Part shown: positions 1-64,000 of the stretch, piece after piece | Layout of the letters: every line of letters begins with the position of its first letter | How positions within the stretch are numbered: position 1 is the stretch's first letter | IMG/VR virus record: IMGVR_UViG_3300031784_000013 | Location: 1 to 64,000 of that record | DNA from: a virus | Reading direction: 5' to 3' (one strand) | DNA length: 64,000 nucleotides | The notes under the pieces: model-generated | Database searches by the model: none | What the model saw: only the letters and a program-made list of their open reading frames with translations | What the model was told of the DNA's origin: nothing | Made by a program: the position numbers and the translations under genes

Positions 1-3000
1 ATTTAATTTTTTAACATCTCCTAATCCATATTCTATATTGCAAATATTTGTTTTTAATCTACCATCAGAAAAAAATGGTATTATTTCACCACCTGCACCA
101 ATTTCTAATCCAAATCCAACAAATGAAGAAAGATTATCTGCAAAAAATCTATTTGCCATGAATGAACAGTCATGAACATTTGTTAAACCATAACCAAATG
201 CTCCACTATAATATCCACTTACTGTGTTACCATATCCACCTAACACAGCAGAATAGTTTCCACAAGCTGTATTAAAAGCTCCACCACCAACAAATGAATA
301 GTTTACACTAGCTGTATTATTTGTACCTCCACCAACAAATGAATATCCTCCACTAGCTGTGTTACGAAAACCACCACTAACTGTTGTAGCATAATAACTA
401 GCTGTGTTACAAAAACCACCACCAACAATAGAATGTAATCCACTAGCTGTGTTACAAAAACCACCACCAACAATAGAACGTAATCCACAAGCTGTATTAC
501 CATATCCACCTAACACAGCAGAATAACATCCACTAACACTGTTACTAGCACCTCCTCCTACAAATGAATAGTTTCCAATAGCTGTATTACCTTGTCCACC
601 TAAAGCAGCACTACAATTACCAGAAGCAGTGTTTGAGACACCGCATCTTATAGTTGAATTACATCCTGTACCTGCAATCATAATACCACCACCACCAGCT
701 GTATATTGTGTTAATATACCAGATGCTCCAACACAAACCGCACATCCTGAAGTTGCCAATCCTGTTATACATGCAGTTCCTGCTCTAAGAATTGGAGTAC
801 ACATTGAAGTTGTACCACAGATTAATGGACTATTTACAGATGCGGCACCACACACAACACCACCACCACCACTAACAAGGGAAGCCTGTAAATTATTTAC
901 ATAGAACGTGCATGAGTTAGGAGCATTTATGTTACATCCAATTGCTGCCGAAAAGTTACCAGATACTGTAATACCACATCCTCCTAATACTGTTGAGCAG
1001 TTACCACATACTATATTGTTAAATCCTCCTAATGCCGATGAAGTAACACCAAGTACTGTATTTCTAGATCCACCTACTATAGACGAACATGCACCTACTG
1101 CTATATTTTGGAATCCACTACCAACAAATGACATTGAGCCTGCGTTGCAAATTGTTGGAGCTACAGTGAATGCACAAGATGCTAATGCCCATGTACCACC
1201 TGTTGTATTGTTACCAACACCACCTGCAACTACAGCACCATAAGCTAAACAACCACTTGTTGAATTGCAAACATTGTTACAGTTACCTCCTCCAATAAAT
1301 GAGTTAACTCCTTGAGCTATATTTTTACAACCACCGCCTATGAAGGCATAATTTCCACTTACAATATTACCACAACCACCACCTATAAATGAATAATTAC
1401 CACTAGCTGTGTTACTTGAACCACCGCCAATAAACGAAACATTATAACGAATGTTGTTATTTATACCACCGCCTATAAATGAACCAAATCCATTACAATT
1501 AATTGTATTACTACTACCACCAACAATAGATGAAATACCAACATCACATATTCTATTACAATTACCACCCCCTATAAAAGATATGCAAGCACTTCCTGTT
1601 GTACCAAGAATGTTGTTATCTACACCACCAACAATAGATGAACCGTCAATTGAATCAGATGCGCTACTAATACTATTACCAAACCCTCCAACTATCACAG
1701 GGTATGAAGGTTGGAATGCCACATTACTACATATTGTATTGCAAAAGCCTGTACCAATAAATGAACCTCTAGTATTACATATTTTATTATTAAAACCACC
1801 ACCAATAAACTGCTCACAACTAATACCATCTATAGTATTTTGATCTCCATTAATAATTGTTGCAAAATTTCCATCAATAATGCAGTTTCCGTAACCACCA
1901 ATTATAGTTGAGCAATTTCCGCACATATAATTCAACTGACCACCAAGAATTGATGACGTGTTAGCAATTGAAATAATATTACAATTACCACCACCAATAA
2001 TTGACACCGCACCACCATTACTATTATTATTACCACCAACAATACTTGAACGAACACCACCACTAATTGTGTTGTTATACCCTGCACCAATAAAACCTTG
2101 TGAGCCATTAACTGTATTACAATATCCACCACTAATTGTTGAATTAGCAGCAAACGCACAAATTGTATTAAAAAGACCACCACTAATTAAGCTACCATAA
2201 TCTGAACTAATTGTATTACAGTTACCACCACCAATAAATGAGAAGTCTCCAACAGCAGTATTATTACAACCACCACCTGCAAATGAATAATCTCCTGAAG
2301 ACACGTTACTAACTCCATCTCTTACAGAAGAACATGCTCCTGCACCAAGAATAATTACAGCACTAGAGCCAACGTTTATACCAGAAGACCCAGAAGTTCC
2401 ATCAGAACCAGTGGAGCCTGAAGTACCAGAAGTTCCACTGCTTCCAGAATTTCCACTAGATCCACTAGTACCACTTGTTCCTCCAGTTCCATCTGTTCCA
2501 GATGACCCAGAAGATCCTGATGTTCCAGTGGTACCAGAAGAACCACTTGTACCTGTTGTTCCTGAAGTACCTGACGTTCCTGAAGGAGCATTGAATGTGG
2601 TTTGAGAATAGGAATAATATGTATTACCCTCTGTGTAGAATATGATATCATAAGGACTGCCAGTTATATTCTGAGCAATTATCTTACAATAAACTCTATC
2701 TGTATTGCTTAAGGATATAGAAGAAAGGAACGTATCTACATAGATCTGTTGAATCAGGCCTAGGTTATATGTTAAATTTATTATGTTTGTTGTACCTAAT
2801 AGAGTACCTGTTGTGCCATCCCATTTGTAAACTTCAACATACACTTCAAAATTAGCTGCTCCATTATTTAATTGAACGTGTAAAGTCCACGCCCACTGAC
2901 CAGCAGGAATAAATGTAACACCTGGTACACCACTGTCTGATGCATATGTTTGAAGAGTTTGCGTAGCACCACCAGCAATATTTGTTGTAAATGATTGCTG

Positions 3001-4185
3001 AGCACCTCCACTAGGAGCTGGACTCCATTGTTTATATGTAGGAGTACCAAAAGCAGAACTTGTATTAATTGATTCGTTCAAGTAATAAATTTGACCACCA
3101 GAAATACCATCTTGTCCAGAAGAACCAGATGTGCCTGATGAACCAGATGTACCAGTGGTACCACTACTTCCAGAGCTACCAGAACTACCACTAGTTCCTG
3201 CTGAACCATTAGTTCCTGATGTACCACCAGTAGATGACGTACCAGAACTTCCAGAAGAACCGCTTGAACCAGATGTAGTGATTGGGAGAGCAGCTAATGA
3301 ACCATCACCTTTTATATATTGAGAAGATGTACCAATAGCTGTAATGTTGATTGTTCCAGACGTTGTTACAGGACTGTTAGCAACACTGAATGCTGGAGGC
3401 ACTGTAAGTCCTACAGAAGAAACAGTTCCTGGTGTGTAACCAAGAATTGTAGCTATATCACCAGCTGTAATAGGGCTGGCTGCTGTAACAAGTCCTTTTG
3501 CATTAACAGCAAACTTAAGAGGAGTTACAGTACCATAAACATTTGAGTTTACGTTCTGTAGAAGAAGTGTAACAGGACTACCTGTAAATCCAGAACCAAC
3601 AACATCTCCAATAAAGTTTAGTGGTTGTGGAGGAACTACTAGAGCAGTGGTGCTTAGGCTTGTTACCAAACCTTTAGCATTCACTGTTACAACAGGAATT
3701 GTAGAACCTGATCCGTATGTACCAGGAGCAGAGTTTACTGTAGCTAGCGTAAGAGCTGCTGCACCAGGACCTGATGCTGTTCCATCACCAGTGAGTGATG
3801 TAATATAATTTCCTGCTGGTTGATATGATGTTGAATCTAGTGTACCATCACCCTTTACAAACTGAGAAGCTGTCCCACCAGTGGTGATATGTTTTGCAGC
3901 CTTGAGGTTTCCTGTAAACTCAAGAGTGAAGTTACCTCCAATAGTAGTGTTCTGGATGAGAGCACCACCTAGTTGTACAGGAGAACTTATTGTTGGTTGT
4001 ATAATACCATTTGTGAAGATATAGCCAATACCAGAGTTGGTGAAGGCTTGATTAATCTTCTGAATGACAACTTGAAGGTTGTCATTTGTATTAACACCAA
4101 TGTACAGCAAATCCTCTCCTGTGTAAAATACACAGGTGGAACTAAGTAAGACTGGACAAGGATTAGGTGAACAATATTGGGTCAT
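1..4185 (-). CDS. Long tail fibre / receptor-binding protein (>=1395 aa, truncated at window edge) with Ser/Thr collagen-like segments, Gly/Cys-rich 15-aa beta-roll repeats and C-terminal peptidase S74 chaperone domain
   Basis: Absent from the ORF track because it has no stop in the window. ATG at 4185 gives MTQYCSPNPCPVLLSSTCVFYTGEDLLYIGVNTNDNLQVVIQKINQ. The same frame at positions 120-1 reads VGFGLEIGAGGEIIPFFSDGRLKTNICNIEYGLGDVKKLN (SDxRLKxNI is the S74 autocleavage motif). GSS/GTS triplet blocks at ~3120-3280 and ~2385-2585. Confidence 0.9.
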   Translation of the reverse strand, partial: MTQYCSPNPCPVLLSSTCVFYTGEDLLYIGVNTNDNLQVVIQKINQAFTNSGIGYIFTNGIIQPTISSPVQLGGALIQNTTIGGNFTLEFTGNLKAAKHITTGGTASQFVKGDGTLDSTSYQPAGNYITSLTGDGTASGPGAAALTLATVNSAPGTYGSGSTIPVVTVNAKGLVTSLSTTALVVPPQPLNFIGDVVGSGFTGSPVTLLLQNVNSNVYGTVTPLKFAVNAKGLVTAASPITAGDIATILGYTPGTVSSVGLTVPPAFSVANSPVTTSGTINITAIGTSSQYIKGDGSLAALPITTSGSSGSSGSSGTSSTGGTSGTNGSAGTSGSSGSSGSSGTTGTSGSSGTSGSSGQDGISGGQIYYLNESINTSSAFGTPTYKQWSPAPSGGAQQSFTTNIAGGATQTLQTYASDSGVPGVTFIPAGQWAWTLHVQLNNGAANFEVYVEVYKWDGTTGTLLGTTNIINLTYNLGLIQQIYVDTFLSSISLSNTDRVYCKIIAQNITGSPYDIIFYTEGNTYYSYSQTTFNAPSGTSGTSGTTGTSGSSGTTGTSGSSGSSGTDGTGGTSGTSGSSGNSGSSGTSGTSGSTGSDGTSGSSGINVGSSAVIILGAGACSSVRDGVSNVSSGDYSFAGGGCNNTAVGDFSFIGGGNCNTISSDYGSLISGGLFNTICAFAANSTISGGYCNTVNGSQGFIGAGYNNTISGGVRSSIVGGNNNSNGGAVSIIGGGNCNIISIANTSSILGGQLNYMCGNCSTIIGGYGNCIIDGNFATIINGDQNTIDGISCEQFIGGGFNNKICNTRGSFIGTGFCNTICSNVAFQPSYPVIVGGFGNSISSASDSIDGSSIVGGVDNNILGTTGSACISFIGGGNCNRICDVGISSIVGGSSNTINCNGFGSFIGGGINNNIRYNVSFIGGGSSNTASGNYSFIGGGCGNIVSGNYAFIGGGCKNIAQGVNSFIGGGNCNNVCNSTSGCLAYGAVVAGGVGNNTTGGTWALASCAFTVAPTICNAGSMSFVGSGFQNIAVGACSSIVGGSRNTVLGVTSSALGGFNNIVCGNCSTVLGGCGITVSGNFSAAIGCNINAPNSCTFYVNNLQASLVSGGGGVVCGAASVNSPLICGTTSMCTPILRAGTACITGLATSGCAVCVGASGILTQYTAGGGGIMIAGTGCNSTIRCGVSNTASGNCSAALGGQGNTAIGNYSFVGGGASNSVSGCYSAVLGGYGNTACGLRSIVGGGFCNTASGLHSIVGGGFCNTASYYATTVSGGFRNTASGGYSFVGGGTNNTASVNYSFVGGGAFNTACGNYSAVLGGYGNTVSGYYSGAFGYGLTNVHDCSFMANRFFADNLSSFVGFGLEIGAGGEIIPFFSDGRLKTNICNIEYGLGDVKKLN
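397..490 (-). repeat. Near-perfect 45-bp tandem repeat (15-aa unit GL[H/R]SIVGGGFCNTAS) within a longer degenerate repeat array (~230-620 and ~950-2330)
   Basis: actagctgtgttacaaaaaccaccaccaacaatagaa(t/c)gtaatcc occurs twice in tandem; flanking units keep the GGGxxNxAxGxxSxI pattern. Confidence 0.85.
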
Positions 4186-4230
4186 ATCACTGATGAGTTA
4201 ATTTTCTTATTTGTTTGTAGGGGGTAAAAG

Positions 4231-4262
4231 AAAAACCTAGGAATCGAAACTCCTAGGTTTTT
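4231..4262 (-). terminator. Rho-independent terminator after the cargo-protein block (possibly bidirectional)
   Basis: aaaaacctagga-atcgaaac-tcctaggttttt: 12-bp inverted repeat with A/T tracts on both sides. Confidence 0.8.
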
Positions 4263-4335
4263 TGTTCTGGTTGTAGTTGCCTGACATGTAAAGCTAACAA
4301 TTACATTTTTATTTTTCAATAGGTTATGCGTATTT

Positions 4336-7300
4336 CTATTTAGGTGTGGTCTTTGGAATGGTGATGTCAAACTCTTTTGCGAACTCTTCATCAAACATTG
4401 CAAAGTAATTAATCAAGGACTTGGACACAGGGAACATCTTTGATAGGTTCTTTATTGGTTGTGCATCTTTCTGCACATCTTCAAAAGACTTGTTTGGATC
4501 TGTAATATCAAATCCTGTCACCTCCATTGTAAAGTGCGTTGCAAATCTCTTTACATCTGTAACTACACCAATTGCTGGAATTAGGTTTCCTTCAAGAATA
4601 TTTTGGAATTCTGTAGGATTGATAAAGAATGTTAATTCACTTACAAACTTATCAACTACACGTTGTCCATATCTGTAGAAGTTCTTTTCAGCTCTGCTAT
4701 CATCATCATCTGGTCCAATCATACCCATAGAGAATGACAACGCTAATAATCCAACAGTGATTGCAAGTTCATTCAATTGATTTCGAAGATTGGTTCTTAT
4801 CAAATCAATAAACTCTTCTCTAGTCATGTTTAATGTTTGACCAGTACGTTTGAAATAATCATCAGAGAACGTCTCAAACATTCTGTCAAGTTCTAGCATT
4901 CCTTTTTCATTAAGCTGAATGATATTTAGAATGTTGTTTGACAACTGAACAGTAGAAGTTCCTATTACATAAGCAAATAATCTCAATCTACCAATGTCAT
5001 ATCTTTCTCCTTCTGTTGTACCATCTTCATTAACAGTTACAGAGAAGTCATCTGAAACTTTCTTCAAATGATCAAAACGTGTAAATGCTAGTCCTGGAAT
5101 CCAGTTCTTGAATATCATTGCAGACTTGAACCAAATGTTCATCTGTGATCTACTAACGTTTTCTGCGTTAATACCACCTGTTGCATTTGTTGATATTCTT
5201 CTAGTAAGTTTAGTTAGTCTCTCAATTTCCTCACGATTACTCAAGTCAAATCCAGGAATAGAAAGTTTTCCATCTTCTATCTTCATGGTAGAACCAACTG
5301 ACTTTTCTTTCTTCAGTTGTTCCACTTCATTCTCAATCTCTTTTTCAATCTCTTTGAATCTTGTTGCAGAAGCTGTTCTTCTTTCGTTTGCATATTTTCT
5401 TTTTACAGCATCACGAATGTTTACAAACTTTCCATTCTCAACCATCACATTATCTAAAAGAGTCATGAATACAGCCTTCTCTGTAAACTGTTCTGGACTT
5501 CTCATAAAGAACATTAAGAAATCACCAAAGTTTCTCTTAGTAAGTTCTGACATACCTGCTTTCTTGAAAGACTCATAGTTAGGATCTTCTCTAAGAGGCA
5601 TGAATGTATTCATCAATTCTACAAATATATCTTGCTCATTCTTGTTTAATTTGTTTCCAAGAATTTTATATTGCTTGCCAAGCACCTCACCTCTAGTAAA
5701 GTAGTTACCAGATTGAGCAGCTAGCTGAACATTAGTGCCAAACCAGTTTACAGCTCCAGATACAAACTCTAGACCAAGAGCCTTTAGTTGGAAATATCTA
5801 TTCATTGTCTCCATTGACTTAACAAGAGACACTGAGCTTGGTTGATCACTAACTGTGAATATTTCTTTGCCACCAAAACGTTTAGCTGTTTTATTAACAG
5901 CTTTCTTCATGTAGTCAACTACACCAGTGGATATGGTAACATCTGTATCATCTAATGGATACTTCTGATCGTAGAGAACCGCTCTCATGAACTGATCATA
6001 AATCTTAGCGTTCTCTTCATTACCCTCTTCTTTTTGAGTGACACCATCTTTTACAACAACATCTCCATTCTTAGATGTTTGTAAGTGGTATTCCTTGAAG
6101 GTTTCAATATCTTTTATGATTTGTACTTGACCTTCCACCTCAGATAGATACTTGTAATTGTTCATGTGACCTATGTACAATACCATGTTTGCAAATAGAT
6201 CCTCACTCACTTCAGAAGTATCAAAGCTTCCATCAGGAAGTCTGGTAAAGTCTGTAGTGTAATACTTTGGTATCGCGTTTTCAACTTCGTTAGTGAGGGC
6301 ATCAATACTTCCATATCCAACATCATCAGCTCTAAGAGATAGTTTGTTACCAAAGTTCATAACGGTTGACAAACTAAAATCCCAAGCCAAACTTTCTGCC
6401 ATGCTCTTTCTTACCCACGGAAGGAATGTTGACACTCCTTGATTATTAAGATATCCTACATCACTAGCCTTATCATTAATGTTGGTGATGAAGTTATATA
6501 GTTCTAGTAAGTCTGGATCTTTCTGAAGCTCTTTGTATTCTTCAGATAGCCATTTGTCTAATGGATGTCGCATTATAATATAGTTGCTCCAACCATTAAA
6601 GTCTGGTCTTGAAATATCCCACTTTTGTCTTTCTTGAAGAATCAAAGAGTCTCTCAGTTCTTCATTGTTAGCATAATCTTTATTTATTTGATTCACTCGC
6701 TTTTGAAGAAGTTCATTAGCTTCTTTAGAATATGCTTCAACATCAATGTTTTCCTTCAACCACTTTTTACTTCTGTTTTCTTCTAGAGCATTGTTTCTTA
6801 CGCCTTCTCTAAACTCAGGACTGAATTTGTAAATCAACTTATTTACAAGACCGCCCTTCTCATCTTTTCTGTAAATCTTTCTAACAAGTGCTCTTAGATC
6901 TCCACCTCTTGCAGCTAGCTTTTCTCTAATCTTCATTAATCCTTCTACTTCAACCTTAGCATCAGCAGATGCTCTCAACTTAGCATTCTCAGTGAGTTTG
7001 TATAGGATTTGTACAGATGCTAAAGGAATCTCACTAACTGTTCTGAAGAACGAACCTAGTCCCTTTACAACAGTTTCTGGATTGAGTAGGCCAGTTACAA
7101 GGTTTCTTAGTCCCATGTATTTGTCTGCAAATTCTCCAGCTATTTTGAAAACTTCTTTTCTATCTGCTCTAATCTTTCTTGATTTTTCCTGGAGATCTTT
7201 CAACAAATCTTTTCTGTCCTCTACCTCTTCTTCAGACATAGCAGATGTATCCATAGTATCACTGTAGATCAAATCTCCAATGCTATCGTCAATTCTACCA

Positions 7301-9246
7301 AATACTTTAGCAATCGCTATAAAGTCTCGTAGTTCTGAAGAGAATTCAGAAAGCTGTTTGTTTGTAAACTCATTAGATCGAGGATCTCCATTTTTGTATG
7401 TTGCGTTGTATTCACTAATAAGGTTCTCACCTTCTTTAATCATTACAAGCACCACATCAATAACAGGTTTGATGTTCATTGTTCCTTGAGCAACACGTAT
7501 TGCTTCTCTGACAATGTTCAAACGTTCTCTCTTGAACTCACGCTCCTCATCAGATGTAGCTTTTCTGTTTGATATTCTATTGAGGATTGCATTCAATTCT
7601 CCAATAAACTTATCAAGACTTTCAAATCCTGTACTTTCTGTTTTTTCTGAAATAGGGATAAGTCTTAAATCTTCAATCTTTGTTGTATCAACAGATCCAA
7701 CATTTATACCTGTTAACGTAGGCTCAGAACCCTGCACTCTTTTATCTGCTGGTTTTATCTGGAACAAGATAGGAACAGCTCTGTTCATCCCCATCTTCTT
7801 AACTCCATAGTTAGCAAGAAGCATGTCACGATATCTTCTGAGCTGTATGTTATAAGCCTCTTGCTTATACCACTGAACATCTCTCTGTCCTTCACCAACA
7901 CTCATAAACTTCCAGTCAAAGATGTTTCCTGTACCATCCTCATCAACAATTAGTAAGTCGATTGTACCAGCTTCTTCTTCACGTGGATCATAAATCTTCA
8001 CTTCAGAGAATACAAGAATATTCTTACCTCCCTTAGAGCGAGATTCAATTAAGTTTGTGTAGTAGTTCTCAAGTTTAGAATAAACTTCAGAATCCACTTT
8101 GTCTAATATATCTGGGCGAGGATCAGGAGTTGCTTTTCTTGTTCCATCCTTGTTGAAGAATCTGTCATGAATCTCTTCAAAGTATCCATGATATTTTACA
8201 CCAAGTGTACGCTTGAATTCATTGAATGCTTTTTCTTCTTTAGAAAATACAGTGTCTCCAAATCTATCTTTGTAATATCTCTTTACACGATCAGTTACAC
8301 GTTTTATAACTCTCTTCCATGTACCATCAGGTTGTTTGTATTCATAGAAGTTACTAGAATCAGAATCACCAAGTGTAAGAACATCTGTCTCAGTATCGAC
8401 AGGTCCCTTTCTTAATGATTCAGTAGTCTCAAGGATTCTTCTTTGTATTTCTTTCTGTGCCTTTGTTGGTTCTGCTAGTTGAAAGAAAACATCGCCATCA
8501 ACAATATCAGATACCTGTCCTTCTACATCACCTTCAATGATTTGTTCAGCAACTTCTTGGAATATTTCTATGTTAGAAGACTTGTACATTCCTCTTAAGA
8601 AGTCTGTAATAGCATTCCACCAACGTCTGATGAGAGATCTATTCTCTTCATTAGCAAGTTCTGGGAAACTACCATCTCCTGTGTTACCATTTATAATAAG
8701 TTCTGCAATCAACTTATCAACAGCTTCCTTCTTAATCTTTCTGATGTCTGGTTTACCGTTAGGAAGTTGATATGCTTTATTATTCTTGTACTGCTCTAGT
8801 GTTTGATTGTAAATCTTGAACCTATCAATCTTTGATATCATCTCAGTGACAAGTGTGGGATTCTTTTGCTCTATAATAGCTGTAGCAACGTGAACCATCT
8901 CTTCTGTAAGAGCTACATCTTCCTTGCCTTCAGCAACAGCAATTACACCTCTTACAAGGTCAGCAACAGCATTTACCCCAGAAACATTTACAGAAGACTT
9001 CTTTGCATATTCAGCGAGTGACTCAATGTTCACTCCCATTTTTTTCAATAGTTCTTTAACCTTCTGTAGGATTTCTGGAGAAGCTGCTGTTGATGGAGCT
9101 TCTTCTATTTGAAACATTACATCTCCATAATCACTTAATGGAACATCTCCTTCATGCTTATCCCATAGATAGAAAGCAACATCCTCTCCTCTAGCTGCAA
9201 CTAGAGATTTCCACTCGTTAAGATTTTTATTAGGACATGTAGCCAT
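4336..9246 (-). CDS. Giant virion cargo/ejection protein (1636 aa): degenerate zincin-like N-domain, PD-(D/E)xK nuclease domain, long helical C-terminal region
   Basis: EVKIY...AGTIDLLIVDEDGTGNIFDWKF...YNIQLRRY is a RecB-like nuclease motif. TEEMVH is a degenerate HExxH. It lies directly downstream of the vRNAP gene, as in crAss-like phages. Confidence 0.8.
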   Translation of the reverse strand: MATCPNKNLNEWKSLVAARGEDVAFYLWDKHEGDVPLSDYGDVMFQIEEAPSTAASPEILQKVKELLKKMGVNIESLAEYAKKSSVNVSGVNAVADLVRGVIAVAEGKEDVALTEEMVHVATAIIEQKNPTLVTEMISKIDRFKIYNQTLEQYKNNKAYQLPNGKPDIRKIKKEAVDKLIAELIINGNTGDGSFPELANEENRSLIRRWWNAITDFLRGMYKSSNIEIFQEVAEQIIEGDVEGQVSDIVDGDVFFQLAEPTKAQKEIQRRILETTESLRKGPVDTETDVLTLGDSDSSNFYEYKQPDGTWKRVIKRVTDRVKRYYKDRFGDTVFSKEEKAFNEFKRTLGVKYHGYFEEIHDRFFNKDGTRKATPDPRPDILDKVDSEVYSKLENYYTNLIESRSKGGKNILVFSEVKIYDPREEEAGTIDLLIVDEDGTGNIFDWKFMSVGEGQRDVQWYKQEAYNIQLRRYRDMLLANYGVKKMGMNRAVPILFQIKPADKRVQGSEPTLTGINVGSVDTTKIEDLRLIPISEKTESTGFESLDKFIGELNAILNRISNRKATSDEEREFKRERLNIVREAIRVAQGTMNIKPVIDVVLVMIKEGENLISEYNATYKNGDPRSNEFTNKQLSEFSSELRDFIAIAKVFGRIDDSIGDLIYSDTMDTSAMSEEEVEDRKDLLKDLQEKSRKIRADRKEVFKIAGEFADKYMGLRNLVTGLLNPETVVKGLGSFFRTVSEIPLASVQILYKLTENAKLRASADAKVEVEGLMKIREKLAARGGDLRALVRKIYRKDEKGGLVNKLIYKFSPEFREGVRNNALEENRSKKWLKENIDVEAYSKEANELLQKRVNQINKDYANNEELRDSLILQERQKWDISRPDFNGWSNYIIMRHPLDKWLSEEYKELQKDPDLLELYNFITNINDKASDVGYLNNQGVSTFLPWVRKSMAESLAWDFSLSTVMNFGNKLSLRADDVGYGSIDALTNEVENAIPKYYTTDFTRLPDGSFDTSEVSEDLFANMVLYIGHMNNYKYLSEVEGQVQIIKDIETFKEYHLQTSKNGDVVVKDGVTQKEEGNEENAKIYDQFMRAVLYDQKYPLDDTDVTISTGVVDYMKKAVNKTAKRFGGKEIFTVSDQPSSVSLVKSMETMNRYFQLKALGLEFVSGAVNWFGTNVQLAAQSGNYFTRGEVLGKQYKILGNKLNKNEQDIFVELMNTFMPLREDPNYESFKKAGMSELTKRNFGDFLMFFMRSPEQFTEKAVFMTLLDNVMVENGKFVNIRDAVKRKYANERRTASATRFKEIEKEIENEVEQLKKEKSVGSTMKIEDGKLSIPGFDLSNREEIERLTKLTRRISTNATGGINAENVSRSQMNIWFKSAMIFKNWIPGLAFTRFDHLKKVSDDFSVTVNEDGTTEGERYDIGRLRLFAYVIGTSTVQLSNNILNIIQLNEKGMLELDRMFETFSDDYFKRTGQTLNMTREEFIDLIRTNLRNQLNELAITVGLLALSFSMGMIGPDDDDSRAEKNFYRYGQRVVDKFVSELTFFINPTEFQNILEGNLIPAIGVVTDVKRFATHFTMEVTGFDITDPNKSFEDVQKDAQPIKNLSKMFPVSKSLINYFAMFDEEFAKEFDITIPKTTPK

Positions 9247-12200
9247 TAGCAGATTGATTTCAAAATTTTACCTATTTCCTCTGGAGTGTATCCAATTACT
9301 TCCAGCATTCTTGAATTGATTTTTGAATATGGATAAGTTTTTCCATTTTTCAATTTCATTTCTCCTTCTTTAGAAGCTTGTGTTTTTGCCTTTGCAGCTG
9401 TCGCATCTTTACCAGTGAAGAGATTTACAATTACAGAATCTTCTCTTGGAGCTGATGTTTTAACTCTTTCACCATTCACTACACTGTTACTATTCACAAC
9501 CTTAATGAATCCATTATCAATCAATGAAGCCTTTTCAACATCATAGAATTCTTGAGCACGTTCTCTAGCACCCCATGCATTCACAGCCTGATAGATGTAG
9601 TACTCTTTGTTATTAGATAAATGAACAAATGCTTGACCATCAACATCCTTCACTCTTCTGAAAAATCCACGCTTGATGTAAGAGAAGTCACCCCTCTTTC
9701 TCATCTCAGCTTTCTTTTCTTTTGTAATATTGTCTTCCCACGAATATACAAAGAAATCACGATCAGAATTTCTTCCTAGAACGCTTCTTGACATTAATGG
9801 TGGGATATCACCATTTTTAATGGCATTCTTGATCTTTGGTTTAAAATATTCCATTGCTGGATTGTATTTTGGTTTCTTTGTTGGATGATTAAGATTAATC
9901 CATCTAGCTTTCTCATAAGGAACAATCTCGTCATTAGCCCAATTGTTTCTCTCAAATACATTCAAGGTAGCAAATGTTTCTAGATTAGGAAGTCCTTCAA
10001 GTTTTTGAATTGTATCGTTGTAGATGTTTTTAAAGTCTTCATGAGGAAGTAGGGATGTAAACGAAAGTCTATTTACAGAAAGTCCAGACTGGTACAATGC
10101 CAACATCTCAAACTTCTTGTACATGAACAATTGGTTAGTACCTTCCAGATATTCTTTTAACTCTCTGAAGCTGTATATAATACTGTTCTGATCATATATC
10201 TTATTAGTAGCTCCTTTTATCTTAATGTTGTTAGCACTATTAGGAGAAGCTTCTGGAGCAAGTTGTGGTACAATGGTATTGACGACATGGTTATTATACA
10301 TTGGATGCTTAGGATCTGCTTTGATTTCCCTAACCATTTTTACAATGTCATTAGCATATCCACCTTCAGATATCATTGTGTTAAACACTTGGTTTCTAAA
10401 CATTGTATTTGTTTGCACAGCATAGTCAAATAAGTCTGCTACAGCTCTCTGTGCCACCTTTACAAAGTCACGATCAGAAAGATTTACATAAGGCTTAATA
10501 ACTTTCTCAATTACATTTCTCACCTTGCTTCTATCAGATGCTAAGATTTCAGCAACAGCATCTCTTGTTTCATTTAATGTTTCAGCAGTTGTACCAATAA
10601 ATGAGTTGTCCAATATCTCATCAACAGAGCTAATGATAGTTTGTCTAGCCTTTACTAGCTGCTCATGTTTCTTATATAGAAGGTACGGATCGTTAAAATT
10701 AGATGTATCATAGTTAGTTCCCTGTGTAACAAGGAACATGTGCTCTGCCATCTTAGCATACTTCAAGAACTCACCAAGAATAAATTGTTGATCAGTTTTT
10801 TGATCTGCTGAAAGCTCAGATGCTTTTTTTCCAACCATGTCTTTTAGAGACTTAGTGTTTGGAATCTTATTTCTAGAAGATGCATCTTTTCCTGATTCGT
10901 AATCTTGACTTACAAGATCTACGAAGTCATCTATGAACAACCAAGAGTATCCTGCATTCTCAACAGTTCTTAGATAATCACGAACGATTGGTTGATTCAT
11001 GAAGTATGTAATGGTGTCAATAGGCACGCCTATCTTAGCTAGGAACAACCACGTAGATGCTACGTTTGGTGTAGCACCAAGCTGCATGATCCAAGGACCG
11101 TTAGAGATATCTACATACCCATCAATAAATTGACCAATGATATCTGAGATGAATTGTCCATTTGGATACTTCTCACTTCTCTCAGCGTTCTTAATCATTG
11201 ACATGGTAGCCTTACCATCAAACTGATTGAATTCTTGGAACTTCACCTTAGCATCTCCAAGCCATTTTCTATCTACAGGAGAGACATTATCCAACCTAGC
11301 AGGATCTACAAAAGATGCAAATCTCTGCATCAATGAGTGGTTTGTCTGGTTAACAGCTGCAATACCAATTGCATACTTACCAGTTACAAACGCATGACGT
11401 AGTGATGACATGAAGTTTCTATCCAACATGTTACCTACGTTTTTATAATCATATGACTGACCAACAGTTTTCTTAGCAATGATATCTGCAAGATCTTTCA
11501 ATTGCTGTGCTGAGTTAGGAGTCATCAACTTATCATAGTTCTCGTCACTCTTTATCAAGTTCTCAGAAGATTCAATGTAAGCGTTCTCAAGAGATGACTT
11601 GTACAATCTATTTGCATGTTCTTCGATAAACAAGTCATCCAAATCTTTTGTAGTGAGTTCATTTATATTCTTGTTGAGTTCTTCAATTCTATTAATGAAA
11701 ACTTGTTCAATTAATTGGACAGGGAGTTTACCATCAACAAGATCGTTAGCAAACCATTGTCTGAATATAGGAATCCATTTCTTTGCAAGTTTATCTGAAC
11801 TTAGACCTAAAGCAATATCTCCAAATATTCTTTGAGCCTGACCTTGCTTAAGAACCTTTTCTTCTTTTATTGCAATTTTTTCTTCAGTTATTTCTCTTGA
11901 TAGAGCCTTGAACTTGTCAATAGCTTGTTGACCATATCCTTCGAATGGAACAAGTTTGATATTACCTTTTGCATCTTTATAAACGTTCTTCAAATACATT
12001 GAAAGTTTATCGATGTCAAAGTCAGATCCAACTTTGGCTACAAGTGCAGAAGGAATAACTACAGAGTCACGGAATTCTTTTGGTAAGAACTTAGCAATTT
12101 TGATTGCATCAATTGAGTTTTGGTTCTGCGTAGGAATACGGAATGCAACACCAAATAGAGCAGCTATTTGTTTCTTACCTTCAGGATCATTGTTAAAATA

Positions 12201-15200
12201 GTCCATTAATTCCTCATCAGAAAGAGGGCTATCAAACCATCTACCAATCATCACCTCAGCAACACGTTCTCCATCCTTTTCATAGAAATTCAATGTGTCA
12301 GAAACAAATCCTTTCTTACCATTGATTTCTTGCACTCCAATCTTGTTTGATTCCAATAGTGTAGAAGGAATTTGAACCTTCATACCACCAGATATCTTTG
12401 GAGAAACAACTTCACTATCAACAATAGAATAAAGAATGTTTCTCACTTGCTGATATGCAGGAGTTGCTTCAAGAATAGTCTCACCCTTAAGGAATGAGTT
12501 AAGTGATTCAATGACATTATCATTCACCTCTCTCTTAAGCATTTCATCTCTTAGAGTGGTGGCTGCAACAGAGAAGTCAGTTATCTTATATCCGTCATCA
12601 ACTCTCTCAATACCCAATCTTCTTAGCAAGCTTTCATAACCAAACTTGGTCATCTCTTGCAATAATTCTTTGTTGTTCTTTATTTCTTTGTAGAGCTTAG
12701 ATTGTTCTTTTCCTGCTTCATCAAGAGCATTCCAAGCCTTATATCTGTCGTTGAAGTTTTTTTCATTAGGCATAAAGTCAACAGGAACGCCAGCAGCCAT
12801 AAAGTCCATAGTCAAAAGCTTTGTCATTTGAGAACCTCTAGTAACAAGAGCTTTATCCTTAGAAGGAACTTCTGCTTGGATAGCCATGATTTTGAAAGGA
12901 ATGTTTATAACATTTCTATCATCTCCTTCAACCAAGTAAGGAGCATCATTAAATGATCCATCAGCATTATATGTAGAGTGTGGATTTCTTGCTCCAACTT
13001 TTCTACCACTATTAAATACAATGTAGTCAATGTCCTCTCTCTGCATCTTATCATAAAGCTTCATTGCATTAGATGTTGGATTAATCTTATGCATTATTCT
13101 AAATGAAAGAGGATAGAGTGCAAATTTATCAAGAACCACTTCATTATATCCTTGATCATTATCTGTAGTTCCAGCAACAATTGGTTTTACAGGAGTGTAT
13201 GCACTCTGTACACCAGGATTGTTTTTCTCAAACTCGTTAATAGTTTCTTGGTCTGCTCCAGACTTAACAAGTTCCTCATATGCAACATCATGTCTATATT
13301 GAAGTTCATCATTATCTGTCCACTGACCTGCTCTAAATCTCAAGTTTCTATTAGCCTTCATAGAAATGATGCCTGAACCATCTGTTTCTTTAAATTCATC
13401 GTAGTCTTGTCCAGGAACATCTACAACACCTATTACATCAGCATGTGTAACTGTTCTGAAATAGTTTCTATTTAAGTCTGTATATCCAGCATCTCCTTTT
13501 TCAAATCCTGCATTTAATACATTATGCATTGCTGCATTTATGTTAAATCCAACAGTTAAACTGTCTGGGTCAGACATAATAGCTTGTCTTGGAGAACTAA
13601 AGCTTTTGATACGCTTAAGTTCATCCTTATATTGATATGGATCAGAATACATGAGTTTGTGCAACTCGATGTTAGCAATCATGTAGTTTACAGTGAGTGC
13701 TCTCAAGTTGTTATTCAACGTCTGCTCGTTCATTGATTTACTCAATGTGTACATCTCACCTTCCTCAGAAGTTTTTACATTTCTTAATGAATATGATGCA
13801 CCATCGTATTCAAGAATGTTGTAGGTAGATAGCGTAGATCTGAATGAATCTGTTCTAGACTCAACATACTTCTTAACAGCAGTTTCAATTCTTCCCGCAA
13901 ACTTTTTGTACACAGCTTCAGCATCAGTTTCTTTAAATGCTATGATTTCATCGTTCAATTCTTTTCCAAGAATATCATAGAAGAATCTAAGATTGTTTTT
14001 CTCAGATGCTCTAGATGGATCAACAAATCTGTCTGGAGACTTAGCAAGTTCGTATTCAGACTTGAAATATTCTTTAAATATCTCCATCACCTTTCCGTAA
14101 CCCATGCTCATGTTTTTAGATGATACATGGTTGCCCATCTTAACCATCCATTCAATAGAAGCATCTCCAGGAACAAGGTTCAAGTAGAATCCCTCTAGGT
14201 TTAGATTGATTTCTTGTACAATGCGTTGTACATAGTTTAGTTTAGCAGAAGGTTTTTGTTTTCCAGTGGTGTCATCCTTAGTTCCTCCAACATACCCTAC
14301 TGTAAGTAAATCAAAGTTTGGATTATCTTCTTTAACTTTTCTACCTCCTTTTGAAAACAGCTTGTTCAATATCACAGAACCTTTTGCAAATGGGTCCATA
14401 ACAAGATACTTGTAATGACTTTCTTTTACAGAGTTATCATTAAGATTTTCAGTCTTTGCTATAAAGTCTTGAAGATCACTCAATGGGTTTACACCAATGC
14501 GTGACTGGGTACGTTCATTAGAAATGTTGAAATACGTAATGTCAATCTCTGGATTAGAGGCTTTAACTTTTAACAAAGCAAGTTTTGTAAGTCTTCCTTG
14601 AACACTAATGGTCTTCTTGGAAAGAGTCATCAACACTTTTTTCTGAACAAAGCTATCTCTTATACCTTTTACAATCTCTCTAAATTTAATCTTATCATCA
14701 GGCTCAAGTTTTTTAAAATCTTCCTTAGTAAACTCAACACCAATATCACCTAAGAATTTCAACATTGCATTATCATTATCAGCAATGTTTGAAGAGTCAA
14801 ATTTTAATTTATTAATAGAATCTTTTGCAACATAGGCTAGTTGCTCTTTACTATATTCAAGATATCCTTTACCATCTCTAGCAGACATGATAATACCATT
14901 CTCAAAGTCATTAGCAATCTGTGAAGATGCTTTTGCCAAGTTTGCATCACCTACAACAACATCACCATTTTCAAGAATGAACACATTCTTAACTTCAGGA
15001 TTTTGTTTCTTGAATGTGCTAAAGAAAGAAGAAAGTAATTGCAGACTGTGTGGAGTGGTTAGTTTTTTAAATTCAAAATTACCTTCATCCCACTCTTTTT
15101 TAGCAATTCTTTTATAAAGTCTAGCATAGTTAGAATCTTCTTCAGCAAGTTTTTTGAGATTTTCCATCATCTCATTTACATCTCTAGATGCATATAACTT

Positions 15201-18200
15201 ATTCAACACTGTTACAAATGTCTGACCAAGTGGTAACAATTCGTTTCCACCAACAGATGTAACTACTGTTTCATAACTACCATCAGGATTTTTTCTTCCT
15301 GTTGTTCTAGGTAGGGTGGCAAGAAGAAGTTTGATAGCTGGATTCGCTTTTCTAAATGCATCAATCTTTGTAGCATCTTGATTAATCTCTCTAGTCTTAT
15401 CTTCATCATTAAGTATGATCTGATCATTCTCATCAAACTCAATTTGATACTGCTTCATGTACTCTTCGTACTTATTGAAGATATCATCCCACTCATTTAT
15501 AACCTTGTCACGTGTTTGTATTAAAGACTTATTGAGTGCTACAAACTCAGCATTTGATATTTTACCTTCTTTCCAATTATCTTTATTTGCAGAAATTAAT
15601 TCTGTAATAATTCCAGACTTTACAAAAACACCATCATCATCTATCTCTCCTATAATTTCTTCAAATAGAATATCACTCAACTCTGATCTATTGAGATTTG
15701 TAACATTGAACAAACTTTGATCAGTGGTGCCAAGAAGAGACAAAGTCTTATAAGCCATTTGTTGAATTATATCATGCTGCTCCTTGTATGGAACTGTGAT
15801 GGCTCTAAGCTCATCTTCCTCTGTAGCAAATGCATCTTCTATATCAACTATTTGGGAAGGAACATCTTGCAGAACTCCCATAGAAGGAATAGACTTAGCG
15901 TAATAACCATTACCTATTTTCTTGAATAGCTCTTCTGTATTGATGTTTGCATCCTTACCTGTAAAGAACTTCTTGATGATGTTTACAATATCAGAGAATA
16001 ATTTAACTATAAAAGGTCTTCCATCTTTTGGTTTTGCAGGAACCTTCTTGAATAATACATACTCTCTAAACTCTTCAGCAAGTTGTTCTTTGATTTGCTG
16101 AGGGGTGGCTTCTGAATACTTTACTGTCTCACCTGTAGGTCTATCAATAAAGCTTCCAGTTCTAGACTTGAATTCATTAATAACAGATTGTTGTTCTGCT
16201 GGATCAGCAAACATCTTCCATACAGCTTCGAACACCTCATGATAGAATGTTCCCACCTCTGCATTTTCATACACATAGATAGCACCATTCTTTAACATAC
16301 CCCAAGCCTGTACACCATTAGTGGCTTGGATAATATTCTTTAGTCTATACACTGGAACACCAGGAATAGCTTTCTTCCAGAAGGCTTCTATTTCATTCCA
16401 GTCTTCAGTCATGTTAGACTTAGCCTGGTTCTCAACTGCCTTTCTAAACTCTGCTCTATTACTTCTCTTAGTAGACTTAGTTGTTCTATCAATTTCTTCA
16501 GATAGTTTATTAGCCTCATCTTCAATATTATCTGCTGCTGGTTGTTTTTCAAACAAGCGAGATTTAGTTTTCTCAGCCTTAGATGGTTCTTTAGATTCTT
16601 CAGTAGCAGGTGCAGCAGGAGTGAGTGGTTTTTTTCCAAATAGTTTTGCTCTAGTCTCTGCTGCTCTTGAACTTTTTGGAGATTGTTCTGATTCAATTGC
16701 TCTTTTAACAATTTTCAAAACCATTTCCTTTATAGCAACCTTTGGATCTTCACCTCTAGATTCAAAATCTTTCATTACAGATTCCAAATCATTAGACTTG
16801 AATATTTTTATATTCTCTAATGTTGGATTTTCAGAAGGTGCTGCAAACACAATAACTTTTCCTGTCTTTTTAGATCTTAATTCATTTGGTGTTTCGCCAT
16901 CAAGAATAAAGTCAACTTCAGCCTCAGCTTCAGCAGGGGCAGCAGTTGGAGCAGGTGTAAGTTTAGTTTCCTTCTTGCTTTCAGGAATAATATAATCATC
17001 CACTGTATCAGTGGTGTAGAAGTAGATTCCAGATCTGTTTACATCATTTGGTCCCTCTAGTGGACGCATGTATGTAGAAAGAGGAAGTTGTTCTCCTGAT
17101 CTTTTCTTTCCATCAGGAGTGGTTGTAGAAAGTAAGTAGGACTGATAGGTAGGCCACATTACAGATTCAATAGTTCCATCTTCAGAGATGTTAGTAATCT
17201 GTTCGTATTCTTGTAGCTCTCTAGCAAACTTACCATTCACATTGTGATACATTCCTGATAACACAGCAATGATACTGTCCTTGTTTTGTAAAAGACCTGA
17301 TGGTGTAAATGGGAAAGACTCACCTCTTCCAGACATGAATAGTTTACCATCCTTGAAGAATACACTGCTATATCCTGGAGGTTTTAAACCAGCCTCATTG
17401 GATGGTATGCCCCAATACACAACAGACTTCAAGTAAGATATTAGTCTCTTACTTTGATCATCGTTGACACCTTTTGTTTTATCAAATGCATTCTTTGAGA
17501 ATTGTAGAATAGCATTGAAAATAGTTTCAGCTTCTTTCTGAGTGTGTTGTCTATTGTTCAATGGAACAAGTCCATTACCCATGTCAAGAAACACTCTACC
17601 TGGGGAAGACTTAGTTACACTTATGCCTCTAATGATAGATTCATCACTTGTTGCAACAGTGATTATTGGAGAGTTGTCAATATCATACTCTGTGACAAGT
17701 CCAGCTTCTTCAACACCTGTTCTGGTGTCATATAACTTCTTACCTTCTGTATCTTTATTAACTTCTGCTATACCAAATGATACATCAATAGAATGAACCT
17801 CAGAAAGGTCTTCTACTTTTAGAATTCTACTTCTCCATTCAGCATATTGTTTCGTAACTTCGCTTCTTACGTTCTCAGGAACATTGTTAGCAAACATTGA
17901 TTTATCACCATATTCTCCAGACCATTTAAGAGTCTCTAGTGGGAATACTTGGTAGATAGAGTTGTTAAGAGGATCTTGAAGTTGTTCTTCTGTAAGAGTT
18001 TCACCATTCTCACCAACCAATACAGGCTCACCAGTTGACATATCAACCATCACCATAGCAATGATTGTATTTGGATCAACTGTTTCATTAACACCGTTCT
18101 CGTCAGTTCTTAAGAAATCCATCAATCCAGGAATCAATTGATCCTGGTTCTTTGAAGTGATGTAGACACCTTTAATCTTTTTCTTTTTGTCATTATCAAA

Positions 18201-21200
18201 TGATTGGAAGTTCATTCCAAATCTTTGAGCACGTTTCTGATGAGGCTTTGCTCTATTAGTTGCAAGAGTGGCTCTAGGAAGAATGGCTACAGGCTTCTTA
18301 GCATCCACTTCAAACTCTCTGTCAAATACAGGAGCTGTTGGATTATCATTATCAGCTGTACCAAGAATTTGCTTTTTCAATGCATCACTCTTCGCTAACT
18401 TTTCTTGTTCACGAATATTAGCCTGCTGTTCTTTGTAGGCTTTCTTCATTTTTGCAATAAGCTCTTCTTTGAATCTTAGCTCATTCGCATCTGCTACAAG
18501 AGTTTCTTTTAGAGATTTTACTTCATCTAAAACTTTATTCAACTTCTCTTCATTCGCAGCAATTTCCATATCCTCAGTCTCAGCGATAAAGCTGTCAAGC
18601 TCACGCAAGTCTGAAACATAGTTTGGCTTCACCTTTAAGAAGTTAGGGTTTAACTTTAAAAATTCGTTAAACTCTGCTCCTAGGATTCTTGGAACCTTTG
18701 GATAGTTTATCTCAAACTGATCAATTAAGCTTCTTAAGAAGTCTATAGTTGAATCAATAGCAGCTTCAATCTGATCAGCAAGTCTTGTTAATGAATTGAT
18801 TTGTTTACCAGTTTCCTCTATTGATTCTTTTAGAAGTTCTGTTTCAAACTCCAACTGATCAATAATAGATTTCTCATTACCAGAAAGTTCTGTAATATTC
18901 TGAAGAGCATCTTGCAAATAAGCAAGCATCGCTTCACCCTCTTCTCTCTGAGCTTCTAGATCAGAAACTTCTTGTAACAAATCTTCTTTAGCTCTTGACA
19001 AACGCATAGCTGCATCAAGAGCCTTTCTTACAGAAGACTTTAGTCTTACAGTCTTTTTAACTCTAGCATCTACACCACCCTTCTCAATAACTTTATTAAG
19101 CTTCTCGAGTTCTTCTTCAATGGTTAAGATGTCAGCTTTCTTCTGCTTAATTGTTTTCTCTAGTTCAGCTTGCTTCTCAACAACTTCATTATTAAAGTCG
19201 TTGATGAGTTGTGAATACATTTCAGAAGGAGGTTGAGTTGCAGCAGCCTCTTTTGATTTTTGAATATCAGCTTGCTCTTCAGTAGTAAGTTTTCTACCAA
19301 GAGAGAACATTGCTTTGTCAAAACCTGGCTTAGCCTCAAAAGACTTTAGATCAATTGGCATTGATTTTGTAACTCTTTTACCCTTCTTACTCTTAGTAAC
19401 ATAAGTGAACATGAGTTTATTAGTGTCACTATCAAACTCAAGTCTACCTTTTTTAATACCACCTTTATCTTTACCCATGTTCCATTCTACAATGGTGTTA
19501 GCATTCTTCATGTAGAATGCTGCTTCAGGGTTGTTAGCAATGTTAGAAACTTTTCCAAGTCTATAATCTTGCAAAACTTCAGGGTTGATATCTCTTTCTC
19601 CTTTGTTATCTCTTATTCGAATTGTACCATCTGCATTTTGACCAACAATTGTCAGTTTTGGAAAACGATAAATTTCTTTTCCATCCGCATCGTATTCAAC
19701 AACTCTTCCAAGAAAGTATTCTTCTCCCACCTCATAAGTCTTCTCACCAGCTTTGGTTTTGATTCTAATTCTTTGACCAAGCTTCTCTTCAGGAATTACA
19801 GTGTCAGGCTTCTTCTCTGCTGGAGTGAAGTTAGATGGGTTTTCTTTTATTTCTTTATACTCATCGATAAACTTCTTTCTCTTCATACCCATCTCAACAA
19901 GTTCGAATAGGTCTTGAGTCAGTTCATCTTCATTCACTGATCCCTTTGATGTAATCTCCGTAAGTGCTTTTTCAACAGCCTCATTCGTAGGTGTGCCATT
20001 TAACAATACATCATTAAACAAATCAGCGGTGTTTACACCAGCAGTTATAAGCTTATTGTTTAGACTAGGTATTCTAATGTCGTAATCAAATATCTTAGAA
20101 GCAGCATAAGTAAGTTTATCAATAACAGGATCACTATATACACGTTCACCTTTCTCATCAACAATACCCTTATACTTTAAACTAATATCTTGATAAGCTT
20201 TATCAATATATTTTGATTGGTTTTCAATATTATTTAATCTATTTAAGAAGGATTCTTTTGTATCAGTTTCGTATGCATATCCTTCTTGTTGCAATTGCAA
20301 GAATCCCTCTGGTGTAGTAGTTAATGCTCTAAGTTCTTCGAGTTCTTGATTTATAAATTCTGTAGAAGTATATTTTGCACGATTCAACACTGTACCAAAA
20401 AGAAAATCAAACTCAAGATCTTTTGCTGCTGATACATCACCCTCTGCAATCTTTTGAGCTCTCTCTTGTTGGATTTTTTCAGAAGCGTTTATAACTTTTG
20501 CTGAATCTTTAAGCTTGTCTTTAATTAGAGAATTATTGAATATGCCAATAGCCTCATCTCTAATTGTTTTTTGTTGTCCCCCATCTCCAAACAACCCTCT
20601 TTCTTTGATAGCACCAGTCATACCAAATGTTGGTATACCAGATGTCATTATAGCACCAGATACACCACCAATAAAAAAGTTAAGAAGTCCCTCATCACTA
20701 GTGAATGCTTCTTTTGCACCATTGAAGAACAAGTCATCTAAAATAGAAGCTTCACCTGTCTCATCAAGTTTTGAGAAATAGTTTTCAGTTCCCACTTGAG
20801 CAGCATACTGAGATGCTTCTTCAAGAGCTTCAGTAGTATTAAACAGTAATCCTCCAAAGCTTCTTGCTTTGTATAAGCTTCTTGCAATTCCTTTTTGAGG
20901 AATAGATGAAACATACTTACCCTCTCTGAAAGCAATATTATTAACAATATTCTTTTCACCTTTGAAAGTAGAAGAAAATATCTTAGGAAGCTGTACAAAG
21001 TTAGAAGCTGAGAGCAAACCAATGTTTAATCCGTACACTGTCTTACCAGCACTCTCAGCAAGATTATTAATATTGGCTAGATCATCTCCTTGTGGAGTGT
21101 ATCCTTTTTCAGCAATATATTTATCAATCAAAGATTGTCTGAACTCCTGAGAAGCATTTAGGGCTTCTATACCAGCTTCACCAGCAGCACCAAATGTTGC

Positions 21201-21992
21201 TACGATTCCTCTCTCAGCACCCATCAAAGCTCTACCAGCAGCCATTCTACTGGATGCTCCTAGTTTAGTTAGTGCATTATTTATTGTAGAAAGTCTTTGT
21301 ATTTGTGGAAGAGCATTAGCAGAACCAACAGCAGTGTCAGCAGCAGCAGCCATGTTTCTTCCTTGGGCTACTAATCTACTTGTTAAACCAATAGCTCTGA
21401 AAGCACCAGACCAAGCAAAACCACTGGCAAGTGCACCTGCCGCAAAGCCAAGATTTTTGATGATGTTGTCAGCTAAGAAGTTAGCTGTTAAAAGATTTTC
21501 TGGTTCCCACCAATCACCATTTTGCTCTCTTTGTGTTTTGTAATTAGCAAAAGTTGTTTCTAAATATTCGTTATTGAAATCATTTAATTGTCTGGTAAGA
21601 TCGTTGTCAAACACTGAAGAAAACTTTCCAGTTTTTGCCCAATCATAAATACCATAAAGCAAACCAGCTGTACCATTTACAAATGTAGTTGCACCAATGC
21701 CAACAAACTTAGCAACACCATTGCCAAGTTTCTCAGCGGTTCCCTGGTATGTAGCATATAGATCTTCATTATCCATTCCTGGATAAACTTTATCATATCT
21801 ACCAGAAGAATCAAGTCCAGCAGCTGGGGTGTATGTAAATGTACTATTGCCCTGCCCTAGCTTTGGAGCACCTTGATTCATTAATGTATTGAATGTATCA
21901 ATAATCGATCTTTGATTCTCAGAAGGTGCTTGTGCTGAAGGGTTTTGATTTGGTGAACTATTTTGTCCCAATACTGCTAATTCTTCTTCCAT
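9246..21992 (-). CDS. Virion-packaged crAss-type RNA polymerase (4248 aa) fused to N-terminal membrane-helix, coiled-coil and zincin-like regions
   Basis: Catalytic GSDFDIDKL (~12010-12023) preceded by AFRIPTQ, plus TDGSGII and SGRKVG motifs. DFDID is the crAss-like vRNAP signature. Gly/Ala-rich hydrophobic helices near the N-terminus; HEVFE...EQLAEEF zincin-like segment. Confidence 0.93.
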   Translation of the reverse strand: MEEELAVLGQNSSPNQNPSAQAPSENQRSIIDTFNTLMNQGAPKLGQGNSTFTYTPAAGLDSSGRYDKVYPGMDNEDLYATYQGTAEKLGNGVAKFVGIGATTFVNGTAGLLYGIYDWAKTGKFSSVFDNDLTRQLNDFNNEYLETTFANYKTQREQNGDWWEPENLLTANFLADNIIKNLGFAAGALASGFAWSGAFRAIGLTSRLVAQGRNMAAAADTAVGSANALPQIQRLSTINNALTKLGASSRMAAGRALMGAERGIVATFGAAGEAGIEALNASQEFRQSLIDKYIAEKGYTPQGDDLANINNLAESAGKTVYGLNIGLLSASNFVQLPKIFSSTFKGEKNIVNNIAFREGKYVSSIPQKGIARSLYKARSFGGLLFNTTEALEEASQYAAQVGTENYFSKLDETGEASILDDLFFNGAKEAFTSDEGLLNFFIGGVSGAIMTSGIPTFGMTGAIKERGLFGDGGQQKTIRDEAIGIFNNSLIKDKLKDSAKVINASEKIQQERAQKIAEGDVSAAKDLEFDFLFGTVLNRAKYTSTEFINQELEELRALTTTPEGFLQLQQEGYAYETDTKESFLNRLNNIENQSKYIDKAYQDISLKYKGIVDEKGERVYSDPVIDKLTYAASKIFDYDIRIPSLNNKLITAGVNTADLFNDVLLNGTPTNEAVEKALTEITSKGSVNEDELTQDLFELVEMGMKRKKFIDEYKEIKENPSNFTPAEKKPDTVIPEEKLGQRIRIKTKAGEKTYEVGEEYFLGRVVEYDADGKEIYRFPKLTIVGQNADGTIRIRDNKGERDINPEVLQDYRLGKVSNIANNPEAAFYMKNANTIVEWNMGKDKGGIKKGRLEFDSDTNKLMFTYVTKSKKGKRVTKSMPIDLKSFEAKPGFDKAMFSLGRKLTTEEQADIQKSKEAAATQPPSEMYSQLINDFNNEVVEKQAELEKTIKQKKADILTIEEELEKLNKVIEKGGVDARVKKTVRLKSSVRKALDAAMRLSRAKEDLLQEVSDLEAQREEGEAMLAYLQDALQNITELSGNEKSIIDQLEFETELLKESIEETGKQINSLTRLADQIEAAIDSTIDFLRSLIDQFEINYPKVPRILGAEFNEFLKLNPNFLKVKPNYVSDLRELDSFIAETEDMEIAANEEKLNKVLDEVKSLKETLVADANELRFKEELIAKMKKAYKEQQANIREQEKLAKSDALKKQILGTADNDNPTAPVFDREFEVDAKKPVAILPRATLATNRAKPHQKRAQRFGMNFQSFDNDKKKKIKGVYITSKNQDQLIPGLMDFLRTDENGVNETVDPNTIIAMVMVDMSTGEPVLVGENGETLTEEQLQDPLNNSIYQVFPLETLKWSGEYGDKSMFANNVPENVRSEVTKQYAEWRSRILKVEDLSEVHSIDVSFGIAEVNKDTEGKKLYDTRTGVEEAGLVTEYDIDNSPIITVATSDESIIRGISVTKSSPGRVFLDMGNGLVPLNNRQHTQKEAETIFNAILQFSKNAFDKTKGVNDDQSKRLISYLKSVVYWGIPSNEAGLKPPGYSSVFFKDGKLFMSGRGESFPFTPSGLLQNKDSIIAVLSGMYHNVNGKFARELQEYEQITNISEDGTIESVMWPTYQSYLLSTTTPDGKKRSGEQLPLSTYMRPLEGPNDVNRSGIYFYTTDTVDDYIIPESKKETKLTPAPTAAPAEAEAEVDFILDGETPNELRSKKTGKVIVFAAPSENPTLENIKIFKSNDLESVMKDFESRGEDPKVAIKEMVLKIVKRAIESEQSPKSSRAAETRAKLFGKKPLTPAAPATEESKEPSKAEKTKSRLFEKQPAADNIEDEANKLSEEIDRTTKSTKRSNRAEFRKAVENQAKSNMTEDWNEIEAFWKKAIPGVPVYRLKNIIQATNGVQAWGMLKNGAIYVYENAEVGTFYHEVFEAVWKMFADPAEQQSVINEFKSRTGSFIDRPTGETVKYSEATPQQIKEQLAEEFREYVLFKKVPAKPKDGRPFIVKLFSDIVNIIKKFFTGKDANINTEELFKKIGNGYYAKSIPSMGVLQDVPSQIVDIEDAFATEEDELRAITVPYKEQHDIIQQMAYKTLSLLGTTDQSLFNVTNLNRSELSDILFEEIIGEIDDDGVFVKSGIITELISANKDNWKEGKISNAEFVALNKSLIQTRDKVINEWDDIFNKYEEYMKQYQIEFDENDQIILNDEDKTREINQDATKIDAFRKANPAIKLLLATLPRTTGRKNPDGSYETVVTSVGGNELLPLGQTFVTVLNKLYASRDVNEMMENLKKLAEEDSNYARLYKRIAKKEWDEGNFEFKKLTTPHSLQLLSSFFSTFKKQNPEVKNVFILENGDVVVGDANLAKASSQIANDFENGIIMSARDGKGYLEYSKEQLAYVAKDSINKLKFDSSNIADNDNAMLKFLGDIGVEFTKEDFKKLEPDDKIKFREIVKGIRDSFVQKKVLMTLSKKTISVQGRLTKLALLKVKASNPEIDITYFNISNERTQSRIGVNPLSDLQDFIAKTENLNDNSVKESHYKYLVMDPFAKGSVILNKLFSKGGRKVKEDNPNFDLLTVGYVGGTKDDTTGKQKPSAKLNYVQRIVQEINLNLEGFYLNLVPGDASIEWMVKMGNHVSSKNMSMGYGKVMEIFKEYFKSEYELAKSPDRFVDPSRASEKNNLRFFYDILGKELNDEIIAFKETDAEAVYKKFAGRIETAVKKYVESRTDSFRSTLSTYNILEYDGASYSLRNVKTSEEGEMYTLSKSMNEQTLNNNLRALTVNYMIANIELHKLMYSDPYQYKDELKRIKSFSSPRQAIMSDPDSLTVGFNINAAMHNVLNAGFEKGDAGYTDLNRNYFRTVTHADVIGVVDVPGQDYDEFKETDGSGIISMKANRNLRFRAGQWTDNDELQYRHDVAYEELVKSGADQETINEFEKNNPGVQSAYTPVKPIVAGTTDNDQGYNEVVLDKFALYPLSFRIMHKINPTSNAMKLYDKMQREDIDYIVFNSGRKVGARNPHSTYNADGSFNDAPYLVEGDDRNVINIPFKIMAIQAEVPSKDKALVTRGSQMTKLLTMDFMAAGVPVDFMPNEKNFNDRYKAWNALDEAGKEQSKLYKEIKNNKELLQEMTKFGYESLLRRLGIERVDDGYKITDFSVAATTLRDEMLKREVNDNVIESLNSFLKGETILEATPAYQQVRNILYSIVDSEVVSPKISGGMKVQIPSTLLESNKIGVQEINGKKGFVSDTLNFYEKDGERVAEVMIGRWFDSPLSDEELMDYFNNDPEGKKQIAALFGVAFRIPTQNQNSIDAIKIAKFLPKEFRDSVVIPSALVAKVGSDFDIDKLSMYLKNVYKDAKGNIKLVPFEGYGQQAIDKFKALSREITEEKIAIKEEKVLKQGQAQRIFGDIALGLSSDKLAKKWIPIFRQWFANDLVDGKLPVQLIEQVFINRIEELNKNINELTTKDLDDLFIEEHANRLYKSSLENAYIESSENLIKSDENYDKLMTPNSAQQLKDLADIIAKKTVGQSYDYKNVGNMLDRNFMSSLRHAFVTGKYAIGIAAVNQTNHSLMQRFASFVDPARLDNVSPVDRKWLGDAKVKFQEFNQFDGKATMSMIKNAERSEKYPNGQFISDIIGQFIDGYVDISNGPWIMQLGATPNVASTWLFLAKIGVPIDTITYFMNQPIVRDYLRTVENAGYSWLFIDDFVDLVSQDYESGKDASSRNKIPNTKSLKDMVGKKASELSADQKTDQQFILGEFLKYAKMAEHMFLVTQGTNYDTSNFNDPYLLYKKHEQLVKARQTIISSVDEILDNSFIGTTAETLNETRDAVAEILASDRSKVRNVIEKVIKPYVNLSDRDFVKVAQRAVADLFDYAVQTNTMFRNQVFNTMISEGGYANDIVKMVREIKADPKHPMYNNHVVNTIVPQLAPEASPNSANNIKIKGATNKIYDQNSIIYSFRELKEYLEGTNQLFMYKKFEMLALYQSGLSVNRLSFTSLLPHEDFKNIYNDTIQKLEGLPNLETFATLNVFERNNWANDEIVPYEKARWINLNHPTKKPKYNPAMEYFKPKIKNAIKNGDIPPLMSRSVLGRNSDRDFFVYSWEDNITKEKKAEMRKRGDFSYIKRGFFRRVKDVDGQAFVHLSNNKEYYIYQAVNAWGARERAQEFYDVEKASLIDNGFIKVVNSNSVVNGERVKTSAPREDSVIVNLFTGKDATAAKAKTQASKEGEMKLKNGKTYPYSKINSRMLEVIGYTPEEIGKILKSIC

Positions 21993-24697
21993 TAATTTAC
22001 TTGTCTATTGAAAATCAATTGAACATTTTGACTATTGAATCCTTGCGCACTTCGCTCAAGTGTTGGATCTGGTGAACCATTACTCAATGTGATATTAAAT
22101 GGTATATCTCTAACCCATTGTTGATCTACTAAATTACCACTATTTTTATCAATAAGGTAGAGTTTCATGAAAGATAAGTTTGGATTAGCTAAATCTCTTT
22201 CTAAATCTCCACGAAGTGCATACGTTGAACTTTGGAAGTTGGAGAAATCATTTGGTGAAAAATACGTGGTCATATAATCTCCAGAAGAATTCAAATTTGT
22301 TGTTCCCTTGTTCATTAATAATGATGGAGCACCTGTGAATGAAGAAGCTTTTGGAGGATCAGTTAAAGTTAAATATCTAAACTCTTGTTCATTTATTAGA
22401 ATAGGAGTTGGTGCTTGTCCAGACTCAGGAGTAATATTCAAGTAATATCTATCTGGTACACCACCGCTTCCTGGTAAAGCAATTGCATTCCCTGCAAATT
22501 TTCCAGAAAGTACTGCACTAGAAAGTGCTTCTACTTCATCTGGAGCAACTGATCTGTAGTTTTCTAAAACTTTAGAAAACTTAGCATTATATTCACCTTC
22601 TTTCAAGTCTCCTTGTGGTATATCAAATGAAGAAGGTTGTGCAACCATTCCATTTTCTTGCATCACTTCAGCTAATATTTCAGCGTAGTCTGCAACCTCT
22701 GAGTCTCTTATACCATCTGATATATTTGTTAGTATTGGTGAAGCAGTAGCAATTGGTAAATCAAAACTTCGAGCAGGATAAAGTAATTGTTCTATCTGAT
22801 TCATTTTCTCAGCACCATACTTGGCATTAAGCTTCATTCTTGCTTGACTACTAAGTTTTGATTGCTGTGTATCTACAGACATAGGCCCAAAGAAGTTAAA
22901 TCTTTCTGGACGAAGGTTCACAAGATCCAATTGATCTTCTGGTGATAAAGTGACTGACTCTCCTGTCATTAATTTTATAGAAACAGGCTTAACACCCTTC
23001 AAAGCTTTCTCATAAGCTTTGGTATCAATCCCTCTTGAAATTGCAATCTGATCTGCTTTATCTCTTGCAGACTTCATTTCTGATTGGAGAACACTCAATG
23101 TTTTAAGTGAATTACTTTGTCCTTCGATCAATAGTTTTGCAGTTGGAGGAACACTAGTTGGATCTGTTCTCCATTTTTCAAGTTGACCCACTGCAAGTTT
23201 TTCAACTGCCAAATTAACATTTCCAGAATTTGGATCTACAACTTTAGCAATCTCTTGAAGTTTAACAGCTATTCTTCTTTCGTACTCAGCAGGAGTTTCT
23301 GAAGCAGATTTAGGATTTGAAGCCTTCAGTGATTGAATAGCAATTTCTTTATTGAATGAATTATAGTTAGAAAGCGTTTGTTCATATTCTGAGTTTTTGC
23401 TTGCAACTATTTCAGCAGGAGTTGCCAACTCTGTAATACCTTGTGGTAGTCCAGGCGTACCAGATCCAAAACCACCAAGTAATTCTCTTCTCTTTTTTTC
23501 TATATCAAGTTTCTTCTCTTGTTCAAAAAGCTCAAACTCTTTTCCTTTATAGTAAGCATTGAGTTGCGCTGTTCTTTCATTTAGTAAATAGTTTTTCTTA
23601 TCCATTGCAACTTCGAACAATGGGTGCACAGAATATTTTGTAGAAGGCTCTTCACTTGACAAAACCCTAGACATTGATGATAAATAGTCATTTGTATAAA
23701 GCATTGCTTTTACAGATTCTGGGTTAGTTGCAAGTTTTTGAAGTCCACTTTTTTGAGACTCTTCTAATTTCTTATTCTCTGTTTGAAAATATTCAATTTG
23801 TTTACTTAAAGATTCAATAAGCTCTGGATTCTTTTTTGCTTTATTATTCTCGTCCGTCAATGCAATTTTCAACAACTCAACCTTACCATTATTAAATTCT
23901 ATTTTTTCAGTTAGTGGAGCTGTAATCTTTTCTTGAAGTTCTTCAGGTGTAGAGTTCAAATACTTATATCTACCTTCAATAGAAAGTTGTTCGTAATCTT
24001 CTGGAGTGAGTGCATTTTGAAAAGCAGTAAGAAGTTTTGCTGGATCTTTTCCCTTCAAAGTCCTCTGAACCAACACTTCATCAAAAAGAGGTTGTCCATT
24101 TTTGTCACGAAGTATCTCTCCTGTAGCAGCATCTTTTTGAAAGAAATTATCTATTTCTTTAGTATCGATACCAACTTCTTTTCCTATATCCTTAATCTTA
24201 TCCCACACATTATGGGGAGTTTTATAATAGCCAGTGTACTTAGCTCCAGCTTCAGGATTATTAAACCATTCCTGCTCTGATACATTGAACATTGTTGTGT
24301 TTGCAGGATTGTATTTTCCAGCTTCTGTATCTTTCTGAATCCTTTCTTGGAGAGCCTTTCTCTGTGCTGTTGATTGAACAGATGCAATAACGGTTGGATC
24401 TTTGGCAATACTACTTGCCATACCTGCTACGGAGTTTACCAACTGATAGTTAGAGAAGTCACCAGCAGCAACAGTTTTTAACTTTGTACCAAGTTCATTA
24501 AGCTTTGACTGTAGATACTCTCTATCTTGAGGTCTGGATATAGCCAATCCTGCAACTTGATCTATCTGTGACTGAATTTTTTGTATTCCCTGGTCGTAGC
24601 GTTGTTGCTTCTCCATACCAACTTGAACCATAGCATCAACAGGAAGCTGTTGGATATATGGGTTAAATTGTGGTATTGCATCTGTGAATGAAGCCAT
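21992..24697 (-). CDS. Virion cargo/ejection protein (901 aa)
   Basis: Long helical Cys-free ORF, translationally coupled (TAATG) to the vRNAP gene; syntenic with crAss-like cargo genes. Confidence 0.7.
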   Translation of the reverse strand: MASFTDAIPQFNPYIQQLPVDAMVQVGMEKQQRYDQGIQKIQSQIDQVAGLAISRPQDREYLQSKLNELGTKLKTVAAGDFSNYQLVNSVAGMASSIAKDPTVIASVQSTAQRKALQERIQKDTEAGKYNPANTTMFNVSEQEWFNNPEAGAKYTGYYKTPHNVWDKIKDIGKEVGIDTKEIDNFFQKDAATGEILRDKNGQPLFDEVLVQRTLKGKDPAKLLTAFQNALTPEDYEQLSIEGRYKYLNSTPEELQEKITAPLTEKIEFNNGKVELLKIALTDENNKAKKNPELIESLSKQIEYFQTENKKLEESQKSGLQKLATNPESVKAMLYTNDYLSSMSRVLSSEEPSTKYSVHPLFEVAMDKKNYLLNERTAQLNAYYKGKEFELFEQEKKLDIEKKRRELLGGFGSGTPGLPQGITELATPAEIVASKNSEYEQTLSNYNSFNKEIAIQSLKASNPKSASETPAEYERRIAVKLQEIAKVVDPNSGNVNLAVEKLAVGQLEKWRTDPTSVPPTAKLLIEGQSNSLKTLSVLQSEMKSARDKADQIAISRGIDTKAYEKALKGVKPVSIKLMTGESVTLSPEDQLDLVNLRPERFNFFGPMSVDTQQSKLSSQARMKLNAKYGAEKMNQIEQLLYPARSFDLPIATASPILTNISDGIRDSEVADYAEILAEVMQENGMVAQPSSFDIPQGDLKEGEYNAKFSKVLENYRSVAPDEVEALSSAVLSGKFAGNAIALPGSGGVPDRYYLNITPESGQAPTPILINEQEFRYLTLTDPPKASSFTGAPSLLMNKGTTNLNSSGDYMTTYFSPNDFSNFQSSTYALRGDLERDLANPNLSFMKLYLIDKNSGNLVDQQWVRDIPFNITLSNGSPDPTLERSAQGFNSQNVQLIFNRQVN

Positions 24698-24712
24698 TGT
24701 ATATTATTTTAT

Positions 24713-24720
24713 CAAATTTA
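24713..24720 (-). promoter_or_regulatory. Candidate Bacteroidota -7 promoter element (TAAATTTG) upstream of the 901-aa/vRNAP genes
   Basis: Exact TAnnTTTG match in the 28-bp gap, 15 nt before the ATG. Confidence 0.45.
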
Positions 24721-24725
24721 ACAAA

Positions 24726-27700
24726 TTACTTGGTTGCCCTTACAATGCCACCGTTTCTAATTGTGGTTGTATTGGTTGTTGTAGAACTAGCTCCTGTTGC
24801 TTTAGCAGATGCTAAAGCTAGTTTTTCAGATAGAGCTTTCTGTTCCGCAGGAGTTAGATCATTCATCATGGTATCAAACATTGCAAGAGTATTCATGTTG
24901 TTCGCTCTGAAACGCGGATCAAATCTATAGTTATAAAGATTCTCGTATGTCTGAAGAGTTCTATTCTCTAACTGATTCTGCATGTATTTAGAAGCAATAG
25001 AGCTAAGAGCAGCTTGTGATGTAGCCTTTGTATTAGAAAGAGCTTCTTGTTGTCTGCTGTATTGCTGATCAAAAGCCTGTAGATTGTTAAGGTTAGCCTG
25101 ATTTAGAAGATCTCTATTCTCAGCATACACTTTATCTTTCATAACTTGATTCAACTTGAATTGCTCACCAAGCACTTTTTGATTAGCTGCATACTTCTCA
25201 GCATTCAAAGCTGCTAGAGCAGCTGGATTGTAGCCCACCATTCTTTGAGTAGCTCTGTAATCAGCTTCATTCTCATTAATAATCTCTTGTAGAGAAATAT
25301 CAAAAGGAACGTTTAGTTGTGGTTGGATAGTCTGCACTTGTACAGGCTCAACTTGATTTGTTGCAAGAGCAAGCATTTCACCAGCCAATTGACGTGGGTC
25401 AAGAGGTTGTGCATTACTAGGTCTTAGATAAGGAATAATCTGATTAGCAAGTGTCATCCAGTCAATCTTACCTTCTTCACTTTCTGTCTGTTGATCAGCA
25501 CCAGGTCTATAGAAAGGACTGTAGAATGGTCTAATTTCTGGAAGCTTACCTAACGTTGGTTGCCAGCTAGACATCTGTGCCAATGTTTGACGAGGCTTTT
25601 TAATACCAGCATCTATAACGCTTTGAGGAACTTTAACTGGACCAAATGGATCTCTTTTAGGAACTATAGGTAATGCGTTAACAGTTACTTGTGGAAGATT
25701 TGTTGTACCAGTTTGAGCTTTTTCAATATCTACAAATCCTCCATTTTTTAATTCATTTGTACCTCGCATTTCAACAGATCTTTTTAAACCAAGACGGTCT
25801 GAAACTTTTGCATTCTTTAAATAATCGTCTATAAGTGCGCTATGCCCACCTTTCGAAACACCAAATGTTGGAAAGACCACTGGCTGATATTGGTTAGAAG
25901 ATTTTGAAGGATAGATTGGTTTAGGTAAAGATTTACCACTAACTTTTTCAAGATCTTTCAAATATCCAGCAAGCTCAGATTGTAATAACTGAGGATTATT
26001 CATCTGATCAGCAAATCCCATTTTATTAGAATTTTCGTAACCAAGAAATCTTAATTTTGAGTTAGGATCATTCTTCAATAGACTAGACATTGTTCTAAGT
26101 GACAGTGGATAACTATCACCAGATAAGCTACTTGCTGGATAAAATAGTCCAGTATTTTTTTGGTCAACATGTTGTAAAGCTTGTTTAAGCATACCTGAAA
26201 CATTATTTCTATCTGCAAATAAACTAGGTAGTAGCTCTGTAGAATACATACCTGGCTCATATTGTGCAAGAACTGGAGAATTACGAAGTCTTGCACCAGC
26301 GTACATGTCTACTATCTTATCACCAACATTTTTATAGAATGGATACGAGTAAAATTGATCTTCCATTTGACCTCTCATATCCTTATATATCATACCATCT
26401 TTTTGATAAAGTGTAGAGTAAGCATCAGGTTTTCTCGTTACACTACCGTCTACAGGATCTATTGCAATAACGTCTCTATCTATTGGTCTTTCATAAGGTG
26501 AGAAATAAGATGATTTACTTGGAGGATTATATATATCATCTCGAACTTGATTAAGTGTACGTTCACTATTAAGTTCATAATTCCATGATGTGTCATCAAA
26601 GCCAGCGGTTCTATTAGCATACTGAGCTGCTAAGTCTGGATTACCTTCTAATACTTTTACAGTTTGTGCATCAATTCCTACGTCTTTAAGTTTTTGTATA
26701 AACTCATCATGCTTATAGCCTGATAGATCAGTTAGTTTTCTACCTATATCATTTAGTGTAGTCATGTAACTTTGTGATACACCTGCTGATTGAATCTCTT
26801 TAGCCTTTGCAAGTAGTTTATTGTATTCATCAGAATATTTAGCAAGTTCAGCACTTGTAGCACCTCGTATGTTTGATTCTAAGTCCTTAACACTTCTACC
26901 AAAGTTTCTAACATCTGTAACTTTATCAACTCCTTGCATTACAGGTACATCTGCCATTGCAGCTTTTTCTAACTTCTTAACTTCGTTAACTATTCGCATA
27001 GCATCCTTAGTTTGATCAGCTATATTTGACAAGCTTATCATGTGAGGAGCAACAGCTTTCAAACCACCCATCACTGCTTGCTTACCTGGTTGTATAAGAG
27101 GTGCAGCCATCATAGAACCTATTCCAACTGCATCTAATGTGTTGAATGCCCCTTGTAAGTTTTGCTGATCAAATAATTGTTCCCCTGTTATAGGATTCAT
27201 TCCGCCAAGTGCTCCATACATAGCTGGTCCTGTAATTGGGGCAAGTGGATTTGCATAACCTGGTGCCATTAAACCAAGATCCAATAAAGTTTTTCCTGTA
27301 CCTGTTAAGTTTTGAAGAGGATCTTCTGCAAATCTAATAGTGCCTGGAACACCAGTTGCTTCATATCCAAACTTCTCAACATCTTTAACTAAACTAGATA
27401 TGTCTTTAGCAGTTTGTCCTCTCTTACCAGTGGTGGCAAGTGCTCTAGTGGCTCTTCCTATTGGACCTTTATCATTGATGTATTTTTTCTGTTCGTTAGA
27501 AAGAGATTGATAGAATGGGAATTGTTCATCGTAAGGAGTTACAGTGACTTCAGGAAGTAATGAACCTTCATACATCTTACCTTCTTCTGTAACACCTGTT
27601 TGAGCCTTCTTAATAGAAGCACCTTTCTTGGCTTGTTTAATCTTACCCTTTGCCAAAGCATCAGCCTCAAAACCATACTCTTCAGCTGTGTCATTAATAG

Positions 27701-29450
27701 CAGCCTGTAGAGAAGCAAGGTCTTGCTTCTTCTTAGCAATGTCTTTAAGCTTCATGTTAGCTCCAAGAATGTTGGCTTTGTATGATTCGAAAGAAAGAAG
27801 ATCTTGTGGCGTAATAACTTCTAAGTTATCAAGTTTCTCAGTGGACTTTTCTACAATCTTATTTTGCTTCTGCTCAGTTTTAGAAAGATCAGCAACGTAA
27901 TGTTTAAACTTCTTACCCTTTGCTTTATCATCACCCATTAGAGATGCACCAAAGCTTGGTATTTGTAGGTTGCCATATACAGTTAAACTGCTATCACCAT
28001 CTGTACCATTCTTAAGTTGTACAGCTGGTTCTCCTCTTTCCACTTCTACAGGACTGTCACCATAAGTGATGCCAATACCAGTGTTGCCTTGTCCATCAGA
28101 CTCATCGTGTGACTTTCCTCTGAACATAACAGTTTCTCCACCATCAGGTAGATATGGATTATAAGACATAGGTTCAGCATATCCACCCCAGTGGGTTTCA
28201 AGATCACCGCCCATAGCAAATTGTTCTCTTCCTGTGTACATTGCACGTTCACTAGGAGGGGTATAGTTTTTCAAATGTCCACCTGCACGTAATGTATCCA
28301 TAGTTGGATCAGGCTGCAACAATTGACTTAATTTATAATTACCAAACTGATTAATCATTTGTGGATTTATCATACCACCATCTCTCACATGAGAGTAGTT
28401 TTGTTGTTGCAATCCTTGGACACCCTGATTGAAAGCCATTGATGTAATGTTTCTATCAGTAACATCTCTTGCTTGTTGTGTCTTCTCAGCCTTTTTGTCA
28501 AGAAGATCACCAATTTTTTCACCAGCAAACTTTCCAACCATTCCTCCTAATGGACCAAAAAATACATTACCCACTGTACTCCCAACACCACCTCCAAGTT
28601 TACTAGCACCACTAGGACCATATCCTTTTGGATTTCCAATACCAACAGTTAATTTTGAAGCAGCATCAAATCCACCTTCATTTCCAAACTTAGTTAGGAA
28701 GTCTTTTCCAAACTGAGCTTGTTCTAAGTCTGTGTAAATAGTGTTAGGAGCAAACGTGTTTGCTATCTCTGTACCATTCTTTGCTAGAACAGTTCCTGTG
28801 CCATAGATTGGAAAGAACTCTGATCCAGTGTTTACATTATCTTCTGGACGAACATATCTTCTCTGAACTTGTTCTGGACGTGTCATAGAAGCTTGAAGAG
28901 CAACATCACTAACACCAGCCATTTGCTGAGCTTCCTTCATGATGTTTTTCTCATCCTTCATTTGCTGGATTCCTCCAACTATGTTTCCAACATTCTGAGC
29001 AAAGACAGCTGGTCCACCAGCTTTATCAATACCTTTGCTAATGCCACCAAGAATTGCACCCCCCGCAGCCTTCTTTAACTTCTTACCATTCTTAGCACCA
29101 GCTCCTTTGGAAGCACTACCTATTGCATTTCCAAGTTGGGTGAGAGCATCAGTGAATCCTGATTGTTTACCACCAGTCTTCTCTTCATAAGAAGCAAGAT
29201 CCATTGCTTGCTTATTACGCATATCTTGAGTTGATCCAGTGACAAACATATCATTCTGGTCATACAACTGCTGAAAGTTCATTGGTTGAGGGTTAAACTG
29301 AGGAGCTGTACTACCTTGAATCATAGCTCCCACTTGAGCTTTCTTCAAAGCTTTCCCATGAATCTTCATAAAAGATTCTTCTGTAGGAAACTTCTTGTAA
29401 AATTCCTTCTCAGACTTAACACCTGCTATCTTTAAAATTTGAGCCTTCAT
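24726..29450 (-). CDS. Virion cargo protein (1574 aa), crAss cargo-protein-1-like, modular
   Basis: GKSHDE...GIGI...PVEVERGE motif typical of crAss-like cargo proteins; Gly-rich hydrophobic helices; Gln/Asn-rich helical C-terminus; repeated xQxG/xxxGG motifs; no Cys. Confidence 0.7.
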   Translation of the reverse strand: MKAQILKIAGVKSEKEFYKKFPTEESFMKIHGKALKKAQVGAMIQGSTAPQFNPQPMNFQQLYDQNDMFVTGSTQDMRNKQAMDLASYEEKTGGKQSGFTDALTQLGNAIGSASKGAGAKNGKKLKKAAGGAILGGISKGIDKAGGPAVFAQNVGNIVGGIQQMKDEKNIMKEAQQMAGVSDVALQASMTRPEQVQRRYVRPEDNVNTGSEFFPIYGTGTVLAKNGTEIANTFAPNTIYTDLEQAQFGKDFLTKFGNEGGFDAASKLTVGIGNPKGYGPSGASKLGGGVGSTVGNVFFGPLGGMVGKFAGEKIGDLLDKKAEKTQQARDVTDRNITSMAFNQGVQGLQQQNYSHVRDGGMINPQMINQFGNYKLSQLLQPDPTMDTLRAGGHLKNYTPPSERAMYTGREQFAMGGDLETHWGGYAEPMSYNPYLPDGGETVMFRGKSHDESDGQGNTGIGITYGDSPVEVERGEPAVQLKNGTDGDSSLTVYGNLQIPSFGASLMGDDKAKGKKFKHYVADLSKTEQKQNKIVEKSTEKLDNLEVITPQDLLSFESYKANILGANMKLKDIAKKKQDLASLQAAINDTAEEYGFEADALAKGKIKQAKKGASIKKAQTGVTEEGKMYEGSLLPEVTVTPYDEQFPFYQSLSNEQKKYINDKGPIGRATRALATTGKRGQTAKDISSLVKDVEKFGYEATGVPGTIRFAEDPLQNLTGTGKTLLDLGLMAPGYANPLAPITGPAMYGALGGMNPITGEQLFDQQNLQGAFNTLDAVGIGSMMAAPLIQPGKQAVMGGLKAVAPHMISLSNIADQTKDAMRIVNEVKKLEKAAMADVPVMQGVDKVTDVRNFGRSVKDLESNIRGATSAELAKYSDEYNKLLAKAKEIQSAGVSQSYMTTLNDIGRKLTDLSGYKHDEFIQKLKDVGIDAQTVKVLEGNPDLAAQYANRTAGFDDTSWNYELNSERTLNQVRDDIYNPPSKSSYFSPYERPIDRDVIAIDPVDGSVTRKPDAYSTLYQKDGMIYKDMRGQMEDQFYSYPFYKNVGDKIVDMYAGARLRNSPVLAQYEPGMYSTELLPSLFADRNNVSGMLKQALQHVDQKNTGLFYPASSLSGDSYPLSLRTMSSLLKNDPNSKLRFLGYENSNKMGFADQMNNPQLLQSELAGYLKDLEKVSGKSLPKPIYPSKSSNQYQPVVFPTFGVSKGGHSALIDDYLKNAKVSDRLGLKRSVEMRGTNELKNGGFVDIEKAQTGTTNLPQVTVNALPIVPKRDPFGPVKVPQSVIDAGIKKPRQTLAQMSSWQPTLGKLPEIRPFYSPFYRPGADQQTESEEGKIDWMTLANQIIPYLRPSNAQPLDPRQLAGEMLALATNQVEPVQVQTIQPQLNVPFDISLQEIINENEADYRATQRMVGYNPAALAALNAEKYAANQKVLGEQFKLNQVMKDKVYAENRDLLNQANLNNLQAFDQQYSRQQEALSNTKATSQAALSSIASKYMQNQLENRTLQTYENLYNYRFDPRFRANNMNTLAMFDTMMNDLTPAEQKALSEKLALASAKATGASSTTTNTTTIRNGGIVRATK

Positions 29451-29451
29451 A

Positions 29452-32400
29452 TCAGTTGTATTTATCCAGCCAGTTATCCTTGTCTGGGTTATTTGTAAAG
29501 TTAAGTAATTGATTTAGTTTTTTCATAGGTTGGGCATCTAATTGATTGATTCCCACGTCACCACCATTTCGTTTGGTCTTAGGTAAAGATCTAACATAGT
29601 CAGCTATTGACTTAGCCTCTTCTGGAGATATCTTCTCTGTTTTCCATTCAATCTTTTCATTTTTAGATTGATCTTTTCCAAATGATTTTGGTGCAAAGCC
29701 TTTCACTTTATCAATGTAATCAACATCATTTCTTTTCAAGTAGTAATTTACAAATCTTGGCTCAAGTGCTTTCCCTGGTGCATTGTGCATCAAAGTTGTC
29801 AAATCAATAATCTGGTCTTCAGAAAGATCTGGATACTTAGCCTTCAATTTATGATAGTTATCAACAGCTAATGCTAATGAAGATTTAACCTGACCTTCAA
29901 AAGAGTCTAAGTCGTATTTGTAGAAATTACCTCTTTCAGATAAATCTTTTTGTTGAAATTCACCAACGCTTCTAGGTGTTCTGTACGGACTATAATCAGA
30001 ATCTTCAGAGTCAAGGCTTTTTACAAAGTCTTGATATGAGCTAAATTCTTTTTGAACATTATGAGCGTTCTTATTCCAATAGTCCTTTTTCCAATTATCT
30101 TCTTCACCAAAATTGTAATCATAGATTTCTCTAGCTCTTCTTGCATAGGGTAGAAGACTGTCTGGAACAATATCTTTTGGATTAGATGCAAATTCACCAA
30201 ACTTAGTTTCTTGCCCAGCAATTCCTATTTGATTCATTATCAATTTATTGAACGAATCAATTGGCATGTTAGAACCTTTACCAAGATCACTGTAGACAGT
30301 CTTATAGACATCTGCATATCTTTGTAAATTTTTGTCTGGAGCCAATTCATTTTTAACATTCAATCCATCTACTTTATTATTAAAGAAAGTTAAGTTTGAG
30401 GTATCAAATTTTGAATATTGACCAGAGTAAGGATTTTTACCTTTTAATACATTGATCTTGTCTTGGTTCTCCTTTTTTATAGATGTTACTTTATCTGGAT
30501 CATATCGATATGTAATTCCTCCATCAAAAGTTTTATAACCCTTTTTATATCTGTTCATCAATTCAGATTCAGATACATCTTCAATTTCAACTTTGTCTCC
30601 TCCTGCGTTGTTTGCAACCTTAAAATACTTTTTCCCATCCTTCACAAATTCATTAACAATCAAAACTGCATGATTTGGATAGAGATCATTTTCATTTCTA
30701 AAATCAACTTCTCCAGGAAAGCGTGAAAATGTATTACCTTTCTTTCTAGCATATTGGAATATATCACCTACACCAAATCCTTCCTTCTCAGGATTAGATC
30801 TGTAATATCCTTCGTCCATTGCATTGTCTGCAAATGTTGCATTTCCAGTGTATGTATCTTTAGTCTGACCTTTGTCAAATTTCACACCTGCAATATTTGA
30901 AACCATATAACAAACTCCATTTATACAATTCATATCTCCCTCAGAGGTGTCGATATTATTGTCTTTGTAATATGGAGTGGTGTAGTTTTTTGATTTCAAA
31001 ACATCATCATACATATTGAACTTGGACAAGTAATCTTGTCTTGAAACTTCTTGTTGAGCAGGAGTATCTTTACCTGTTTGTGCAACAGGAAACTCTGTAA
31101 CCTTCTTACCATTGAACTTGTAATTCTTTCCTGGTTGCATAAGCTTTGTGTCACCAGTATCAGAAATACCAAGAAGTGGTTCGTACACTCCTTCCATTGT
31201 AATGTTGTTACTACCTATCTCAACAGGCTTTCCCCAGTTATCTGGATTCCAATAACCTAGATTATCTTTAGTTATACCACCATTCTTTTGCTTCTGTACT
31301 GGTTGTTGATTTTGCAATGCAGATATTGTAGCAGCTGCACCACCAGCAATTGGTAATGTTGCAGAAGGAAGATTATTTAAAGTTTCACTCAAGATTTTGA
31401 AATTCTTAGGAGTTTTCTCCATAATCTCATACAATCTCAAGATGCTTTTATTACCTCCTGTTTTATTATAAAGATCATAATGATCCTCTATCATTTGAGG
31501 AGTTATTTCATCATAGTAATCTTTTATTTTTCCTCTTCGTAATAAACTTTGTCTAACCTCAGCAGCAAAAGGTAGTTTCTCCATTCCTCCACTACCTGTT
31601 AGGAAATAATCAAGAGCTGGATAAAAACCATATCCCCACTGTTGATTTGATTTTGAAAAATCAACATCCTCTAACTGTCCTTCTGAGAGAGATGAGTCAG
31701 GAACTGAGCTTGGTTGTTTTTTTAATTCTAGCTCAGAAAGTTTATCATCAAGGTTTGTTCGCCTTCGATTTCTTTGAAAAATGTGGCCCATTTCATGATC
31801 AAATATACGTCTTATGTCTCCTGGAATTAGATTCTCACCCATGTACATTGCAGCAACTGAACCAGGACCATATCCTCCATCTCCACCTCTACGACCTGCA
31901 AATGCATTATCTGCATCGATGAAAGGATCATTATTTTTGATAAACTTTAAGTTTCTAATTTCCTCGATTATATCATCAGGTTTTAGTTTTTTGAAACCAC
32001 TAAGCTCACCTGATTTAAGACCATGCAAGAAAAACTCACCCCATGATTCTACAGGTTTTCCCCAAGATTTATGATCTCTCCCAAAATTTTTATTTATCAT
32101 GTATTGGAGTCTTCTTCTACCTTCTGGAGTATCAATTCTATCAATAGTTTTTTGCTTTAATTCTTGAAGCAAATCCATGTGAGGATGATCCAATTCTGTA
32201 TATGGAAGTTGTGGTTGATTAGGAACAGTTGATGCGTTAGGAGTGGAAGAGGCTAATACATTATCTGCCATCATTTGAGGAGATGGTGCTTGTGAAATAG
32301 CTATATTGTCAATGCCTTTAACAAGGTTTTGACCAATACCTTTTAAACTTAGTCTGCCAATATCATCAATCATACCTACACCAGGTATAGCATTGACTGG

Positions 32401-34269
32401 GTCTCCAAGAGCATCCAATCCAAAATTAAAAGCATTCTTTCCAAATGATGAATAGCTATCTAGCCAACCACCAGGTTTTTGAAATCCCCATGCTTGAGAA
32501 GGTGTTTGTTCTTTTCCTGTAATCAACTGCATCATCTCCTTTTGTGGAGCACCCATCAGCTCACCAACATGTCCATAGAGATTTGCCATTCCCTGAGACA
32601 TTGCATTTTTTATACGTTCATCCTTACCCTCTACAACAATCTCAGGAAGTTCCATACCTTCATAAATCTTCCCACCTTCTTGCATACTCTTTGGTTTCCA
32701 ATCAAGGCCATTCTGATAGAATCTCATTTCTTGACCATTCTGTGCAGAAGCCATTGTCTTCTTTGCATATTTACCTTTGCTAGGAGCAGCACCAGCTACA
32801 CGTGCGTATGTGAATCCTACAGAGCCAGGCATAGAAGCACCATTCATTGCAATAGGCGCAACTTCTTCATTACCTTTGGCAATAACATTCATCAACTTAA
32901 TTAAACCGCTTTCGCCAGCCGCTTGAATAGTTCTATCGAGTGATTGATTACCTTTTAGTTTTTCCTTGGCTCTTTCTAAATCTTCTTTTGTAAACTCTTT
33001 CCCTTTTCTAATATCATAAACCCCTTTATCAAACATTAGATATCGAAGAGCATTCAAGTCACTTTTGAATTCTTGAGGATCATTTCTTATATGTAAGGCT
33101 TGAGATCTTCTTATATCATCTTTTTGATTAATAGGTTGATAATTTCCTGTAACGGGATCTATAGTATAAAATGATTTATTAAACTCTGAAAACGGCAACA
33201 TTGTAGACGTTATTAACGAATCTTCAAAAGCAGTAGTATTATCTATTGCATGTCCAATTTCATGAGCTAGAACAGTTTCAAACATTTCAGGAGTCTTAGT
33301 ATGATCTGGATGTATTTCAATACCAAGTCCTGTATAGCGAGAAGCAGGTCGTCCTTTATAATAAGATGGTTCAATTTGAATAAATCCAGGCTCTTGAACT
33401 GATTCTAATGCACCCATTCTTGATTCTCTAGCACTAGATAGCCATTCTCCCATTTGAGGACGTATAGTTGATCCTTCTTTACGATAGATAGCGTTCCCTG
33501 GCACGTCTTCATAGTATCCAGTGTTCTTCATACGTCTTTCGTACTCTGGACTAGAAACCCACGACTTGTAGAATTCAGCCATGTCCCATCCTGGAATATC
33601 TGTATTATCTCCTGACTTTGGTATATACTGGGGATAACCAGTTAATTTATCAGGATCATTATACTTAGTCATTATTGGAGCTGATACAACAACTTCAGGA
33701 AGGTCATACTCCTTCGCAATGGTTGCATCCTTTTTTTCCTGAATCTTTTTATTCATGTATTCAGAAACACCATTCTGAGCAATTGGAATAATTCCACCTT
33801 GCTGGAAGTCTAATACACCTGTTCCTCGTTTGTAATTTTTTGCAAACTTTTTAGCTTTTCTATCTGTAGGAAATTCAATGTAGCTGTTTGTGCTATCAGC
33901 ATAATTGTAAGCATCATCTCCTAAGTACTTTAACTCTCCATCAATATTTCTAATAGTAGGATAAACCCTTCTATCAGCAGATTCCATAAAATGAGTGCTT
34001 CTTCCTTCTTGACCTGGGATTTGAATAGATCCGTAATTGGCATCATACAATCCCTTCACCCAATCAAGATTCTTATTTGCGTTTAGTATTTGATCAATCT
34101 TCTTACCACGCTGGGCAATTTCTCCTCCATACTCAAATTGTCCTCCCCACGCAGGGGAATAGTTTCTTCCTTCTGTATTATATCCTACACCAACAAATCC
34201 TTCAGGAAGGCTAACGTTTGATTCGTTAGCGTTGTCTGCTTTACCAAAGTTGTCTAACCATCCTTTCAT
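29452..34269 (-). CDS. Polyvalent virion cargo protein (1605 aa): two HExxH metallopeptidase domains, CHAP/NlpC-P60-like amidase and lysozyme-like domain
   Basis: VLAHEIGHAID (~33250-33264) and IFDHEMGHIFQ (~31783-31797), each with a downstream Glu. NCINGVC (~30910-30927) plus NHAVLIV (~30670) gives a Cys/His pair. GIAGQETKFG...SVGEFQQ...LMHNAPG (~30200-29770) is transglycosylase-like. Confidence 0.7.
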   Translation of the reverse strand: MKGWLDNFGKADNANESNVSLPEGFVGVGYNTEGRNYSPAWGGQFEYGGEIAQRGKKIDQILNANKNLDWVKGLYDANYGSIQIPGQEGRSTHFMESADRRVYPTIRNIDGELKYLGDDAYNYADSTNSYIEFPTDRKAKKFAKNYKRGTGVLDFQQGGIIPIAQNGVSEYMNKKIQEKKDATIAKEYDLPEVVVSAPIMTKYNDPDKLTGYPQYIPKSGDNTDIPGWDMAEFYKSWVSSPEYERRMKNTGYYEDVPGNAIYRKEGSTIRPQMGEWLSSARESRMGALESVQEPGFIQIEPSYYKGRPASRYTGLGIEIHPDHTKTPEMFETVLAHEIGHAIDNTTAFEDSLITSTMLPFSEFNKSFYTIDPVTGNYQPINQKDDIRRSQALHIRNDPQEFKSDLNALRYLMFDKGVYDIRKGKEFTKEDLERAKEKLKGNQSLDRTIQAAGESGLIKLMNVIAKGNEEVAPIAMNGASMPGSVGFTYARVAGAAPSKGKYAKKTMASAQNGQEMRFYQNGLDWKPKSMQEGGKIYEGMELPEIVVEGKDERIKNAMSQGMANLYGHVGELMGAPQKEMMQLITGKEQTPSQAWGFQKPGGWLDSYSSFGKNAFNFGLDALGDPVNAIPGVGMIDDIGRLSLKGIGQNLVKGIDNIAISQAPSPQMMADNVLASSTPNASTVPNQPQLPYTELDHPHMDLLQELKQKTIDRIDTPEGRRRLQYMINKNFGRDHKSWGKPVESWGEFFLHGLKSGELSGFKKLKPDDIIEEIRNLKFIKNNDPFIDADNAFAGRRGGDGGYGPGSVAAMYMGENLIPGDIRRIFDHEMGHIFQRNRRRTNLDDKLSELELKKQPSSVPDSSLSEGQLEDVDFSKSNQQWGYGFYPALDYFLTGSGGMEKLPFAAEVRQSLLRRGKIKDYYDEITPQMIEDHYDLYNKTGGNKSILRLYEIMEKTPKNFKILSETLNNLPSATLPIAGGAAATISALQNQQPVQKQKNGGITKDNLGYWNPDNWGKPVEIGSNNITMEGVYEPLLGISDTGDTKLMQPGKNYKFNGKKVTEFPVAQTGKDTPAQQEVSRQDYLSKFNMYDDVLKSKNYTTPYYKDNNIDTSEGDMNCINGVCYMVSNIAGVKFDKGQTKDTYTGNATFADNAMDEGYYRSNPEKEGFGVGDIFQYARKKGNTFSRFPGEVDFRNENDLYPNHAVLIVNEFVKDGKKYFKVANNAGGDKVEIEDVSESELMNRYKKGYKTFDGGITYRYDPDKVTSIKKENQDKINVLKGKNPYSGQYSKFDTSNLTFFNNKVDGLNVKNELAPDKNLQRYADVYKTVYSDLGKGSNMPIDSFNKLIMNQIGIAGQETKFGEFASNPKDIVPDSLLPYARRAREIYDYNFGEEDNWKKDYWNKNAHNVQKEFSSYQDFVKSLDSEDSDYSPYRTPRSVGEFQQKDLSERGNFYKYDLDSFEGQVKSSLALAVDNYHKLKAKYPDLSEDQIIDLTTLMHNAPGKALEPRFVNYYLKRNDVDYIDKVKGFAPKSFGKDQSKNEKIEWKTEKISPEEAKSIADYVRSLPKTKRNGGDVGINQLDAQPMKKLNQLLNFTNNPDKDNWLDKYN

Positions 34270-34270
34270 A

Positions 34271-35137
34271 TTACTTGTAAGAGATTTGTGCTGGTGCTAT
34301 AATGAATTGGCTTACTAAATGTGCATCTGATCGATTGTCAAGAATATGTCTTATTTTCAATTCTTTTGCTCTCAGAGGTTCTTTCTTAAATGATCTTGGT
34401 CCGTAGTCCATATTAATTTGATTCACTTCTTTATCAAGAGAAAGTGATTCGCATGTTCTTACAAACAGTGGTATGGATTTATCTTTTACTACAGACCAGA
34501 ATGTATTATACTGATAGAAGTTGTCACTCTTTGTGAAAGTGATTGTCTTACTATTAGTATTCAATATAGGATATTGTAGATAAGAATTCAAATTGTTGAT
34601 TGGTTTTGGAACAAGCTCAAGCACACCTGTTGATTGTTGTCCGTTGTATAAGACAGCTTTGTTAAACCAAACATTGTCAAGTTCTATTCTTGATACATCA
34701 TTACTTATACCATAAGGATCATTGAAATACTTATACACCTTAGTGTAGTCTTTTACATTCTGGAGAATCTCATCTTGATACTGATATGCAAAAGGATATT
34801 CAATGATGTAGGGTTCTATATGCCCATAGAAGATGTTGTAGATGGCATGATCGTTTATGTGTCTCCACATACATGCTGTTTCAATAGTTTCTACAGTAGT
34901 GTTTTGATATTGATCCTGTGTAATTGTTGTAACAGCAAATGATTTTTCATAAGCACATTTACCTTCAGAGGTGATAGTAACTAAGTTAACACTATTGTCT
35001 ACAATATAACTCACACCAATAGACACCTCCTCAAGTGTTACACCTGAGTCAATAACATTTCCATACTCATCTGTGATGGTGAAAGGCCCTGAGTTAGGGC
35101 CTGTCTTGGTTAGCTTTATTGTAATAGTCTTTGACAT
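34271..35137 (-). CDS. Tail protein: N-terminal docking module A plus probable C-terminal part of the muzzle/tail stabilization protein
   Basis: Likely start MSKTITIKL at 35137, immediately after the upstream stop. The C-terminal WRH..YNIFYG.IEPYIIEYP..FNKAVLYNGQQSTG..LRAKELKIRH resembles the end of crAss-like tail stabilization proteins. Confidence 0.65.
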   Translation of the reverse strand: MSKTITIKLTKTGPNSGPFTITDEYGNVIDSGVTLEEVSIGVSYIVDNSVNLVTITSEGKCAYEKSFAVTTITQDQYQNTTVETIETACMWRHINDHAIYNIFYGHIEPYIIEYPFAYQYQDEILQNVKDYTKVYKYFNDPYGISNDVSRIELDNVWFNKAVLYNGQQSTGVLELVPKPINNLNSYLQYPILNTNSKTITFTKSDNFYQYNTFWSVVKDKSIPLFVRTCESLSLDKEVNQINMDYGPRSFKKEPLRAKELKIRHILDNRSDAHLVSQFIIAPAQISYK

Positions 35138-35138
35138 G

Positions 35139-35594
35139 TTATGGGCATCCAATATTTAATGTTTGCAGAATAGAACCATTGTATGTACCTGGAGCAATGC
35201 AACTTGTTATACTAGCTCCTGTGTATGTGTAATACTTAACTGGTGAACCAGGAAGAACATACTGCTGACCTATACCAAGAGTTGGTACAGTCAATGTAAA
35301 TGCGTTGTCCTCTGGATCACATCCTGCAAGTTGATAATATGTAGGACATGTACTAGTGGTGGTTGTAGTTGTTGGTAAAACAAGTATTATATCTATATAA
35401 TTGCTACATAAACCAGTTGACTTTACACGAACAATTGTAGTTCCTACAGGGGCTAAGGTTGTTGTGTAGCCAGCTAGAAGAGCTGCTTTAGACACACCTG
35501 TTACAAAAGCTGATGTGTAACCATCTACATCAGAGAAGAGGTTAAATGGGCCAGTATCTGTCCCAGCTGTGGTTAATGTTATTGTTATAGTCAT
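35139..35594 (-). CDS. Small virion decoration protein (151 aa): docking module A, Thr linker and Cys-containing beta domain
   Basis: N-terminal ~70 aa closely match the N-terminus of the BspA-like protein; PTTTTTTSTC linker. Confidence 0.7.
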   Translation of the reverse strand: MTITITLTTAGTDTGPFNLFSDVDGYTSAFVTGVSKAALLAGYTTTLAPVGTTIVRVKSTGLCSNYIDIILVLPTTTTTTSTCPTYYQLAGCDPEDNAFTLTVPTLGIGQQYVLPGSPVKYYTYTGASITSCIAPGTYNGSILQTLNIGCP

Positions 35595-35631
35595 ATTTTT
35601 AATTTTAACAATATTGCCAATTTATTTTATT

Positions 35632-38600
35632 TTAAGATGGCCCCACACAACATTCACTAATACTTCCTGTCACAGGTACTACATCAGCGTAGTCAAATGT
35701 TGGACTTGCAACTTCACCACAAGAAGGTAGCGGTGCACATTGTATATCACTTGAAGCAATCAATATACTACCAGTAGTTCCTGAAGTTATAAATGTAGTT
35801 TGTGTTGAAGCATCGCTATAATGTGCGGTTACATTTATATCAAATGGAGCTGGTATTTCATTTCCACCACAACTATCAAAGAAGATTATTATTGTATCAG
35901 TTGTACTTGCAAAAAAGCCAGGACAATCAAAACATTCACCAGGAGTAGTTTGGATACTTACTATCTCATAACAATATGGACTAGCTGTTGTAGTGGTAGT
36001 GGTAGTGGTAGGTGTTGCAGTTGTAGTTGTTGTGGTGGTAGTAGTAGGTTCTAAAGTAGTAGTTGTTGTTGTAGTTGGCTCTAATGTAGTAGTTGTAGTT
36101 GTGGTGGTTGAAGTTGTAGTTGGAGGTGGGCTGCAATCACACTGTGGATCAAGACAGCCAATACCTTGTGCAAGAAATCCACAATCATCGCTTATCACTT
36201 CAGTAACACATGCTGTAAAGCATAGCCCCTCATCTTGTGATGGGATGTTAAGAGTGATTGTTACACCATTCTCATCTTTATACACAAACGTACATCCACC
36301 AAACGGAGCAGAATCTAACTTATAACACTCATCTGTAAGAGGTGCAGGTGTAGTGGTAGTAGTTGTTGTTGGAGACGGTGTTGTAGTTGTGGTCGTTGTA
36401 GAACTTGTACTAGTGGTAGTAGTAGTTGGTTCTGCTGTCGTTGTTGTTGTAGTTGTAGAACTTGTTGTACTAGTAGTTGTACTTGTTGTACTAGTGGTAG
36501 TTGAAGTTGTACTAGTAGTGGTTGATGTAGAAGTGGAAGTTGTTGTAGATGTTGTAGATGTTGTAAAAGGTCCTACATAACCATCTCCTGCCAAATCACA
36601 ATCTAAAGATACAATTTGTCCAATTCCTGCCAAAGAACAATCTATTTCCTGAACTGTAGCTGTAAAGTTACATTGTAAAGGAGCAACTGTTGTTGTAGTG
36701 GTTGATGTAGAAGACGTTGATGTAGATGTTGTAGTGGTAGTTGGTGGATTTGGAACCAATACACCCACTAGAAAATCAAAGTCTTCACAGCAATTGTTTT
36801 GTCCTGAATAGAAGAAGTTGTTCTCAGCAACATACCAGTTTGGAATGTAACTGTGGAAACTTATCCAACTCTTTGTATTCATGTTGAAAGATAACGTCCA
36901 TGATACGTTACAGAAATAACGTTCATCACTTACACTAACGTTTTGTCTAATAGTTAGACCATTAACAACATTGTTAATGTAGAACTCTTGCTCCACTGGA
37001 TCATATAAAATGTTTTTTGACTTTGGTGCATAGTCCAACTTAGTAATAATCACTCTGTCATATACAGCATCATACACGCCATGAAGTCCTATTCCTTTGA
37101 AATGGTTATCAATATTCACTTCTGGGAAGTTATTATTAATCATGAATGGTAAATGCTCAACAAAGAACCTGTTCATTCCTGATCCAAATGCAGATAAGTC
37201 AACTGCTTCTGTTCCCTGGATCAAGAACACTTGTCCCCGTTTAGCATCAACAGTAACTTGACCTTGAGGAATTTTTAACAACATCTTGTGCTGACTTCCC
37301 ACATATCCAAGATCAGTTTCTGCAAAGTCAATAGGAGGTGCTCCTCTAAACAATAATGGATTACCTACATAAGCAGCTTGAGGGTTACTTGTGTCAATAG
37401 TCAAGAGATTATTGTACATCAATGTCTTATTCTCAAATCTTGCAAGAATAGCTCTGTTCTGAATACCATCAAGAGCCACTAGATTTCCATAGTTCTGTGG
37501 GAAATCAAAATAAGAAATAGCTCTGTAGATAAGCCAGTTGTTCACTCTGTTGTCAGCATCGATGTTTTGAGCATCAGAATAGATAGCTCTGAACGGATAG
37601 TTTGTAAAGCACAATCTACTTTCCCAATCAACAGGTAAGTGAGTAAATGTATTCTCTCTGTTTTGCTTTGAGAATGTTGTATTGTAGTAGTAGGTGTTGT
37701 CTTGTGCAATAGGTACAAAGCTCTGCTGCAACCAGTCATCTGGAATGTCTGTACTAACATGTGGCCAGAAGTCTCCCTCTCTATTGTTAAATGCTTGTCT
37801 TAAATCAGTATTGTAAGAACTTTCGCAATAGAAGTTTGGAATACCATAGGCAAACAAGTAAAAGTAACCATCATAGTATGTAATGGTTGAACTTGGTGTC
37901 ACTTCACCAGAACCACCTGGAGGGAATGTTGTACTAGTAGTAGTGGTGGTTGATGTAGATACAATCACATCTGTTCCCACTTCATTAGGACAATCAAAAT
38001 TATGTGCCTTGTAAGAAATGATGTTTGCCATCACTCCTTGTCCAGGAATGCTGTAGTTCTCGAGAATAGATCTCGCAGAGTGCCAATATCTAGGATAGGC
38101 AACGTTACCTATTTCATCATAGAAGATGTCACTATCATCAGGAGCATTCACTCTATTGTCAATAAAGAATGGAAGCTTGGTCTTGAATGCGAATCTGCTA
38201 ATGAATGTATCACCACCAAACACCGTGGTGGATGGATTAGGTGAGTTAATTATGTATTGATAACCTGTATCAATTGTTTCGTATGAATAGATTTGACCCC
38301 ACTGATTAACAACTGAGTTCTTCAGTGATGCATAATATGAAACAACCTGTATAGGCTCTTCTTTAGCTGGTGTTGAACAGTTTCCTATTTCTGAAATAGT
38401 GAATCTTGATCTATCCGTAACAATACTTGTAATTCCAGAAAGCATGTTAGGACTCTTATCAGGATAAGGAAGAGCTGTAGTGTCTATGTTTGTTTTCATA
38501 AACACAGAGCTTTCTCTGTTCCAGTTGTTGATAGGAAGATCATCTCCTACAGCCTGAACGCCAGGAATCAAATACCTAGCTATGTCAAGCTCTCTTTGCT

Positions 38601-41262
38601 TGATTCCTTGATTGTCAGGAACACCTACACCATAGTTGTAATCAGCAATAGAGTTGAATGAGTATGCATAGTTTCTTCTGGTAATACCATTAATGTAAAT
38701 AGTCAAATAAGACTGATACGCAGTGAACATAGCTGTTGCACTAAATGGTGTAGTAATACCACCAAGTCTTGCAGAACTATCAAGAGCAGCCTTCTGAGCA
38801 GCCTCAGAGAGCAACTTATATTTAGCATTGTCTGCCACCTGAACAAAGTGAGCTTTACCAGTACCAAACATTACACTTTCAAGCTTGAGAATGTCTGCTA
38901 AGAATGGTTGACCAAACGATGTCTCTGGAGAGTTGAAGATTTGTCTGTATCTATTCTCGTCAGTGAAGCCATCTAGTAGCGTTGTGCCACCACAATCTAC
39001 ATCAGATCTCACTTGTCTAATTCTTCTTATTTGAGCATCTGCACAACTCGCTGTACATATAACAGCTGTATCAGCAACAACCTCAACAGTATCTTCTGTA
39101 TCACCAACACTCAATGTTGTTGGTCCTAAGAATCTATCATCATAAGATGCTGTAAACGTTGCTCCTGCTGGAGAATCAAGTGTGTAAACATCATAGTTAG
39201 CATATCCCACTTCTCCTCCGCCAATAATAATTGTTGGTCTACCAACAGCACAAATCACATCTTCTTGTATAGAAGTGTAATCCTTGTAGACAATTTTGTT
39301 GTTCTCGCAAGAATAATACTGCACTCGAGCTAATGGATTACCAGTAATTGGATCTGTACCAAGGCTAGTGATGTAAACATCAAATGGTTCACACTCGCTC
39401 TGGTAAGCATTGTTTGTTGTTGTAAGGAATGGATCTTCGTTGAGATCGTTATATGGATAGTTAGGAAAATAGAATGATTGTTCTTCTCTTGTGTACTCAC
39501 CAACGTTTCTAAGTATTCCCTTAGCTACAATAGACTTATTAACACTTCTATCACCACGCACAATCTTAAATCCTACAACGTCAGATTTCTGATCATCTGT
39601 AAGATTTGATACTTGTATGAGATTTAAGATTTGAGAAGGATCAATCTTTACACCAATAGGAAAAACAGCATCGTTCCCCATCACCATCGCTTGTGGTGCA
39701 GAAAAGACTTTACTCTCGTATATTGGAGAGATGTTTACATCTGGGAACTTGTGATGTCTGATTTTTTGTCCTGCAAGATTTCCCCACACGTCTGTGTTGC
39801 ATGGATATTCTTCAACAGATTCCCAATAGGCAAATTCGCCAAATTGATATGGTCCTTTATAAGCATCATTTGTTGAATATTCTGGAGAGAATCCTGTGAT
39901 AGTAGCTGTGTTATAAATCTTCCAATACGGTGAATCATGTGTGATTGGGTCAGGGTTACCTATAAAGTCTGGATCTGTATCAGGAATTCTTGGAAGCAAT
40001 TGTTCATATCCTGTAATTGCTTTTCCTGGAATATGGAATCCATCTGTTTGTTTTCCGTTCTTCAATAGAAAAACAATCTCAAAAGCATACACTTCATCAC
40101 GAAGATATCCTCTAAGATTCGTTGCGTTTATTTCGTCTGCATAGTTCTCTGTTGCAGGAATTCTCCAAGATTCCCATAGCAACGTAATCTGGTTAGCAAC
40201 TTGTTGATAGTTGATTCTATCAATAGATGTCAACTGATCCCATACAAGAACATCCTGTACAGCAGTTAAGTCTTGAGCAATTTCATAGAATGGAAACTTC
40301 TCAAATATGTCCTGTATTACAAGATTGATTGTTGACTGCCCTGTGTAGGTGATTTGTATATTACCATTGTCAATGAAATATGTACCAACAAGATCAACAG
40401 ATGTTACACCGTTGATAGTTTTGATTACAGCAAGGTTAAAATACTCAAACTGTCCAGATACATCAAGGTTGTCAACATTGACAACAATTGATTTTCCTAC
40501 AGGATAATTGAAGTTGGGTGTTGTGATAAACTCATCAGCAATAGGTGTAGGATTAGTAACTGAGTAGTAGGAAGTAAATGGATTACCAGCTGGATCAGAA
40601 TACTGAATAGCAAACTGATATGTACCTGCAATAAGATTACCTCCACTGATAACATCAATGATTGTTAGTTCAGGAATGTTAAAATTGGGCTGTAGCTTGA
40701 GTTGATTACAATCAAGATCATCTGTATAGATAGGGCTACAAAGAGCACTACCAGATCTAAGGATCTTAGGAATGTCATCAATGTCTAGATATCTTCTAGG
40801 ATTATAGCCATCTGTCCAATAAATCTCTGTATTACAATTGGTAATTCTGTGGACAACTTTGTGAATAGGGTAATCAGTATTAAAGTTTAGGCAAGGAGCA
40901 TTGACAAGAACACGATACTCGCAATCATTATTGTCCATATACCCTATCTGACTGTCTCCTGTAGATGGATTAGTAATGAAGAATATATGTTTGTTTTTCT
41001 CTACAATAAAGTGTTCCCCTATAAGCACAAAACCTTCAGGGAAACGAATACATAATTCGTTACCAGGTTCGTTCTGATAGTTTACAGAATTTGAATCAAA
41101 GTTTTCAACAGCAGCGTTAAGAGCATAAGTTAGTCTACCTTTCTGAACTTGATTTAGAGATTGATCTAAATTCAGTCCCGTAGTGGCATTATTATACTCC
41201 TGTTTAACATTACCTTGATCACCATTGATGATCTGTTTTATTTTGTCTAACTCGTCTGCCAT
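35632..41262 (-). CDS. Tail stabilization / muzzle protein (P22 gp10-like, 1876 aa) with Cys-rich insertion and mucin-like Thr/Cys-rich C-terminal extension
   Basis: GLNLD..YALNA..NEPGN N-terminus, GYLRDEVYAFEIVF, IRHHKFPD, FGGDTFISRFAFK and WISFHSYIP motifs; syntenic after the IHF and ring genes. Confidence 0.85.
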   Translation of the reverse strand: MADELDKIKQIINGDQGNVKQEYNNATTGLNLDQSLNQVQKGRLTYALNAAVENFDSNSVNYQNEPGNELCIRFPEGFVLIGEHFIVEKNKHIFFITNPSTGDSQIGYMDNNDCEYRVLVNAPCLNFNTDYPIHKVVHRITNCNTEIYWTDGYNPRRYLDIDDIPKILRSGSALCSPIYTDDLDCNQLKLQPNFNIPELTIIDVISGGNLIAGTYQFAIQYSDPAGNPFTSYYSVTNPTPIADEFITTPNFNYPVGKSIVVNVDNLDVSGQFEYFNLAVIKTINGVTSVDLVGTYFIDNGNIQITYTGQSTINLVIQDIFEKFPFYEIAQDLTAVQDVLVWDQLTSIDRINYQQVANQITLLWESWRIPATENYADEINATNLRGYLRDEVYAFEIVFLLKNGKQTDGFHIPGKAITGYEQLLPRIPDTDPDFIGNPDPITHDSPYWKIYNTATITGFSPEYSTNDAYKGPYQFGEFAYWESVEEYPCNTDVWGNLAGQKIRHHKFPDVNISPIYESKVFSAPQAMVMGNDAVFPIGVKIDPSQILNLIQVSNLTDDQKSDVVGFKIVRGDRSVNKSIVAKGILRNVGEYTREEQSFYFPNYPYNDLNEDPFLTTTNNAYQSECEPFDVYITSLGTDPITGNPLARVQYYSCENNKIVYKDYTSIQEDVICAVGRPTIIIGGGEVGYANYDVYTLDSPAGATFTASYDDRFLGPTTLSVGDTEDTVEVVADTAVICTASCADAQIRRIRQVRSDVDCGGTTLLDGFTDENRYRQIFNSPETSFGQPFLADILKLESVMFGTGKAHFVQVADNAKYKLLSEAAQKAALDSSARLGGITTPFSATAMFTAYQSYLTIYINGITRRNYAYSFNSIADYNYGVGVPDNQGIKQRELDIARYLIPGVQAVGDDLPINNWNRESSVFMKTNIDTTALPYPDKSPNMLSGITSIVTDRSRFTISEIGNCSTPAKEEPIQVVSYYASLKNSVVNQWGQIYSYETIDTGYQYIINSPNPSTTVFGGDTFISRFAFKTKLPFFIDNRVNAPDDSDIFYDEIGNVAYPRYWHSARSILENYSIPGQGVMANIISYKAHNFDCPNEVGTDVIVSTSTTTTTSTTFPPGGSGEVTPSSTITYYDGYFYLFAYGIPNFYCESSYNTDLRQAFNNREGDFWPHVSTDIPDDWLQQSFVPIAQDNTYYYNTTFSKQNRENTFTHLPVDWESRLCFTNYPFRAIYSDAQNIDADNRVNNWLIYRAISYFDFPQNYGNLVALDGIQNRAILARFENKTLMYNNLLTIDTSNPQAAYVGNPLLFRGAPPIDFAETDLGYVGSQHKMLLKIPQGQVTVDAKRGQVFLIQGTEAVDLSAFGSGMNRFFVEHLPFMINNNFPEVNIDNHFKGIGLHGVYDAVYDRVIITKLDYAPKSKNILYDPVEQEFYINNVVNGLTIRQNVSVSDERYFCNVSWTLSFNMNTKSWISFHSYIPNWYVAENNFFYSGQNNCCEDFDFLVGVLVPNPPTTTTTSTSTSSTSTTTTTVAPLQCNFTATVQEIDCSLAGIGQIVSLDCDLAGDGYVGPFTTSTTSTTTSTSTSTTTSTTSTTTSTTSTTTSTTSSTTTTTTTAEPTTTTTSTSSTTTTTTTPSPTTTTTTTPAPLTDECYKLDSAPFGGCTFVYKDENGVTITLNIPSQDEGLCFTACVTEVISDDCGFLAQGIGCLDPQCDCSPPPTTTSTTTTTTTTLEPTTTTTTTLEPTTTTTTTTTATPTTTTTTTTASPYCYEIVSIQTTPGECFDCPGFFASTTDTIIIFFDSCGGNEIPAPFDINVTAHYSDASTQTTFITSGTTGSILIASSDIQCAPLPSCGEVASPTFDYADVVPVTGSISECCVGPS

Positions 41263-41268
41263 AACTTA

Positions 41269-42243
41269 TTAGTTGTTACGTCTCCTACCGTATCTATTAG
41301 TTCTGTTAGGAAGCTCGTACATATTGAACTTATTCAATTGTTGTCTTATTCTACGCTGCTTAGTCCAGGAATCTTGCTTCTTAATCTCAATATCTGCCAT
41401 GATGAACGCTTCGTCAGAAAGTTGTTTGTAATATACAAGCTTTTGTTGAAGTTGATTGAATGTTTCATCATTGGTTTGATTGACAAGCATCTCAAACACT
41501 TTGTACTTGATGAAGTGTTCTAGATATTCTCTAATACGATAATTGTCAGGAATAAGCTGGTTTCCAAGACTGTCGTAATCTTGAGCATAGAAAATGAGAT
41601 GGACAATACCATTTCTGAAATTCGTAACGAATTTGTTGTCTCTAATATCGAATGAGTCATAAGTAGATGATCCTGGTGTAAAGTTGTTCAATGGTGCAAC
41701 TCCTTGTCCGTACATCTCCCAGTTCTCTGTATAGTTAACATCACATTGCTTTCTTGCAGAGATGTTTCCTGGCTTCAAGAGATACATTTTTTGGTAGGAC
41801 ATTGCCACCTCATTATTTGTCTTATAGACAGTTTGCATAAACTCAGGCATACAAGATCCATCACATCCTACATTACCACAGCAAGGGCTTGGAATAGCGC
41901 AGTCTGTAGTAATTGGACTCACTTGTATAGTGGTTTGAGTTGCTGCTTGAGAATAGAATGAATTAGCTGTCTGATATGGAAAACCATTTACAGCAGTACA
42001 CATCCACGCCTCTCTAACAGCGTAAAAGTTATCTGGTAGTCTTGCTTCAAAGTTATCAACAACAAGAGCTGTCTCAGCTATTACGTATGTAGCTCTTCCC
42101 AGCTTTCTAAGACACTTGTCTAGATAGGTGGGGAATAACAAATCATCTATAGCACCTGTGTCAAAATAGCTCTTAAGCTCTTCCTTAACAGTGGAGTAGA
42201 TTGGATCTGGACTTACGAAGTTAAATTTATAGTAATAGCTCAT
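41269..42243 (-). CDS. Tail tubular / ring protein (324 aa)
   Basis: Located between the IHF-like and muzzle genes; ARLPDNF and LIPDNYRIREYLEHFIKYK motifs typical of crAss ring proteins. Confidence 0.7.
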   Translation of the reverse strand: MSYYYKFNFVSPDPIYSTVKEELKSYFDTGAIDDLLFPTYLDKCLRKLGRATYVIAETALVVDNFEARLPDNFYAVREAWMCTAVNGFPYQTANSFYSQAATQTTIQVSPITTDCAIPSPCCGNVGCDGSCMPEFMQTVYKTNNEVAMSYQKMYLLKPGNISARKQCDVNYTENWEMYGQGVAPLNNFTPGSSTYDSFDIRDNKFVTNFRNGIVHLIFYAQDYDSLGNQLIPDNYRIREYLEHFIKYKVFEMLVNQTNDETFNQLQQKLVYYKQLSDEAFIMADIEIKKQDSWTKQRRIRQQLNKFNMYELPNRTNRYGRRRNN

Positions 42244-42245
42244 CT

Positions 42246-42725
42246 TTAATTAAGATTCCATGTTGCGTAAATATGTTGATACTTCTCATCAGACTTAATG
42301 TACTTGGTAATCAATCTGGAGTTATCCCTTGTAGGTTTAAACTTCCAGAAAGCAGAAAACTTAAATCTGCATGATCTTCTAAACCACTTCCATCCAAAGA
42401 AATATCCTTCTGTATGGTAGTTAAAGTTGTAGATGTATTTTCCTTTCTCTCTAGTTTTTTTCCAGTCAATTGGTAGGTTGATATACTCTTTACCATCAAC
42501 CACTGTAACTCTCACTCTTTTCTTTTTATTCACTGCAAACTCTCCTAAGCCATTTGGAAGTTTTATCTTCTCTCCTGTCTCAAGCATGTGTTCAGTGAAC
42601 ATTTTATTAAACCCATAGACAATCTTCTTCCAGTCTTCGAAGGAGATGTCTATTTCAGGTTTCTCACTCTTGAAATTCTTGTAGTTTTCTTTTGAGGCAC
42701 TTCGCCAGTCTTTCGCTACTCTCAT
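42246..42725 (-). CDS. IHF/HU-like DNA-binding protein of the crAss tail module (159 aa)
   Basis: ETGEKIKLPNGLGEFAVNKKK...LPIDWKKT...NYHTEGYFF...FKPTR. Confidence 0.8.
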   Translation of the reverse strand: MRVAKDWRSASKENYKNFKSEKPEIDISFEDWKKIVYGFNKMFTEHMLETGEKIKLPNGLGEFAVNKKKRVRVTVVDGKEYINLPIDWKKTREKGKYIYNFNYHTEGYFFGWKWFRRSCRFKFSAFWKFKPTRDNSRLITKYIKSDEKYQHIYATWNLN

Positions 42726-43450
42726 CTAAACTGTGGTGAGTTTGGTGATTGACCATCTATTCCATCATCAGTCATATCAGTCTTTAGATTGAAATAGCTT
42801 TGAAGTAGTTTCTGTGATGTTAAATCAAGCACTTGTTTCTCTAGATATCCTGGAAGAGCAAACTCATTGTCAAGAGGATTCTTGCAAAGTTGATCAGTGG
42901 TGTAGCTTGGAGTTCCGCATCCGCACTCTGGGTACATGATGTCATTAGGGACATCTTCCTCAAACAGAGCTACAAACCTAACAGCCTGTAGTGCTGGATT
43001 GCTGACATAAAGATAACCATTTGAAATCCAGAAATACTCTTCTTTTCTGATAACAGGAAGTTTTAATAGATTGAGGTAACGATTGACAGTTATCTCCTTC
43101 ATCTTCTTACCCTGTCCAGACATTGCATTTATTGAATAAACACCTTGAATGACATATTGATAATTTCCTTCAGATATTCTAGGAAGTTGATACGTTGATC
43201 TAGCAACAGAACAAGGATCTGCATAATTGCAGCATTCTGAGATGGGAACCTCACACATTTCCAGACATGGAATAGTGGTAAAAAGTGTATCTGTCGCCCA
43301 GAGTTTTCTTAGATTGGTTTCTCTTTTTATCAACAATAGTGCATTATTCCGCACTTCAGAGGCAATTGCTCTATCTGTAATGAGACTATCTGTTGATATG
43401 ATCTTGTGCGTTGCACGCACGTCAGATACTAATTTTCTTAATGTTGACAT
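42722..43450 (-). CDS. Tail ring / adaptor protein (~242 aa)
   Basis: Likely start MSTLRKLVSD at 43450 (the track start at 43486 is a TTG inside a promoter-like element); TIPCLEMCEV, YFWISNGYLYV and LFEED motifs; synteny. Confidence 0.7.
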   Translation of the reverse strand: MSTLRKLVSDVRATHKIISTDSLITDRAIASEVRNNALLLIKRETNLRKLWATDTLFTTIPCLEMCEVPISECCNYADPCSVARSTYQLPRISEGNYQYVIQGVYSINAMSGQGKKMKEITVNRYLNLLKLPVIRKEEYFWISNGYLYVSNPALQAVRFVALFEEDVPNDIMYPECGCGTPSYTTDQLCKNPLDNEFALPGYLEKQVLDLTSQKLLQSYFNLKTDMTDDGIDGQSPNSPQFR

Positions 43451-43483
43451 TTTGTGTTCCTGATTTCCAGAGTTATATGTACT

Positions 43484-43491
43484 CAAATTTA
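43484..43491 (-). promoter_or_regulatory. Candidate Bacteroidota -7 element (TAAATTTG) restarting transcription after the terminator
   Basis: TAnnTTTG match 20 nt downstream of the terminator hairpin and 33 nt upstream of ATG 43450. Confidence 0.45.
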
Positions 43492-43502
43492 ATCATTTTT
43501 CC

Positions 43503-43536
43503 AAATAAAAACTCCCAGACAATAAATGCCTGGGAG
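43503..43536 (-). terminator. Rho-independent terminator after the BspA-like gene
   Basis: Minus strand ctcccaggca-tttat-tgtctgggag followed by tttttattt. Confidence 0.8.
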
Positions 43537-43610
43537 AAACCCTACAAAACCAATAAAGTAGAGTTTATTTGAATTTAGTTTATAGAAGTGTGATAAAAGC
43601 ATAATTTAAT

Positions 43611-45788
43611 CTATATGCCTCCATCTGTTACAGTCCAGTTGTTTGGAGCTCCAGTTAATACGTTTCTACCAGCTTGACCTGCCAACGTGTATTTAGCTGT
43701 TCCAAAACTTATATTCAAATTAGGTTGTAGTGTAAGTAAACTCCACCCATTGTAAATAGCATCTAAGTTAGTAGCTGAAAACGTTAAATTGGTCTTACTT
43801 CCCATGAAATTAGAGAAATTTCCAACGTTACTCACGTTCCAATTTCCTATGTTCTGGTTAAATGCTGTAGCATTAAAGAACATATATTGCATATCTGTAA
43901 CATTACCTACATCCCAAATTCCAATATTTTGGTTAAATGCAAATGCACTTTGGAACATAAAGAACATACTAATCACATTACTTACATCCCATCCGCTTAT
44001 GTCTTGATTAAAAGATAAAGCTGATTTGAACATATTCCCCATCTGTGTCACATTGCTTACATTCCAACCACTTATATCTTGGTTAAAAACTAAAGCACCG
44101 TTAAACATGCCCCCCATATTTGTTACACTAATTACATTCCAGCCACCAATATTTTGGTTAAACACTACGGCATCATGAAACATGTTTGCCATATTTGTAA
44201 CACTGCTTACGGTCCAACTTCCAATGTTTTGATTAAATACTGAAGCACCATAAAACATAAGTGACATATCAGTTACTCCTGAAACATCCCAAGAAGTTAT
44301 ATTTCCATTAAATGCTGTATTTTGGTAAAACATACTTGACATGTTCGTAACGCTTGATACGTCCCAACTATTCAAACTTTGATTGAAACTATTTGCTGCA
44401 TTAAACATACCAGCCATGTTTGTAACATTGGAAACATTCCAAGAATTAATATTCTGATTAAATGCGGATGCCGCTGCAAACATATTATTCATATTTGTAA
44501 CACTACCAACATTCCAACCAGTTATGTTTCCATCAAAAGAAACGGCAGAATTAAACATAGCTTGCATGTTTGTTACACCGCTTACGTTCCAACTATTTAA
44601 GTTTTGGTTAAATGAGTTAGCAGTATTAAACATAGAAATCATATTAGTAACATTACTCACGTCCCAACCACCAATATTTTGATTAAACGCAATTGCAGTA
44701 CTGAACATAGATTGCATAGTTGTTACACTACTTACATCCCAACCACTTATATTTTGATTAAAGACATAAGCAGCATTAAACATAAAAGACATATTAGTAA
44801 CACTACTTACATCCCAATTACTTATGTCTCCATTAAAGGAAGTTGCAGATGTAAACATTTGCTGCATAGTTGTTACACTACTTACATCCCAGGTGTTTAG
44901 ATTTTGATTGAATGCAAGTGCAGTAAGAAACATAAGTCTCATGTTTGTAACATTACTAACATCCCAATTTCCTATGGGTTGGTTAAAAGCTATTGCAAGC
45001 CCAAACATTTGCTCCATGTTAGTAATAGTACTAGTATTCCATGAATTAACATTATTAATGGTAGTTAAACTAGTACAATCTGCAAACATTCTGGTTAAAA
45101 TAGTCATTGCTGACAAATTTGGGGTGTCTGTAACAGCTGATAGATCTAAATTAGCACATCCACTAAATATACCATTAGAGTAGTTACCTAAGTTTACATT
45201 ACCAAAAGATGTAATGCTTAATAACTTTTTGCGATCTCCTCCATTCTCAAAAGCAAACCCAGAACATGTTCCAGTAATAGTAATTGTATAATCTCCAGAA
45301 GAGACGTATGTGTGAGTAGTTTCAGCTTGATTCCAAACAGTGATAACATTATTGTTTCCATCTCCCCAATTTACAGTAAAGTTATAAACACCACCATTTT
45401 TTAATGGAAGCTTTACTTGGTCTGAGTTAGTTGATCCAACATAAGTATTTGTAGTTCTCCAAGTTGAAATAAAAGCAGTTGGCGATGCTGTAGTACTAGT
45501 AGTGGTAGTGGTGCTGCTGGTAGTACTAGTTGTAGTGGTGCTAGTCGTGCTAGTGCTAGTAGTAGTAGTTGTAGCACCTACCACTACATCAATGTAGTTT
45601 GTACATACTCCTGTACTAATTATTCTCACTGTTGTTGTACCAGCTGGAGCAATTACAGAATATCCTGCTAACAGGGTTGCTTTACTTACTCCTGTATCAA
45701 ATGCAGATACAAATCCATCAACGTTTGAATAAAGGTTGAATGGTCCTGCGTCTACTCCAGCTGATGTTAGTGTTATGAATACGTACAT
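43611..45788 (-). CDS. BspA-like / DUF285 surface-repeat adhesin (725 aa) with docking module A, Thr linker and PKD-like domain
   Basis: About 16-17 copies of the 25-aa unit W[DN]VSxVTNMxxMFxxAxxFNQ[ND]Ixx. FISTWRT..VNWGDG..HTY..GDYTITITG is the PKD-like cap. Confidence 0.9.
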   Translation of the reverse strand: MYVFITLTSAGVDAGPFNLYSNVDGFVSAFDTGVSKATLLAGYSVIAPAGTTTVRIISTGVCTNYIDVVVGATTTTTSTSTTSTTTTSTTSSTTTTTSTTASPTAFISTWRTTNTYVGSTNSDQVKLPLKNGGVYNFTVNWGDGNNNVITVWNQAETTHTYVSSGDYTITITGTCSGFAFENGGDRKKLLSITSFGNVNLGNYSNGIFSGCANLDLSAVTDTPNLSAMTILTRMFADCTSLTTINNVNSWNTSTITNMEQMFGLAIAFNQPIGNWDVSNVTNMRLMFLTALAFNQNLNTWDVSSVTTMQQMFTSATSFNGDISNWDVSSVTNMSFMFNAAYVFNQNISGWDVSSVTTMQSMFSTAIAFNQNIGGWDVSNVTNMISMFNTANSFNQNLNSWNVSGVTNMQAMFNSAVSFDGNITGWNVGSVTNMNNMFAAASAFNQNINSWNVSNVTNMAGMFNAANSFNQSLNSWDVSSVTNMSSMFYQNTAFNGNITSWDVSGVTDMSLMFYGASVFNQNIGSWTVSSVTNMANMFHDAVVFNQNIGGWNVISVTNMGGMFNGALVFNQDISGWNVSNVTQMGNMFKSALSFNQDISGWDVSNVISMFFMFQSAFAFNQNIGIWDVGNVTDMQYMFFNATAFNQNIGNWNVSNVGNFSNFMGSKTNLTFSATNLDAIYNGWSLLTLQPNLNISFGTAKYTLAGQAGRNVLTGAPNNWTVTDGGI

Positions 45789-45810
45789 GCACTTTTAATT
45801 TATTGGTTTA

Positions 45811-46317
45811 TTAACAAGAAGTTGCTGCACTTAGCACTCCACCACTTGATACTGTCCACTTAGTACTTAAGTTGGTTATGTAAATATATCCACTGTAAGT
45901 AGATGTTAGTCCACTATTAGTGTACAATACAACGCCATTAGCTAATACAGGAGCAGATGTATACAATGGAGATAACAATACAGCTGATGTACATGGGCTA
46001 GCAAGATTTACCAATCCACCTAAATACCAAGCATAGTAAGGAGCTCCTGTGGTAGTAGATGTACTGGTACTACTTGTTGATGTACTAGTTGTTGATGGAG
46101 GAGGTGGCGTAGGAGTGATAATCTCTTTGATTGCCAAAATCTGTGCATCAATTATTTGAAGAATTGTTGTCAAGTCTTCACAACTCTGTATTCCTGTTCC
46201 TGGAAGATTAGGACCAACGTATTTAACTTGCGATGTTGATAGCAAATCATTTCCAGGATCACTACATCCACAAGGATCAAGTGATCCGCATCCTGAGCAT
46301 TTATTATTTTGTACCAT
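45811..46317 (-). CDS. Small Cys-rich virion protein (~168 aa): docking module B, Pro/Thr/Ser linker, C-terminal beta domain
   Basis: Likely start MVQNNKCSGCG at 46317; VKYVGPNLPGTGIQSCEDLTTILQII module; PTPPPPSTTSTSTSSTSTSTTTG linker. Confidence 0.65.
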   Translation of the reverse strand: MVQNNKCSGCGSLDPCGCSDPGNDLLSTSQVKYVGPNLPGTGIQSCEDLTTILQIIDAQILAIKEIITPTPPPPSTTSTSTSSTSTSTTTGAPYYAWYLGGLVNLASPCTSAVLLSPLYTSAPVLANGVVLYTNSGLTSTYSGYIYITNLSTKWTVSSGGVLSAATSC

Positions 46318-46321
46318 GATA

Positions 46322-47464
46322 TTATGGGATGTACATGATGTAATAAGCACCAATTGTAGGCTGGATGTTGATATGGCTCAATCCACCACCTGTTGCATTA
46401 ACAACTACACTAGTTGTAACATTCACTGTAGCATTATTAGTTGGTCCCCTGTCAGCACTTCCTGATATACTTTTTAATCTATATGAAAATCTATCACCAG
46501 AAAGACCAGATACATCATAATCTGTAACAAGAGGAGATGTAGATGTTAGATCCCCAATATTTGTAGAACCATCTTTAGCAATAAAGTGTGAGTGTGGGTC
46601 AGCAGTGGATGTAGCTGTTGCTGTGTGAGTGTGAGAAGGGATTTGATTAGCTGTAAGAGTGACATTGTTCAAACCTTGTACACTATTCAATGAGTAACTT
46701 GGGTTACCTGCTGTTGAAGGATTCACAATAGAACTCATTGGAATACTTCCAGCCATGCTTCCATCTGTAGTTCCTACAGCAACACGTCCTCTTTTATCTG
46801 GTGTTCCATTACTTCCGTTACACAAAAATACGTCAATGAATTGACCAGATCCTGCTCCTGTAACATCAAAGCCTGTAAGAGGTCCATAATATTCATACGC
46901 AACGTATGGTACCATGTTATTCTTGTACAAGTTGGATGGTGCAATGCTGTTCAAATAGGCTTGAATAAGCGCATTCAAATCAGCAAGCTTAACATAATTG
47001 GTGTCAACTTCAATCTCAAATGCTGCTAAGTCAGCTGCTGTTGAGCAGAGCTTGTTGATAGCTGCTTGAAGAATAGCATGTGTATCAGACGATGCTGTTA
47101 CACCTGTTAAACATCCAATTGTGTAATCAGCGTTAAGGGTGGCGAGCGTTGCATCGATTGCTGTAACATTGGTTTTTAAAGCGCAAATTGATTGCAACAA
47201 TGCTGAGATAACATCATTAAGTGTAATGTCACCAGACACTGGGAGAAACCCACTCACCAATGGGCACAGATCAGCTGGATCAATGACAGGAATAATGCCA
47301 TTACCAGTAGACAGATCTAAGATGAAATTTGCAATTTGTAATTCAACAAAAGCAAGTGTGTCCCCATTGGAAATACCAAGGGCAGGAATGCCGTATCCTG
47401 TATATCTTACGCACTGATCAGATATGATTTCAGTGCATCCGTTAAAGCAATTAGAACAGCTCAT
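46322..47464 (-). CDS. Short fibre with phage tail-collar domain (380 aa), docking module B at N-terminus
   Basis: FLCNGSNGTPDKRGRVAVG...LTANQIPSHTH...GGGLSHINIQPTIGAYYIM matches the collar-fibre pattern. Confidence 0.8.
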   Translation of the reverse strand: MSCSNCFNGCTEIISDQCVRYTGYGIPALGISNGDTLAFVELQIANFILDLSTGNGIIPVIDPADLCPLVSGFLPVSGDITLNDVISALLQSICALKTNVTAIDATLATLNADYTIGCLTGVTASSDTHAILQAAINKLCSTAADLAAFEIEVDTNYVKLADLNALIQAYLNSIAPSNLYKNNMVPYVAYEYYGPLTGFDVTGAGSGQFIDVFLCNGSNGTPDKRGRVAVGTTDGSMAGSIPMSSIVNPSTAGNPSYSLNSVQGLNNVTLTANQIPSHTHTATATSTADPHSHFIAKDGSTNIGDLTSTSPLVTDYDVSGLSGDRFSYRLKSISGSADRGPTNNATVNVTTSVVVNATGGGLSHINIQPTIGAYYIMYIP

Positions 47465-47731
47465 TTATTTATATTTTAGAAGTTTTACTTTACTAGCTAT
47501 TTGACATACGCTATATGGTTTAGCGTAATCTGGGTTACAATACTTATATGTCAAGATTCTTCTGTAATTAAGAAGATCTATCATAGTTGTATATGGGACA
47601 GGCATATTCAATGCAAACACAGTGTTGTTGTAAAGATTCTTTGCAACTTCTGTAATCTTACATTCGATATCCTGTAACAATGTTGGGATATCAACACACT
47701 CAGGGCAAGAAGTTAATCTAGGTTGTAACAT
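47465..47731 (-). CDS. Small structural protein (88 aa)
   Basis: Likely start MLQPRLTSCPEC at 47731, 2 nt after the stop of the upstream mini-ORF. Confidence 0.6.
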   Translation of the reverse strand: MLQPRLTSCPECVDIPTLLQDIECKITEVAKNLYNNTVFALNMPVPYTTMIDLLNYRRILTYKYCNPDYAKPYSVCQIASKVKLLKYK

Positions 47732-47733
47732 GT

Positions 47734-47865
47734 CTATTGATTTTGAGTGGTGGGTGGTTGTACTGTGAGTTCTTCTTTCTTCTTGTTTGCACAGAATGCG
47801 CACATCCCATTTTTGAGATTACATCCACATCCTACACTTGCCCCACAGCTTGAACACTTTGCCAT
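47734..47865 (-). CDS. Unannotated 43-aa Cys-rich (metallothionein/Zn-knuckle-like) peptide
   Basis: MAKCSSCGASVGCGCNLKNGMCAFCANKKKEELTVQPPTTQNQ*; fills the gap between 47867 and 47731 exactly. Confidence 0.7.
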   Translation of the reverse strand: MAKCSSCGASVGCGCNLKNGMCAFCANKKKEELTVQPPTTQNQ

Positions 47866-47866
47866 A

Positions 47867-48436
47867 TTAATAATAAGTTGTTACGGTTGCGTAATTATTT
47901 CCTGAACATCCACAGTTGTTTCGTAAGAAGTTGTTCAGCATTTTGTCAGCTTGAAGATACAATCTATTTGCTTCAACCGCAGCACAATTATTTGCTGCTG
48001 CTATAGCACCATTAATAAAGAATGATATAGTTGTTAGCTCCACCTTAGATTGCGTCTTAATTGCTCTATCACACTCCATCATGTCAAGTTTCATGAATGC
48101 CTCATCGAACTTCTCTTGAAGTCTTTCAGTACGCATTATAGTTCTCTCAACATAGTTTACGTTTGCTGGTGCTACTGAATACTTCAGATAGTAAATACCA
48201 TCAGGGAGAGGGTCATTTATTCCAACTGGCGTAATTCCTAAATTAGAAGATGAAAACACATTCACCTGATTAACAGTAAATGGAACGTTTACTATCCCAA
48301 AGTTTGGAACATTAACCTCCAAGTTTGGTGCAGAGACAGCTGGTGGAGTAGTTGGGTATGTAGATGCGTCAGCAACAGCCATTGTTAGCGTGTTGTATGT
48401 TGGAACTACAATAATGTCTAGTTGCAGAGTTGGCAT
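47867..48436 (-). CDS. Structural (vertex/decoration-type) protein (189 aa)
   Basis: LPDGIYYLKYSVAP and IAAANNC..ANRLY motifs; follows the auxiliary capsid gene. Confidence 0.6.
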   Translation of the reverse strand: MPTLQLDIIVVPTYNTLTMAVADASTYPTTPPAVSAPNLEVNVPNFGIVNVPFTVNQVNVFSSSNLGITPVGINDPLPDGIYYLKYSVAPANVNYVERTIMRTERLQEKFDEAFMKLDMMECDRAIKTQSKVELTTISFFINGAIAAANNCAAVEANRLYLQADKMLNNFLRNNCGCSGNNYATVTTYY

Positions 48437-48444
48437 GGGAGTTA

Positions 48445-48495
48445 TAAAGAAAATGCCAGAGGATTTTGAGAACTAATCCTCTCACCCTCTGGCAT
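48445..48495 (-). terminator. Terminator-like hairpin after the auxiliary capsid gene
   Basis: atgccagagg (48453-48462) / cctctggcat (48486-48495), a 10-bp inverted repeat followed on the minus strand by tttcttt. Confidence 0.75.
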
Positions 48496-48524
48496 AGGTT
48501 GTAGAAATTTTAACTTACCTACTA

Positions 48525-49703
48525 TTAAGGAATCAAAGTGCTAGTAGTGGTAGTAGTTGTTGGAGGTGTAGAAGTTGTAGTGGTAGTAGTAGTGATACAA
48601 ACATTGTTGTCAACTACAGTACCAAGAGCAGCTTCAAGAACAGCTTCAACAGCAGTAGAAATACCAGCGTTACCTGGAGTGGCAGCGTTAGGAACAGCAA
48701 CAATCACCATGCTATCCTCATAGATATAATCACCCCACTGATAAGCAGAACGGTCGTACTGATTGAACTTGATGTAATAGGTATCATAGATGGTACCAGT
48801 GGTTACATAAGTTTCAAAGTTCTCGTTGTAACCATTCATTCTGTACAAGTGCTTCAAGTAACCTGCCTGATAGCTGTAGAAGTTTTTCTCAAGTTGAGCA
48901 ATTTCTTCAGCAGTACCAGTTGGGTAAGAAGCTCTCTGTACAACAACAGGATCAGCAACAATATCACAATTGTCAGCAACAATGAAGTCAGCAGTGGTAG
49001 CAGGACCTTGGTATACGAAAGTACGGAAGTACATTCTGTCATATTCCCAAGGGAATGCAGCAATATCGCAAGGCTGACCATACTTGGTAAGAGGCTTACC
49101 AGAGATTCGAAGGATAGTTCCACCTACGTTCTCGAAAGTATAGAAATCAGACAATGTGATGTTGTCAGGGTTGTTACCAGGAGCAGCAAGGTTCAACTGA
49201 TAGATGAACTGGTTGATCAACGCATTAGTGTTGACATCAGCGCAAGGATCAGCACCGCAATCGCAGCAAGGAGCTTGTACAGTTACAGAACGGGTGAAAC
49301 CGTTGAAGTACAAGGTGTCAAGATAACTAGAATGACCTCTTAGAGTAAGGGTCACAATTTCTCCACACTGTACGTTCCAATCAGTTACATCAGTGATTTG
49401 GACAGCAGGAGTACCGCAACCTGATACTTTGTACCATTCAGTTACGTTAGATGAGCAACCAGAGCCAGAAGGGCAACCCTTGATTTTATCAGAACGCTTA
49501 GAGCCTTGTAGGTAGGTGTTTTGTCTACCTTGAGCTACATAGAAGTATGGAGCAGCAGCAATGTTAGCAGCTGTAGCCACACTGTAATCGTTTCTGAAGA
49601 AACCAACTTGACCAGCGGTTAGATCCTGTGTAGAACCAGTGCTAGGGAGCGAAGTTTGCCCTACTGGAACTACAAAAAGGGTGGTTAACGAGAAATCAGC
49701 CAT
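48525..49703 (-). CDS. Probable auxiliary capsid protein (392 aa) with C-terminal poly-Thr tail
   Basis: Third gene after MCP and followed by its own terminator, as expected for a high-copy protein; ends CITTTTTTTSTPPTTTTTTSTLIP. Confidence 0.6.
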   Translation of the reverse strand: MADFSLTTLFVVPVGQTSLPSTGSTQDLTAGQVGFFRNDYSVATAANIAAAPYFYVAQGRQNTYLQGSKRSDKIKGCPSGSGCSSNVTEWYKVSGCGTPAVQITDVTDWNVQCGEIVTLTLRGHSSYLDTLYFNGFTRSVTVQAPCCDCGADPCADVNTNALINQFIYQLNLAAPGNNPDNITLSDFYTFENVGGTILRISGKPLTKYGQPCDIAAFPWEYDRMYFRTFVYQGPATTADFIVADNCDIVADPVVVQRASYPTGTAEEIAQLEKNFYSYQAGYLKHLYRMNGYNENFETYVTTGTIYDTYYIKFNQYDRSAYQWGDYIYEDSMVIVAVPNAATPGNAGISTAVEAVLEAALGTVVDNNVCITTTTTTTSTPPTTTTTTSTLIP

Positions 49704-49728
49704 TTTTTTGTTTGTTTGTTAAGTTTAT

Positions 49729-50460
49729 TTATTCATTTGTCTGTATTCTGAACTGGGCACTTTGTACCGCAGAAGCATTCTCTGTATACATTGCAAGGTT
49801 CTGGACGGTTAAATCAACTAACTCATCTTCCAGATAAGCTTCAAGTTCACAGTTAACATCCGTAGATGGTTGGCCGTCAAACCTGATATAGCCTGTCTTA
49901 TCAATGTAGATTGGATATCTCATATAAGAGATGTATATATCATTAGGAGTGAACGTTCCGTCTGTGAATATACTAATTTCATCTGAGGAGAGGAAATTAA
50001 ATGTCTCTTGATATTCGAAAGATGGCTTATAGTGAACGTTGTTCAATAAGAACTGCAAATCACCATGTTTTGCCAAGTCTTTGTTTATCCAAATTTGTCG
50101 ATCCTTGCACACTCCCTTGTCAGCTAGAATATAACTGTCAATGTAGAACATGTACTTTGGATCAAGCGTATCAATATCAGCTGTCCACTGATTTAATGTT
50201 TGGTTCTTTAGATGTAATGGTAACTTACCACGATTGTAATTAATTACAAGTCTTTGCAAGTCTTCATAACGCTTTTTGAAAGCGTCCATTCCCATTCCAT
50301 TGACAACACTAAATCCATCAACCTTCTGTTTGATAAGCTTTATCTGAGCCTCATTCAAGGCTAAGATTTTATCTTCGAGTTGAATCTGCTGATGCTCATT
50401 AGTCGATAGTTTATTTAGTTTTTGATCAATTTTATATAATAAACTATCTACAGGTATCAT
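49729..50460 (-). CDS. Conserved crAss-like ring/adaptor protein (243 aa)
   Basis: LNEAQIKLIK...KRYEDLQRL...YMRYP...CELEAYLEDELVDL; synteny. Confidence 0.7.
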   Translation of the reverse strand: MIPVDSLLYKIDQKLNKLSTNEHQQIQLEDKILALNEAQIKLIKQKVDGFSVVNGMGMDAFKKRYEDLQRLVINYNRGKLPLHLKNQTLNQWTADIDTLDPKYMFYIDSYILADKGVCKDRQIWINKDLAKHGDLQFLLNNVHYKPSFEYQETFNFLSSDEISIFTDGTFTPNDIYISYMRYPIYIDKTGYIRFDGQPSTDVNCELEAYLEDELVDLTVQNLAMYTENASAVQSAQFRIQTNE

Positions 50461-51425
50461 ACAGAAGCGAGTTTCTTAGATTTCAACTTTTGTTCTAGAG
50501 TGATTAGTTCGTCCTGATTATCATCATTAGCTAAGAACTTCACCAACTCTTCTTCATCTTTTGCCACTTCATATTCACCTTCAAAGACACGTCCACTGGA
50601 CTTAACTCTGTAAACTGAATGTGCAATAGCTTGCTTAACCAAATCTTTGATATGGAGTAAATTTTCCTTCATGTCTGCAAATCTGTTAAACACTTCGATT
50701 GTTGACAATCCTTGGTATTTACCAGACTTGAATTCAGTCTGCTTGAGAATGTTATCCACTTGATTGTATACAAAATCTTCTTTAGAATCTTCTGTAACTG
50801 GAAGTCCTAAAAGTCTTGCAACTTTTCTTTTCTTCTCAGGAGACATTGTATCAAACTTGGAGATTGCCTTGTTGATCAATTGCTTCTTCTTGAAGATTAC
50901 AGCATTTTCGATATCATCATCTACAACGTAGAATTGTGTATCTGCTGGATAGTCACCTCTTTCCCATGCTTGGTAAGAACTAGCAACAGTTGGATGAACT
51001 CTCAACCAAGAGAACGCAAGTTCTTGAAAAGGTACTGTCAAATCGAAGTAGTTATCACCATCAAGAAGTTTTACAGTTTGGACGTGAGTAGTGTCATCCG
51101 CAGATTTTGATAAGCCGTAGTTCCAGAAAATAGCTCTTGGTCCAAGATCTATTCCTCCTAAAGCATTTTCAAGTTTCTCTCTTAGTTCTTTTACACGTTC
51201 AACTTCTAGCTCACGCTCAGTAGGATCTGCAATTCTTTTGATGTAAGCAGCGTCAGGATCTAAACCTGTTCTGTATCGTCCATCAAGTTCCTTGTAAGGA
51301 TATTTAAAAACTCCAGTTCCTGGAATTCTTGATAGTCCTCTTTGTGATAATCCTCCTTGCATGGTTTGCATGCCAGCACTGTTGTACTCCTTCTTAATCG
51401 TGGAGATTTTCCCTAATTTACCCAT
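50457..51425 (-). CDS. Conserved crAss-like protein downstream of MCP (322 aa)
   Basis: YRTGLD...FDLTVP...KKRKVARLLG motifs; synteny. Confidence 0.65.
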   Translation of the reverse strand: MGKLGKISTIKKEYNSAGMQTMQGGLSQRGLSRIPGTGVFKYPYKELDGRYRTGLDPDAAYIKRIADPTERELEVERVKELREKLENALGGIDLGPRAIFWNYGLSKSADDTTHVQTVKLLDGDNYFDLTVPFQELAFSWLRVHPTVASSYQAWERGDYPADTQFYVVDDDIENAVIFKKKQLINKAISKFDTMSPEKKRKVARLLGLPVTEDSKEDFVYNQVDNILKQTEFKSGKYQGLSTIEVFNRFADMKENLLHIKDLVKQAIAHSVYRVKSSGRVFEGEYEVAKDEEELVKFLANDDNQDELITLEQKLKSKKLASV

Positions 51426-51514
51426 TACGTAGTTATTTGATTATTATTGGTTTGTTTGCAGAGTGCGCCAATCAAATGGCTAGGCTCACTGACCCGCACT
51501 CTGTTTTAAAGAGC

Positions 51515-51548
51515 AATAAAACTCCCCTCATGGTTGACACGAGGGGAG
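51515..51548 (-). terminator. Rho-independent terminator after MCP
   Basis: Minus strand ctcccctcgtg-tcaac-catgaggggag followed by ttttatt. Confidence 0.85.
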
Positions 51549-51556
51549 ATTTTATA

Positions 51557-53110
51557 TTAGAACTGTGGAATTTCTTCGATTAGAACAGTTCGTGACAAGT
51601 CTTCGATGAATACATCGCAACGATCTTGCATCCAGATTTCATAGCCTGGGAATTTGTTGGCAGAAGACATACCCTGAGACTTAGCAAAGCCAAGGTGGTG
51701 TCTACGTCCATCGATATAACCCCAAGTCATAGAAGGAGCACCTTTCATTCTCACTTCACGAATGTTGTTCACCATAGAGCCATCAGACATTGGAGACACA
51801 TCAAATACCATGAACACTGGAGTTGACTTCTTGTTCTGTCCAAATTCCAAGTTGGATTGAGGAAGATCAAGTTCTTTCAAGTGGATAAGTTCCACACGAC
51901 CAGTTTCACGAGTAACCATTGCATCGAATGCAAAGTTATAAGTGATGTGTTGTCCTTCTCCTTGCATGTATCTGTTTCCAGAATCTGCCATGAAGGTAAG
52001 GCCAGAGTTCAATGCATCAGTTTTCAAAGCCTGCTGGAACACGTCAAAGCCAGCTTCGTTAGTGTACATTTTCACTCGTCTGTCCTTAACATCCACACGT
52101 CTGTAGAACAAGTCTCCAAACACGGAACGGATAAGGTTTGCAGAGAATTCTCCACGGTTGTATTGTACCAAGTTACCATTGTTACGCATTCTGTGATAAA
52201 CACCAGCAGATACACGCTTCAATTCTTGCTTAGATCCATTAGTTTTTACAGTGCCTGGCTTAGACCAGATCATTCGCTTCACCTTAAGTTCAAGCATTGC
52301 TTTTCTCAACATGAATTCTACGAATGGCTCCCACTTAACATCGTTACGAGTTAGAGGAAGTTGGTTTCTACGCTGAGGAGCATACACCAAGATATCAAGA
52401 GGCTTACCAGAAGCATCACGCATAGTCTTGTCATCAGCCCATGCAGTAACTTGGTGCTCAAAACCATATCCAGAACCAAGAGATTCGAACATAGTGATTT
52501 TCTCACCAAGTCTTGGTAAACCAAGAAGGTCCTGATCAAATTCACCAATTGCAGCATCAACTAGTTCTAGTTCAATACCAATTTGCAAGAAGGTAGGGCT
52601 TACAAAGTCTAGGATTGGGTTGTCAGACACCAATGTAAAGGTGTAAAGGAAACCTGCATTCCAAGGAACTGGATCTTTTACAGCATACCATCTTGGACCA
52701 TACTGACGAGAACCTACAGAAACGATAGCGTTCTTAGAGAATTCGTTAGTGTCCAATACCACCTGAAACTCCTGACCATCGATACCTGGCTTGCTCAACT
52801 CAGCAGTGGAGCTAGGGATGTCAATGATTTTAGGGAATTTGTAAGGAACTTGAACGTCCCACTTCCAAGAATCGCTGTTGTTGTCGATGTAGTAAGGAGT
52901 GGACTTGTTGATCATATCAAGGAAGTCGTTGCTGTACAATGAGCTCTGAGTGTACAAGGAGATGATCTTCTTGTCATAGTCAGCTGGCTCAGTGGAGTGA
53001 AACGACTCCAAGTGATTTGAATCAGTTAGCTTTCCTACGGCACGTTTGTCCATTGACGCAACGCGAGCATAGGTAAAGCCTGTTAAACCTGGGATTGTTT
53101 GAATTGCCAT
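51557..53110 (-). CDS. Major capsid protein (crAss-like HK97 fold, 517 aa)
   Basis: Size, position after portal and scaffold, LTDSNHL..WKWDV..KMYTNEAGF..ELIHLKELD motifs, strong downstream terminator. Confidence 0.9.
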   Translation of the reverse strand: MAIQTIPGLTGFTYARVASMDKRAVGKLTDSNHLESFHSTEPADYDKKIISLYTQSSLYSNDFLDMINKSTPYYIDNNSDSWKWDVQVPYKFPKIIDIPSSTAELSKPGIDGQEFQVVLDTNEFSKNAIVSVGSRQYGPRWYAVKDPVPWNAGFLYTFTLVSDNPILDFVSPTFLQIGIELELVDAAIGEFDQDLLGLPRLGEKITMFESLGSGYGFEHQVTAWADDKTMRDASGKPLDILVYAPQRRNQLPLTRNDVKWEPFVEFMLRKAMLELKVKRMIWSKPGTVKTNGSKQELKRVSAGVYHRMRNNGNLVQYNRGEFSANLIRSVFGDLFYRRVDVKDRRVKMYTNEAGFDVFQQALKTDALNSGLTFMADSGNRYMQGEGQHITYNFAFDAMVTRETGRVELIHLKELDLPQSNLEFGQNKKSTPVFMVFDVSPMSDGSMVNNIREVRMKGAPSMTWGYIDGRRHHLGFAKSQGMSSANKFPGYEIWMQDRCDVFIEDLSRTVLIEEIPQF

Positions 53111-53134
53111 TGTTTTAAGCTTTGTTTATTTAAT

Positions 53135-54370
53135 TTATAAGAACCATGAGTTCGCTTTTCCAGAATTGCCACCAGAACCAGGTTTTTTACTAGTCTGTCT
53201 CGCAACTTCCTCAAACAACTGAGTTGACTTCTTAGTCACCCCTGTTCTTTGAATGGTAGATAGTGTAGGATCTTTTTCCAAGATTTTCAGAAGAAGTCCC
53301 ACCTTAACTTTTAAAGCGTGATTCTCAGGTCTCTTGAGCTCCAGGATAGTCTTGTCAAAATCTGTCAGGGTTTCTCCTGACGTAGTTTTGTACTTATCTA
53401 CCAAAAGGAAGTCTTGTAGTTCTGATGCCAATTTGGTGTTTAATGGAATTCCATCAAACTCCTTTGTTTTCAATTTGTCTTGAAGGACAGACTGAACGTT
53501 TTGTATATACTGATTTCGAATCATTGCTTTCTGATGAAGATGTTGTTCAGCTTGTTGCTCCATTTGTTGCAACTTTACTGCCTCTTTCTTAACAAGCACT
53601 TTGTGATGCTTGCTAGCAACTGTTTCTAAATCACCGTAGCTTCTAAGCCTTTCAACTTCTGTTGTGATGTCCTCACTATCAAATCCCTGGTCTGCCAGAG
53701 CTTGTTTGATCACCTTCACTTGGTTGTCTTCATTGGACAAGTCCAATTCAGCAAAACTCACTACACTGTTATATACGCCAAAATAATCTTTAGGGTCTAC
53801 ACCCTTTACAAATATGGCATCAAACGCTTTCTGGTAATCCTCTCCAAACTGACCAATGAAATTATCAACAATCTCGATTGCACCTTTTTTCTTCTCTGCA
53901 TTGAACTTCTCCAGGAATTGTTCTGGTGTCTCAATAACTGTATCCTCTTCATCATCATCTTGTGTAAAAACACCAAGTTTGAAAAGGTCCTTCGATAGAG
54001 AAACAAATGGGGATTCTGATGCATCATCTTCTTCTTCATCAGCTTTCACTTCTGGTTTAGCTGGTGCTGCAACATTATCGTCTTCTTCCTCATCATCATC
54101 GTCTCCAAGAAAGTTTTTCAAAACATCTTGTGGAGTGGTTTCCTCACCATCTAGCTTTTGGACAACTTCCTTACCTTTAGAAACTTCTGGTTTTTTAGGA
54201 GCTTGGGGTTCATCAGCTGTCTTTACGATTGCTTCTAGTTTATCAGGATCTTCTGTAGAAGTTTCTGGAGAAAACAAGTCGCTTAACAATTCTGTGTTAC
54301 CCACTCCCATTCCCAACGTTTCTTCAATACCAAAGTTACCAAATGACGGAGTGTCTAGGTTGTCTGCCAT
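53135..54370 (-). CDS. Probable capsid scaffolding protein (411 aa)
   Basis: Highly acidic disordered N-half, helical C-half, short hydrophobic C-tail (NSWFL); lies between portal and MCP. Confidence 0.7.
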   Translation of the reverse strand: MADNLDTPSFGNFGIEETLGMGVGNTELLSDLFSPETSTEDPDKLEAIVKTADEPQAPKKPEVSKGKEVVQKLDGEETTPQDVLKNFLGDDDDEEEDDNVAAPAKPEVKADEEEDDASESPFVSLSKDLFKLGVFTQDDDEEDTVIETPEQFLEKFNAEKKKGAIEIVDNFIGQFGEDYQKAFDAIFVKGVDPKDYFGVYNSVVSFAELDLSNEDNQVKVIKQALADQGFDSEDITTEVERLRSYGDLETVASKHHKVLVKKEAVKLQQMEQQAEQHLHQKAMIRNQYIQNVQSVLQDKLKTKEFDGIPLNTKLASELQDFLLVDKYKTTSGETLTDFDKTILELKRPENHALKVKVGLLLKILEKDPTLSTIQRTGVTKKSTQLFEEVARQTSKKPGSGGNSGKANSWFL

Positions 54371-54502
54371 ATATGTAGTTAATTATTTGATTGGTTTATT
54401 GATATAAATGTACTTTCGTTTATAAAATAATCAAATAAGGAATAATCAAAATTGTTGTTTTTTTGACACGTATAGCATTAACTATACTTTTTCCTATATT
54501 TT

Positions 54503-57097
54503 TTATTTTTTATTGTTTTTTGACGCTCTATTGCTAGCATTTATTTTAGCCACTTCAACATCATTCTTCATGTTCTCTCTAGCAACATTTAGCTTTTCTT
54601 TTTCAAGTTGCATCTTCTGCATAGCCTGATTGTTTTTAGATTGAATATCTTGCATCTTTATTTGATATTCTTGAGCTGCTTTAGACTGCTGCATAGATAG
54701 ATTTGATATCTCTAATATGTCAGGAGTGCCTGATTGATCAGCATCTTGTGTTGCTGCCTCACCTCTAGCAGAAGCATTAATAAGAGCAATCTCTTTCTTA
54801 TTAATTCTATCAAGTTCTTGCTGATAGTTTTGATTAGCAAGTTCTTCTTGTTTCTGCTGTTGTTGTGCTTGTAGTTGAGCAGCTGCAATTTGTTGCTGTT
54901 GTTCAAGCTGTTGCTGTTGCATTTGCATCTGCTGATCCTGCATTTGCTGCTGACGATCTTTGAGAGTTTTGAATGTTTTCTTCATCTCTCTCATAGACTT
55001 AGTGGAATACAATTCTATTACATCATATAGTGTGCCACCATTCTGAATGACAGCCTGAGACAACTGACGCAATTCGTTGAACATTTGTGTATCTTCTGGT
55101 CTGTTTGTTACAAACACTTTCAAATCACGTAGTTTCAAATCATTACCATTCACTTGTATAAATGCAGATTCTCCTTCTGATGTAATGTATGATAGTGTAG
55201 ACATAGGCTTAGCACTCTCTACATATTGTGCAGCATCTACAATAGCCTGATATAACTGACCTAATACATACTCGTGTGCGATGAATAGAGGCTCTGTCTG
55301 GGCATATGACTGACTGACAGCTGTGTTGACACCTGTCGCAGATTCGCTCGCTTGTACGCTTCCTAAACGCTGTCTAGACATGCCTATAAGTTCCCAGCAT
55401 TCATTCTTAAGTTGTAATGCAAGGTTATATCTAGATTGGATTTCACTAGTTCTTGTAAGGTCTATGTTTCTTGCAATGGTGGTGTTAGACACAGCAGCTT
55501 TTGTGTTCTCTGGGCTGTCATCATCAAATATAATACCACGCTCTCTTGCTTCCATTTCCCATACATCTAGAGCATCCTGGTCATCACCATCTTTTAATCT
55601 AGGAACACGTCTAATGTTTACAGAAGCAACGTTACCAATTTCCTTTTCCAACAATTTGTACAATTGATTCATACAAATGTTATATAAAACTTGGAATGGC
55701 TTCATCAAATCCACTAATGACTTAGCTTCTGTGTTCTTCACCTCAAATGTTGTACCTATGATAGGACAATAGTTAAGGATTTTTAGAGGTTTGATGTGGT
55801 AGATGTCTGGACCAATTTTAGTTCCTTGATACCACTGGTTAATCCATCCCCATTCTAGAGAGATTTGTGTAGGTATGGTGCCTGATTTATAGTTTTCGTC
55901 TACAAGAACAGTTTGATCATTACCCATTTCGTCTACGTAGGATAATTTACCAATCTTTCTCTTAGAAATCCAATATGCTCTAACAACAACGTATTTGTAT
56001 CCAAATGAAGACACGTTAGATGTCAAGCCCAAGAAGTCTTTCAAGCCATCATTGTTCTCTTTCATTTCACTTTCAATCATCATTCTTGTCTGTAGGACAA
56101 GAGGATCGAATGTGTCGTATTGAATGGAATCAATGCCTGGTGTAGCATCAGGATTACCAAGATTGGATTCACGAACGTTAATAAGTCCGTAGTCTTGCAA
56201 TGAGCTTCGTAGGTGATCAATCTCTTCTTTAGTAAGATCAGGAATGCTCTCAATAATCTCTGACAATTCCATAACTTGCACAGTACCAGCAGCATACGCT
56301 CCTTGGTTTCTTCCTGTAGGATCAGAAATCCACTTTCTATCTGGTGTTGTTAAGAACCATGTGTTCTTTGGGTTGGCCACTTCTATGTTAAATCCAAGCT
56401 TGGAGTTGTCTTCATAGATGTGATAGAACTCTCTAGCAGAAATAAGCATGTCTCTGAATGCATCTTCACTCTTTTCTTTAAGATTGAATTCTGCTTTCTG
56501 ACATGTCAAAATGTGGTTGGCCCATTTCTCTGCTACAGATGTGTAAGAATCGAGTTGATCCTTCACCTGCTCCATTGTAATTTGTTCTAGCTGCTCTTCA
56601 TCAACTTCTTGACCCTGCATAGCTAGTTTCTCTAATATGCCCTGTCTTGCTTGAGAAATAATAAACTCTTGCAGAACATTTGTTTTGAATTGTAATTCTT
56701 CAGACTGGCTATCATCATCAAATGCCTTTACACGAAATGTATCTGGACGCTTAGATATTTCGCCTACAAGCTCATTGATTGGTGTCGTTACAATAGAATA
56801 ATGTTTTACATAAGCAGGAAGTCCTAGATCGCCTTGTAGTATTTCTGTAAATGATTTTACATCTGGCTCCTGATAAAAGTCCTCCATTCTCAGGATGCCT
56901 TTTACAAGGTCATAATTTTTAACAAACGTGTCACGATTCTTCATGTATTCCGCATATGATTTGTTTGCGAAATAATCCATCGTGTTTTTTACCCAACTCT
57001 CATCCTGCTTTTCTTTCTCCGTCTTAAATTGATCAGGAAAAATGTTAAGATAGGCATATCGTATGGTTGCGTCCTTTGTATATCTAATGATTGCCAT
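54503..57097 (-). CDS. Portal protein (864 aa) with Gln-rich barrel
   Basis: KHYSIVTTPINELVGEISKRP, SLVDLMKPFQVLYNI and GMSRQRLGSV motifs; poly-Gln coiled coil ~54850-54955; directly after terminase. Confidence 0.9.
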   Translation of the reverse strand: MAIIRYTKDATIRYAYLNIFPDQFKTEKEKQDESWVKNTMDYFANKSYAEYMKNRDTFVKNYDLVKGILRMEDFYQEPDVKSFTEILQGDLGLPAYVKHYSIVTTPINELVGEISKRPDTFRVKAFDDDSQSEELQFKTNVLQEFIISQARQGILEKLAMQGQEVDEEQLEQITMEQVKDQLDSYTSVAEKWANHILTCQKAEFNLKEKSEDAFRDMLISAREFYHIYEDNSKLGFNIEVANPKNTWFLTTPDRKWISDPTGRNQGAYAAGTVQVMELSEIIESIPDLTKEEIDHLRSSLQDYGLINVRESNLGNPDATPGIDSIQYDTFDPLVLQTRMMIESEMKENNDGLKDFLGLTSNVSSFGYKYVVVRAYWISKRKIGKLSYVDEMGNDQTVLVDENYKSGTIPTQISLEWGWINQWYQGTKIGPDIYHIKPLKILNYCPIIGTTFEVKNTEAKSLVDLMKPFQVLYNICMNQLYKLLEKEIGNVASVNIRRVPRLKDGDDQDALDVWEMEARERGIIFDDDSPENTKAAVSNTTIARNIDLTRTSEIQSRYNLALQLKNECWELIGMSRQRLGSVQASESATGVNTAVSQSYAQTEPLFIAHEYVLGQLYQAIVDAAQYVESAKPMSTLSYITSEGESAFIQVNGNDLKLRDLKVFVTNRPEDTQMFNELRQLSQAVIQNGGTLYDVIELYSTKSMREMKKTFKTLKDRQQQMQDQQMQMQQQQLEQQQQIAAAQLQAQQQQKQEELANQNYQQELDRINKKEIALINASARGEAATQDADQSGTPDILEISNLSMQQSKAAQEYQIKMQDIQSKNNQAMQKMQLEKEKLNVARENMKNDVEVAKINASNRASKNNKK

Positions 57098-59121
57098 TAT
57101 GAAAATAATTTATTTTTTCTCGTATTGAACATATTTCTAGAGCTGCTGAATAGCGTATTGCTCTTTAATTTCTTACTGTACAGCGACTTCACTCTATCAT
57201 CATTTGTTCCACCAATCTTTCCAAATATGGGGTCCATCTTAAGTGCCTGAGCTATAGCTAGTTCTGCTGCAATAATCCTATCGAAGTTGCCTTCATCATT
57301 ATACTGAATGATTTCTTCAAGCAACATGGGATCAAACATCTTGCTCACACCTGTAACTTCTTTAGTTACATTTCCTTGATCATCCTTCTCAGAATAAATA
57401 ACATCCTCCATGTATCTCTTTAGACATGTATGTAGGTAGTCAATTATTTTCTGGGCTGATCTGTGAATACCATACTCTCGTTTTACGGTAGTATTTGGAA
57501 CCACTTCTAACAACCATTGTGGTTGCTTCTCTAGATAATGAGCATCACCCTTACTCTTCATGTATTCGATGAAAGAAATATCATCATTTTCACAGAGAGC
57601 CCTAGCGTTGTAATATTTAATTAGTAATCTAGCCTGTTCTTCCCACGTTTCCTTCTTATCAGGTCTTGCACAATACGAAGCTACGAACATATCCTGATAT
57701 TTCTCACCAGTGAGATCATGCATTCTCTTGTAAATATACACAGAACCTAGTGAAGTTGAATACTTTGCCTGTCCTTGTCTGTAGGGGTCAACTCCTGCAA
57801 CATACAATCCATACGGAGGATTCTCTATAGGAAATTCATATATCACTACAGGAGCGTCTTTTGCATCTGTACTCTTGAGAGGAAAGTTTGAAATTGGCAT
57901 CTTGTCTGTGAACTCGTGCCCAATCTTTCCCTCGTCACTAAATAATATAACAGGTGTGCCAGTTCTTTCGTTCTGTAGCAGCCTGATTTTCTGCCTTTTA
58001 GCAGCTTCAATATCAAAGATGTTAGTGTCTTCGTTAAGAAATATGTCATCCACCTTCTGTGGATAATACATTTTTTCTTTCAAATAAGCAACTCTATCGC
58101 CAGCTTTCTTTAGTCTTTCTAGGTTTTCATTGGTGATTTTGTCAGCTTTCTCCTCATCAGACACTAGCATTTGCACATTGTGTAGATCACTAGTTTTTGG
58201 TGCATTGAGATAGCTTCCTAATGTACCAGGTTCTTTGGCTTCCATTCTGTATTTATTAGAAATGAATAAGCCATGCACACGCCTAGTGTCCTCCTCATTG
58301 TTGTATGTCAAGAAGTTGTAATTGTCAACATCAAACATCAATGACTTAGCATCCATGAATCTCTTCATGTCACCTCCTGTACCTGTAAGAATAGGAGAAC
58401 ATCCCCATCCAAACGGTGTTGTAAAGCCAGGAACAGCAGCCTGTAAGCCTCGTAAGAAAGAGCCCTTACCAATCTCGTCAATGATGAGCTTTCGTGGCTT
58501 TGTACCAGCAATAGCTTCTTCGTTATTGCCCTCATCAAGGTTACGTATTAAGATTTGTGAGAAGGGAATACGCTCTCCTCCCTTTGTCTTAATACCTAAC
58601 GTCACTTGATTCTTCCAGTTATCCTCTACACGTTGCCATCTAAAATACTCAGGAAGGAAGTTCAAGCCTTTGTCAAGCTTGTCTGTAATAAGCTTAATAT
58701 CTGGAGCATTCAAGCCAGCAATAACATTCTGAGAGTTCTCATCAAACGTAGCTCCCCACGCAATGTAACTAGCCTCAAGCACAGACTTAGCAAAACGTCT
58801 AATCCCCAAAATGACCAACCCACGCTTCTCAGCATGGGCTCTGTCTATTTCGTTTGTTACTAACCACTCATTGTCTCTTAGAGACGGATTGGCATATTGC
58901 TGGTAGATGCGTCCTCTATCATCCATAACATCCACTTCTGTATGCCATAGATTAAGGTGCCAATACAGGAACGGATTGATAAACACACCATCCATCATAA
59001 ACCCATCAAGACACAGCTTCTTATGAAACTCATAAAAAGGCTTGTATTCCTGTGAACTCTTGTCAGGAAGACGTGTCTGATTAATCAACCATTCACTATA
59101 TGCAACATTTTCTAAATTCAT
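57097..59121 (-). CDS. terL: Terminase large subunit (674 aa)
   Basis: GIRRFAKS (Walker A-like), LIIDEIGK (Walker B), TGTGG coupling motif, YVAGVDPY and GNFDRIIA RNase H-like nuclease motifs. Confidence 0.93.
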   Translation of the reverse strand: MNLENVAYSEWLINQTRLPDKSSQEYKPFYEFHKKLCLDGFMMDGVFINPFLYWHLNLWHTEVDVMDDRGRIYQQYANPSLRDNEWLVTNEIDRAHAEKRGLVILGIRRFAKSVLEASYIAWGATFDENSQNVIAGLNAPDIKLITDKLDKGLNFLPEYFRWQRVEDNWKNQVTLGIKTKGGERIPFSQILIRNLDEGNNEEAIAGTKPRKLIIDEIGKGSFLRGLQAAVPGFTTPFGWGCSPILTGTGGDMKRFMDAKSLMFDVDNYNFLTYNNEEDTRRVHGLFISNKYRMEAKEPGTLGSYLNAPKTSDLHNVQMLVSDEEKADKITNENLERLKKAGDRVAYLKEKMYYPQKVDDIFLNEDTNIFDIEAAKRQKIRLLQNERTGTPVILFSDEGKIGHEFTDKMPISNFPLKSTDAKDAPVVIYEFPIENPPYGLYVAGVDPYRQGQAKYSTSLGSVYIYKRMHDLTGEKYQDMFVASYCARPDKKETWEEQARLLIKYYNARALCENDDISFIEYMKSKGDAHYLEKQPQWLLEVVPNTTVKREYGIHRSAQKIIDYLHTCLKRYMEDVIYSEKDDQGNVTKEVTGVSKMFDPMLLEEIIQYNDEGNFDRIIAAELAIAQALKMDPIFGKIGGTNDDRVKSLYSKKLKSNTLFSSSRNMFNTRKNKLFS

Positions 59122-59450
59122 TTTCTACCCTTAAGAAAATCCTCAGCCATAGAGCCTAGATCTCCGTTACCACGTATTTCAATCTTTGATTCTTCCTTCT
59201 CTCTCAGCTTATCCACCACCTCAAGAAGAGCTAAATAGTTCTTCATGGTCTCTTGAATAAACTTACCCTGGCTCTCAATACTAGCAATCACCATAGGCAG
59301 CATTCCACCCTTAGCTGTAGGCTTCCATTCAATCCTATCCTTCAGCTCATGCATAGGATTAGCATCGACATATTGCTTCCAGCTAGAAAGCTGTTGCTCT
59401 GCCCAATCGAGCTCTGTATTAATGTATGTAGTTTTCTTTGGGGCTGCCAT
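59118..59450 (-). CDS. Putative terminase small subunit (110 aa)
   Basis: Helical, overlaps the terL start, ends in an EIRG-type tail; assignment is positional inference. Confidence 0.45.
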   Translation of the reverse strand: MAAPKKTTYINTELDWAEQQLSSWKQYVDANPMHELKDRIEWKPTAKGGMLPMVIASIESQGKFIQETMKNYLALLEVVDKLREKEESKIEIRGNGDLGSMAEDFLKGRK

Positions 59451-59644
59451 TAGGATAGAGTTACAATTCCCTGCGCAGCTGTTTTCAGCTCTAGCACACT
59501 CACTTGTATAGGGCCACTAAGTAGCTCCTGTATCTGCTTGTTAGCAATCTCCTTGGTCTTGTCATCAATACCAGGAGTGGCGCACAAGGCTGCCAATCTT
59601 TCAATCACGGACATTGATTCCTGTCCAATCATAGCTCTATTCAT
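59450..59644 (-). CDS. Hypothetical protein (64 aa)
   Basis: Overlaps both neighbours in the operon. Confidence 0.55.
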   Translation of the reverse strand: MNRAMIGQESMSVIERLAALCATPGIDDKTKEIANKQIQELLSGPIQVSVLELKTAAQGIVTLS

Positions 59645-59903
59645 CTATCAAATTGTTTATATCTTCATCAGAAAGTGGTGTTTGAGGCTCATCAGGAATG
59701 TCTTCTTCTTCTTCCTCAATGGGTTCCTCTGTCATGTATTCCTCTTGCACAATAATATTAATTGTGTCCTGGACATCATCTTGCATTCCCACTATATCTA
59801 CATAATCAGCACCAGCATCATATATATGTGTCAAGGTCTCGATGAGCAGTTGTAAGTTAATCTTACGAAACCTAATCTCTTTATTGTTCTGTCGCTTCGT
59901 CAT
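59637..59903 (-). CDS. Hypothetical acidic protein (88 aa)
   Basis: Operon packing; very acidic C-terminus. Confidence 0.6.
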   Translation of the reverse strand: MTKRQNNKEIRFRKINLQLLIETLTHIYDAGADYVDIVGMQDDVQDTINIIVQEEYMTEEPIEEEEEDIPDEPQTPLSDEDINNLIDE

Positions 59904-60168
59904 ATTCGTCTTCTTGTTCTCTTGTCATTACAGATGACCACTTGTTAATAGGACACGCACACGATAAGCATTTAGTTTTAGCAGAAAGCGTACATCCACA
60001 ATTTGTACAATGTGCATCAGGACGTATTGTTTTATGACGCTTAGAATGAAACTGACAATCGTCACAAATTGCTATTCTCTGTGCTGCCACCTGTTCTATC
60101 TGTGCCTTTAGTTTTTCTTCTGGAAACAGATTGTTTTTCCAACCTTCGTAAATCTGCGTTAAGCTCAT
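59881..60168 (-). CDS. Small Zn-finger protein (95 aa)
   Basis: RIAICDDC..CTNCGCTLSAKTKCLSCACPINKW, a common phage CxxC..CxxCGC..CP.xKW pattern. Confidence 0.75.
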   Translation of the reverse strand: MSLTQIYEGWKNNLFPEEKLKAQIEQVAAQRIAICDDCQFHSKRHKTIRPDAHCTNCGCTLSAKTKCLSCACPINKWSSVMTREQEDEYDEATEQ

Positions 60169-60508
60169 TTATTCTATTGATTAATATTTTACGTTTCAAA
60201 AGCATCTCATCTATCACGTCATTCCATTTCTGAACCTTTGTCTCACTATCAGAGGACGCAATCTTATTTCTAATAGCACGTATCTGAGCATCCATTGTGT
60301 CAAGCTTTTTCTGAGCTGCCTCATCACTCCACCTCAACGTGCCCCATCCAGAAATCTCCACTATCTTATGCTTCTGTGTAGCATTAATGACACTATCAAA
60401 CTGATGCTTAATCACCTCATCAACTATGGAGATGTCTATGTTGAGCTGCTTTGCCAATCGCTTGACAAACCAATCTCTATGAGACATCGAACTAAGCTTT
60501 TCCTCCAT
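60062..60508 (-). CDS. HU/IHF-like DNA-binding protein with coiled-coil extension (148 aa)
   Basis: LAKQLNIDISIVDEVIKHQF..VEISGWGTL resembles the HU fold. Confidence 0.6.
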   Translation of the reverse strand: MEEKLSSMSHRDWFVKRLAKQLNIDISIVDEVIKHQFDSVINATQKHKIVEISGWGTLRWSDEAAQKKLDTMDAQIRAIRNKIASSDSETKVQKWNDVIDEMLLKRKILINRINELNADLRRLEKQSVSRRKTKGTDRTGGSTENSNL

Positions 60509-60839
60509 GTAAAATCTTTATCTCTAACGAAATGTCATTTGAGAAATCCAACGATATCAACGGATTGACAACAATCTTCCCATCTTTCTTAAGCAAGAGG
60601 TTACGCTTCTTTAGTTTGCTTACCATGTTGTTCACTGTAGCTCCTGTTGTTTGGTAGGTGCTGCAAAACTTCTCTCTATTACTAGGAACAGAAATACTTC
60701 CAGAAACAGCAATGAACGACATCAACTGCACCTCTCTATCTGTAAGCTCCAAATCATTCAATGCAGAAAGAACAGAATAATATCTGTATGACACAGAGGT
60801 GTCATTGTCAAGCTCCTTCTTTAGTCGTTGTACAATCAT
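60492..60839 (-). CDS. Winged-HTH protein (115 aa), first gene of the late/structural operon
   Basis: LTDREVQLMSFI...TTGATVNNMVSKLKKRNLLLK..IVVNP. Confidence 0.65.
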   Translation of the reverse strand: MIVQRLKKELDNDTSVSYRYYSVLSALNDLELTDREVQLMSFIAVSGSISVPSNREKFCSTYQTTGATVNNMVSKLKKRNLLLKKDGKIVVNPLISLDFSNDISLEIKILHGGKA

Positions 60840-60856
60840 TTCCTTATTGGTTTAAA

Positions 60857-60889
60857 CAAATATAAAACATCCTCCGTGAAAATAACAAA
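60857..60889 (-). promoter_or_regulatory. Bacteroidota primary-sigma promoter (-33 TTTG / -7 TATATTTG) for the structural operon
   Basis: Minus strand TTTG (60889-60886), 21-nt spacer, TATATTTG (60864-60857), then ATG 17 nt later. Confidence 0.65.
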
Positions 60890-61084
60890 TTTTATTATTT
60901 CTGTTTTTCAATGAGCACCCCGCACTATGTGGTGATTGGGAAGAAGCCCCCCACCAAAATTTTCAAAATTTGGAAAACTATTGTGTCAATGGGGGAGGAG
61001 GTTACTTCCAATAGCAACCCCACGCAAAAATTGAGGGAGTCGAGTGGCTCCCCGTCATGCCAATACACCTAAATCAAAACACAC

Positions 61085-61495
61085 GTGGCACTACAATTTA
61101 AAGTTTATGAACCATCCACTAAGTTGGAATCTCAAGGAACGGTTAATGAAATTATCCCTGGCGGGAAATTGAAATTTGTTCCTGGAACGATTGACCGTTA
61201 TAACAACGGTGAGATCAAATCAATGAACATGATCCTCATTGACGAGGACGGTGCTAGCGCAACCTGTCCTCTTTCAAAGAGAGTTAGTAAAACCATCAAG
61301 AAGGCTCTTGACTCTGGTTCTACTAAAGAGGAAGTTGCCTCTGTTATCTTTAACTTAGAAATTGTTGAAGATGAAGATGGCAGATTGTTCATTGTAGCAC
61401 CTCGTGGATCTTCTGGCGAAGAGCAAGAATTCTCTTTCTCTCAACTAAAGAAGAGCAACGTTAAGAAAACGTACGAAGATCTAGTGGCTTTTTAA
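61085..61495 (+). CDS. Hypothetical protein (136 aa) at the strand switch; possible OB-fold/ssDNA-binding protein
   Basis: GTG start after an A/C-rich leader; beta-rich; has its own terminator. Function is positional inference only. Confidence 0.7.
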   Translation: MALQFKVYEPSTKLESQGTVNEIIPGGKLKFVPGTIDRYNNGEIKSMNMILIDEDGASATCPLSKRVSKTIKKALDSGSTKEEVASVIFNLEIVEDEDGRLFIVAPRGSSGEEQEFSFSQLKKSNVKKTYEDLVAF

Positions 61496-61511
61496 GCCAC
61501 TATTTCTTCTT
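61482..61511 (+). terminator. Terminator overlapping the stop codon
   Basis: tagtggctt-ttt-aagccacta followed by tttcttctt. Confidence 0.7.
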
Positions 61512-62180
61512 ATGTACAGGGTGGGAGTGTAAACCTTTGGGTGGGCTAGTTACACAGAGATGTATCTGTGCAAATCAGACATATATAGACAAATACAATG
61601 ATGGGTACTACGAGGCCAAGCATGTGGTAATGCGTTGTATTATATATGGTGTGATCTGTGTAACTAATCCATTCTTAGTAAAATACAATGGTTTTGCAGT
61701 AATGTACAAATAAATAAAGTTTTCCTCGAGGAAATAGAAACTTTGTGTTGCACTTTGTCAAGAAATAGTTGTGAGTATTAGAGTAGGAGTGTCAGTGTAC
61801 ACGTGTATAAGGGTGTAATTCATGGTGATGGATTTCATTCTTTAGACATGTCGTATAGCATTAATTAACAAAAAGCACACAAAAAAGCCACACTACTGGT
61901 TCAAATGTGAGAGTAGTATAGATTGAGTTCTTTGTAACGTATGTCTGGCTCACATTTATCTTAAATGTAATTAGATTGTAAGCGAGGGAAATATGCAGTC
62001 TCAGTGATGAGAGTTAGTCCATGCCATGTGGAGTGCAAAAATATCAGGTTGGAACTTACAAATAATTACATAGGGTAATTGTAACAAGAACAAGCAGGGA
62101 ATATTACAGAACGTATGCTGTAATCGAAACCATTGGAGAACACCTACCTGCAAATGGGTGCCACTTGTTACAATTTATTT
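61510..62180 (+). ncRNA. Candidate structured non-coding RNA(s) or ssDNA hairpin array
   Basis: About 700 bp with no long ORF but with perfect stems of 12 bp (61547-58/61655-66), 9 bp (61903-11/61949-57), 9+7 bp (61965-82/62055-71) and 12 bp (62077-88/62164-75), plus nested helices. Confidence 0.5.
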
Positions 62181-62208
62181 TATTCATTCATTTTAAACGC
62201 ACACGAAC

Positions 62209-62331
62209 ATGATTACATTATGTGTAATGCCCAATTTCAAGGGCACAAGAAAAGAGACATTGCAAGCATTGGTTGTATGTGTCCTAATTGACAGTATGTA
62301 TTGTTTTCCATTCATTTACCATTATCTCTAA
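62209..62331 (+). CDS. Unannotated 40-aa hydrophobic peptide
   Basis: MITLCVMPNFKGTRKETLQALVVCVLIDSMYCFPFIYHYL*; leader aaacgcacacgaac resembles those of 61085 and 62812; stop lies 4 nt before the next ATG. Confidence 0.45.
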   Translation: MITLCVMPNFKGTRKETLQALVVCVLIDSMYCFPFIYHYL

Positions 62332-62335
62332 GGCT

Positions 62336-62815
62336 ATGTTGAAATCAATTTTAACTTTCTTATTTCCTAAGACTATTGCTTCCATTAAGCAGGATACTAT
62401 GAATGAGTATTGGGCTGATGAAGATAGACGTTACTTCGAATCAAATGAAGAACGATGGAAAGAAATAGATGACTACGAAGAAATGATGCGTATTGAATCT
62501 GAACAAGAATTAGAATCATATGTGAAAACATTTGATGACTTGTCCTTTGAGACGATGAATGAAGACATTAAATGGATTCGTGCATATATGAAGTTTTACA
62601 ATGGATATGGTGTATCTGTTGTTCAAGGACCGCATAGTTATGGTGGACAGAGAGGTTTATATGAACTTGCTGTCTTAGATAGTGATGGTGAGATAACTTA
62701 TGGTACACATATAACAGATGATGTATTAGGCTTTCTCACACCTGACGATGTAACACGTCACATGATTGAAATTCAAGAATTACCAATTATAAAAACAAAC
62801 ACACAAACAAAATGA
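62336..62815 (+). CDS. Early hypothetical protein (~159 aa) with a widespread phage domain
   Basis: Likely start ATG 62336; FYNGYGVSVV..SYGG..GLYELAVL..ITDDVLGFLT motif. Confidence 0.75.
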   Translation: MLKSILTFLFPKTIASIKQDTMNEYWADEDRRYFESNEERWKEIDDYEEMMRIESEQELESYVKTFDDLSFETMNEDIKWIRAYMKFYNGYGVSVVQGPHSYGGQRGLYELAVLDSDGEITYGTHITDDVLGFLTPDDVTRHMIEIQELPIIKTNTQTK

Positions 62816-63117
62816 ATACACTAAAATTAGCTAGAGTGATCGCAGGTGGAACCGCTATCCTCGCAGGATTAGGAGTGATAGGTATGTTGATATTTGCTGG
62901 TGAAGCAATGGAGATGGGTCTTAATGATTACAATCTCCTTGGTTCTCTGTTTATATTCTTCATGGCAACATTGTATACACTCGCTGTTGATGCAGAGATC
63001 AGTAAAAGAAGCACTGATTCAGAAGCAATGCAGAAAGTTCATCAAACAACTCTCAATCAGTGTATCTGGATGATGGTTGCATTGTTGTTATTGTCAATTC
63101 CTTGTCTGTTTCTATGA
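62812..63117 (+). CDS. Small membrane protein (101 aa, ~3 TM segments)
   Basis: Three hydrophobic stretches; ATGA overlaps with both neighbours. Confidence 0.7.
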   Translation: MNTLKLARVIAGGTAILAGLGVIGMLIFAGEAMEMGLNDYNLLGSLFIFFMATLYTLAVDAEISKRSTDSEAMQKVHQTTLNQCIWMMVALLLLSIPCLFL

Positions 63118-63323
63118 AATGGGCAAGGACTTGTTCCGTAACAGGTGAAGGAATGAATGAGGGGTGGGTTGGTAATGACGGATGTGTGTATTTCAAATAT
63201 GGACATGACGCTTTACAATGGTGCATAGATCGTGGATATAGAGATATTGACGATGCGTATGCTGATGATGTTATTTATTGGACAGATTGGACAGAATGGG
63301 AGGATGACGAAGATGATAGTTGA
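63114..63323 (+). CDS. Early hypothetical protein (69 aa, acidic)
   Basis: Likely start MKWARTCSVTGEGMNEGW at 63114 (ATGA overlap); ends YWTDWTEWEDDEDDS. Confidence 0.7.
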   Translation: MKWARTCSVTGEGMNEGWVGNDGCVYFKYGHDALQWCIDRGYRDIDDAYADDVIYWTDWTEWEDDEDDS

Positions 63324-63534
63324 AAGAAAGAGTATTGTCAGTGGTAAGGTGAACAAGATGGACATCAACATCACGCCAGAACAACTATTCAACTTCATAA
63401 GTGGTAGATCAGGACTTGCTCAAGAAGCATTTCCTGATTTATCTCTTGATGAGCGTGAGTTCATTATATCTGGTATTCATCCAACAGAATGGGAACAATT
63501 ATTTGGTAACGAAGATGAAAAAGAAAATAAGTAA
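63313..63534 (+). CDS. Early hypothetical protein (73 aa)
   Basis: Likely start MIVERKSIVSGK at 63313; QEAFPDLSLDEREFIISGIHPTEW is a recurring phage motif. Confidence 0.75.
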   Translation: MIVERKSIVSGKVNKMDINITPEQLFNFISGRSGLAQEAFPDLSLDEREFIISGIHPTEWEQLFGNEDEKENK

Positions 63535-63646
63535 AAAAGAATTTAGCGAGAGAATAGTATTCTTTAGCCTATTAGCAATAATAGTCATCACACTTGTTGT
63601 GTGGTGGATGGAATTCGTTAAGTACAATCCACAAATTATATTTTAA
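63515..63646 (+). CDS. Small single-TM protein (43 aa)
   Basis: MKKKISKKEFSERIVFFSLLAIIVITLVVWWMEF. Confidence 0.6.
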   Translation: MKKKISKKEFSERIVFFSLLAIIVITLVVWWMEFVKYNPQIIF

Positions 63647-63649
63647 AAA

Positions 63650-64000
63650 ATGCAAACGCACAGATTTTACAAAGAAAACGGTATATGGTATATAGATCTT
63701 CCAGAGTTTCTCACGTTAGGGCTTGGAACAAAGGCTAACTTGATGATGGTTGGAGGATCTGACACATACCTTGATAGATTATCAAACAATACAAATGAGG
63801 TGACAGTGTCATTCTCACACGAGCATTTTGAAGGTGCTACAGATACATTGCATAGAACAAAACTAGGTCATGATGACACATATCTAGACTCAGTTGGTCA
63901 CGCAAGAGTTGATGGTGGTGCATACTACGAATCAATTGTTGATGGTCATCAATTATGGCTTTGTCCTGTTACAAAGTATGTATTTCAAGCAGACTATCCT
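63650..64000 (+). CDS. DUF6717-like protein, truncated at window edge
   Basis: Not in the track. MQTHRFYKENGIWYIDLPEF..LMMVGGSDTYLD..LWLCPVTKYVF; family name recalled from the motif, not searched. Confidence 0.65.
   Translation, partial: MQTHRFYKENGIWYIDLPEFLTLGLGTKANLMMVGGSDTYLDRLSNNTNEVTVSFSHEHFEGATDTLHRTKLGHDDTYLDSVGHARVDGGAYYESIVDGHQLWLCPVTKYVFQADYP

Follow-up and report, generated by a model that had tools for sequence, protein, structure and literature searches.

Crassviruses, which outnumber all other phages in the human gut, pack and inject megadaltons of protein, an RNA polymerase included. In the structure of the crassvirus crAss001 the cargo was not resolved; it must partly unfold in order to pass the tail, and the order of ejection is left to "interactions with one another" (PMC10172136). 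In the cultured phages crAss001 and phi14:2 the proteins of the virion RNA polymerase module are present in virions, as recorded by mass spectrometry for the former (PMC10172136) and by proteomics annotation for the latter. According to a preprint (10.1101/2020.03.07.982082), the virion RNA polymerases (vRNAPs) of crAss-like phages are defined by a DFDxD motif, and the phi14:2 preprint works on the assumption that a protease cleaves the fused forms. Cysteines go unmentioned in the published work found on this module, and the literature search returned no paper reporting a junction Cys pair for Crassvirales. Inter-subunit disulfides have been described in the crAss001 virion, namely in the gp57 dimer, between tail hub and ring, and between R1 and R2 (PMC10172136).

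A bond between two neighbouring ejection proteins has been seen in the cyanopodophage A4 (Anabaena phage A-4L), where cryo-EM resolved a disulfide between gp27 Cys1715 and gp26 Cys5 in the pre-ejectosome (PNAS 2025, PMC12002296). The authors regard it as stabilising the packaged pre-ejectosome, and the observation concerns one bond in one phage; the word "cysteine" is absent from the text of that paper, which states no rule on split or fused genes (PMC12002296). On checking the A4 sequences, gp27 (1717 aa) was found to hold a single Cys, two residues from its C-terminus, and gp26 (1114 aa) a single Cys at residue 5. In Schitoviridae, the exclusion of Cys from ejected proteins (N4 gp50, DEV gp71-73) has been explained by their passage through the oxidising periplasm (PMC11445570); gp15 and gp16 of T7 likewise hold no Cys.

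Here, I describe two giant cargo proteins of a crAss-like phage which, judging from their cysteines and by analogy with A4, are probably joined at their facing ends through a disulfide.

The cargo block of a crAss-like phage

The window analysed is the whole 64,000-nucleotide stretch of IMGVR_UViG_3300031784_000013, positions 1-64,000, and all coordinates below are window positions. Between 51 and 59 kb it matches PHROG families for portal (1.6e-108), terminase (6e-85) and major head protein (2e-30); the terminases nearest to its own are those of Lbo-JY46 and of crAss-like phages, and the cargo module closes a structural block of crass type (terminase, portal, major capsid protein, tail, cargo). 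The window phage is a crAss-like phage. Its cargo block comprises the following features:

9246..21992, minus strand: gene A, a giant cargo protein of 4248 aa (478.6 kDa) whose only Cys is the last residue
12009..12023, minus strand: DFDID catalytic motif, residues 3324-3328 of A, the sole DxDxD of the protein
4336..9246, minus strand: gene B, an RNA-polymerase-associated cargo protein of 1636 aa (187.5 kDa), like crAss001 gp49 and phi14:2 g065, whose only Cys is residue 4
21992..34269, minus strand: three upstream cargo genes of 901, 1574 and 1605 aa with 0, 0 and 2 Cys, none of them terminal

By its similarities, A fuses an N-terminal half like crAss001 gp47 to a two-barrel virion RNA polymerase of the gp50/phi14:2 g066 kind. 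In blastp comparisons gp47 is matched by A 66-459 and 1890-2014 (3e-24), g066 by A 2748-3672 (2.5e-22) and gp50 at 3e-10, while tblastn with A finds matches in 127 crAss-like records. B resembles crAss001 gp49 (3.6e-8) and cr108_1 gp052 (3e-18, both blastp), so that the window presents the order gp47-like protein, polymerase, gp49/g065-like protein. Since searches of Pfam, PHROGs and PDB sequences with A and B gave nothing useful, the identity of A rests on the DFDID motif and on the tblastn and blastp matches; the motif at residue 3324 and the similarity to the phi14:2 g066 RNA polymerase nonetheless back the vRNAP assignment that a sequence-only reading of this DNA had made. The label "CHAP-like", which the same reading had given to the 1605-aa protein, finds no support in Pfam. 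PDB profile searches with the alignments of B homologs (A1) and of A homologs (A2) found nothing, and blastn of the 2.5 kb around the A-B junction against a phage collection gave no match.

The upstream 901-, 1574- and 1605-aa genes are part of the same Cys-excluded block as A and B. In related contigs most of their homologs are free of Cys, and the two cysteines of the 1605-aa protein are C1115 and C1120.

Two facing cysteines at the junction

Genes A and B overlap by one base, and the codons of their only cysteines lie on the two sides of the overlap:

9249..9251, minus strand: TGC codon of Cys4248, the C-terminal residue of A and a junction-facing thiol, followed by the TAA stop
9244..9248, minus strand: TAATG stop/start overlap, in which the ATG of B (9244-9246) shares one base with the stop of A
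9235..9237, minus strand: TGT codon of Cys4 of B, a junction-facing thiol and, in alignment A1, among just 8 columns without variation

On the minus strand the junction reads ATC TGC TAA TG GCT ACA TGT. Re-reading thus confirmed the arrangement first noticed from the letters alone, a lone Cys at the very end of A, a lone Cys at residue 4 of B and a TAATG overlap, together with the counts that went with it: one Cys in the 4248 aa of A, one in the 1636 aa of B, none in the 901- and 1574-aa proteins and two in the 1605-aa protein, that is, 4 in 9964 aa. The overlap may be expected to couple the translation of A and B.

Cys makes up 0.04% of the five cargo proteins vs 0.86% of the window's 23 large ORFs, and 2-4% of the neighbouring tail proteins; the frequency in the cargo block is far below the phage proteome average, as is characteristic of Cys-excluded ejected proteins. 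Were each lone Cys placed at random, the probability that both would fall as close to the facing ends (<=9 and <=8 residues) is ~1e-5.

Conservation in relatives

A Cys lies 0-5 residues from the C-terminus in 120/120 homologs of A, and at residue 3 or 4 in 116/120 homologs of B; when the B family is reduced to representatives of 50%-identity clusters, 102 of the 109 have a Cys at residues 3-8. Elsewhere in these proteins cysteines are very rare. Non-terminal Cys accounts for 0.012% of the 511,511 residues of the A family, with 45 of the 61 falling in one column, and for 0.008% in the B family. That column, the sole internal one in which Cys is frequent among relatives, is occupied in the window by an alanine:

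12258..12260, minus strand: Ala3245 of A, 79 residues before DFDID, Cys in 45/120 relatives

The ends that face outwards from the module follow the exclusion as well, with a Cys at the N-terminus of the first protein in 1/120 and at the C-terminus of the last in 0/120. Next to the terminal Cys of A, Lys and Arg make up 27% of neighbouring residues vs a background of 13%.

Among IMG/VR relatives the Cys pair is present in all 34 distinct A|B junctions, where the overlaps or gaps range from -1 to +16 nt; since they vary so, the pair is independent of the TAATG context. It is present also in 17/17 split junctions of 14 reference genomes, which cover Steigviridae, Intestiviridae, Suoliviridae, Fipvunavirus and the cyanophage Lbo-JY46 and include crAss001, phi14:2, crAssphage LMMB and Fpv1. 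A case in point is the gp47|gp50 junction of crAss001, which has the pair although the two genes lie on opposite strands; the partner genes of IAS virus are likewise on opposite strands and keep their Cys. So does one group of relatives (L003/L005) with a 239-aa ORF inserted between the A and B genes, for which neither Pfam nor PHROGs gave a match. The Cys of B remains at residues 3-5 despite 1350-1850 aa inserted after it. Going by the alignments, then, the Cys tracks the terminus rather than a homologous position, and it sits within hypervariable segments.

One apparently split polymerase (P0224) is without the N-terminal Cys; P0109, P0389 and P0381 are further exceptions. LMMB protein 89, Lbo-JY46 385 and Rudgehvirus gene49 each have a single terminal Cys for which no partner is evident in the neighbourhood.

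The two cysteines are separated by 3 residues in 22 of the 34 junctions, and by 2-12 in cultured gut phages. A strict compensation between the C-terminal offset in A and the Cys position in B was considered; it is suggestive only, being confounded by subclade structure. Nor does removal of the initial Met, exposing a near-N-terminal Cys, offer a general account, residue 2 usually being Ala, Ser or Pro but also Ile, Lys, Gln, Leu or Glu.

Natural fusions and false junctions

In two natural A+B fusions, P0335 (5544 aa) and L034 (at least 4929 aa), there is no Cys and both end modules are absent. The window's own 47|50 seam inside A and the 50|49 seam of Rudgehvirus are also without Cys. Breaks of other origin do not carry the pair either: it is lacking in cr108_1 and cr131_1, where an intron/homing-endonuclease gene interrupts the DFDxD motif, and at a frameshift break in another relative (L058). 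The prediction that had accompanied the observation, a terminal and an initial Cys at splits and their loss upon fusion, held in every case tested, splits and fusions alike.

Predicted end modules

The cysteines are borne by short terminal segments set apart from the conserved bodies:

9249..9368, minus strand: C-terminal ~40-aa mini-domain of A (EGEMKLKNGKTY...EEIGKILKSIC), for which two strands and two helices are predicted, with the Cys at its end; candidate docking element
9369..9497, minus strand: hypervariable ~43-aa linker of A, from the last conserved domain (...NGFIKV) to the mini-domain, unconserved and with indels in alignment A2, low pLDDT
9127..9246, minus strand: N-terminal head of B (MATCPNKNLNEWKSLVAARGEDVAFYLWDK...), a Cys4-bearing coil, two short predicted helices and a disordered variable linker; candidate docking partner

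Overall confidence is low for the AF2 models of both ends (mean pLDDT 47 and 50); in that of A only the last ~40 residues reach pLDDT 80-89; the final residues are predicted as a helix terminating in the Cys.

A proposed disulfide in place of a peptide bond

I consider it fairly likely that the end modules of A and B dock and that an inter-chain disulfide between Cys4248 and Cys4 rebuilds a continuous chain of the cargo module. A and B are the two polypeptides of the phage's virion RNA-polymerase cargo module, made in this order of a gp47-like protein, a gp50-like polymerase and a gp49-like protein, the first two being fused as A. Each facing terminus offers one thiol on a short end module, while the rest of the protein excludes Cys, a general trait of ejected phage proteins; once the modules had docked on each other and the particle met oxidising conditions, the two thiols would form the disulfide. 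The bond would stand in for the missing peptide bond and give a chain of ~5900 residues (~666 kDa), where other relatives encode one fused protein. It might hold the module together in a 1:1 ratio through packaging and ejection; ejection might proceed as a nearly linear thread, the dangling stubs measuring 0-4 residues in this clade; and the reductants of the host cytoplasm might finally cut the bond. The functional part of this proposal, that is, ordered threading through the tail and reductive release in the cytoplasm, is conjecture.

Counting against a disulfide, phage particles assemble in the reducing cytoplasm and gut crassviruses inhabit anoxic environments. Neither an Erv1/ALR sulfhydryl oxidase nor a thioredoxin was found in the 111-kb genome, a weak negative given that the control search for the oxidase was also blank; since the genome encodes neither, by this search, oxidation would have to be spontaneous.

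Other accounts of the pair differ in what they make of its position. That chance, or a nucleotide signal at the stop/start overlap instead of selection on the proteins, put the cysteines there is scarcely credible. The two Cys codons of the window do lie <=17 nt apart around the TAATG, but in relatives the Cys persists across differing junction sequences, spacings of -1 to +16 nt, the insertion of a 239-aa ORF and genes on opposite strands, and this variation together with the conservation in homologs effectively refutes the idea; chance is ruled out because the Cys is kept across hundreds of diverged homologs within otherwise hypervariable end segments. Each terminal Cys might instead serve independently, in a homodimer, in a link to one of the Cys-rich shell proteins (such as portal, ring or muzzle) or as a site of acyl or other modification, the pairing of neighbours being coincidental. 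The disulfide-rich shells of crassviruses would suit such a role, as would LMMB 89 and Lbo-JY46 385, whose lone terminal Cys has no adjacent-gene partner; against it, essentially only the junction-facing ends carry a Cys, and the partners co-occur at every split and vanish together in fusions, which makes independence quite improbable.

An actual meeting of the two thiols could also rely on other chemistry, such as a bridging metal ion or a thiol adduct, that would hold the subunits together in an active cytoplasmic polymerase complex. The junction pairing fits any thiol-thiol contact equally well, and the cytoplasm is reducing, but each terminus has one Cys only, in hypervariable flanks without conserved His, Cys, Asp or Glu ligands, and the sole structure of such a pair, that of A4, is a disulfide; moreover, the purified recombinant gp66 of phi14:2 was assayed by itself in DTT, with transcription reactions containing gp66 only (preprint). 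I give this account little credence. The sequence-only reading had offered a shared metal site as an alternative to the disulfide, and while its split/fusion prediction stands, that site finds no support: each chain bears a lone thiol, with neither His nor Cys conserved around it. Finally, the disulfide could form and yet be a static lock on the packaged cargo core around portal and DNA, with no part in threading or redox release. In A4 a cleft of gp26 receives the C-terminal helix of gp27, and the authors see the bond as adding to the stability of a pentameric ring (PMC12002296); for A, too, a helix ending in Cys is predicted at the very end, and the crAss001 tail, with constrictions <50 A and ~25 A at the exposed end of the portal barrel (PMC10172136), does not obviously force stubs to be short. 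A lock at an interface could, however, occupy any surface of A and B, whereas the extreme-terminal position and the replacement by a peptide bond in fusions better fit chain continuity; a merely static role therefore seems rather unlikely.

Returning to the docked and disulfide-joined chain, a wider proposal may be put forward tentatively, though I hold it to be on the doubtful side: crAss-like phages in general might re-join split giant cargo proteins, by docking modules and a terminal disulfide, into a thread of >650 kDa that would be injected in gene order and cut only by host reductants, so that release and activation of the vRNAP would be redox-timed and gene fusion functionally interchangeable with the bond. 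An order-wide rule of a Cys pair per split and none per fusion offers a concrete chemical hypothesis. It would widen the single structural observation in A4 to a general principle of ejected proteins and would explain why exactly these cysteines are tolerated amid the exclusion of all others. For annotators of giant phage genes the pair also serves as a simple marker by which an intron or a frameshift can be told from a true subunit boundary.

Comparison with known systems

Like gp27 and gp26 of A4, A and B are products of adjacent genes with otherwise Cys-free bodies and facing near-terminal cysteines, and both traits of the A4 pair, an upstream Cys near the C-terminus and a downstream Cys at residues 3-5, are found in them. 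The bond of A4 was seen in the virion, whereas the A|B pair is known from sequences alone. A4 is moreover a T7-like phage (Saffermanviridae) without a virion RNA polymerase, unlike the window phage, and phmmer with A4 gp25-29 against a local collection made up of homologs of A and B plus reference cargo proteins gave no match at E<=0.01. Because there is no detectable sequence homology, A/B may be said to work like gp27-gp26, not to be a member of the same family.

More distant analogies, without homology, come from outside the phages. The subunits of split polyketide synthases are set in order by short C- and N-terminal docking domains, which recall the ends of A and B; two-chain translocated toxins keep a single interchain disulfide through translocation, which cytosolic reductants then cut.

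With N4 gp50, DEV gp71-73 and T7 gp15/gp16 the cargo of the window phage shares the near absence of Cys from giant virion RNA polymerase or ejection proteins; those systems differ in having no conserved terminal Cys pairs, and the polymerase of N4, which belongs to another polymerase family, consists of one chain. The shell disulfides of crAss001 indicate that such bonds form and persist in crassvirus particles, but they join Cys-rich shell proteins and not Cys-free cargo. The modules g067-g066-g065 of phi14:2 and gp47-gp50-gp49 of crAss001 consist of homologs arranged as in the window phage, around a central DFDxD polymerase, and have the same Cys-tipped junctions; in the window phage the first two are fused into a protein of 4248 aa, which leaves one junction and, with it, one Cys pair.

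Cysteine content and identity of the cargo genes

All large genes treated here lie on the minus strand of the window, according to an ORF reading of these first 64 kb of the parent IMG/VR record (111,142 bp, completeness estimate 96%). Two of them, coding for the giant polymerase protein A and for its neighbour B, share a junction at which the ATG of B overlaps the TAA of A by one base:

9246-21992, minus strand: A, 4248 aa, ending in ...ILKSIC-stop, with its one Cys at that end
4336-9246, minus strand: B, 1636 aa, starting with MATCPN, with its one Cys in that start

The upstream cargo proteins of 901, 1574 and 1605 aa contain 0, 0 and 2 Cys, respectively, and the five cargo proteins together hold 4 Cys in 9964 aa, as against 0.86% for the ORFs of the window and 2-4% in tail proteins. 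The sequence-only reading had reported these counts, with the single Cys of A and of B at facing ends, and was right on both the counts and the junction position. The two Cys of the 1605-aa protein, C1115 and C1120 (window 30925-30942), lie within ...GDMNCINGVCYMV..., a site for which no CHAP or NlpC/P60 match was found in Pfam. Close Cys pairs are also present in other, not necessarily homologous, cargo proteins, namely crAss001 gp45 (C390/C398) and phi14:2 g069 (C369/C378).

Searches of Pfam, PHROGs and PDB sequences returned nothing for A. The region around its single DxDxD motif (DFDID, residue 3324) matches RNA-polymerase proteins in 127 crAss-like phage records, including the catalytic subunit g066 of phi14:2. 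By blastp, the N-terminal part of A matches crAss001 gp47, its C-terminal half phi14:2 g066 and crAss001 gp50, and B crAss001 gp49; in terms of the Crassvirales polymerase cargo module, these matches identify A, on sequence grounds, as members one and two fused together, and B as member three. Crass-type portal, terminase and capsid genes are located upstream of A, the terminase being nearest to that of the cyanophage Lbo-JY46 (40% identity) and next to those of crAss-like phages.

Conservation of the terminal cysteines

Among the homologs listed, a Cys lies 0-5 residues from the C-terminus in 120/120 relatives of A (40-97% identity in the final 499 aa), 72 of which have no second Cys. Likewise, residue 3 or 4 is a Cys in 116/120 relatives of B; of the remaining four, at least three look like products of miscalled start codons. 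In 109/120 the full protein contains a single Cys. Across full-length B proteins that represent 50%-identity clusters (28-82% identity), the first Cys falls at residues 3-8 in 102 of 109. In the A family, 0.012% of 511,511 residues are non-terminal Cys, and in the B family 0.008% of 226,363; the ends not facing a junction have a Cys in 1/120 and 0/120 cases. A single column, 79 residues before DFDID, accounts for 45 of the 61 non-terminal Cys of A homologs; it is the only recurrent internal one (45/120 homologs), and the window has Ala3245 there (12258-12260).

In both alignments the terminal Cys column is surrounded by hypervariable, indel-rich sequence, and the N-terminal Cys of B remains at residues 3-5 even in homologs with 1350-1850 aa inserted behind it. 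The giant homologs appear to be carriers of accessory domains: variable insertions (PF18760, PF08719, PF00583, the helicase domains PF13538, PF13604 and PF13245, and PF12705) occur in P0027, P0034, P0047, P0146, P0171 and P0390-P0393, with up to 1850 aa directly behind the Cys of B.

Three Cys-rich tail proteins of the window (35139-35594, 35632-41262 and 45811-46353) likewise have a Cys at or close to their C-terminus (...NIGCP, ...SECCVGPS, ...AATSC). Given a Cys content of 2-4%, chance could account for this, yet disulfides cross-link crAss001 tails. The Cys-rich, fibre-like protein that follows B (1-4185, minus strand) has 50 Cys in its window part and homologs in L009, L010, L012, L016, L035, L037 and L060; among the relatives listed, Cys are kept at residues 5, 10 and 18 (6, 11 and 19 in L016). 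The C-terminus of B has no Cys, so these residues do not make a facing pair like that of A and B.

Split and fused junctions

If the pair belongs to split junctions, as the sequence-only reading had predicted, it should recur wherever module members are separate genes, and so it does in the loci and genomes compared. In 49 related IMG/VR loci there are 34 distinct A|B junctions, and 34/34 have it, the upstream Cys lying 0-4 residues from the C-terminus and the downstream one at position 3-4. In 14 reference genomes it is found at 17/17 true split junctions of the module.

Split junctions of the polymerase module in reference genomes
phi14:2: g067|g066 and g066|g065, pair at both
crAss001: gp47|gp50 and gp50|gp49, pair at both, although gp47 is read from the other strand
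IAS virus: two split junctions, pair at both
Rudgehvirus and crAssphage LMMB: 47|50 split with pair, 50|49 fused
cr108_1, cr4_1, cr131_1, cr125_1, cr118_1, cr50_1, cr52_1, Fpv1 and Lbo-JY46: split junctions with pair

Within the clade of the window, P0176 is a split variant that covers residues 1782-4166 of A in the alignment, and a new Cys has arisen near its N-terminus, at residue 6. For gut Suoliviridae, the claim is limited to the terminal pair and excludes Cys-free seams, because their giants hold 3-27 internal Cys.

In two loci (L003:7563-8282, plus strand; same in L005), an ORF of 239 aa is inserted right at the boundary of the A and B homologs, where ...ILKSIC and stop are followed by MEIC...; it has 4 Cys, one of them at residue 4, and no match in Pfam or PHROG, and the flanking A and B retain the pair. 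Some smaller cargo proteins also carry a lone Cys near one end, namely LMMB protein 89 (L027 4676-7261, penultimate residue), Lbo-JY46 385 (L023 33334-35358, residue 5) and Rudgehvirus gene49 (L021 3053-5326, 10 from the end); in none of the three cases does the neighbouring gene have a Cys at the end that faces it.

The predicted loss upon fusion was borne out as well. The complete natural A+B fusions P0335 (5544 aa) and the L034 ORF (at least 4929 aa) have zero Cys, and there is none at the fused 47|50 seam of the window or in the fused 50|49 seam zone of Rudgehvirus. In P0335 and L034, some 35-45 residues separate the last conserved A domain from the first conserved B segment, and the linker and mini-domain of A and the N-terminal head of B, which make up about 115 residues where the genes are split, are missing. 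P0381 (3056 aa), in which a gp47-like N-terminal half is joined straight to a B-like protein without the polymerase segment, has zero Cys; it is counted among a few exceptions taken from protein sequences, as are P0109, P0389 and P0224, the last an apparently split polymerase with no N-terminal Cys.

Breaks other than protein boundaries, that is the polymerase interruptions of cr108_1 and cr131_1 and the L058 frameshift, lack the pair. The two interruptions fall inside DFDxD (cr108_1, L018, 28409-28700, ...AGSD | LYDIDK...; cr131_1, L025, 19116-19911, ...RFND | MFDIDH..., with a 242-aa ORF in the gap) and look like intron or homing-endonuclease insertions.

Facing ends and proposed mechanism

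For the C-terminal 300 aa of A, the AF2 prediction is generally poor, and only the last ~40 residues reach pLDDT 80-89; these are predicted to form two short strands and two helices, the final helix ending at the Cys, behind a non-conserved linker. The N-terminus of B is modelled as a coil with Cys4 and two short helices (modest confidence), then a disordered linker. Lys/Arg are enriched beside the terminal Cys of A (27% vs 13%). Tail and head sequence classes co-occur (...ILKSIC with MATCPNKN, ...KSCQ with MPCKIEIK, ...DPFTC with MACNVQLN), which DNA linkage could explain.

The simplest reading is that the end modules of A and B dock on each other and that the two thiols would form a disulfide once the particle exits the reducing cytoplasm, thereby renewing the chain continuity that a peptide bond gives to fused relatives. 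For this phage, we infer that the bond forms; the linked chain may then be threaded as a unit, and cytoplasmic reduction might release the subunits. No oxidase or thioredoxin gene was found in the phage genome.

Comparison with known systems

Inter-subunit disulfides are present in crAss001 particles, whose cargo (gp45, gp46, gp47, gp49 and gp50) needs partial unfolding for tail passage (PMC10172136). The ejected proteins of N4-like phages exclude Cys, which has been ascribed to passage through the periplasm (PMC11445570). T7 gp15 and gp16 have 0 Cys; T7 gp14 (L066, 1229-1819) has a single one at residue 2 (MCW...). No report on terminal cysteines of Crassvirales cargo was found in the literature searched, including the phi14:2 polymerase preprint, where fused forms are only called 'likely cleaved'.

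Sequence and profile searches found no homology of A or B to proteins of the cyanopodophage A4 (A-4L), in which cryo-EM revealed a disulfide between gp27 Cys1715 and gp26 Cys5, the C-terminal helix of gp27 inserting into gp26 (PMC12002296). A check of the A-4L sequences shows that the bonded Cys is the sole one of gp27 (1717 aa) and of gp26 (1114 aa). The single-Cys terminal pattern is the same as in A and B, the A4 disulfide being known from cryo-EM whereas A and B are known from sequence; this kind of link is already known from one structural precedent, that of A4.

Follow-up and report, generated by a model that had tools for sequence, protein, structure and literature searches.

Comparison with relatives strongly supports, at the level of sequence, the reading that two adjoining giant genes of an uncultured phage are built from plug-in cassettes joined at a short conserved peptide, which we call the seam. 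A first-pass annotation of the window (the whole stretch analysed, 64,000 nucleotides) had proposed that short words ending in G or GG punctuate both proteins at module boundaries, and that they are cleavage or loading sites which make the genes plug-in cassettes for injected effectors. The cassette part of this proposal is strongly supported: where relatives have gained or lost domains, the breaks fall at the words, and one seam joins many modules. For the seams themselves we consider it an even call that they are conserved disordered joints of a modular, polyvalent-type ejection protein, the words marking a cassette system. The two genes are:

29452..34269, minus strand: P0001, 1605-aa cargo/ejection protein, defined by its ORF and by a backbone of ~205 aa with three large cassette regions
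24726..29450, minus strand: P0002, 1574-aa cargo protein, defined by its ORF and by relatives, which usually have ~940 aa

The genome (111 kb, 96% complete) belongs to a distant crAss-like phage, and P0001 and P0002 are its putative virion cargo (ejection) proteins. Gene position is what suggests that they are packaged in the virion and injected: the block runs terminase, portal, capsid protein, CrAss_Ring_1, large virion protein, P0001, P0002, RNA polymerase. crAss-like phages rank with the most abundant known viruses, and the roles of their cargo proteins are largely unknown. PHROGs contains no family for P0001 or P0002, neither protein matches the PolyVal Pfam models, and the sole match that tblastn found in cultured phages is to Leptolyngbya phage Lbo-JY46, through the small beta domain of P0001 (51% identity). 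We found no description of the 12-residue seam or of the ~205-aa backbone in the literature.

The smallest relatives of P0001, of 204-215 aa and located on contigs of 34-226 kb, correspond to residues 1-51, 477-535, 991-1084 and 1572-1605 of P0001. The comparison shows a backbone of ~205 aa that consists of an N-anchor, a copy of the capsid-protein N-terminal peptide, a FYQNGLDW stretch, a small beta domain and a WLDKY tail. It also shows that the enzyme cassettes occupy four fixed hotspots on this backbone, and that every cassette opens with AQxG and closes with xxGG. A profile search with the backbone returned at least 4,182 clusters, and the 150 matches listed range from 228 to 2,080 aa. 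In the AlphaFold prediction the one small beta domain is the only ordered part of the backbone, and for this reason we rejected a model with the backbone as a single compact domain and the cassettes as loop insertions. The features of P0001 are:

34117..34269, minus strand: N-terminal anchor, aa 1-51, MKGWLDNFG...SPAWGGQF, predicted disordered, kept in ~105 of 120 relatives (coverage, HSP ends, alignment)
34105..34137, minus strand: seam 1, FEYGG-EI-AQRG, aa 45-55, insertion hotspot 1, with 90 HSP ends at residues 51/55 and the beginning of alignment insertions
33769..33807, minus strand: seam 2, FQQGG-IIPI-AQNG, aa 155-167, a composite seam and left boundary of the zincin cassette, the copy of which in P0093 begins at AQNG
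32881..33684, minus strand: zincin-like domain 1, folded, aa 196-463, HEIGH at 335, AlphaFold pLDDT 70-90
32665..32850, minus strand: backbone stretch, aa 474-535, with AMNG, the capsid N-terminus mimic PGSVGFTYARVA, AQNG and FYQNGLDWKPKSMQEGG; hotspots 2 and 3
31363..32205, minus strand: folded domain 2, aa 689-969, HEMGH at ~823 (AlphaFold; HExxH word in the sequence)
31072..31296, minus strand: QKNGG, small beta domain and AQTG, aa 992-1066, AlphaFold pLDDT 75-85; hotspot 4 after AQTG
29575..31017, minus strand: C-terminal cassette, aa 1085-1565, in only ~15-20 of 120 relatives (coverage drop)
29455..29574, minus strand: KRNGG seam and conserved C-terminal tail ...NFTNNPDKDNWLDKYN, aa 1566-1605, with 85 HSP starts at 1571/1572; tail in ~109 of 120 relatives

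The backbone stretch 474-535 is nearly invariant in alignments of relatives, residue 508 collects 164 HSP ends, and the mimic can be compared with the N-terminus of the capsid protein itself, MAIQTIPGLTGFTYARVAS. At the loci compared here, the sequence is identical up to ...MQxGG and four different cassettes follow directly afterwards. Zincin-like domain 1 gives weak, sub-threshold Pfam matches to M48 and Zn_peptidase_2 and weak Foldseek matches to HExxH proteins, while nothing matched clearly in fold searches with both models (Z ≤ 5.2, Foldseek E ≥ 0.026). The small beta domain region is delimited by HSP starts at 993 and HSP ends at 1066, and a PDB fold search with this domain was likewise without clear match. 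Pfam gave zero matches on residues 1085-1565, the region first described as CHAP+lysozyme. An internal GGWLDSY lies at residue 601.

Every word listed in the first-pass annotation was found where it had been placed. In P0001 these include AQRG at residue 52 (window ~34116), AQNG at 164 (~33780), AMNG at 474, AQNG at 509, MQEGG at 529, QKNGG at 994, AQTG at 1063 and KRNGG at 1566; in P0002, AQTG is at residues 616 (~27605) and 1245 (~25718). Their assignment to module boundaries agrees with the P0001 model, since the ten listed sites in residues 1-1200 fall in segments of pLDDT<50, with AQTG 1063 at the edge, and such segments separate the folded blocks 196-463, 689-969 and 1009-1062.

In P0002 the same arrangement is seen, with seams that are occupied in some family members and “empty” in others:

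28707..28718, minus strand: “empty” seam AQFG, aa 245-248, where P0093 has a P0001-type zincin cassette inserted exactly
28278..28292, minus strand: “empty” seam LRAGG, aa 387-391, where P0234 has a 182-aa insert, LRAGG-EIITAQKG...LRAGG-
27540..27611, minus strand: left seam of the extra cassette, KKAQTG...LLPEVTV, aa 614-637 (HSP ends at 617-637; insert mapping)
25752..27539, minus strand: extra cassette of ~600 aa, aa 638-1233, missing from ~940-aa relatives
25680..25751, minus strand: right seam of the extra cassette, LKNGG-FVDIEK-AQTG-TTNLPQVTV, aa 1234-1257, with 48 HSP starts at 1242
24729..24761, minus strand: C-terminal IRNGGIVRATK, aa 1564-1574, a conserved family end without indel evidence

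Both seams of the extra cassette align to the one seam that P0134 possesses. The zincin cassette of P0093 is 65% identical to P0001 161-485, and the ~600-aa cassette of P0002 recurs in P0001-family ORFs at loci L002, L008, L014 and L015 (47-61% identity); both cassettes thus pass between the two families. Within the P0002 family, each of the three large cassette insertions (182-628 aa) falls at a listed word. The agreement is uneven when the words are taken singly: relatives break at 8 of the 11 listed in P0001 and at 5 of the 13 listed in P0002, which group into 3 insertion loci, and sampled relatives have no breakpoints at AQVG, both AKNG, AAGG, VRDGG, FAMGG, AKKG and IRNGG of P0002. AAGG and the first AKNG are in a glycine-rich, possibly membrane-inserting N-terminal region. 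Against a null of randomly placed words, 5 of 17 breakpoint clusters lie near words (1.7 expected, P=0.015) in one set and 4 of 11 (1.3 expected, P=0.03) in the other, and some large P0001 breakpoints, at residues 144, 229, 523 and 1089, are away from any word.

Across relatives, thousands of which share it, the seam has the 12-residue form (E/K)(F/Y)GG-(D/E)IPS-AQNG and joins cassettes in series. In 124 distinct instances, I6 is present in 101, P7 in 95, Q10 in 118 and N11 in 85, with G3, G4, A9 and G12 invariant by construction of the search pattern. There are 27 types of left flank and 32 types of right flank in 55 combinations, which points to free recombination, and splitting at the seam yields modules of exact length, such as a lytic transglycosylase of 212 aa in 16 proteins and an anchor of 53 aa. 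Module architectures include M0-M3, M0-M4-M3, M0-M4-M8-M3 and M2-M8-M3, where M4 is an SLT (lytic) transglycosylase. The further domains of relatives are SLT, PG_binding_1 and ART-PolyVal, the last a Pfam match in P0090 with E=1.4e-12. Synonymous variation affects 5 of 12 seam codons compared with 18 of 52 and 5 of 19 in the flanks, in a small sample of close relatives (a degenerate form of the seam, searched in IMG/VR and in metagenomes, matched only 5 and 9 loci). That seam codons vary synonymously like their flanks suggests selection on the amino-acid sequence and not on the DNA. We also rejected the idea of internal translation starts at the seam, as there is no start codon at a constant distance.

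Proteins rich in Gly, Gln and Lys could yield such tetrapeptides by chance, and the loose pattern [hydrophobic][QKRA]xG as first formulated indeed shows no excess over shuffles (18 vs 14.5 expected and 16 vs 11.8 expected); some listed P0002 words also lie inside glycine-rich N-terminal segments. The stricter words behave differently. Shuffles that preserve the composition of the two proteins give 0.9 and 0.4 AQxG where 4 are observed, and 2.5 and 2.1 [QKR]xGG where 7 are observed. Together, A[QK]xG and [QKRE]xGG reach 8.2 per 1000 aa in P0001 and P0002 vs 1.55 per 1000 in the remaining 92 ORFs, about five times the density seen elsewhere in the 111-kb genome, although deriving the words from these two proteins inflates the p-value. 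The 901-aa, RNAP and 1636-aa proteins show no clustering, just as had been stated. Moreover, chance cannot give a 12-residue seam, combinatorial flanks and modules of exact length. A composition artefact is therefore refuted for the core sites, and we give it hardly any weight as an account of the whole.

It is also improbable, if less so, that the seams are scars of fusion between units that were once separate small proteins, with the N-terminal end M-K-x-WLDKY-x-IP-x-AQNG and the C-terminal end ...NGG-WLDKY. Head-to-tail fusion of such units would leave NGG-(WLDKY)-IPx-AQNG at every joint, conserved only because the ends once mattered. N-termini like MKKWLDKYEIPEAQNG and C-termini like KKNGGWLDKYN are in fact common, some internal joints (for example in P0089) carry the full NGG-WLDxY-xVPK-AQxG, and the GGWLDSY of P0001 would be a relic of this kind. 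Scars without function should decay, however, whereas the seam persists between modules with flanks less than 40% identical while accumulating synonymous changes. In addition, the inserts at the “empty” AQFG and LRAGG duplicate the word, which argues for ongoing insertion rather than old fusions.

Could the seams be protease sites, as originally proposed, with cargo polyproteins cleaved inside the capsid or once ejected? The candidate proteases would be the embedded HExxH zincin, a Cys/His cassette or an unrecognised enzyme. Cleavage would set individual enzymes free, and many of these would have a TonB-box-like LPEVVV strand close to their new N-terminus. We regard this as possible but doubtful. 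The seam is long, conserved and placed in disordered linkers, like viral polyprotein sites, and selection apparently acts on its peptide. N-terminal extension modules end in GG right before WLDKY, which is elsewhere the extreme N-terminus, so that a cut after GG would restore the normal N-terminus. HExxH is found in 109 of 118 (92%) complete members of at least 900 aa, in a sample seeded from P0001 and hence biased, and is absent from all those below 300 aa. In each size class of at least 600 aa, proteins with HExxH have more seams than those without. Processing of polyvalent proteins by a zincin has been proposed (Iyer et al. 2017, PMC5512222), and giant phages cut their ejection proteins at short motifs (PMC10052503).

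Several observations speak against cleavage. The 204-215-aa members keep all four word sites, although their cassettes are absent, nothing is there to be released and HExxH is absent. HExxH is also missing from many multi-cassette members (60-80% of diverse representatives). With E/K/Q at P4 and F/Y/Q/N at P3, the seam is off the adenovirus (adenain) consensus (M/I/L)xGG↓x, (M/I/L)xGx↓G, which has a hydrophobic P4. The natural gene splits P0248/P0247 and P0253/P0239 lie away from seams, and crAss001 gp45 has been modelled as one continuous chain spanning tail and capsid (PMC10172136). An Asn-Gly self-cleavage was rejected, as the x of AQxG may be N, K, S, T, R, G, D or E, a variability that excludes an Asn-dependent self-cut. 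Among protease models searched in the 96%-complete 111-kb genome, Peptidase_C48 (PF02902, Ulp1-type) had no match and matched the control genome, the HK97-type (S78) prohead protease had no match and matched its controls, and the T4-type (S77) search gave zero matches in the genome and in the control alike. The fuller proposal, that a tailed phage packages effector polyproteins cut at (F/Y)GG / AQxG by a zincin or other virion protease, with the seam doubling as a recombination joint, is unlikely and slightly more so than cleavage as such. If it were true, the same seam would let a phage population reshuffle its injected arsenal, and truly processed seams would release wall-degrading and host-modifying enzymes separately, several of them with the TonB-box-like strand at the new N-terminus.

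In the reading that we prefer, with seams as disordered joints, the seam would be an extended glycine-rich connector maintained by selection on the peptide. It would mark spots where a folded module can join without disturbing the short docking peptides of the backbone, would let the chain thread unfolded through the tail, and by its conservation would supply short homology for module swaps between co-infecting phages. The chain would be ejected in one piece, as other podophage ejection proteins are. This is the weakest step, drawn only by analogy with T7, N4 and crAss001, and the prevalence of HExxH in long members would fit self-processing as well, which counts against uncut seams. At least 10 conserved residues exceed the needs of a plain spacer, and some sequence-specific reader is therefore implied, be it a protease, a virion component or a host protein.

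Several known systems resemble this arrangement in part. Polymorphic toxins carry junction peptides, VENN in CdiA and PxxxxDPxGL in Rhs, where variable cassettes swap, and the Rhs peptide cleaves itself; in both only the C-terminal toxin is exchanged, paired with an immunity gene. The likeness, a conserved peptide directly at the boundary of an exchangeable cassette, is a parallel in working and not in membership. Here the cassettes are internal, several per virion protein and without immunity partner, and P0001 and P0002 are flanked by virion genes with no small immunity-like ORF after them. T7 gp16 has a lytic transglycosylase domain that acts without release from a large ejected core protein; it likewise carries a wall-degrading domain on such a protein, but its architecture is fixed, without cassette seams or family-wide length polymorphism. 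Prohead proteases process internal head proteins, as in T4 (gp21), HK97 and phiKZ (gp175), and Gly-directed cleavage by virus-encoded CE-clan cysteine proteases occurs in adenovirus (adenain), ASFV (pS273R) and poxviruses (I7L). Those substrates are also packaged proteins with repeated short motifs in flexible regions, but the seam motif is unlike AXE and (M/I/L)xGG↓x, the former being the site (AXE↓) at which phiKZ/SPN3US gp245 cuts (PMC10052503).

The closest class is that of polyvalent proteins, large and highly mosaic virion-associated chains of unrelated enzyme domains (Iyer, Burroughs, Anand, de Souza, Aravind 2017, PMC5512222). Our families similarly string together a zincin-like peptidase, a lytic transglycosylase and, in the relative P0090, ART-PolyVal. 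The class is defined by at least two unrelated effector or enzymatic domains per chain, and P0001 has two folded HExxH domains and a further cassette. A junction peptide or a minimal backbone is absent from that description, which never uses the word “linker” (PMC5512222), whereas the P0001 family has a 12-residue seam, four hotspots and a ~205-aa backbone. With candidate sites now known to the residue, the long-standing proposal of polyvalent processing becomes concretely testable. The seam also offers an annotation rule for thousands of unannotated giant phage proteins, which can be split at the seam and their cassettes annotated separately. The minimal backbone so defined probably carries the packaging and ejection signals, the seams appear to be natural permissive sites that tolerate a foreign module, and the injected enzyme set is reshuffled between the two genes and between phages.

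Finally, the cargo proteins C1 (gp45) and C2 (gp46) of crAss001 occupy the same gene position, between the tail/muzzle and virion RNA polymerase genes (Bayfield et al. 2023, PMC10172136). Most of each chain is unstructured, and short stretches of it dock to the portal and tail barrel (PMC10172136), an organisation that is predicted here. They differ in having 842 and 534 aa and no recognisable enzyme cassettes, and a seam consensus is unreported for them. P0002 is possibly a distant counterpart of gp45, judging from a shared glycine-rich hydrophobic N-region and from a BLAST match of P0002 334-474 to gp45 342-475 (29% identity, E=1.2e-4). A comparison by hhalign reached 40% probability, over the glycine-rich segment only, and phmmer of P0002 against PDB sequences gave no match. 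The two segments of gp45 that cryo-EM resolves, 214-245 and 425-552, have aromatic-GG words on their flanks, at residues 207, 425 and 560.

The minus strand of the window carries a crAss-like virion block of an uncultured virus, whose source record (111 kb, completeness estimate 96%) has Leptolyngbya phage Lbo-JY46 as its closest cultured relative (capsid proteins 26% identical). The two cargo proteins P0001 and P0002 lie in the middle of the following order:

Gene order around the cargo genes
Minus strand, preceding P0001: large terminase, portal, major capsid protein, CrAss_Ring_1 tail ring protein, 1876-aa virion protein
29452-34269, minus strand: P0001, 1605 aa
24726-29450, minus strand: P0002, 1574 aa
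Minus strand, downstream of P0002: 901-aa protein, 4248-aa RNA polymerase, 1636-aa protein

They occupy the genome position of the crAss001 cargo proteins and correspond by position to C1 and C2 (gp45/gp46) (PMC10172136), and their behaviour is that of polyvalent proteins as described by Iyer et al. 2017 (PMC5512222).

A first-pass annotation had listed short words of the form [hydrophobic][QKRA]xG in both proteins, and every one was found where it had been placed. The claim that they cluster holds in part. The loose pattern stays at the level of composition-preserving shuffles (18 observed vs. 14.5 expected and 16 vs. 11.8 in the two proteins) because it is too loose, whereas AQxG (4 observed vs. 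0.9 and 0.4 expected in P0001 and P0002) and [QKR]xGG (7 vs. 2.5 and 2.1) are over-represented, in these two proteins alone. Strict words number 8.2 per 1000 aa in P0001 and P0002 together vs. 1.55 in the genome's other 92 ORFs, a post hoc comparison whose p-value is therefore inflated. The pattern counts bear out the annotation for the 901-aa protein, the RNA polymerase and the 1636-aa protein, none of which has the words. That such clustering arose by chance is very improbable.

Proteins encoded in the window itself served as seeds for the homologue sets. The P0001 search returned 192 relatives of similar length, all of them mosaics covering 8-90% of P0001, and the ends of the aligned segments pile up at words:

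BLAST segment-end pile-ups in P0001
Residues 51/55: after GGEI and after AQRG
Residue 477: after AMNG
Residues 508/512: before and after SAQNG
Residue 993: before KQKNGG
Residue 1066: after AQTG
Residues 1571/1572: between RNGG and DV

Pile-ups at residues 144, 229, 523 and 1089 are word-free. A conservative test on clustered breakpoints placed 5 of the 17 clusters no more than 5 residues from a word, where 1.7 would be expected (P=0.015). We regard as much stronger evidence the seam, a 12-residue joint between enzyme cassettes, with the consensus (E/K)(F/Y)GG-(D/E)IPS-AQNG in 124 distinct instances from relatives. The search pattern itself imposed both glycines of GG, the alanine and the final glycine; outside this constraint, Ile (101/124), Pro (95/124) and Gln (118/124) recur. 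Judging from the sequences on either side, the seam flanks recombine: the left flank SLYDQKKF plus seam is followed by QEMRFYQNGLDW, KNDIEKISINDP, KKTLQDATRVD or EEDIKTIDLPEI, at least seven distinct left flanks occur upstream of the right flank QEMRFYQNGLDW, and in total 27 left and 32 right types form 55 combinations. When the proteins are split at the seam, the resulting modules have exact lengths (a 212-aa module in 16 proteins, an N-anchor of 53 aa) and occur in the architectures M0-M3, M0-M4-M3, M0-M4-M8-M3, M2-M3, M2-M8-M3 and M10-M4-M9. An SLT lytic transglycosylase makes up the 212-aa module; PG_binding_1 and ART-PolyVal occur in other relatives. At the level of loci, identity extends through ...GGDIPSAQNGQEM(K/R)FYQNGLDWKPKSMQxGG and four different cassettes then follow directly past GG. 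In segment ends, seam flanks and loci, domain gains and losses in P0001 relatives break at listed words.

What remains when the cassettes are absent? A search for shorter proteins turned up, on contigs of 34-226 kb, complete members just 204-215 aa long; these contain nothing but P0001 residues 1-51, 477-535, 991-1084 and 1572-1605. When 24 short members are aligned, a conserved backbone emerges, with insertions concentrated at four hotspots:

Insertion hotspots in the short-member alignment (n=24)
Hotspot 1: past SPAWGGQF
Hotspot 2: within PSAQNG, between PSA and QNG
Hotspot 3: past KPKSMxxGG
Hotspot 4: past the small beta domain, between PVA(K/Q) and xG

A backbone profile search retrieved 4,182 clusters at E<=0.001, of which the best 150 span 228-2,080 aa; diverse representatives contain 7-13 words per 1000 aa, the count growing with length. 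In sequence, the seam appears to be a shortened version of the backbone stretch GG-SIP[GSVGFTYAR...KKTMP]S-AQNG. This stretch holds a copy of the capsid protein N-terminal peptide (MAIQTIPGLTGFTYARVAS, window 53057-53092; copy in P0001 SMPGSVGFTYARVAG, window 32794-32829), which is nearly invariant throughout the backbone family and may therefore be a capsid-targeting or docking signal.

The word WLD(N/S/K)(F/Y) occurs in P0001 at the extreme N-terminus (aa 4-8, window ~34250), internally after GG (aa 602-606, ~32460) and at the extreme C-terminus (aa 1600-1604, ~29460). Relatives start with MK(x)WLDKY and end with (N)GGWLDKY(N), and crAss001 gp45 has NWLDTL near its C-terminus. Among the relatives P0268, P0298, P0325, P0334, P0347 and P0356, some have at the N-terminus, before the WLD anchor, a module with four cysteines that resembles a zinc ribbon (C-x-C...C-x-x-C), and others have a conserved MAKKLTSAKAKEILHDKSVHGHPLTDKQRRFF module there.

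The P0002 search found about 1,500 relatives, mostly of about 940 aa, which correspond to P0002 residues 1-~630 plus 1242-1574. The extra ~600-aa cassette of P0002 is bounded by KKAQTG...LPEVTV on the left and LKNGG-FVDIEK-AQTG...LPQVTV on the right, both of which align with the one seam that the short forms have. Two independent insertions in the family also fall at listed words: a zincin cassette of 310 aa, sharing 65% identity with P0001 161-485, at AQ(F/N)G, residue 245, and a 182-aa cassette, opening with EIIT-AQKG, at LRAGG, residue 388. The 600-aa cassette is also found within P0001-family genes of other phages (47-61% identity). Because the zincin and 600-aa cassettes are common to both families, cassettes pass between P0001 and P0002 genes, at seams. 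As breakpoints, AQFG, LRAGG and the bounds of the ~600-aa cassette are substantiated, whereas AQVG, both AKNG, AAGG, VRDGG, FAMGG, AKKG and IRNGG found no insertion support among the P0002 relatives sampled. AAGG and the first AKNG lie within a glycine-rich N-terminal region, past which a similar hydrophobic segment is reminiscent of the part of crAss001 gp45 predicted to be transmembrane.

Exact-length modules, recombining flanks and cassettes common to both gene families uphold the earlier description of these genes as plug-in cassettes. Within the literature searched, the defined seam consensus, a ~205-aa backbone predicted to be disordered with four fixed insertion hotspots, and cassette exchange between two adjacent cargo genes appear to be new; the role of the seam is comparable to that of junction peptides in polymorphic toxins.

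In the AlphaFold model of the minimal backbone the small beta domain alone is folded (pLDDT 75-85), and many of the remaining positions, all at pLDDT <50, are invariant. Conserved disordered stretches usually serve in partner binding or recognition by an enzyme. For P0001 1-1200, folded blocks are predicted at 196-463 (HEIGH), 689-969 (HEMGH) and 1009-1062, and all 10 listed words fall in low-confidence linkers, with AQTG 1063 at a linker edge, in agreement with their proposed location at module boundaries. Fold searches of the predicted models gave no clear match. An LPEV(V/T)V / LPQVTV strand, which we take to be similar to the TonB box of Bacteroidota SusC-type transporters, lies 3 to 25 residues past several seams:

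LPEV(V/T)V / LPQVTV strand sites (both genes on the minus strand)
P0001 aa 190, window ~33690
P0001 aa 541, window ~32640
P0002 aa 632, window ~27550
P0002 aa 1252, window ~25690

Are the seams cut? In favour of cleavage, they are long, conserved and exposed, and selection apparently acts on the seam peptide (synonymous codon variation 5/12 in the seam vs. 18/52 and 5/19 in the flanks, a small sample), but the seam logo misfits the adenain consensus and both natural gene splits seen fall outside seams. In a biased sample, 109 of the 118 complete members with >=900 aa have HExxH modules and none with <300 aa does, but such modules are absent from 60-80% of diverse multi-cassette representatives; the minimal 204-215-aa members, which lack HExxH and have nothing to release, still possess every word. 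The GG at the end of N-terminal extension modules stands right before WLDKY, elsewhere the N-terminal word, yet no C48 or S78 protease was found in the 111-kb genome (96% complete); an S77 search gave no match, and neither did its control. Processing by zincin has been proposed for polyvalent proteins (PMC5512222) and ejection proteins of giant phages are cleaved at short motifs (PMC10052503), whereas the paper on crAss001 (PMC10172136) describes gp45 as one unbroken chain that spans tail and capsid, and makes no mention of proteolysis. The aromatic-GG words of gp45 (residues 207, 425 and 560) flank its cryo-EM-resolved segments 214-245 and 425-552, a placement that fits a module boundary equally, cut or uncut. 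On these points for and against cleavage rest our ratings of all four readings, including chance: we give seams of an uncut modular chain about an even chance of being right, cleavage sites are a possible but clearly less probable reading, and fusion scars are improbable.

An ORF of at least 1395 aa (window 1-4185) that crosses the window edge is extremely GG-rich (65 GG observed vs. 50 expected), but its AQxG and [QKR]xGG words do not exceed expectation, which marks its glycine pattern as another type. Beyond the window, small lysine-rich ORFs on the minus strand of the whole genome (G000 91866-92564 and 97176-97553) bear the seam words KKAQNG-LKAMT-LPQVT, MQAGG, MMKKGG and FKSGG, and may be further internal virion proteins sharing this vocabulary. 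In Lbo-JY46 (locus L018, 8992-12503), a 495-aa protein opens with the small beta domain known from P0001 (51% identity) and closes, as judged by eye, in an SLT-transglycosylase-like motif pattern, and the next gene contains FQTGG, FQQGG and FGQNGLD. Given this domain and these words, the seam vocabulary may be older than the split between the two phage lineages.

Follow-up and report, generated by a model that had tools for sequence, protein, structure and literature searches.

TonB-box-like peptides at module boundaries of two putative cargo proteins in a crAss-like phage

How podophages drive large internal protein loads through the tail and across the host envelope is an unsolved question. 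In crassviruses, the cargo has been proposed to leave the virion partly unfolded, and capsid pressure is the only drive proposed for ejection (PMC10172136). In this study, we analysed a window of 64 kb (the whole stretch of DNA under study) from the 111-kb genome of an uncultured virus (an IMG/VR record), in which two long proteins, P0001 and P0002, carry four copies of a short peptide reminiscent of the TonB box of Bacteroidota transporters. The locus raises the question of what these peptides are for. Judging from sequence comparison, imitation of the TonB box would be the best single reading of the four, and we favour it tentatively.

The genes of P0001 (29452..34269, minus strand; 1605 aa, modular, with motif copies 1 and 2) and P0002 (24726..29450, minus strand; 1574 aa, with copies 3 and 4) were taken from the list of open reading frames and its translations. 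They are adjacent and lie directly downstream of the gene for the muzzle protein (35632..41262, minus strand), which fixes the cargo slot. The muzzle protein matches Pfam PF25731 (crAss_MUZ, 110 bits with a cut-off of 27) and PHROG 37948 (E = 1e-114), and the same structural module includes a PF24228 ring protein 1 and crass-type portal, TerL and MCP PHROGs. Moreover, the order of genes at the cargo slot is syntenic with crAss001 and Fpv3, with P0001 occupying the position of crAss001 gp45. P0001 and P0002 are thus placed as probable cargo proteins of a crAss-like phage, injected into the host. Among the 192 homologues of P0001, the modules are shuffled and some bear an SLT domain (PF01464). 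The site of action of SLT lytic transglycosylase modules is the periplasm. Their position behind the muzzle gene, the SLT modules of homologues and the ejection model of crAss001 suggest that P0001 and P0002 may reach this compartment.

Like P0001 and P0002, gp45 (C1) and gp46 (C2) of crAss001 are encoded between the muzzle gene, which they follow without a gap, and the giant polymerase-associated genes, and both pairs are presumed to be first-ejected, partly unfolded and envelope-acting. In contrast, no sequence similarity is detectable between the two pairs, and P0001 and P0002 are about twice as long and modular. Pfam and PHROGs searches with P0001 and P0002 gave nothing significant, the DUF456 match of P0002 residues 273-329 in Pfam being weak. 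P0002 has a Gly-rich N-terminal part, and 537 homologues were found for its C-terminal part; it had no match in viral contigs. No relative of P0001 was found among 185,579 species genomes, which hence offer no clue to a host or prophage. The closest isolate by portal and MCP has a cyanobacterium as its listed host.

The initial annotation had described four LP[EQ][VI]xV motifs, each 3-22 residues after an AQxG or MQEGG element. All four were recovered at the positions that it gave, on the minus strand and within P0001 or P0002. In P0001, copy 1 (LPEVVVSA, aa 190-197; 33679..33702) lies 23 aa after AQNG, and copy 2 (LPEIVVEG, aa 541-548; 32626..32649) lies 7 aa after MQEGG and opens the EGKDERIK... 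module. In P0002, copy 3 (LPEVTVTP, aa 632-639; 27534..27557) is found 12 aa after AQTG and opens the TPYDEQFPFYQSLS module, while copy 4 (LPQVTVNA, aa 1252-1259; 25674..25697) is found 3 aa after AQTG and precedes the conserved C-terminal part (..PFGP..). The upstream element is therefore present in every case, at a spacing of 3, 7, 12 and 23 residues before the leucine that departs slightly from the range first given. The extra context said to be common to two copies in different genes was also there, as KIYEGME-LPEIVV and KMYEGSL-LPEVTV. The motif follows only four of about 15 AQxG-type linker sites, and it is missing after those of the C-terminal modules of P0001.

A six-frame translation of the 64-kb window contains exactly four matches to LP[EQ][VI].V, all on the minus strand (33685-33702, 32632-32649, 27540-27557 and 25680-25697). 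When every ORF of 100 codons or more across the 111-kb genome was scanned with the looser 8-mer L.[EQD][VI].V.[AGP], the same four were retrieved and no others. Outside P0001 and P0002, the motif was found neither in the MCP nor in any other virion protein. From the amino-acid composition of P0001 and P0002, 0.006 matches would be expected (Poisson P ~6e-11), a figure for a motif defined post hoc, so that conservation across homologues is the stronger argument. Chance occurrence is ruled out by the count, by the invariance in homologues and by family-wide matrix scores compared with shuffles.

Conservation of the motif extends well beyond this genome. More than 200 homologues show hardly any deviation from the hexapeptide L-[PD]-E-[VFI]-[VT]-[VI], which opens at least eight unrelated families of downstream modules; the commonest variants in the family, LPEFVV and L[DP]EVT[VI], carry Phe4 or Thr5. 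Copy 1 reads L-P-E-V-V-V without exception in an alignment of 35 homologues, the most distant of which are about 50% identical. In relatives, the site of copy 3 reads LPEVVVTP or LPEIVVTP, and copy 4 appears as LPQVNVNA and LQP[VI][DN][VI]TA. The motif sits at the meeting point of interchangeable upstream linkers and interchangeable downstream modules. For instance, the module that follows copy 2 is preceded by three different linkers in homologues, and the copy 3 module (TPYDEQ...) belongs to the P0002 gene here and to a P0001-type gene in other genomes. An upstream-by-downstream matrix revealed combinatorial joins of the same kind (U0xD0/D1, U1xD0/D3 and U0/U1/U7xD0). An upstream linker can lead into different modules and a module can be preceded by different linkers, which marks the hexapeptide as a unit of its own.

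On the other hand, the idea of a motif shared by all Crassvirales was rejected. The motif is absent from the scanned regions of crAss001, Flavobacterium phage Fpv3, Cellulophaga phage phi14:2 and Leptolyngbya phage Lbo-JY46, which included the cargo genes gp45/gp46 of crAss001 and gp30/gp31 of Fpv3. Unlike P0001 and P0002, the cargo proteins of crAss001, Fpv3 and phi14:2 are thus devoid of a TonB-box-like motif. These data indicate that the motif is a feature of a lineage and not a general crassvirus mechanism.

In AlphaFold2 models, all four copies have pLDDT values below 50 (about 28-30 for copy 3 and 28-32 for copy 4) and are located in linkers flanking confident domains. Each copy is accordingly modelled as an accessible, unstructured segment beside a folded domain. 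Copy 1 immediately precedes a confident domain, the HExxH (zincin-like) module at P0001 aa ~200-464 (32878..33672, minus strand), which has a pLDDT of 76-95 over segment residues 61-325. Its residues H197, E198 and H201 (segment numbering) are invariant in the homologue alignment; Foldseek matches to metallopeptidases were weak, all with E above 0.2, and Pfam M48 scored below cut-off. A second module, helical and alpha/beta, is predicted between copies 3 and 4 at P0002 aa ~819-1214 (25809..26996, minus strand; pLDDT mostly 75-94 over segment residues ~230-625). Of the Gly-rich hydrophobic helices that had been suggested to follow the motif, the mild enrichment in Gly stands (12% vs 9%) and the hydrophobic character does not reach transmembrane grade in any 19-residue window. 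Transmembrane helices after the motif were ruled out by a maximum Kyte-Doolittle value of 1.27 over such windows. The N-terminal peptide of the MCP (PG..GFTYARVA) recurs in a P0001 linker.

Resemblance to the TonB box was assessed with a matrix obtained by blind motif discovery in the 45-aa stretch preceding the Plug domain of 70 TonB-dependent transporters (TBDTs) from five Bacteroidota genomes. The learned consensus was L-[DEGSN]-E-V-[VI]-[VI]-[VT]-[GA]. Copy 1 scored 14.0 bits, the highest value among 38,803 positions of the phage genome; this score falls roughly in the lower quarter of the TBDT leave-one-out range. Copy 2 ranked fifth with 7.3 bits, a score lower than the TBDT 5th percentile (8.4), and the P0002 copies scored 1.2 bits (LPEVTVTP) and 0.1 bits (LPQVTVNA). 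The likeness first proposed for all four peptides is supported by rank for the two P0001 copies and is not apparent in the P0002 copies. Across the family, 50 sites reached at least 14 bits, compared with 0.5 in shuffles. The giant downstream ORFs, which take the place of the crAss001 RNA-polymerase genes, contain none of the 15 top-scoring positions of the genome.

The specificity of the peptide was evaluated in two Bacteroidota genomes. A DNA pattern for [L/F]xEVVVx[GA] gave 54 matches, 47 of them directly upstream of a Plug domain, and the remaining seven are within the 12 of the reversed-pattern control. Therefore, the peptide is, in Bacteroidota hosts, a dedicated TonB-docking tag and not a generic strand. 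The phage motif has the same core, L-x-E-V-V-V-x-[G/A], as the TBDT box and, like it, precedes a folded domain within a part of the chain predicted to be unstructured. Its position is internal and not N-terminal, as in SusC-type transporters; transporter boxes occupy the stretch between the N-terminal region and the Plug, and the phage copies likewise flank a folded domain. In contrast to the transporter boxes, the phage motif resides on cargo proteins without Plug or barrel and shows Pro2, frequent Phe4 or Thr5, and a free position 7. None of 190 transporter boxes (70 unbiased plus 120 SusC-type) has Pro at position 2, and none of the 70 has Phe4 or Thr5. The search for a TonB-like partner encoded by the phage was negative (PF03544, no match at E up to 1), and motif peptides of 27-30 aa, too short as queries, had no match among PDB sequences at E up to 10.

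The location of the motif brings in another explanation, namely that the 18 bp and the linkers serve only as a short-homology boundary for the exchange of cassettes and that the peptide is a harmless linker. Conserved boxes in the tail-fibre genes of T-even phages are comparable cassette boundaries. Homology breaks down exactly at the motif on both sides, and the residence of the TPYDEQ... module in two types of gene is what such a boundary would produce. In addition, codon choice at positions 1, 2, 5 and 6 varies far less than background usage would predict. CTT is used in 13/16 cases, CCT in 12/13, GTT in 10/10 and GTA in 12/16, vs backgrounds of 33-47%, a uniformity that is indicative only, as the 16 motif copies, drawn by alignment-based scans from four viral and three metagenome contig loci, are not independent. 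Codons more uniform than the peptide requires point to a recombination junction, so that both homology breakpoints and DNA conserved beyond the needs of the peptide are found at the motif. Such uniformity also weakens the TonB reading, because spread or homogenisation by recombination would yield it whatever the peptide does. However, a junction and nothing else seems unlikely to us. Synonymous codons occur at positions 3 and 4 (GAA/GAG; GTT/GTA/GTC/GTG) without a change in residue class, and the peptide is invariant across homologues of only about 50% identity. Agreement with the transporter TonB box at five or six positions is not expected of a neutral junction. Finally, modules are gained and lost at other places too, as seen in the GGQF.../...PGSVGFTYAR deletion in L001.

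The motif could also be a docking strand inside the virion, pairing with the portal, the tail-barrel ring, the muzzle or the capsid interior so that the cargo is packed or ordered. This notion draws on crAss001 gp45, which has segments bound to the portal and to the tail barrel (PMC10172136), and on the MCP peptide copy in the same P0001 linker, which suggests that linkers hold assembly-related signals. Yet the cargo of crAss001, Fpv3 and phi14:2 is without the motif although the portal, ring and muzzle proteins are homologous, and the match to a host transporter tag would be left unexplained. We regard docking in the virion as improbable.

Release of modules from a polyprotein appears quite unlikely too. 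Folded modules joined by disordered linkers do give P0001 and P0002 a polyprotein-like build, and the cut might fall after Glu, at a T4-type L-x-E site, or before a hydrophobic residue through the phage's own HExxH zincin. Two intact HExxH modules indeed occur in P0001, the first of them immediately behind copy 1, and the variable position 4 is always hydrophobic (V/I/F), the kind of residue favoured by the S1' pocket of zincins. Nevertheless, Pfam and PHROGs revealed no prohead protease among 20 structural ORFs, and the motif is missing from the MCP and every other virion protein; hence neither the protease gene nor the shared site in MCP or scaffold that mark a T4-type L-x-E system was found. 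Moreover, copies such as LPQVTV and LQPVNV are without Glu.

With regard to the TonB-box mimic, it is possible, though short of an even chance, that the peptides are short linear motifs imitating the Bacteroidota TonB box from disordered linkers at the N-terminal edge of cargo modules, and that the phage may borrow the host TonB motor during entry. Under this scheme, the cargo chains would exit the tail partly unfolded, ahead of the phage DNA, and reach the periplasm. There, an exposed box would be captured by the C-terminal domain of host TonB via beta-strand augmentation. TonB-ExbBD would then pull or hold the following module, using the proton-motive force or acting as a mere ratchet or tether. 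Such capture would help to extract or orient envelope-acting cargo, much as their TonB boxes serve group B colicins and pyocins, and the same 18 bp would double as a junction for module exchange between genes and genomes. The lack of Pro2 in transporter boxes, the frequent Phe4 and Thr5, the low scores of the two P0002 copies, the cultured crass-like phages without the motif in the scanned regions, the uniform codons and the cyanobacterium listed as host of the closest isolate argue against the TonB reading.

The closest functional parallel to such a mechanism is found in bacteriocins. TonB-dependent import of colicin B as unfolded protein has been demonstrated, and this protein can carry ssDNA through FepA (PMC8546555). 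Like group B colicins, pesticin and pyocins (for example, colicin B and pyocin S2), P0001 and P0002 would be foreign, envelope-crossing proteins with a predicted TonB-box mimic in a disordered region ahead of functional domains. In contrast, group B colicins and pyocins have a single box near the N-terminus, whereas the phage proteins have two per chain, all internal (aa 190, 541, 632 and 1252). Only a hypothetical cut of the chain at the xQxG elements ahead of them would bring these boxes close to an N-terminus. Furthermore, the phage proteins are delivered through a tail and not from solution, and their payloads are structural or enzymatic modules instead of a single toxin domain. No transporter-binding (receptor-binding) domain was identified in P0001 or P0002 by Pfam and PHROGs, or by Foldseek on the first module only. 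The colicin-like architecture that the initial annotation had attributed to two of the modules is consequently a loose analogy, given the internal boxes, the lack of an identified receptor-binding domain and of any transmembrane-grade segment.

Parasitism of the TonB box is well established for bacteriocins. Full-text searches of a literature collection turned up no account of such parasitism by phage ejection proteins. Binding of the motif to TonB, if it occurs, would provide an energy source and a mechanism of directionality for cargo ejection, and it would predict TonB-dependent infection in Bacteroidota along with a new route to phage resistance. In its boldest form, which we consider somewhat unlikely, an environmental crAss-like clade would power protein ejection with host TonB-ExbBD, a box leading each envelope-acting module and the chain being pulled module by module. 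Were ejection driven by TonB, a bacteriocin-style import would be built into the virion, and this would account for the force that moves cargo of thousands of residues per chain through a narrow tail. Should the motif be only a junction or a processing site, it would still define the grammar of a large, highly modular family of cargo proteins, one of conserved short motifs in disordered linkers between exchangeable modules.

A regular-expression search of the six-frame translation of the window retrieved four matches to LP[EQ][VI]xV, two in each of the adjacent cargo-slot ORFs P0001 and P0002: LPEVVVSA (copy 1, 33679-33702) and LPEIVVEG (copy 2, 32626-32649) in the former, LPEVTVTP (copy 3, 27534-27557) and LPQVTVNA (copy 4, 25674-25697) in the latter. 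These are the sites located by the initial annotation, and a looser 8-mer returned the same four and no others when all ORFs of 100 or more codons were searched genome-wide. The K[IM]YEG context common to two copies is as described there. The upstream AQNG, MQEGG and AQTG motifs are likewise present, with one spacing of 23 residues rather than the proposed maximum of 22, and only four of about 15 AQxG-like sites have the motif after them. The proposed Gly-rich hydrophobic helices are less well supported: the stretches that follow copies 2 and 3 show only a mild enrichment in Gly/Ala and fall short of transmembrane-grade hydrophobicity.

The window encodes a crass-type structural module on its minus strand, including the large terminase (57097-59121), portal (54503-57097) and major capsid protein (MCP, 51557-53110) by PHROGs, ring protein 1 (41269-42243, PF24228) and a muzzle protein of 1876 aa (35632-41262; PF25731, 110 bits against a cut-off of 27). 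The muzzle gene is followed by two small ORFs and then five large ones: P0001 (1605 aa, 29452-34269), P0002 (1574 aa, 24726-29450), ORFs of 901 aa (21992-24697) and 4248 aa (9246-21992) without Pfam or PHROG matches, and one of 1636 aa (4336-9246) with no Pfam match and a weak exonuclease PHROG match (E = 8e-5). This order is that of crAss001 (muzzle gp44, cargo gp45 and gp46, then polymerase-associated giants). The order in Flavobacterium phage Fpv3 is even closer (muzzle-sized gp29, gp30, gp31 and the 4287-aa gp32, counterpart of the 4248-aa ORF). P0001 and P0002 are presumed, from gene position only, to be cargo that the phage ejects; judging solely by synteny with the RNA-polymerase-associated slot of crAss001, the giant ORFs would encode a virion RNA polymerase. 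Tail genes at 43611-45788, 35139-35594 and 34271-35152 comprise Thr-tract-linked small modules and a leucine-rich-repeat-like 725-aa protein (PHROG 22899/17273). The genome, a 111-kb IMG/VR record, has an estimated completeness of 96%, and its portal relatives (~25% identity) belong to Bacteroides, Flavobacterium, Cellulophaga and Azobacteroides phages. The closest single isolate is Leptolyngbya phage Lbo-JY46 (PP438436.1; portal 29.6%, MCP 25.9%); its host on record is a cyanobacterium, while all other portal relatives infect Bacteroidota, so that host assignment on this deep crass-like branch merits scrutiny.

The host-side motif was derived independently, by an unseeded expectation-maximisation search of the 45 residues upstream of 70 Plug-domain (PF07715) matches from five Bacteroidota genomes (Maribacter, Arenibacter, Pedobacter, Bacteroides and Emticicia). 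It recovered L-[DEGSN]-E-V-[VI]-[VI]-[VT]-[GA], 12-17 residues before the Plug domain in most cases. When this matrix was run over all 38,803 positions in the phage ORFs, copy 1 ranked first (14.0 bits) and copy 2 fifth (7.3 bits), against transporter leave-one-out scores with a median of 21.5 bits and a 5th percentile of 8.4. The proposed resemblance to the LxEVVV TonB box is quantitative for the two P0001 copies, copy 2 falling short of that 5th percentile. Copies 3 and 4 of P0002 reach 1.2 and 0.1 bits; the low values stem from Pro2, Thr5 and Pro8, residues that occur in none of the 70 transporter boxes. Better-scoring versions occupy homologous places in relatives: LPEVVVTP, LDEVTVTA (15.5 bits) and LPEVVVTG (18.4 bits). 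Family-wide, the 14-bit level is attained at 50 sites versus 0.5 in shuffles, the homologues being non-independent. Antisense poly-Val ORFs of relatives, derived from Thr tracts, gave spurious high scores in the scan. A DNA pattern for [L/F]xEVVVx[GA] had 54 matches in two Bacteroidota genomes (8.7 Mb), of which 47 directly precede a Plug domain encoded on the same strand; the remaining seven do not exceed the 12 matches of a reversed-pattern control. By its genomic distribution, then, the LxEVVVx[GA]-type peptide is a dedicated transporter tag in Bacteroidota and not a common strand.

Homologues of P0001 (192) and of the C-terminal part of P0002 (537) come exclusively from metagenomes, and their modules are heavily shuffled. 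All 35 aligned homologues, the most distant at ~50% identity, keep L-P-E-V-V-V at copy 1 unchanged. The broadened motif L-[PD]-E-[VFI]-[VT]-[VI] occurs in up to three copies per protein and always starts a downstream family, of which there are at least eight, unrelated in sequence. A table of upstream against downstream contexts revealed combinatorial joins. The EGKDERIK module is found behind three different linkers; two linkers, ...YYDGAFTLPD and ...MQEGGKIYEGME, each lead into EGKDERIK and also into a second module, TAPRSYTMDSL for the former and TPYDEQFPFYQSLS for the latter. The TPYDEQ module lies in P0002 here and in a P0001-type gene elsewhere. Hence, the hexapeptide behaves as its own unit, placed exactly at junctions. 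Codon usage in 16 motif copies from nine loci is unusually uniform (Leu CTT 13/16, Pro CCT 12/13, Val5 GTT 10/10, Val6 GTA 12/16, versus backgrounds of 33-47%), with positions 3 and 4 varying. The junction DNA seems to have been spread or homogenised through recombination, so part of the motif's conservation may reflect shared descent of the junction itself. Compared with 29452-34269 of the window, an 87%-identical relative (L001:8001-11534) has lost its entire first module, copy 1 and zincin 1 with it, through a deletion from ...AWGGQF to PGSVGFTYAR..., which indicates that modules are also gained or lost at GG-type linkers, not at the LPEVVV junction alone. That the motif is purely a recombination junction is, in our judgement, unlikely.

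AlphaFold2 models of P0001 (aa 140-560) and P0002 (aa 590-1300), built with homologue alignments, place all four copies in segments of pLDDT < 50 flanking confident domains (P0001 ~200-464, an HExxH module; P0002 ~819-1214). The copies could serve as processing sites, possibly for the cargo's own zincin modules, or as virion-internal docking strands; we regard each as rather improbable, and both to the same degree. SMPGSVGFTYARVAG (P0001 aa ~481-492, 32794-32829) occurs in the disordered linker that separates the first zincin module from copy 2, and the MCP N-terminus (53054-53092) begins MAIQTIPGLTGFTYARVAS. One possibility for the shared PG..GFTYARVA, kept in homologues P0012 and P0123, is a signal for docking or packaging in the capsid interior; another is a processing site common to both proteins. 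Homologues P0012 (aa 374-487), P0017 and P0023 have an additional module, an SLT lytic transglycosylase (PF01464, E ~1e-12), inserted after the zincin module and ahead of the AQNGQEMRFYQNG linker; Pfam detected no SLT in P0001 of the window. Composition predicts 0.006 motif matches in P0001 and P0002, and chance, together with explanations not listed here, keeps the smallest share of probability.

Several observations weaken the TonB reading. None of the 70 unbiased and 120 SusC-type transporter boxes has Pro at position 2, the commonest family variants carry Phe4 (LPEFVV, 37 of 61 copies before EGKDERIK) or Thr5, and the codon uniformity points the same way, as does the lack of any TonB-like domain found in the phage. 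Nor did the scanned regions of crAss001, Fpv3, phi14:2 and Lbo-JY46 (in the last, 40 kb around its only P0001 match) contain a similar motif, which makes it a trait of one environmental clade.

Nevertheless, a TonB-box mimic serving cargo ejection is the best single reading, held tentatively and at somewhat less than an even chance, with a junction role as a second property compatible with it. The mimic reading draws on the almost perfect agreement with a peptide kept for TonB docking in the host phylum, the disordered position preceding domains, the probable action of the carriers on the envelope and the downstream giant ORFs, which lack any top-scoring site. Bacteriocins offer a precedent, which extends to the transport of attached ssDNA by colicin B (PMC8546555). 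Unlike colicin and pyocin boxes, the phage copies are internal and multiple, and our full-text literature search turned up no account of a TonB box in a phage ejection protein; the motif would work like a TonB box but cannot yet be filed as one. The crassvirus literature has left open the driving force of protein ejection (PMC10172136), and cargo ejection in this phage may use the motif copies as TonB-box mimics.
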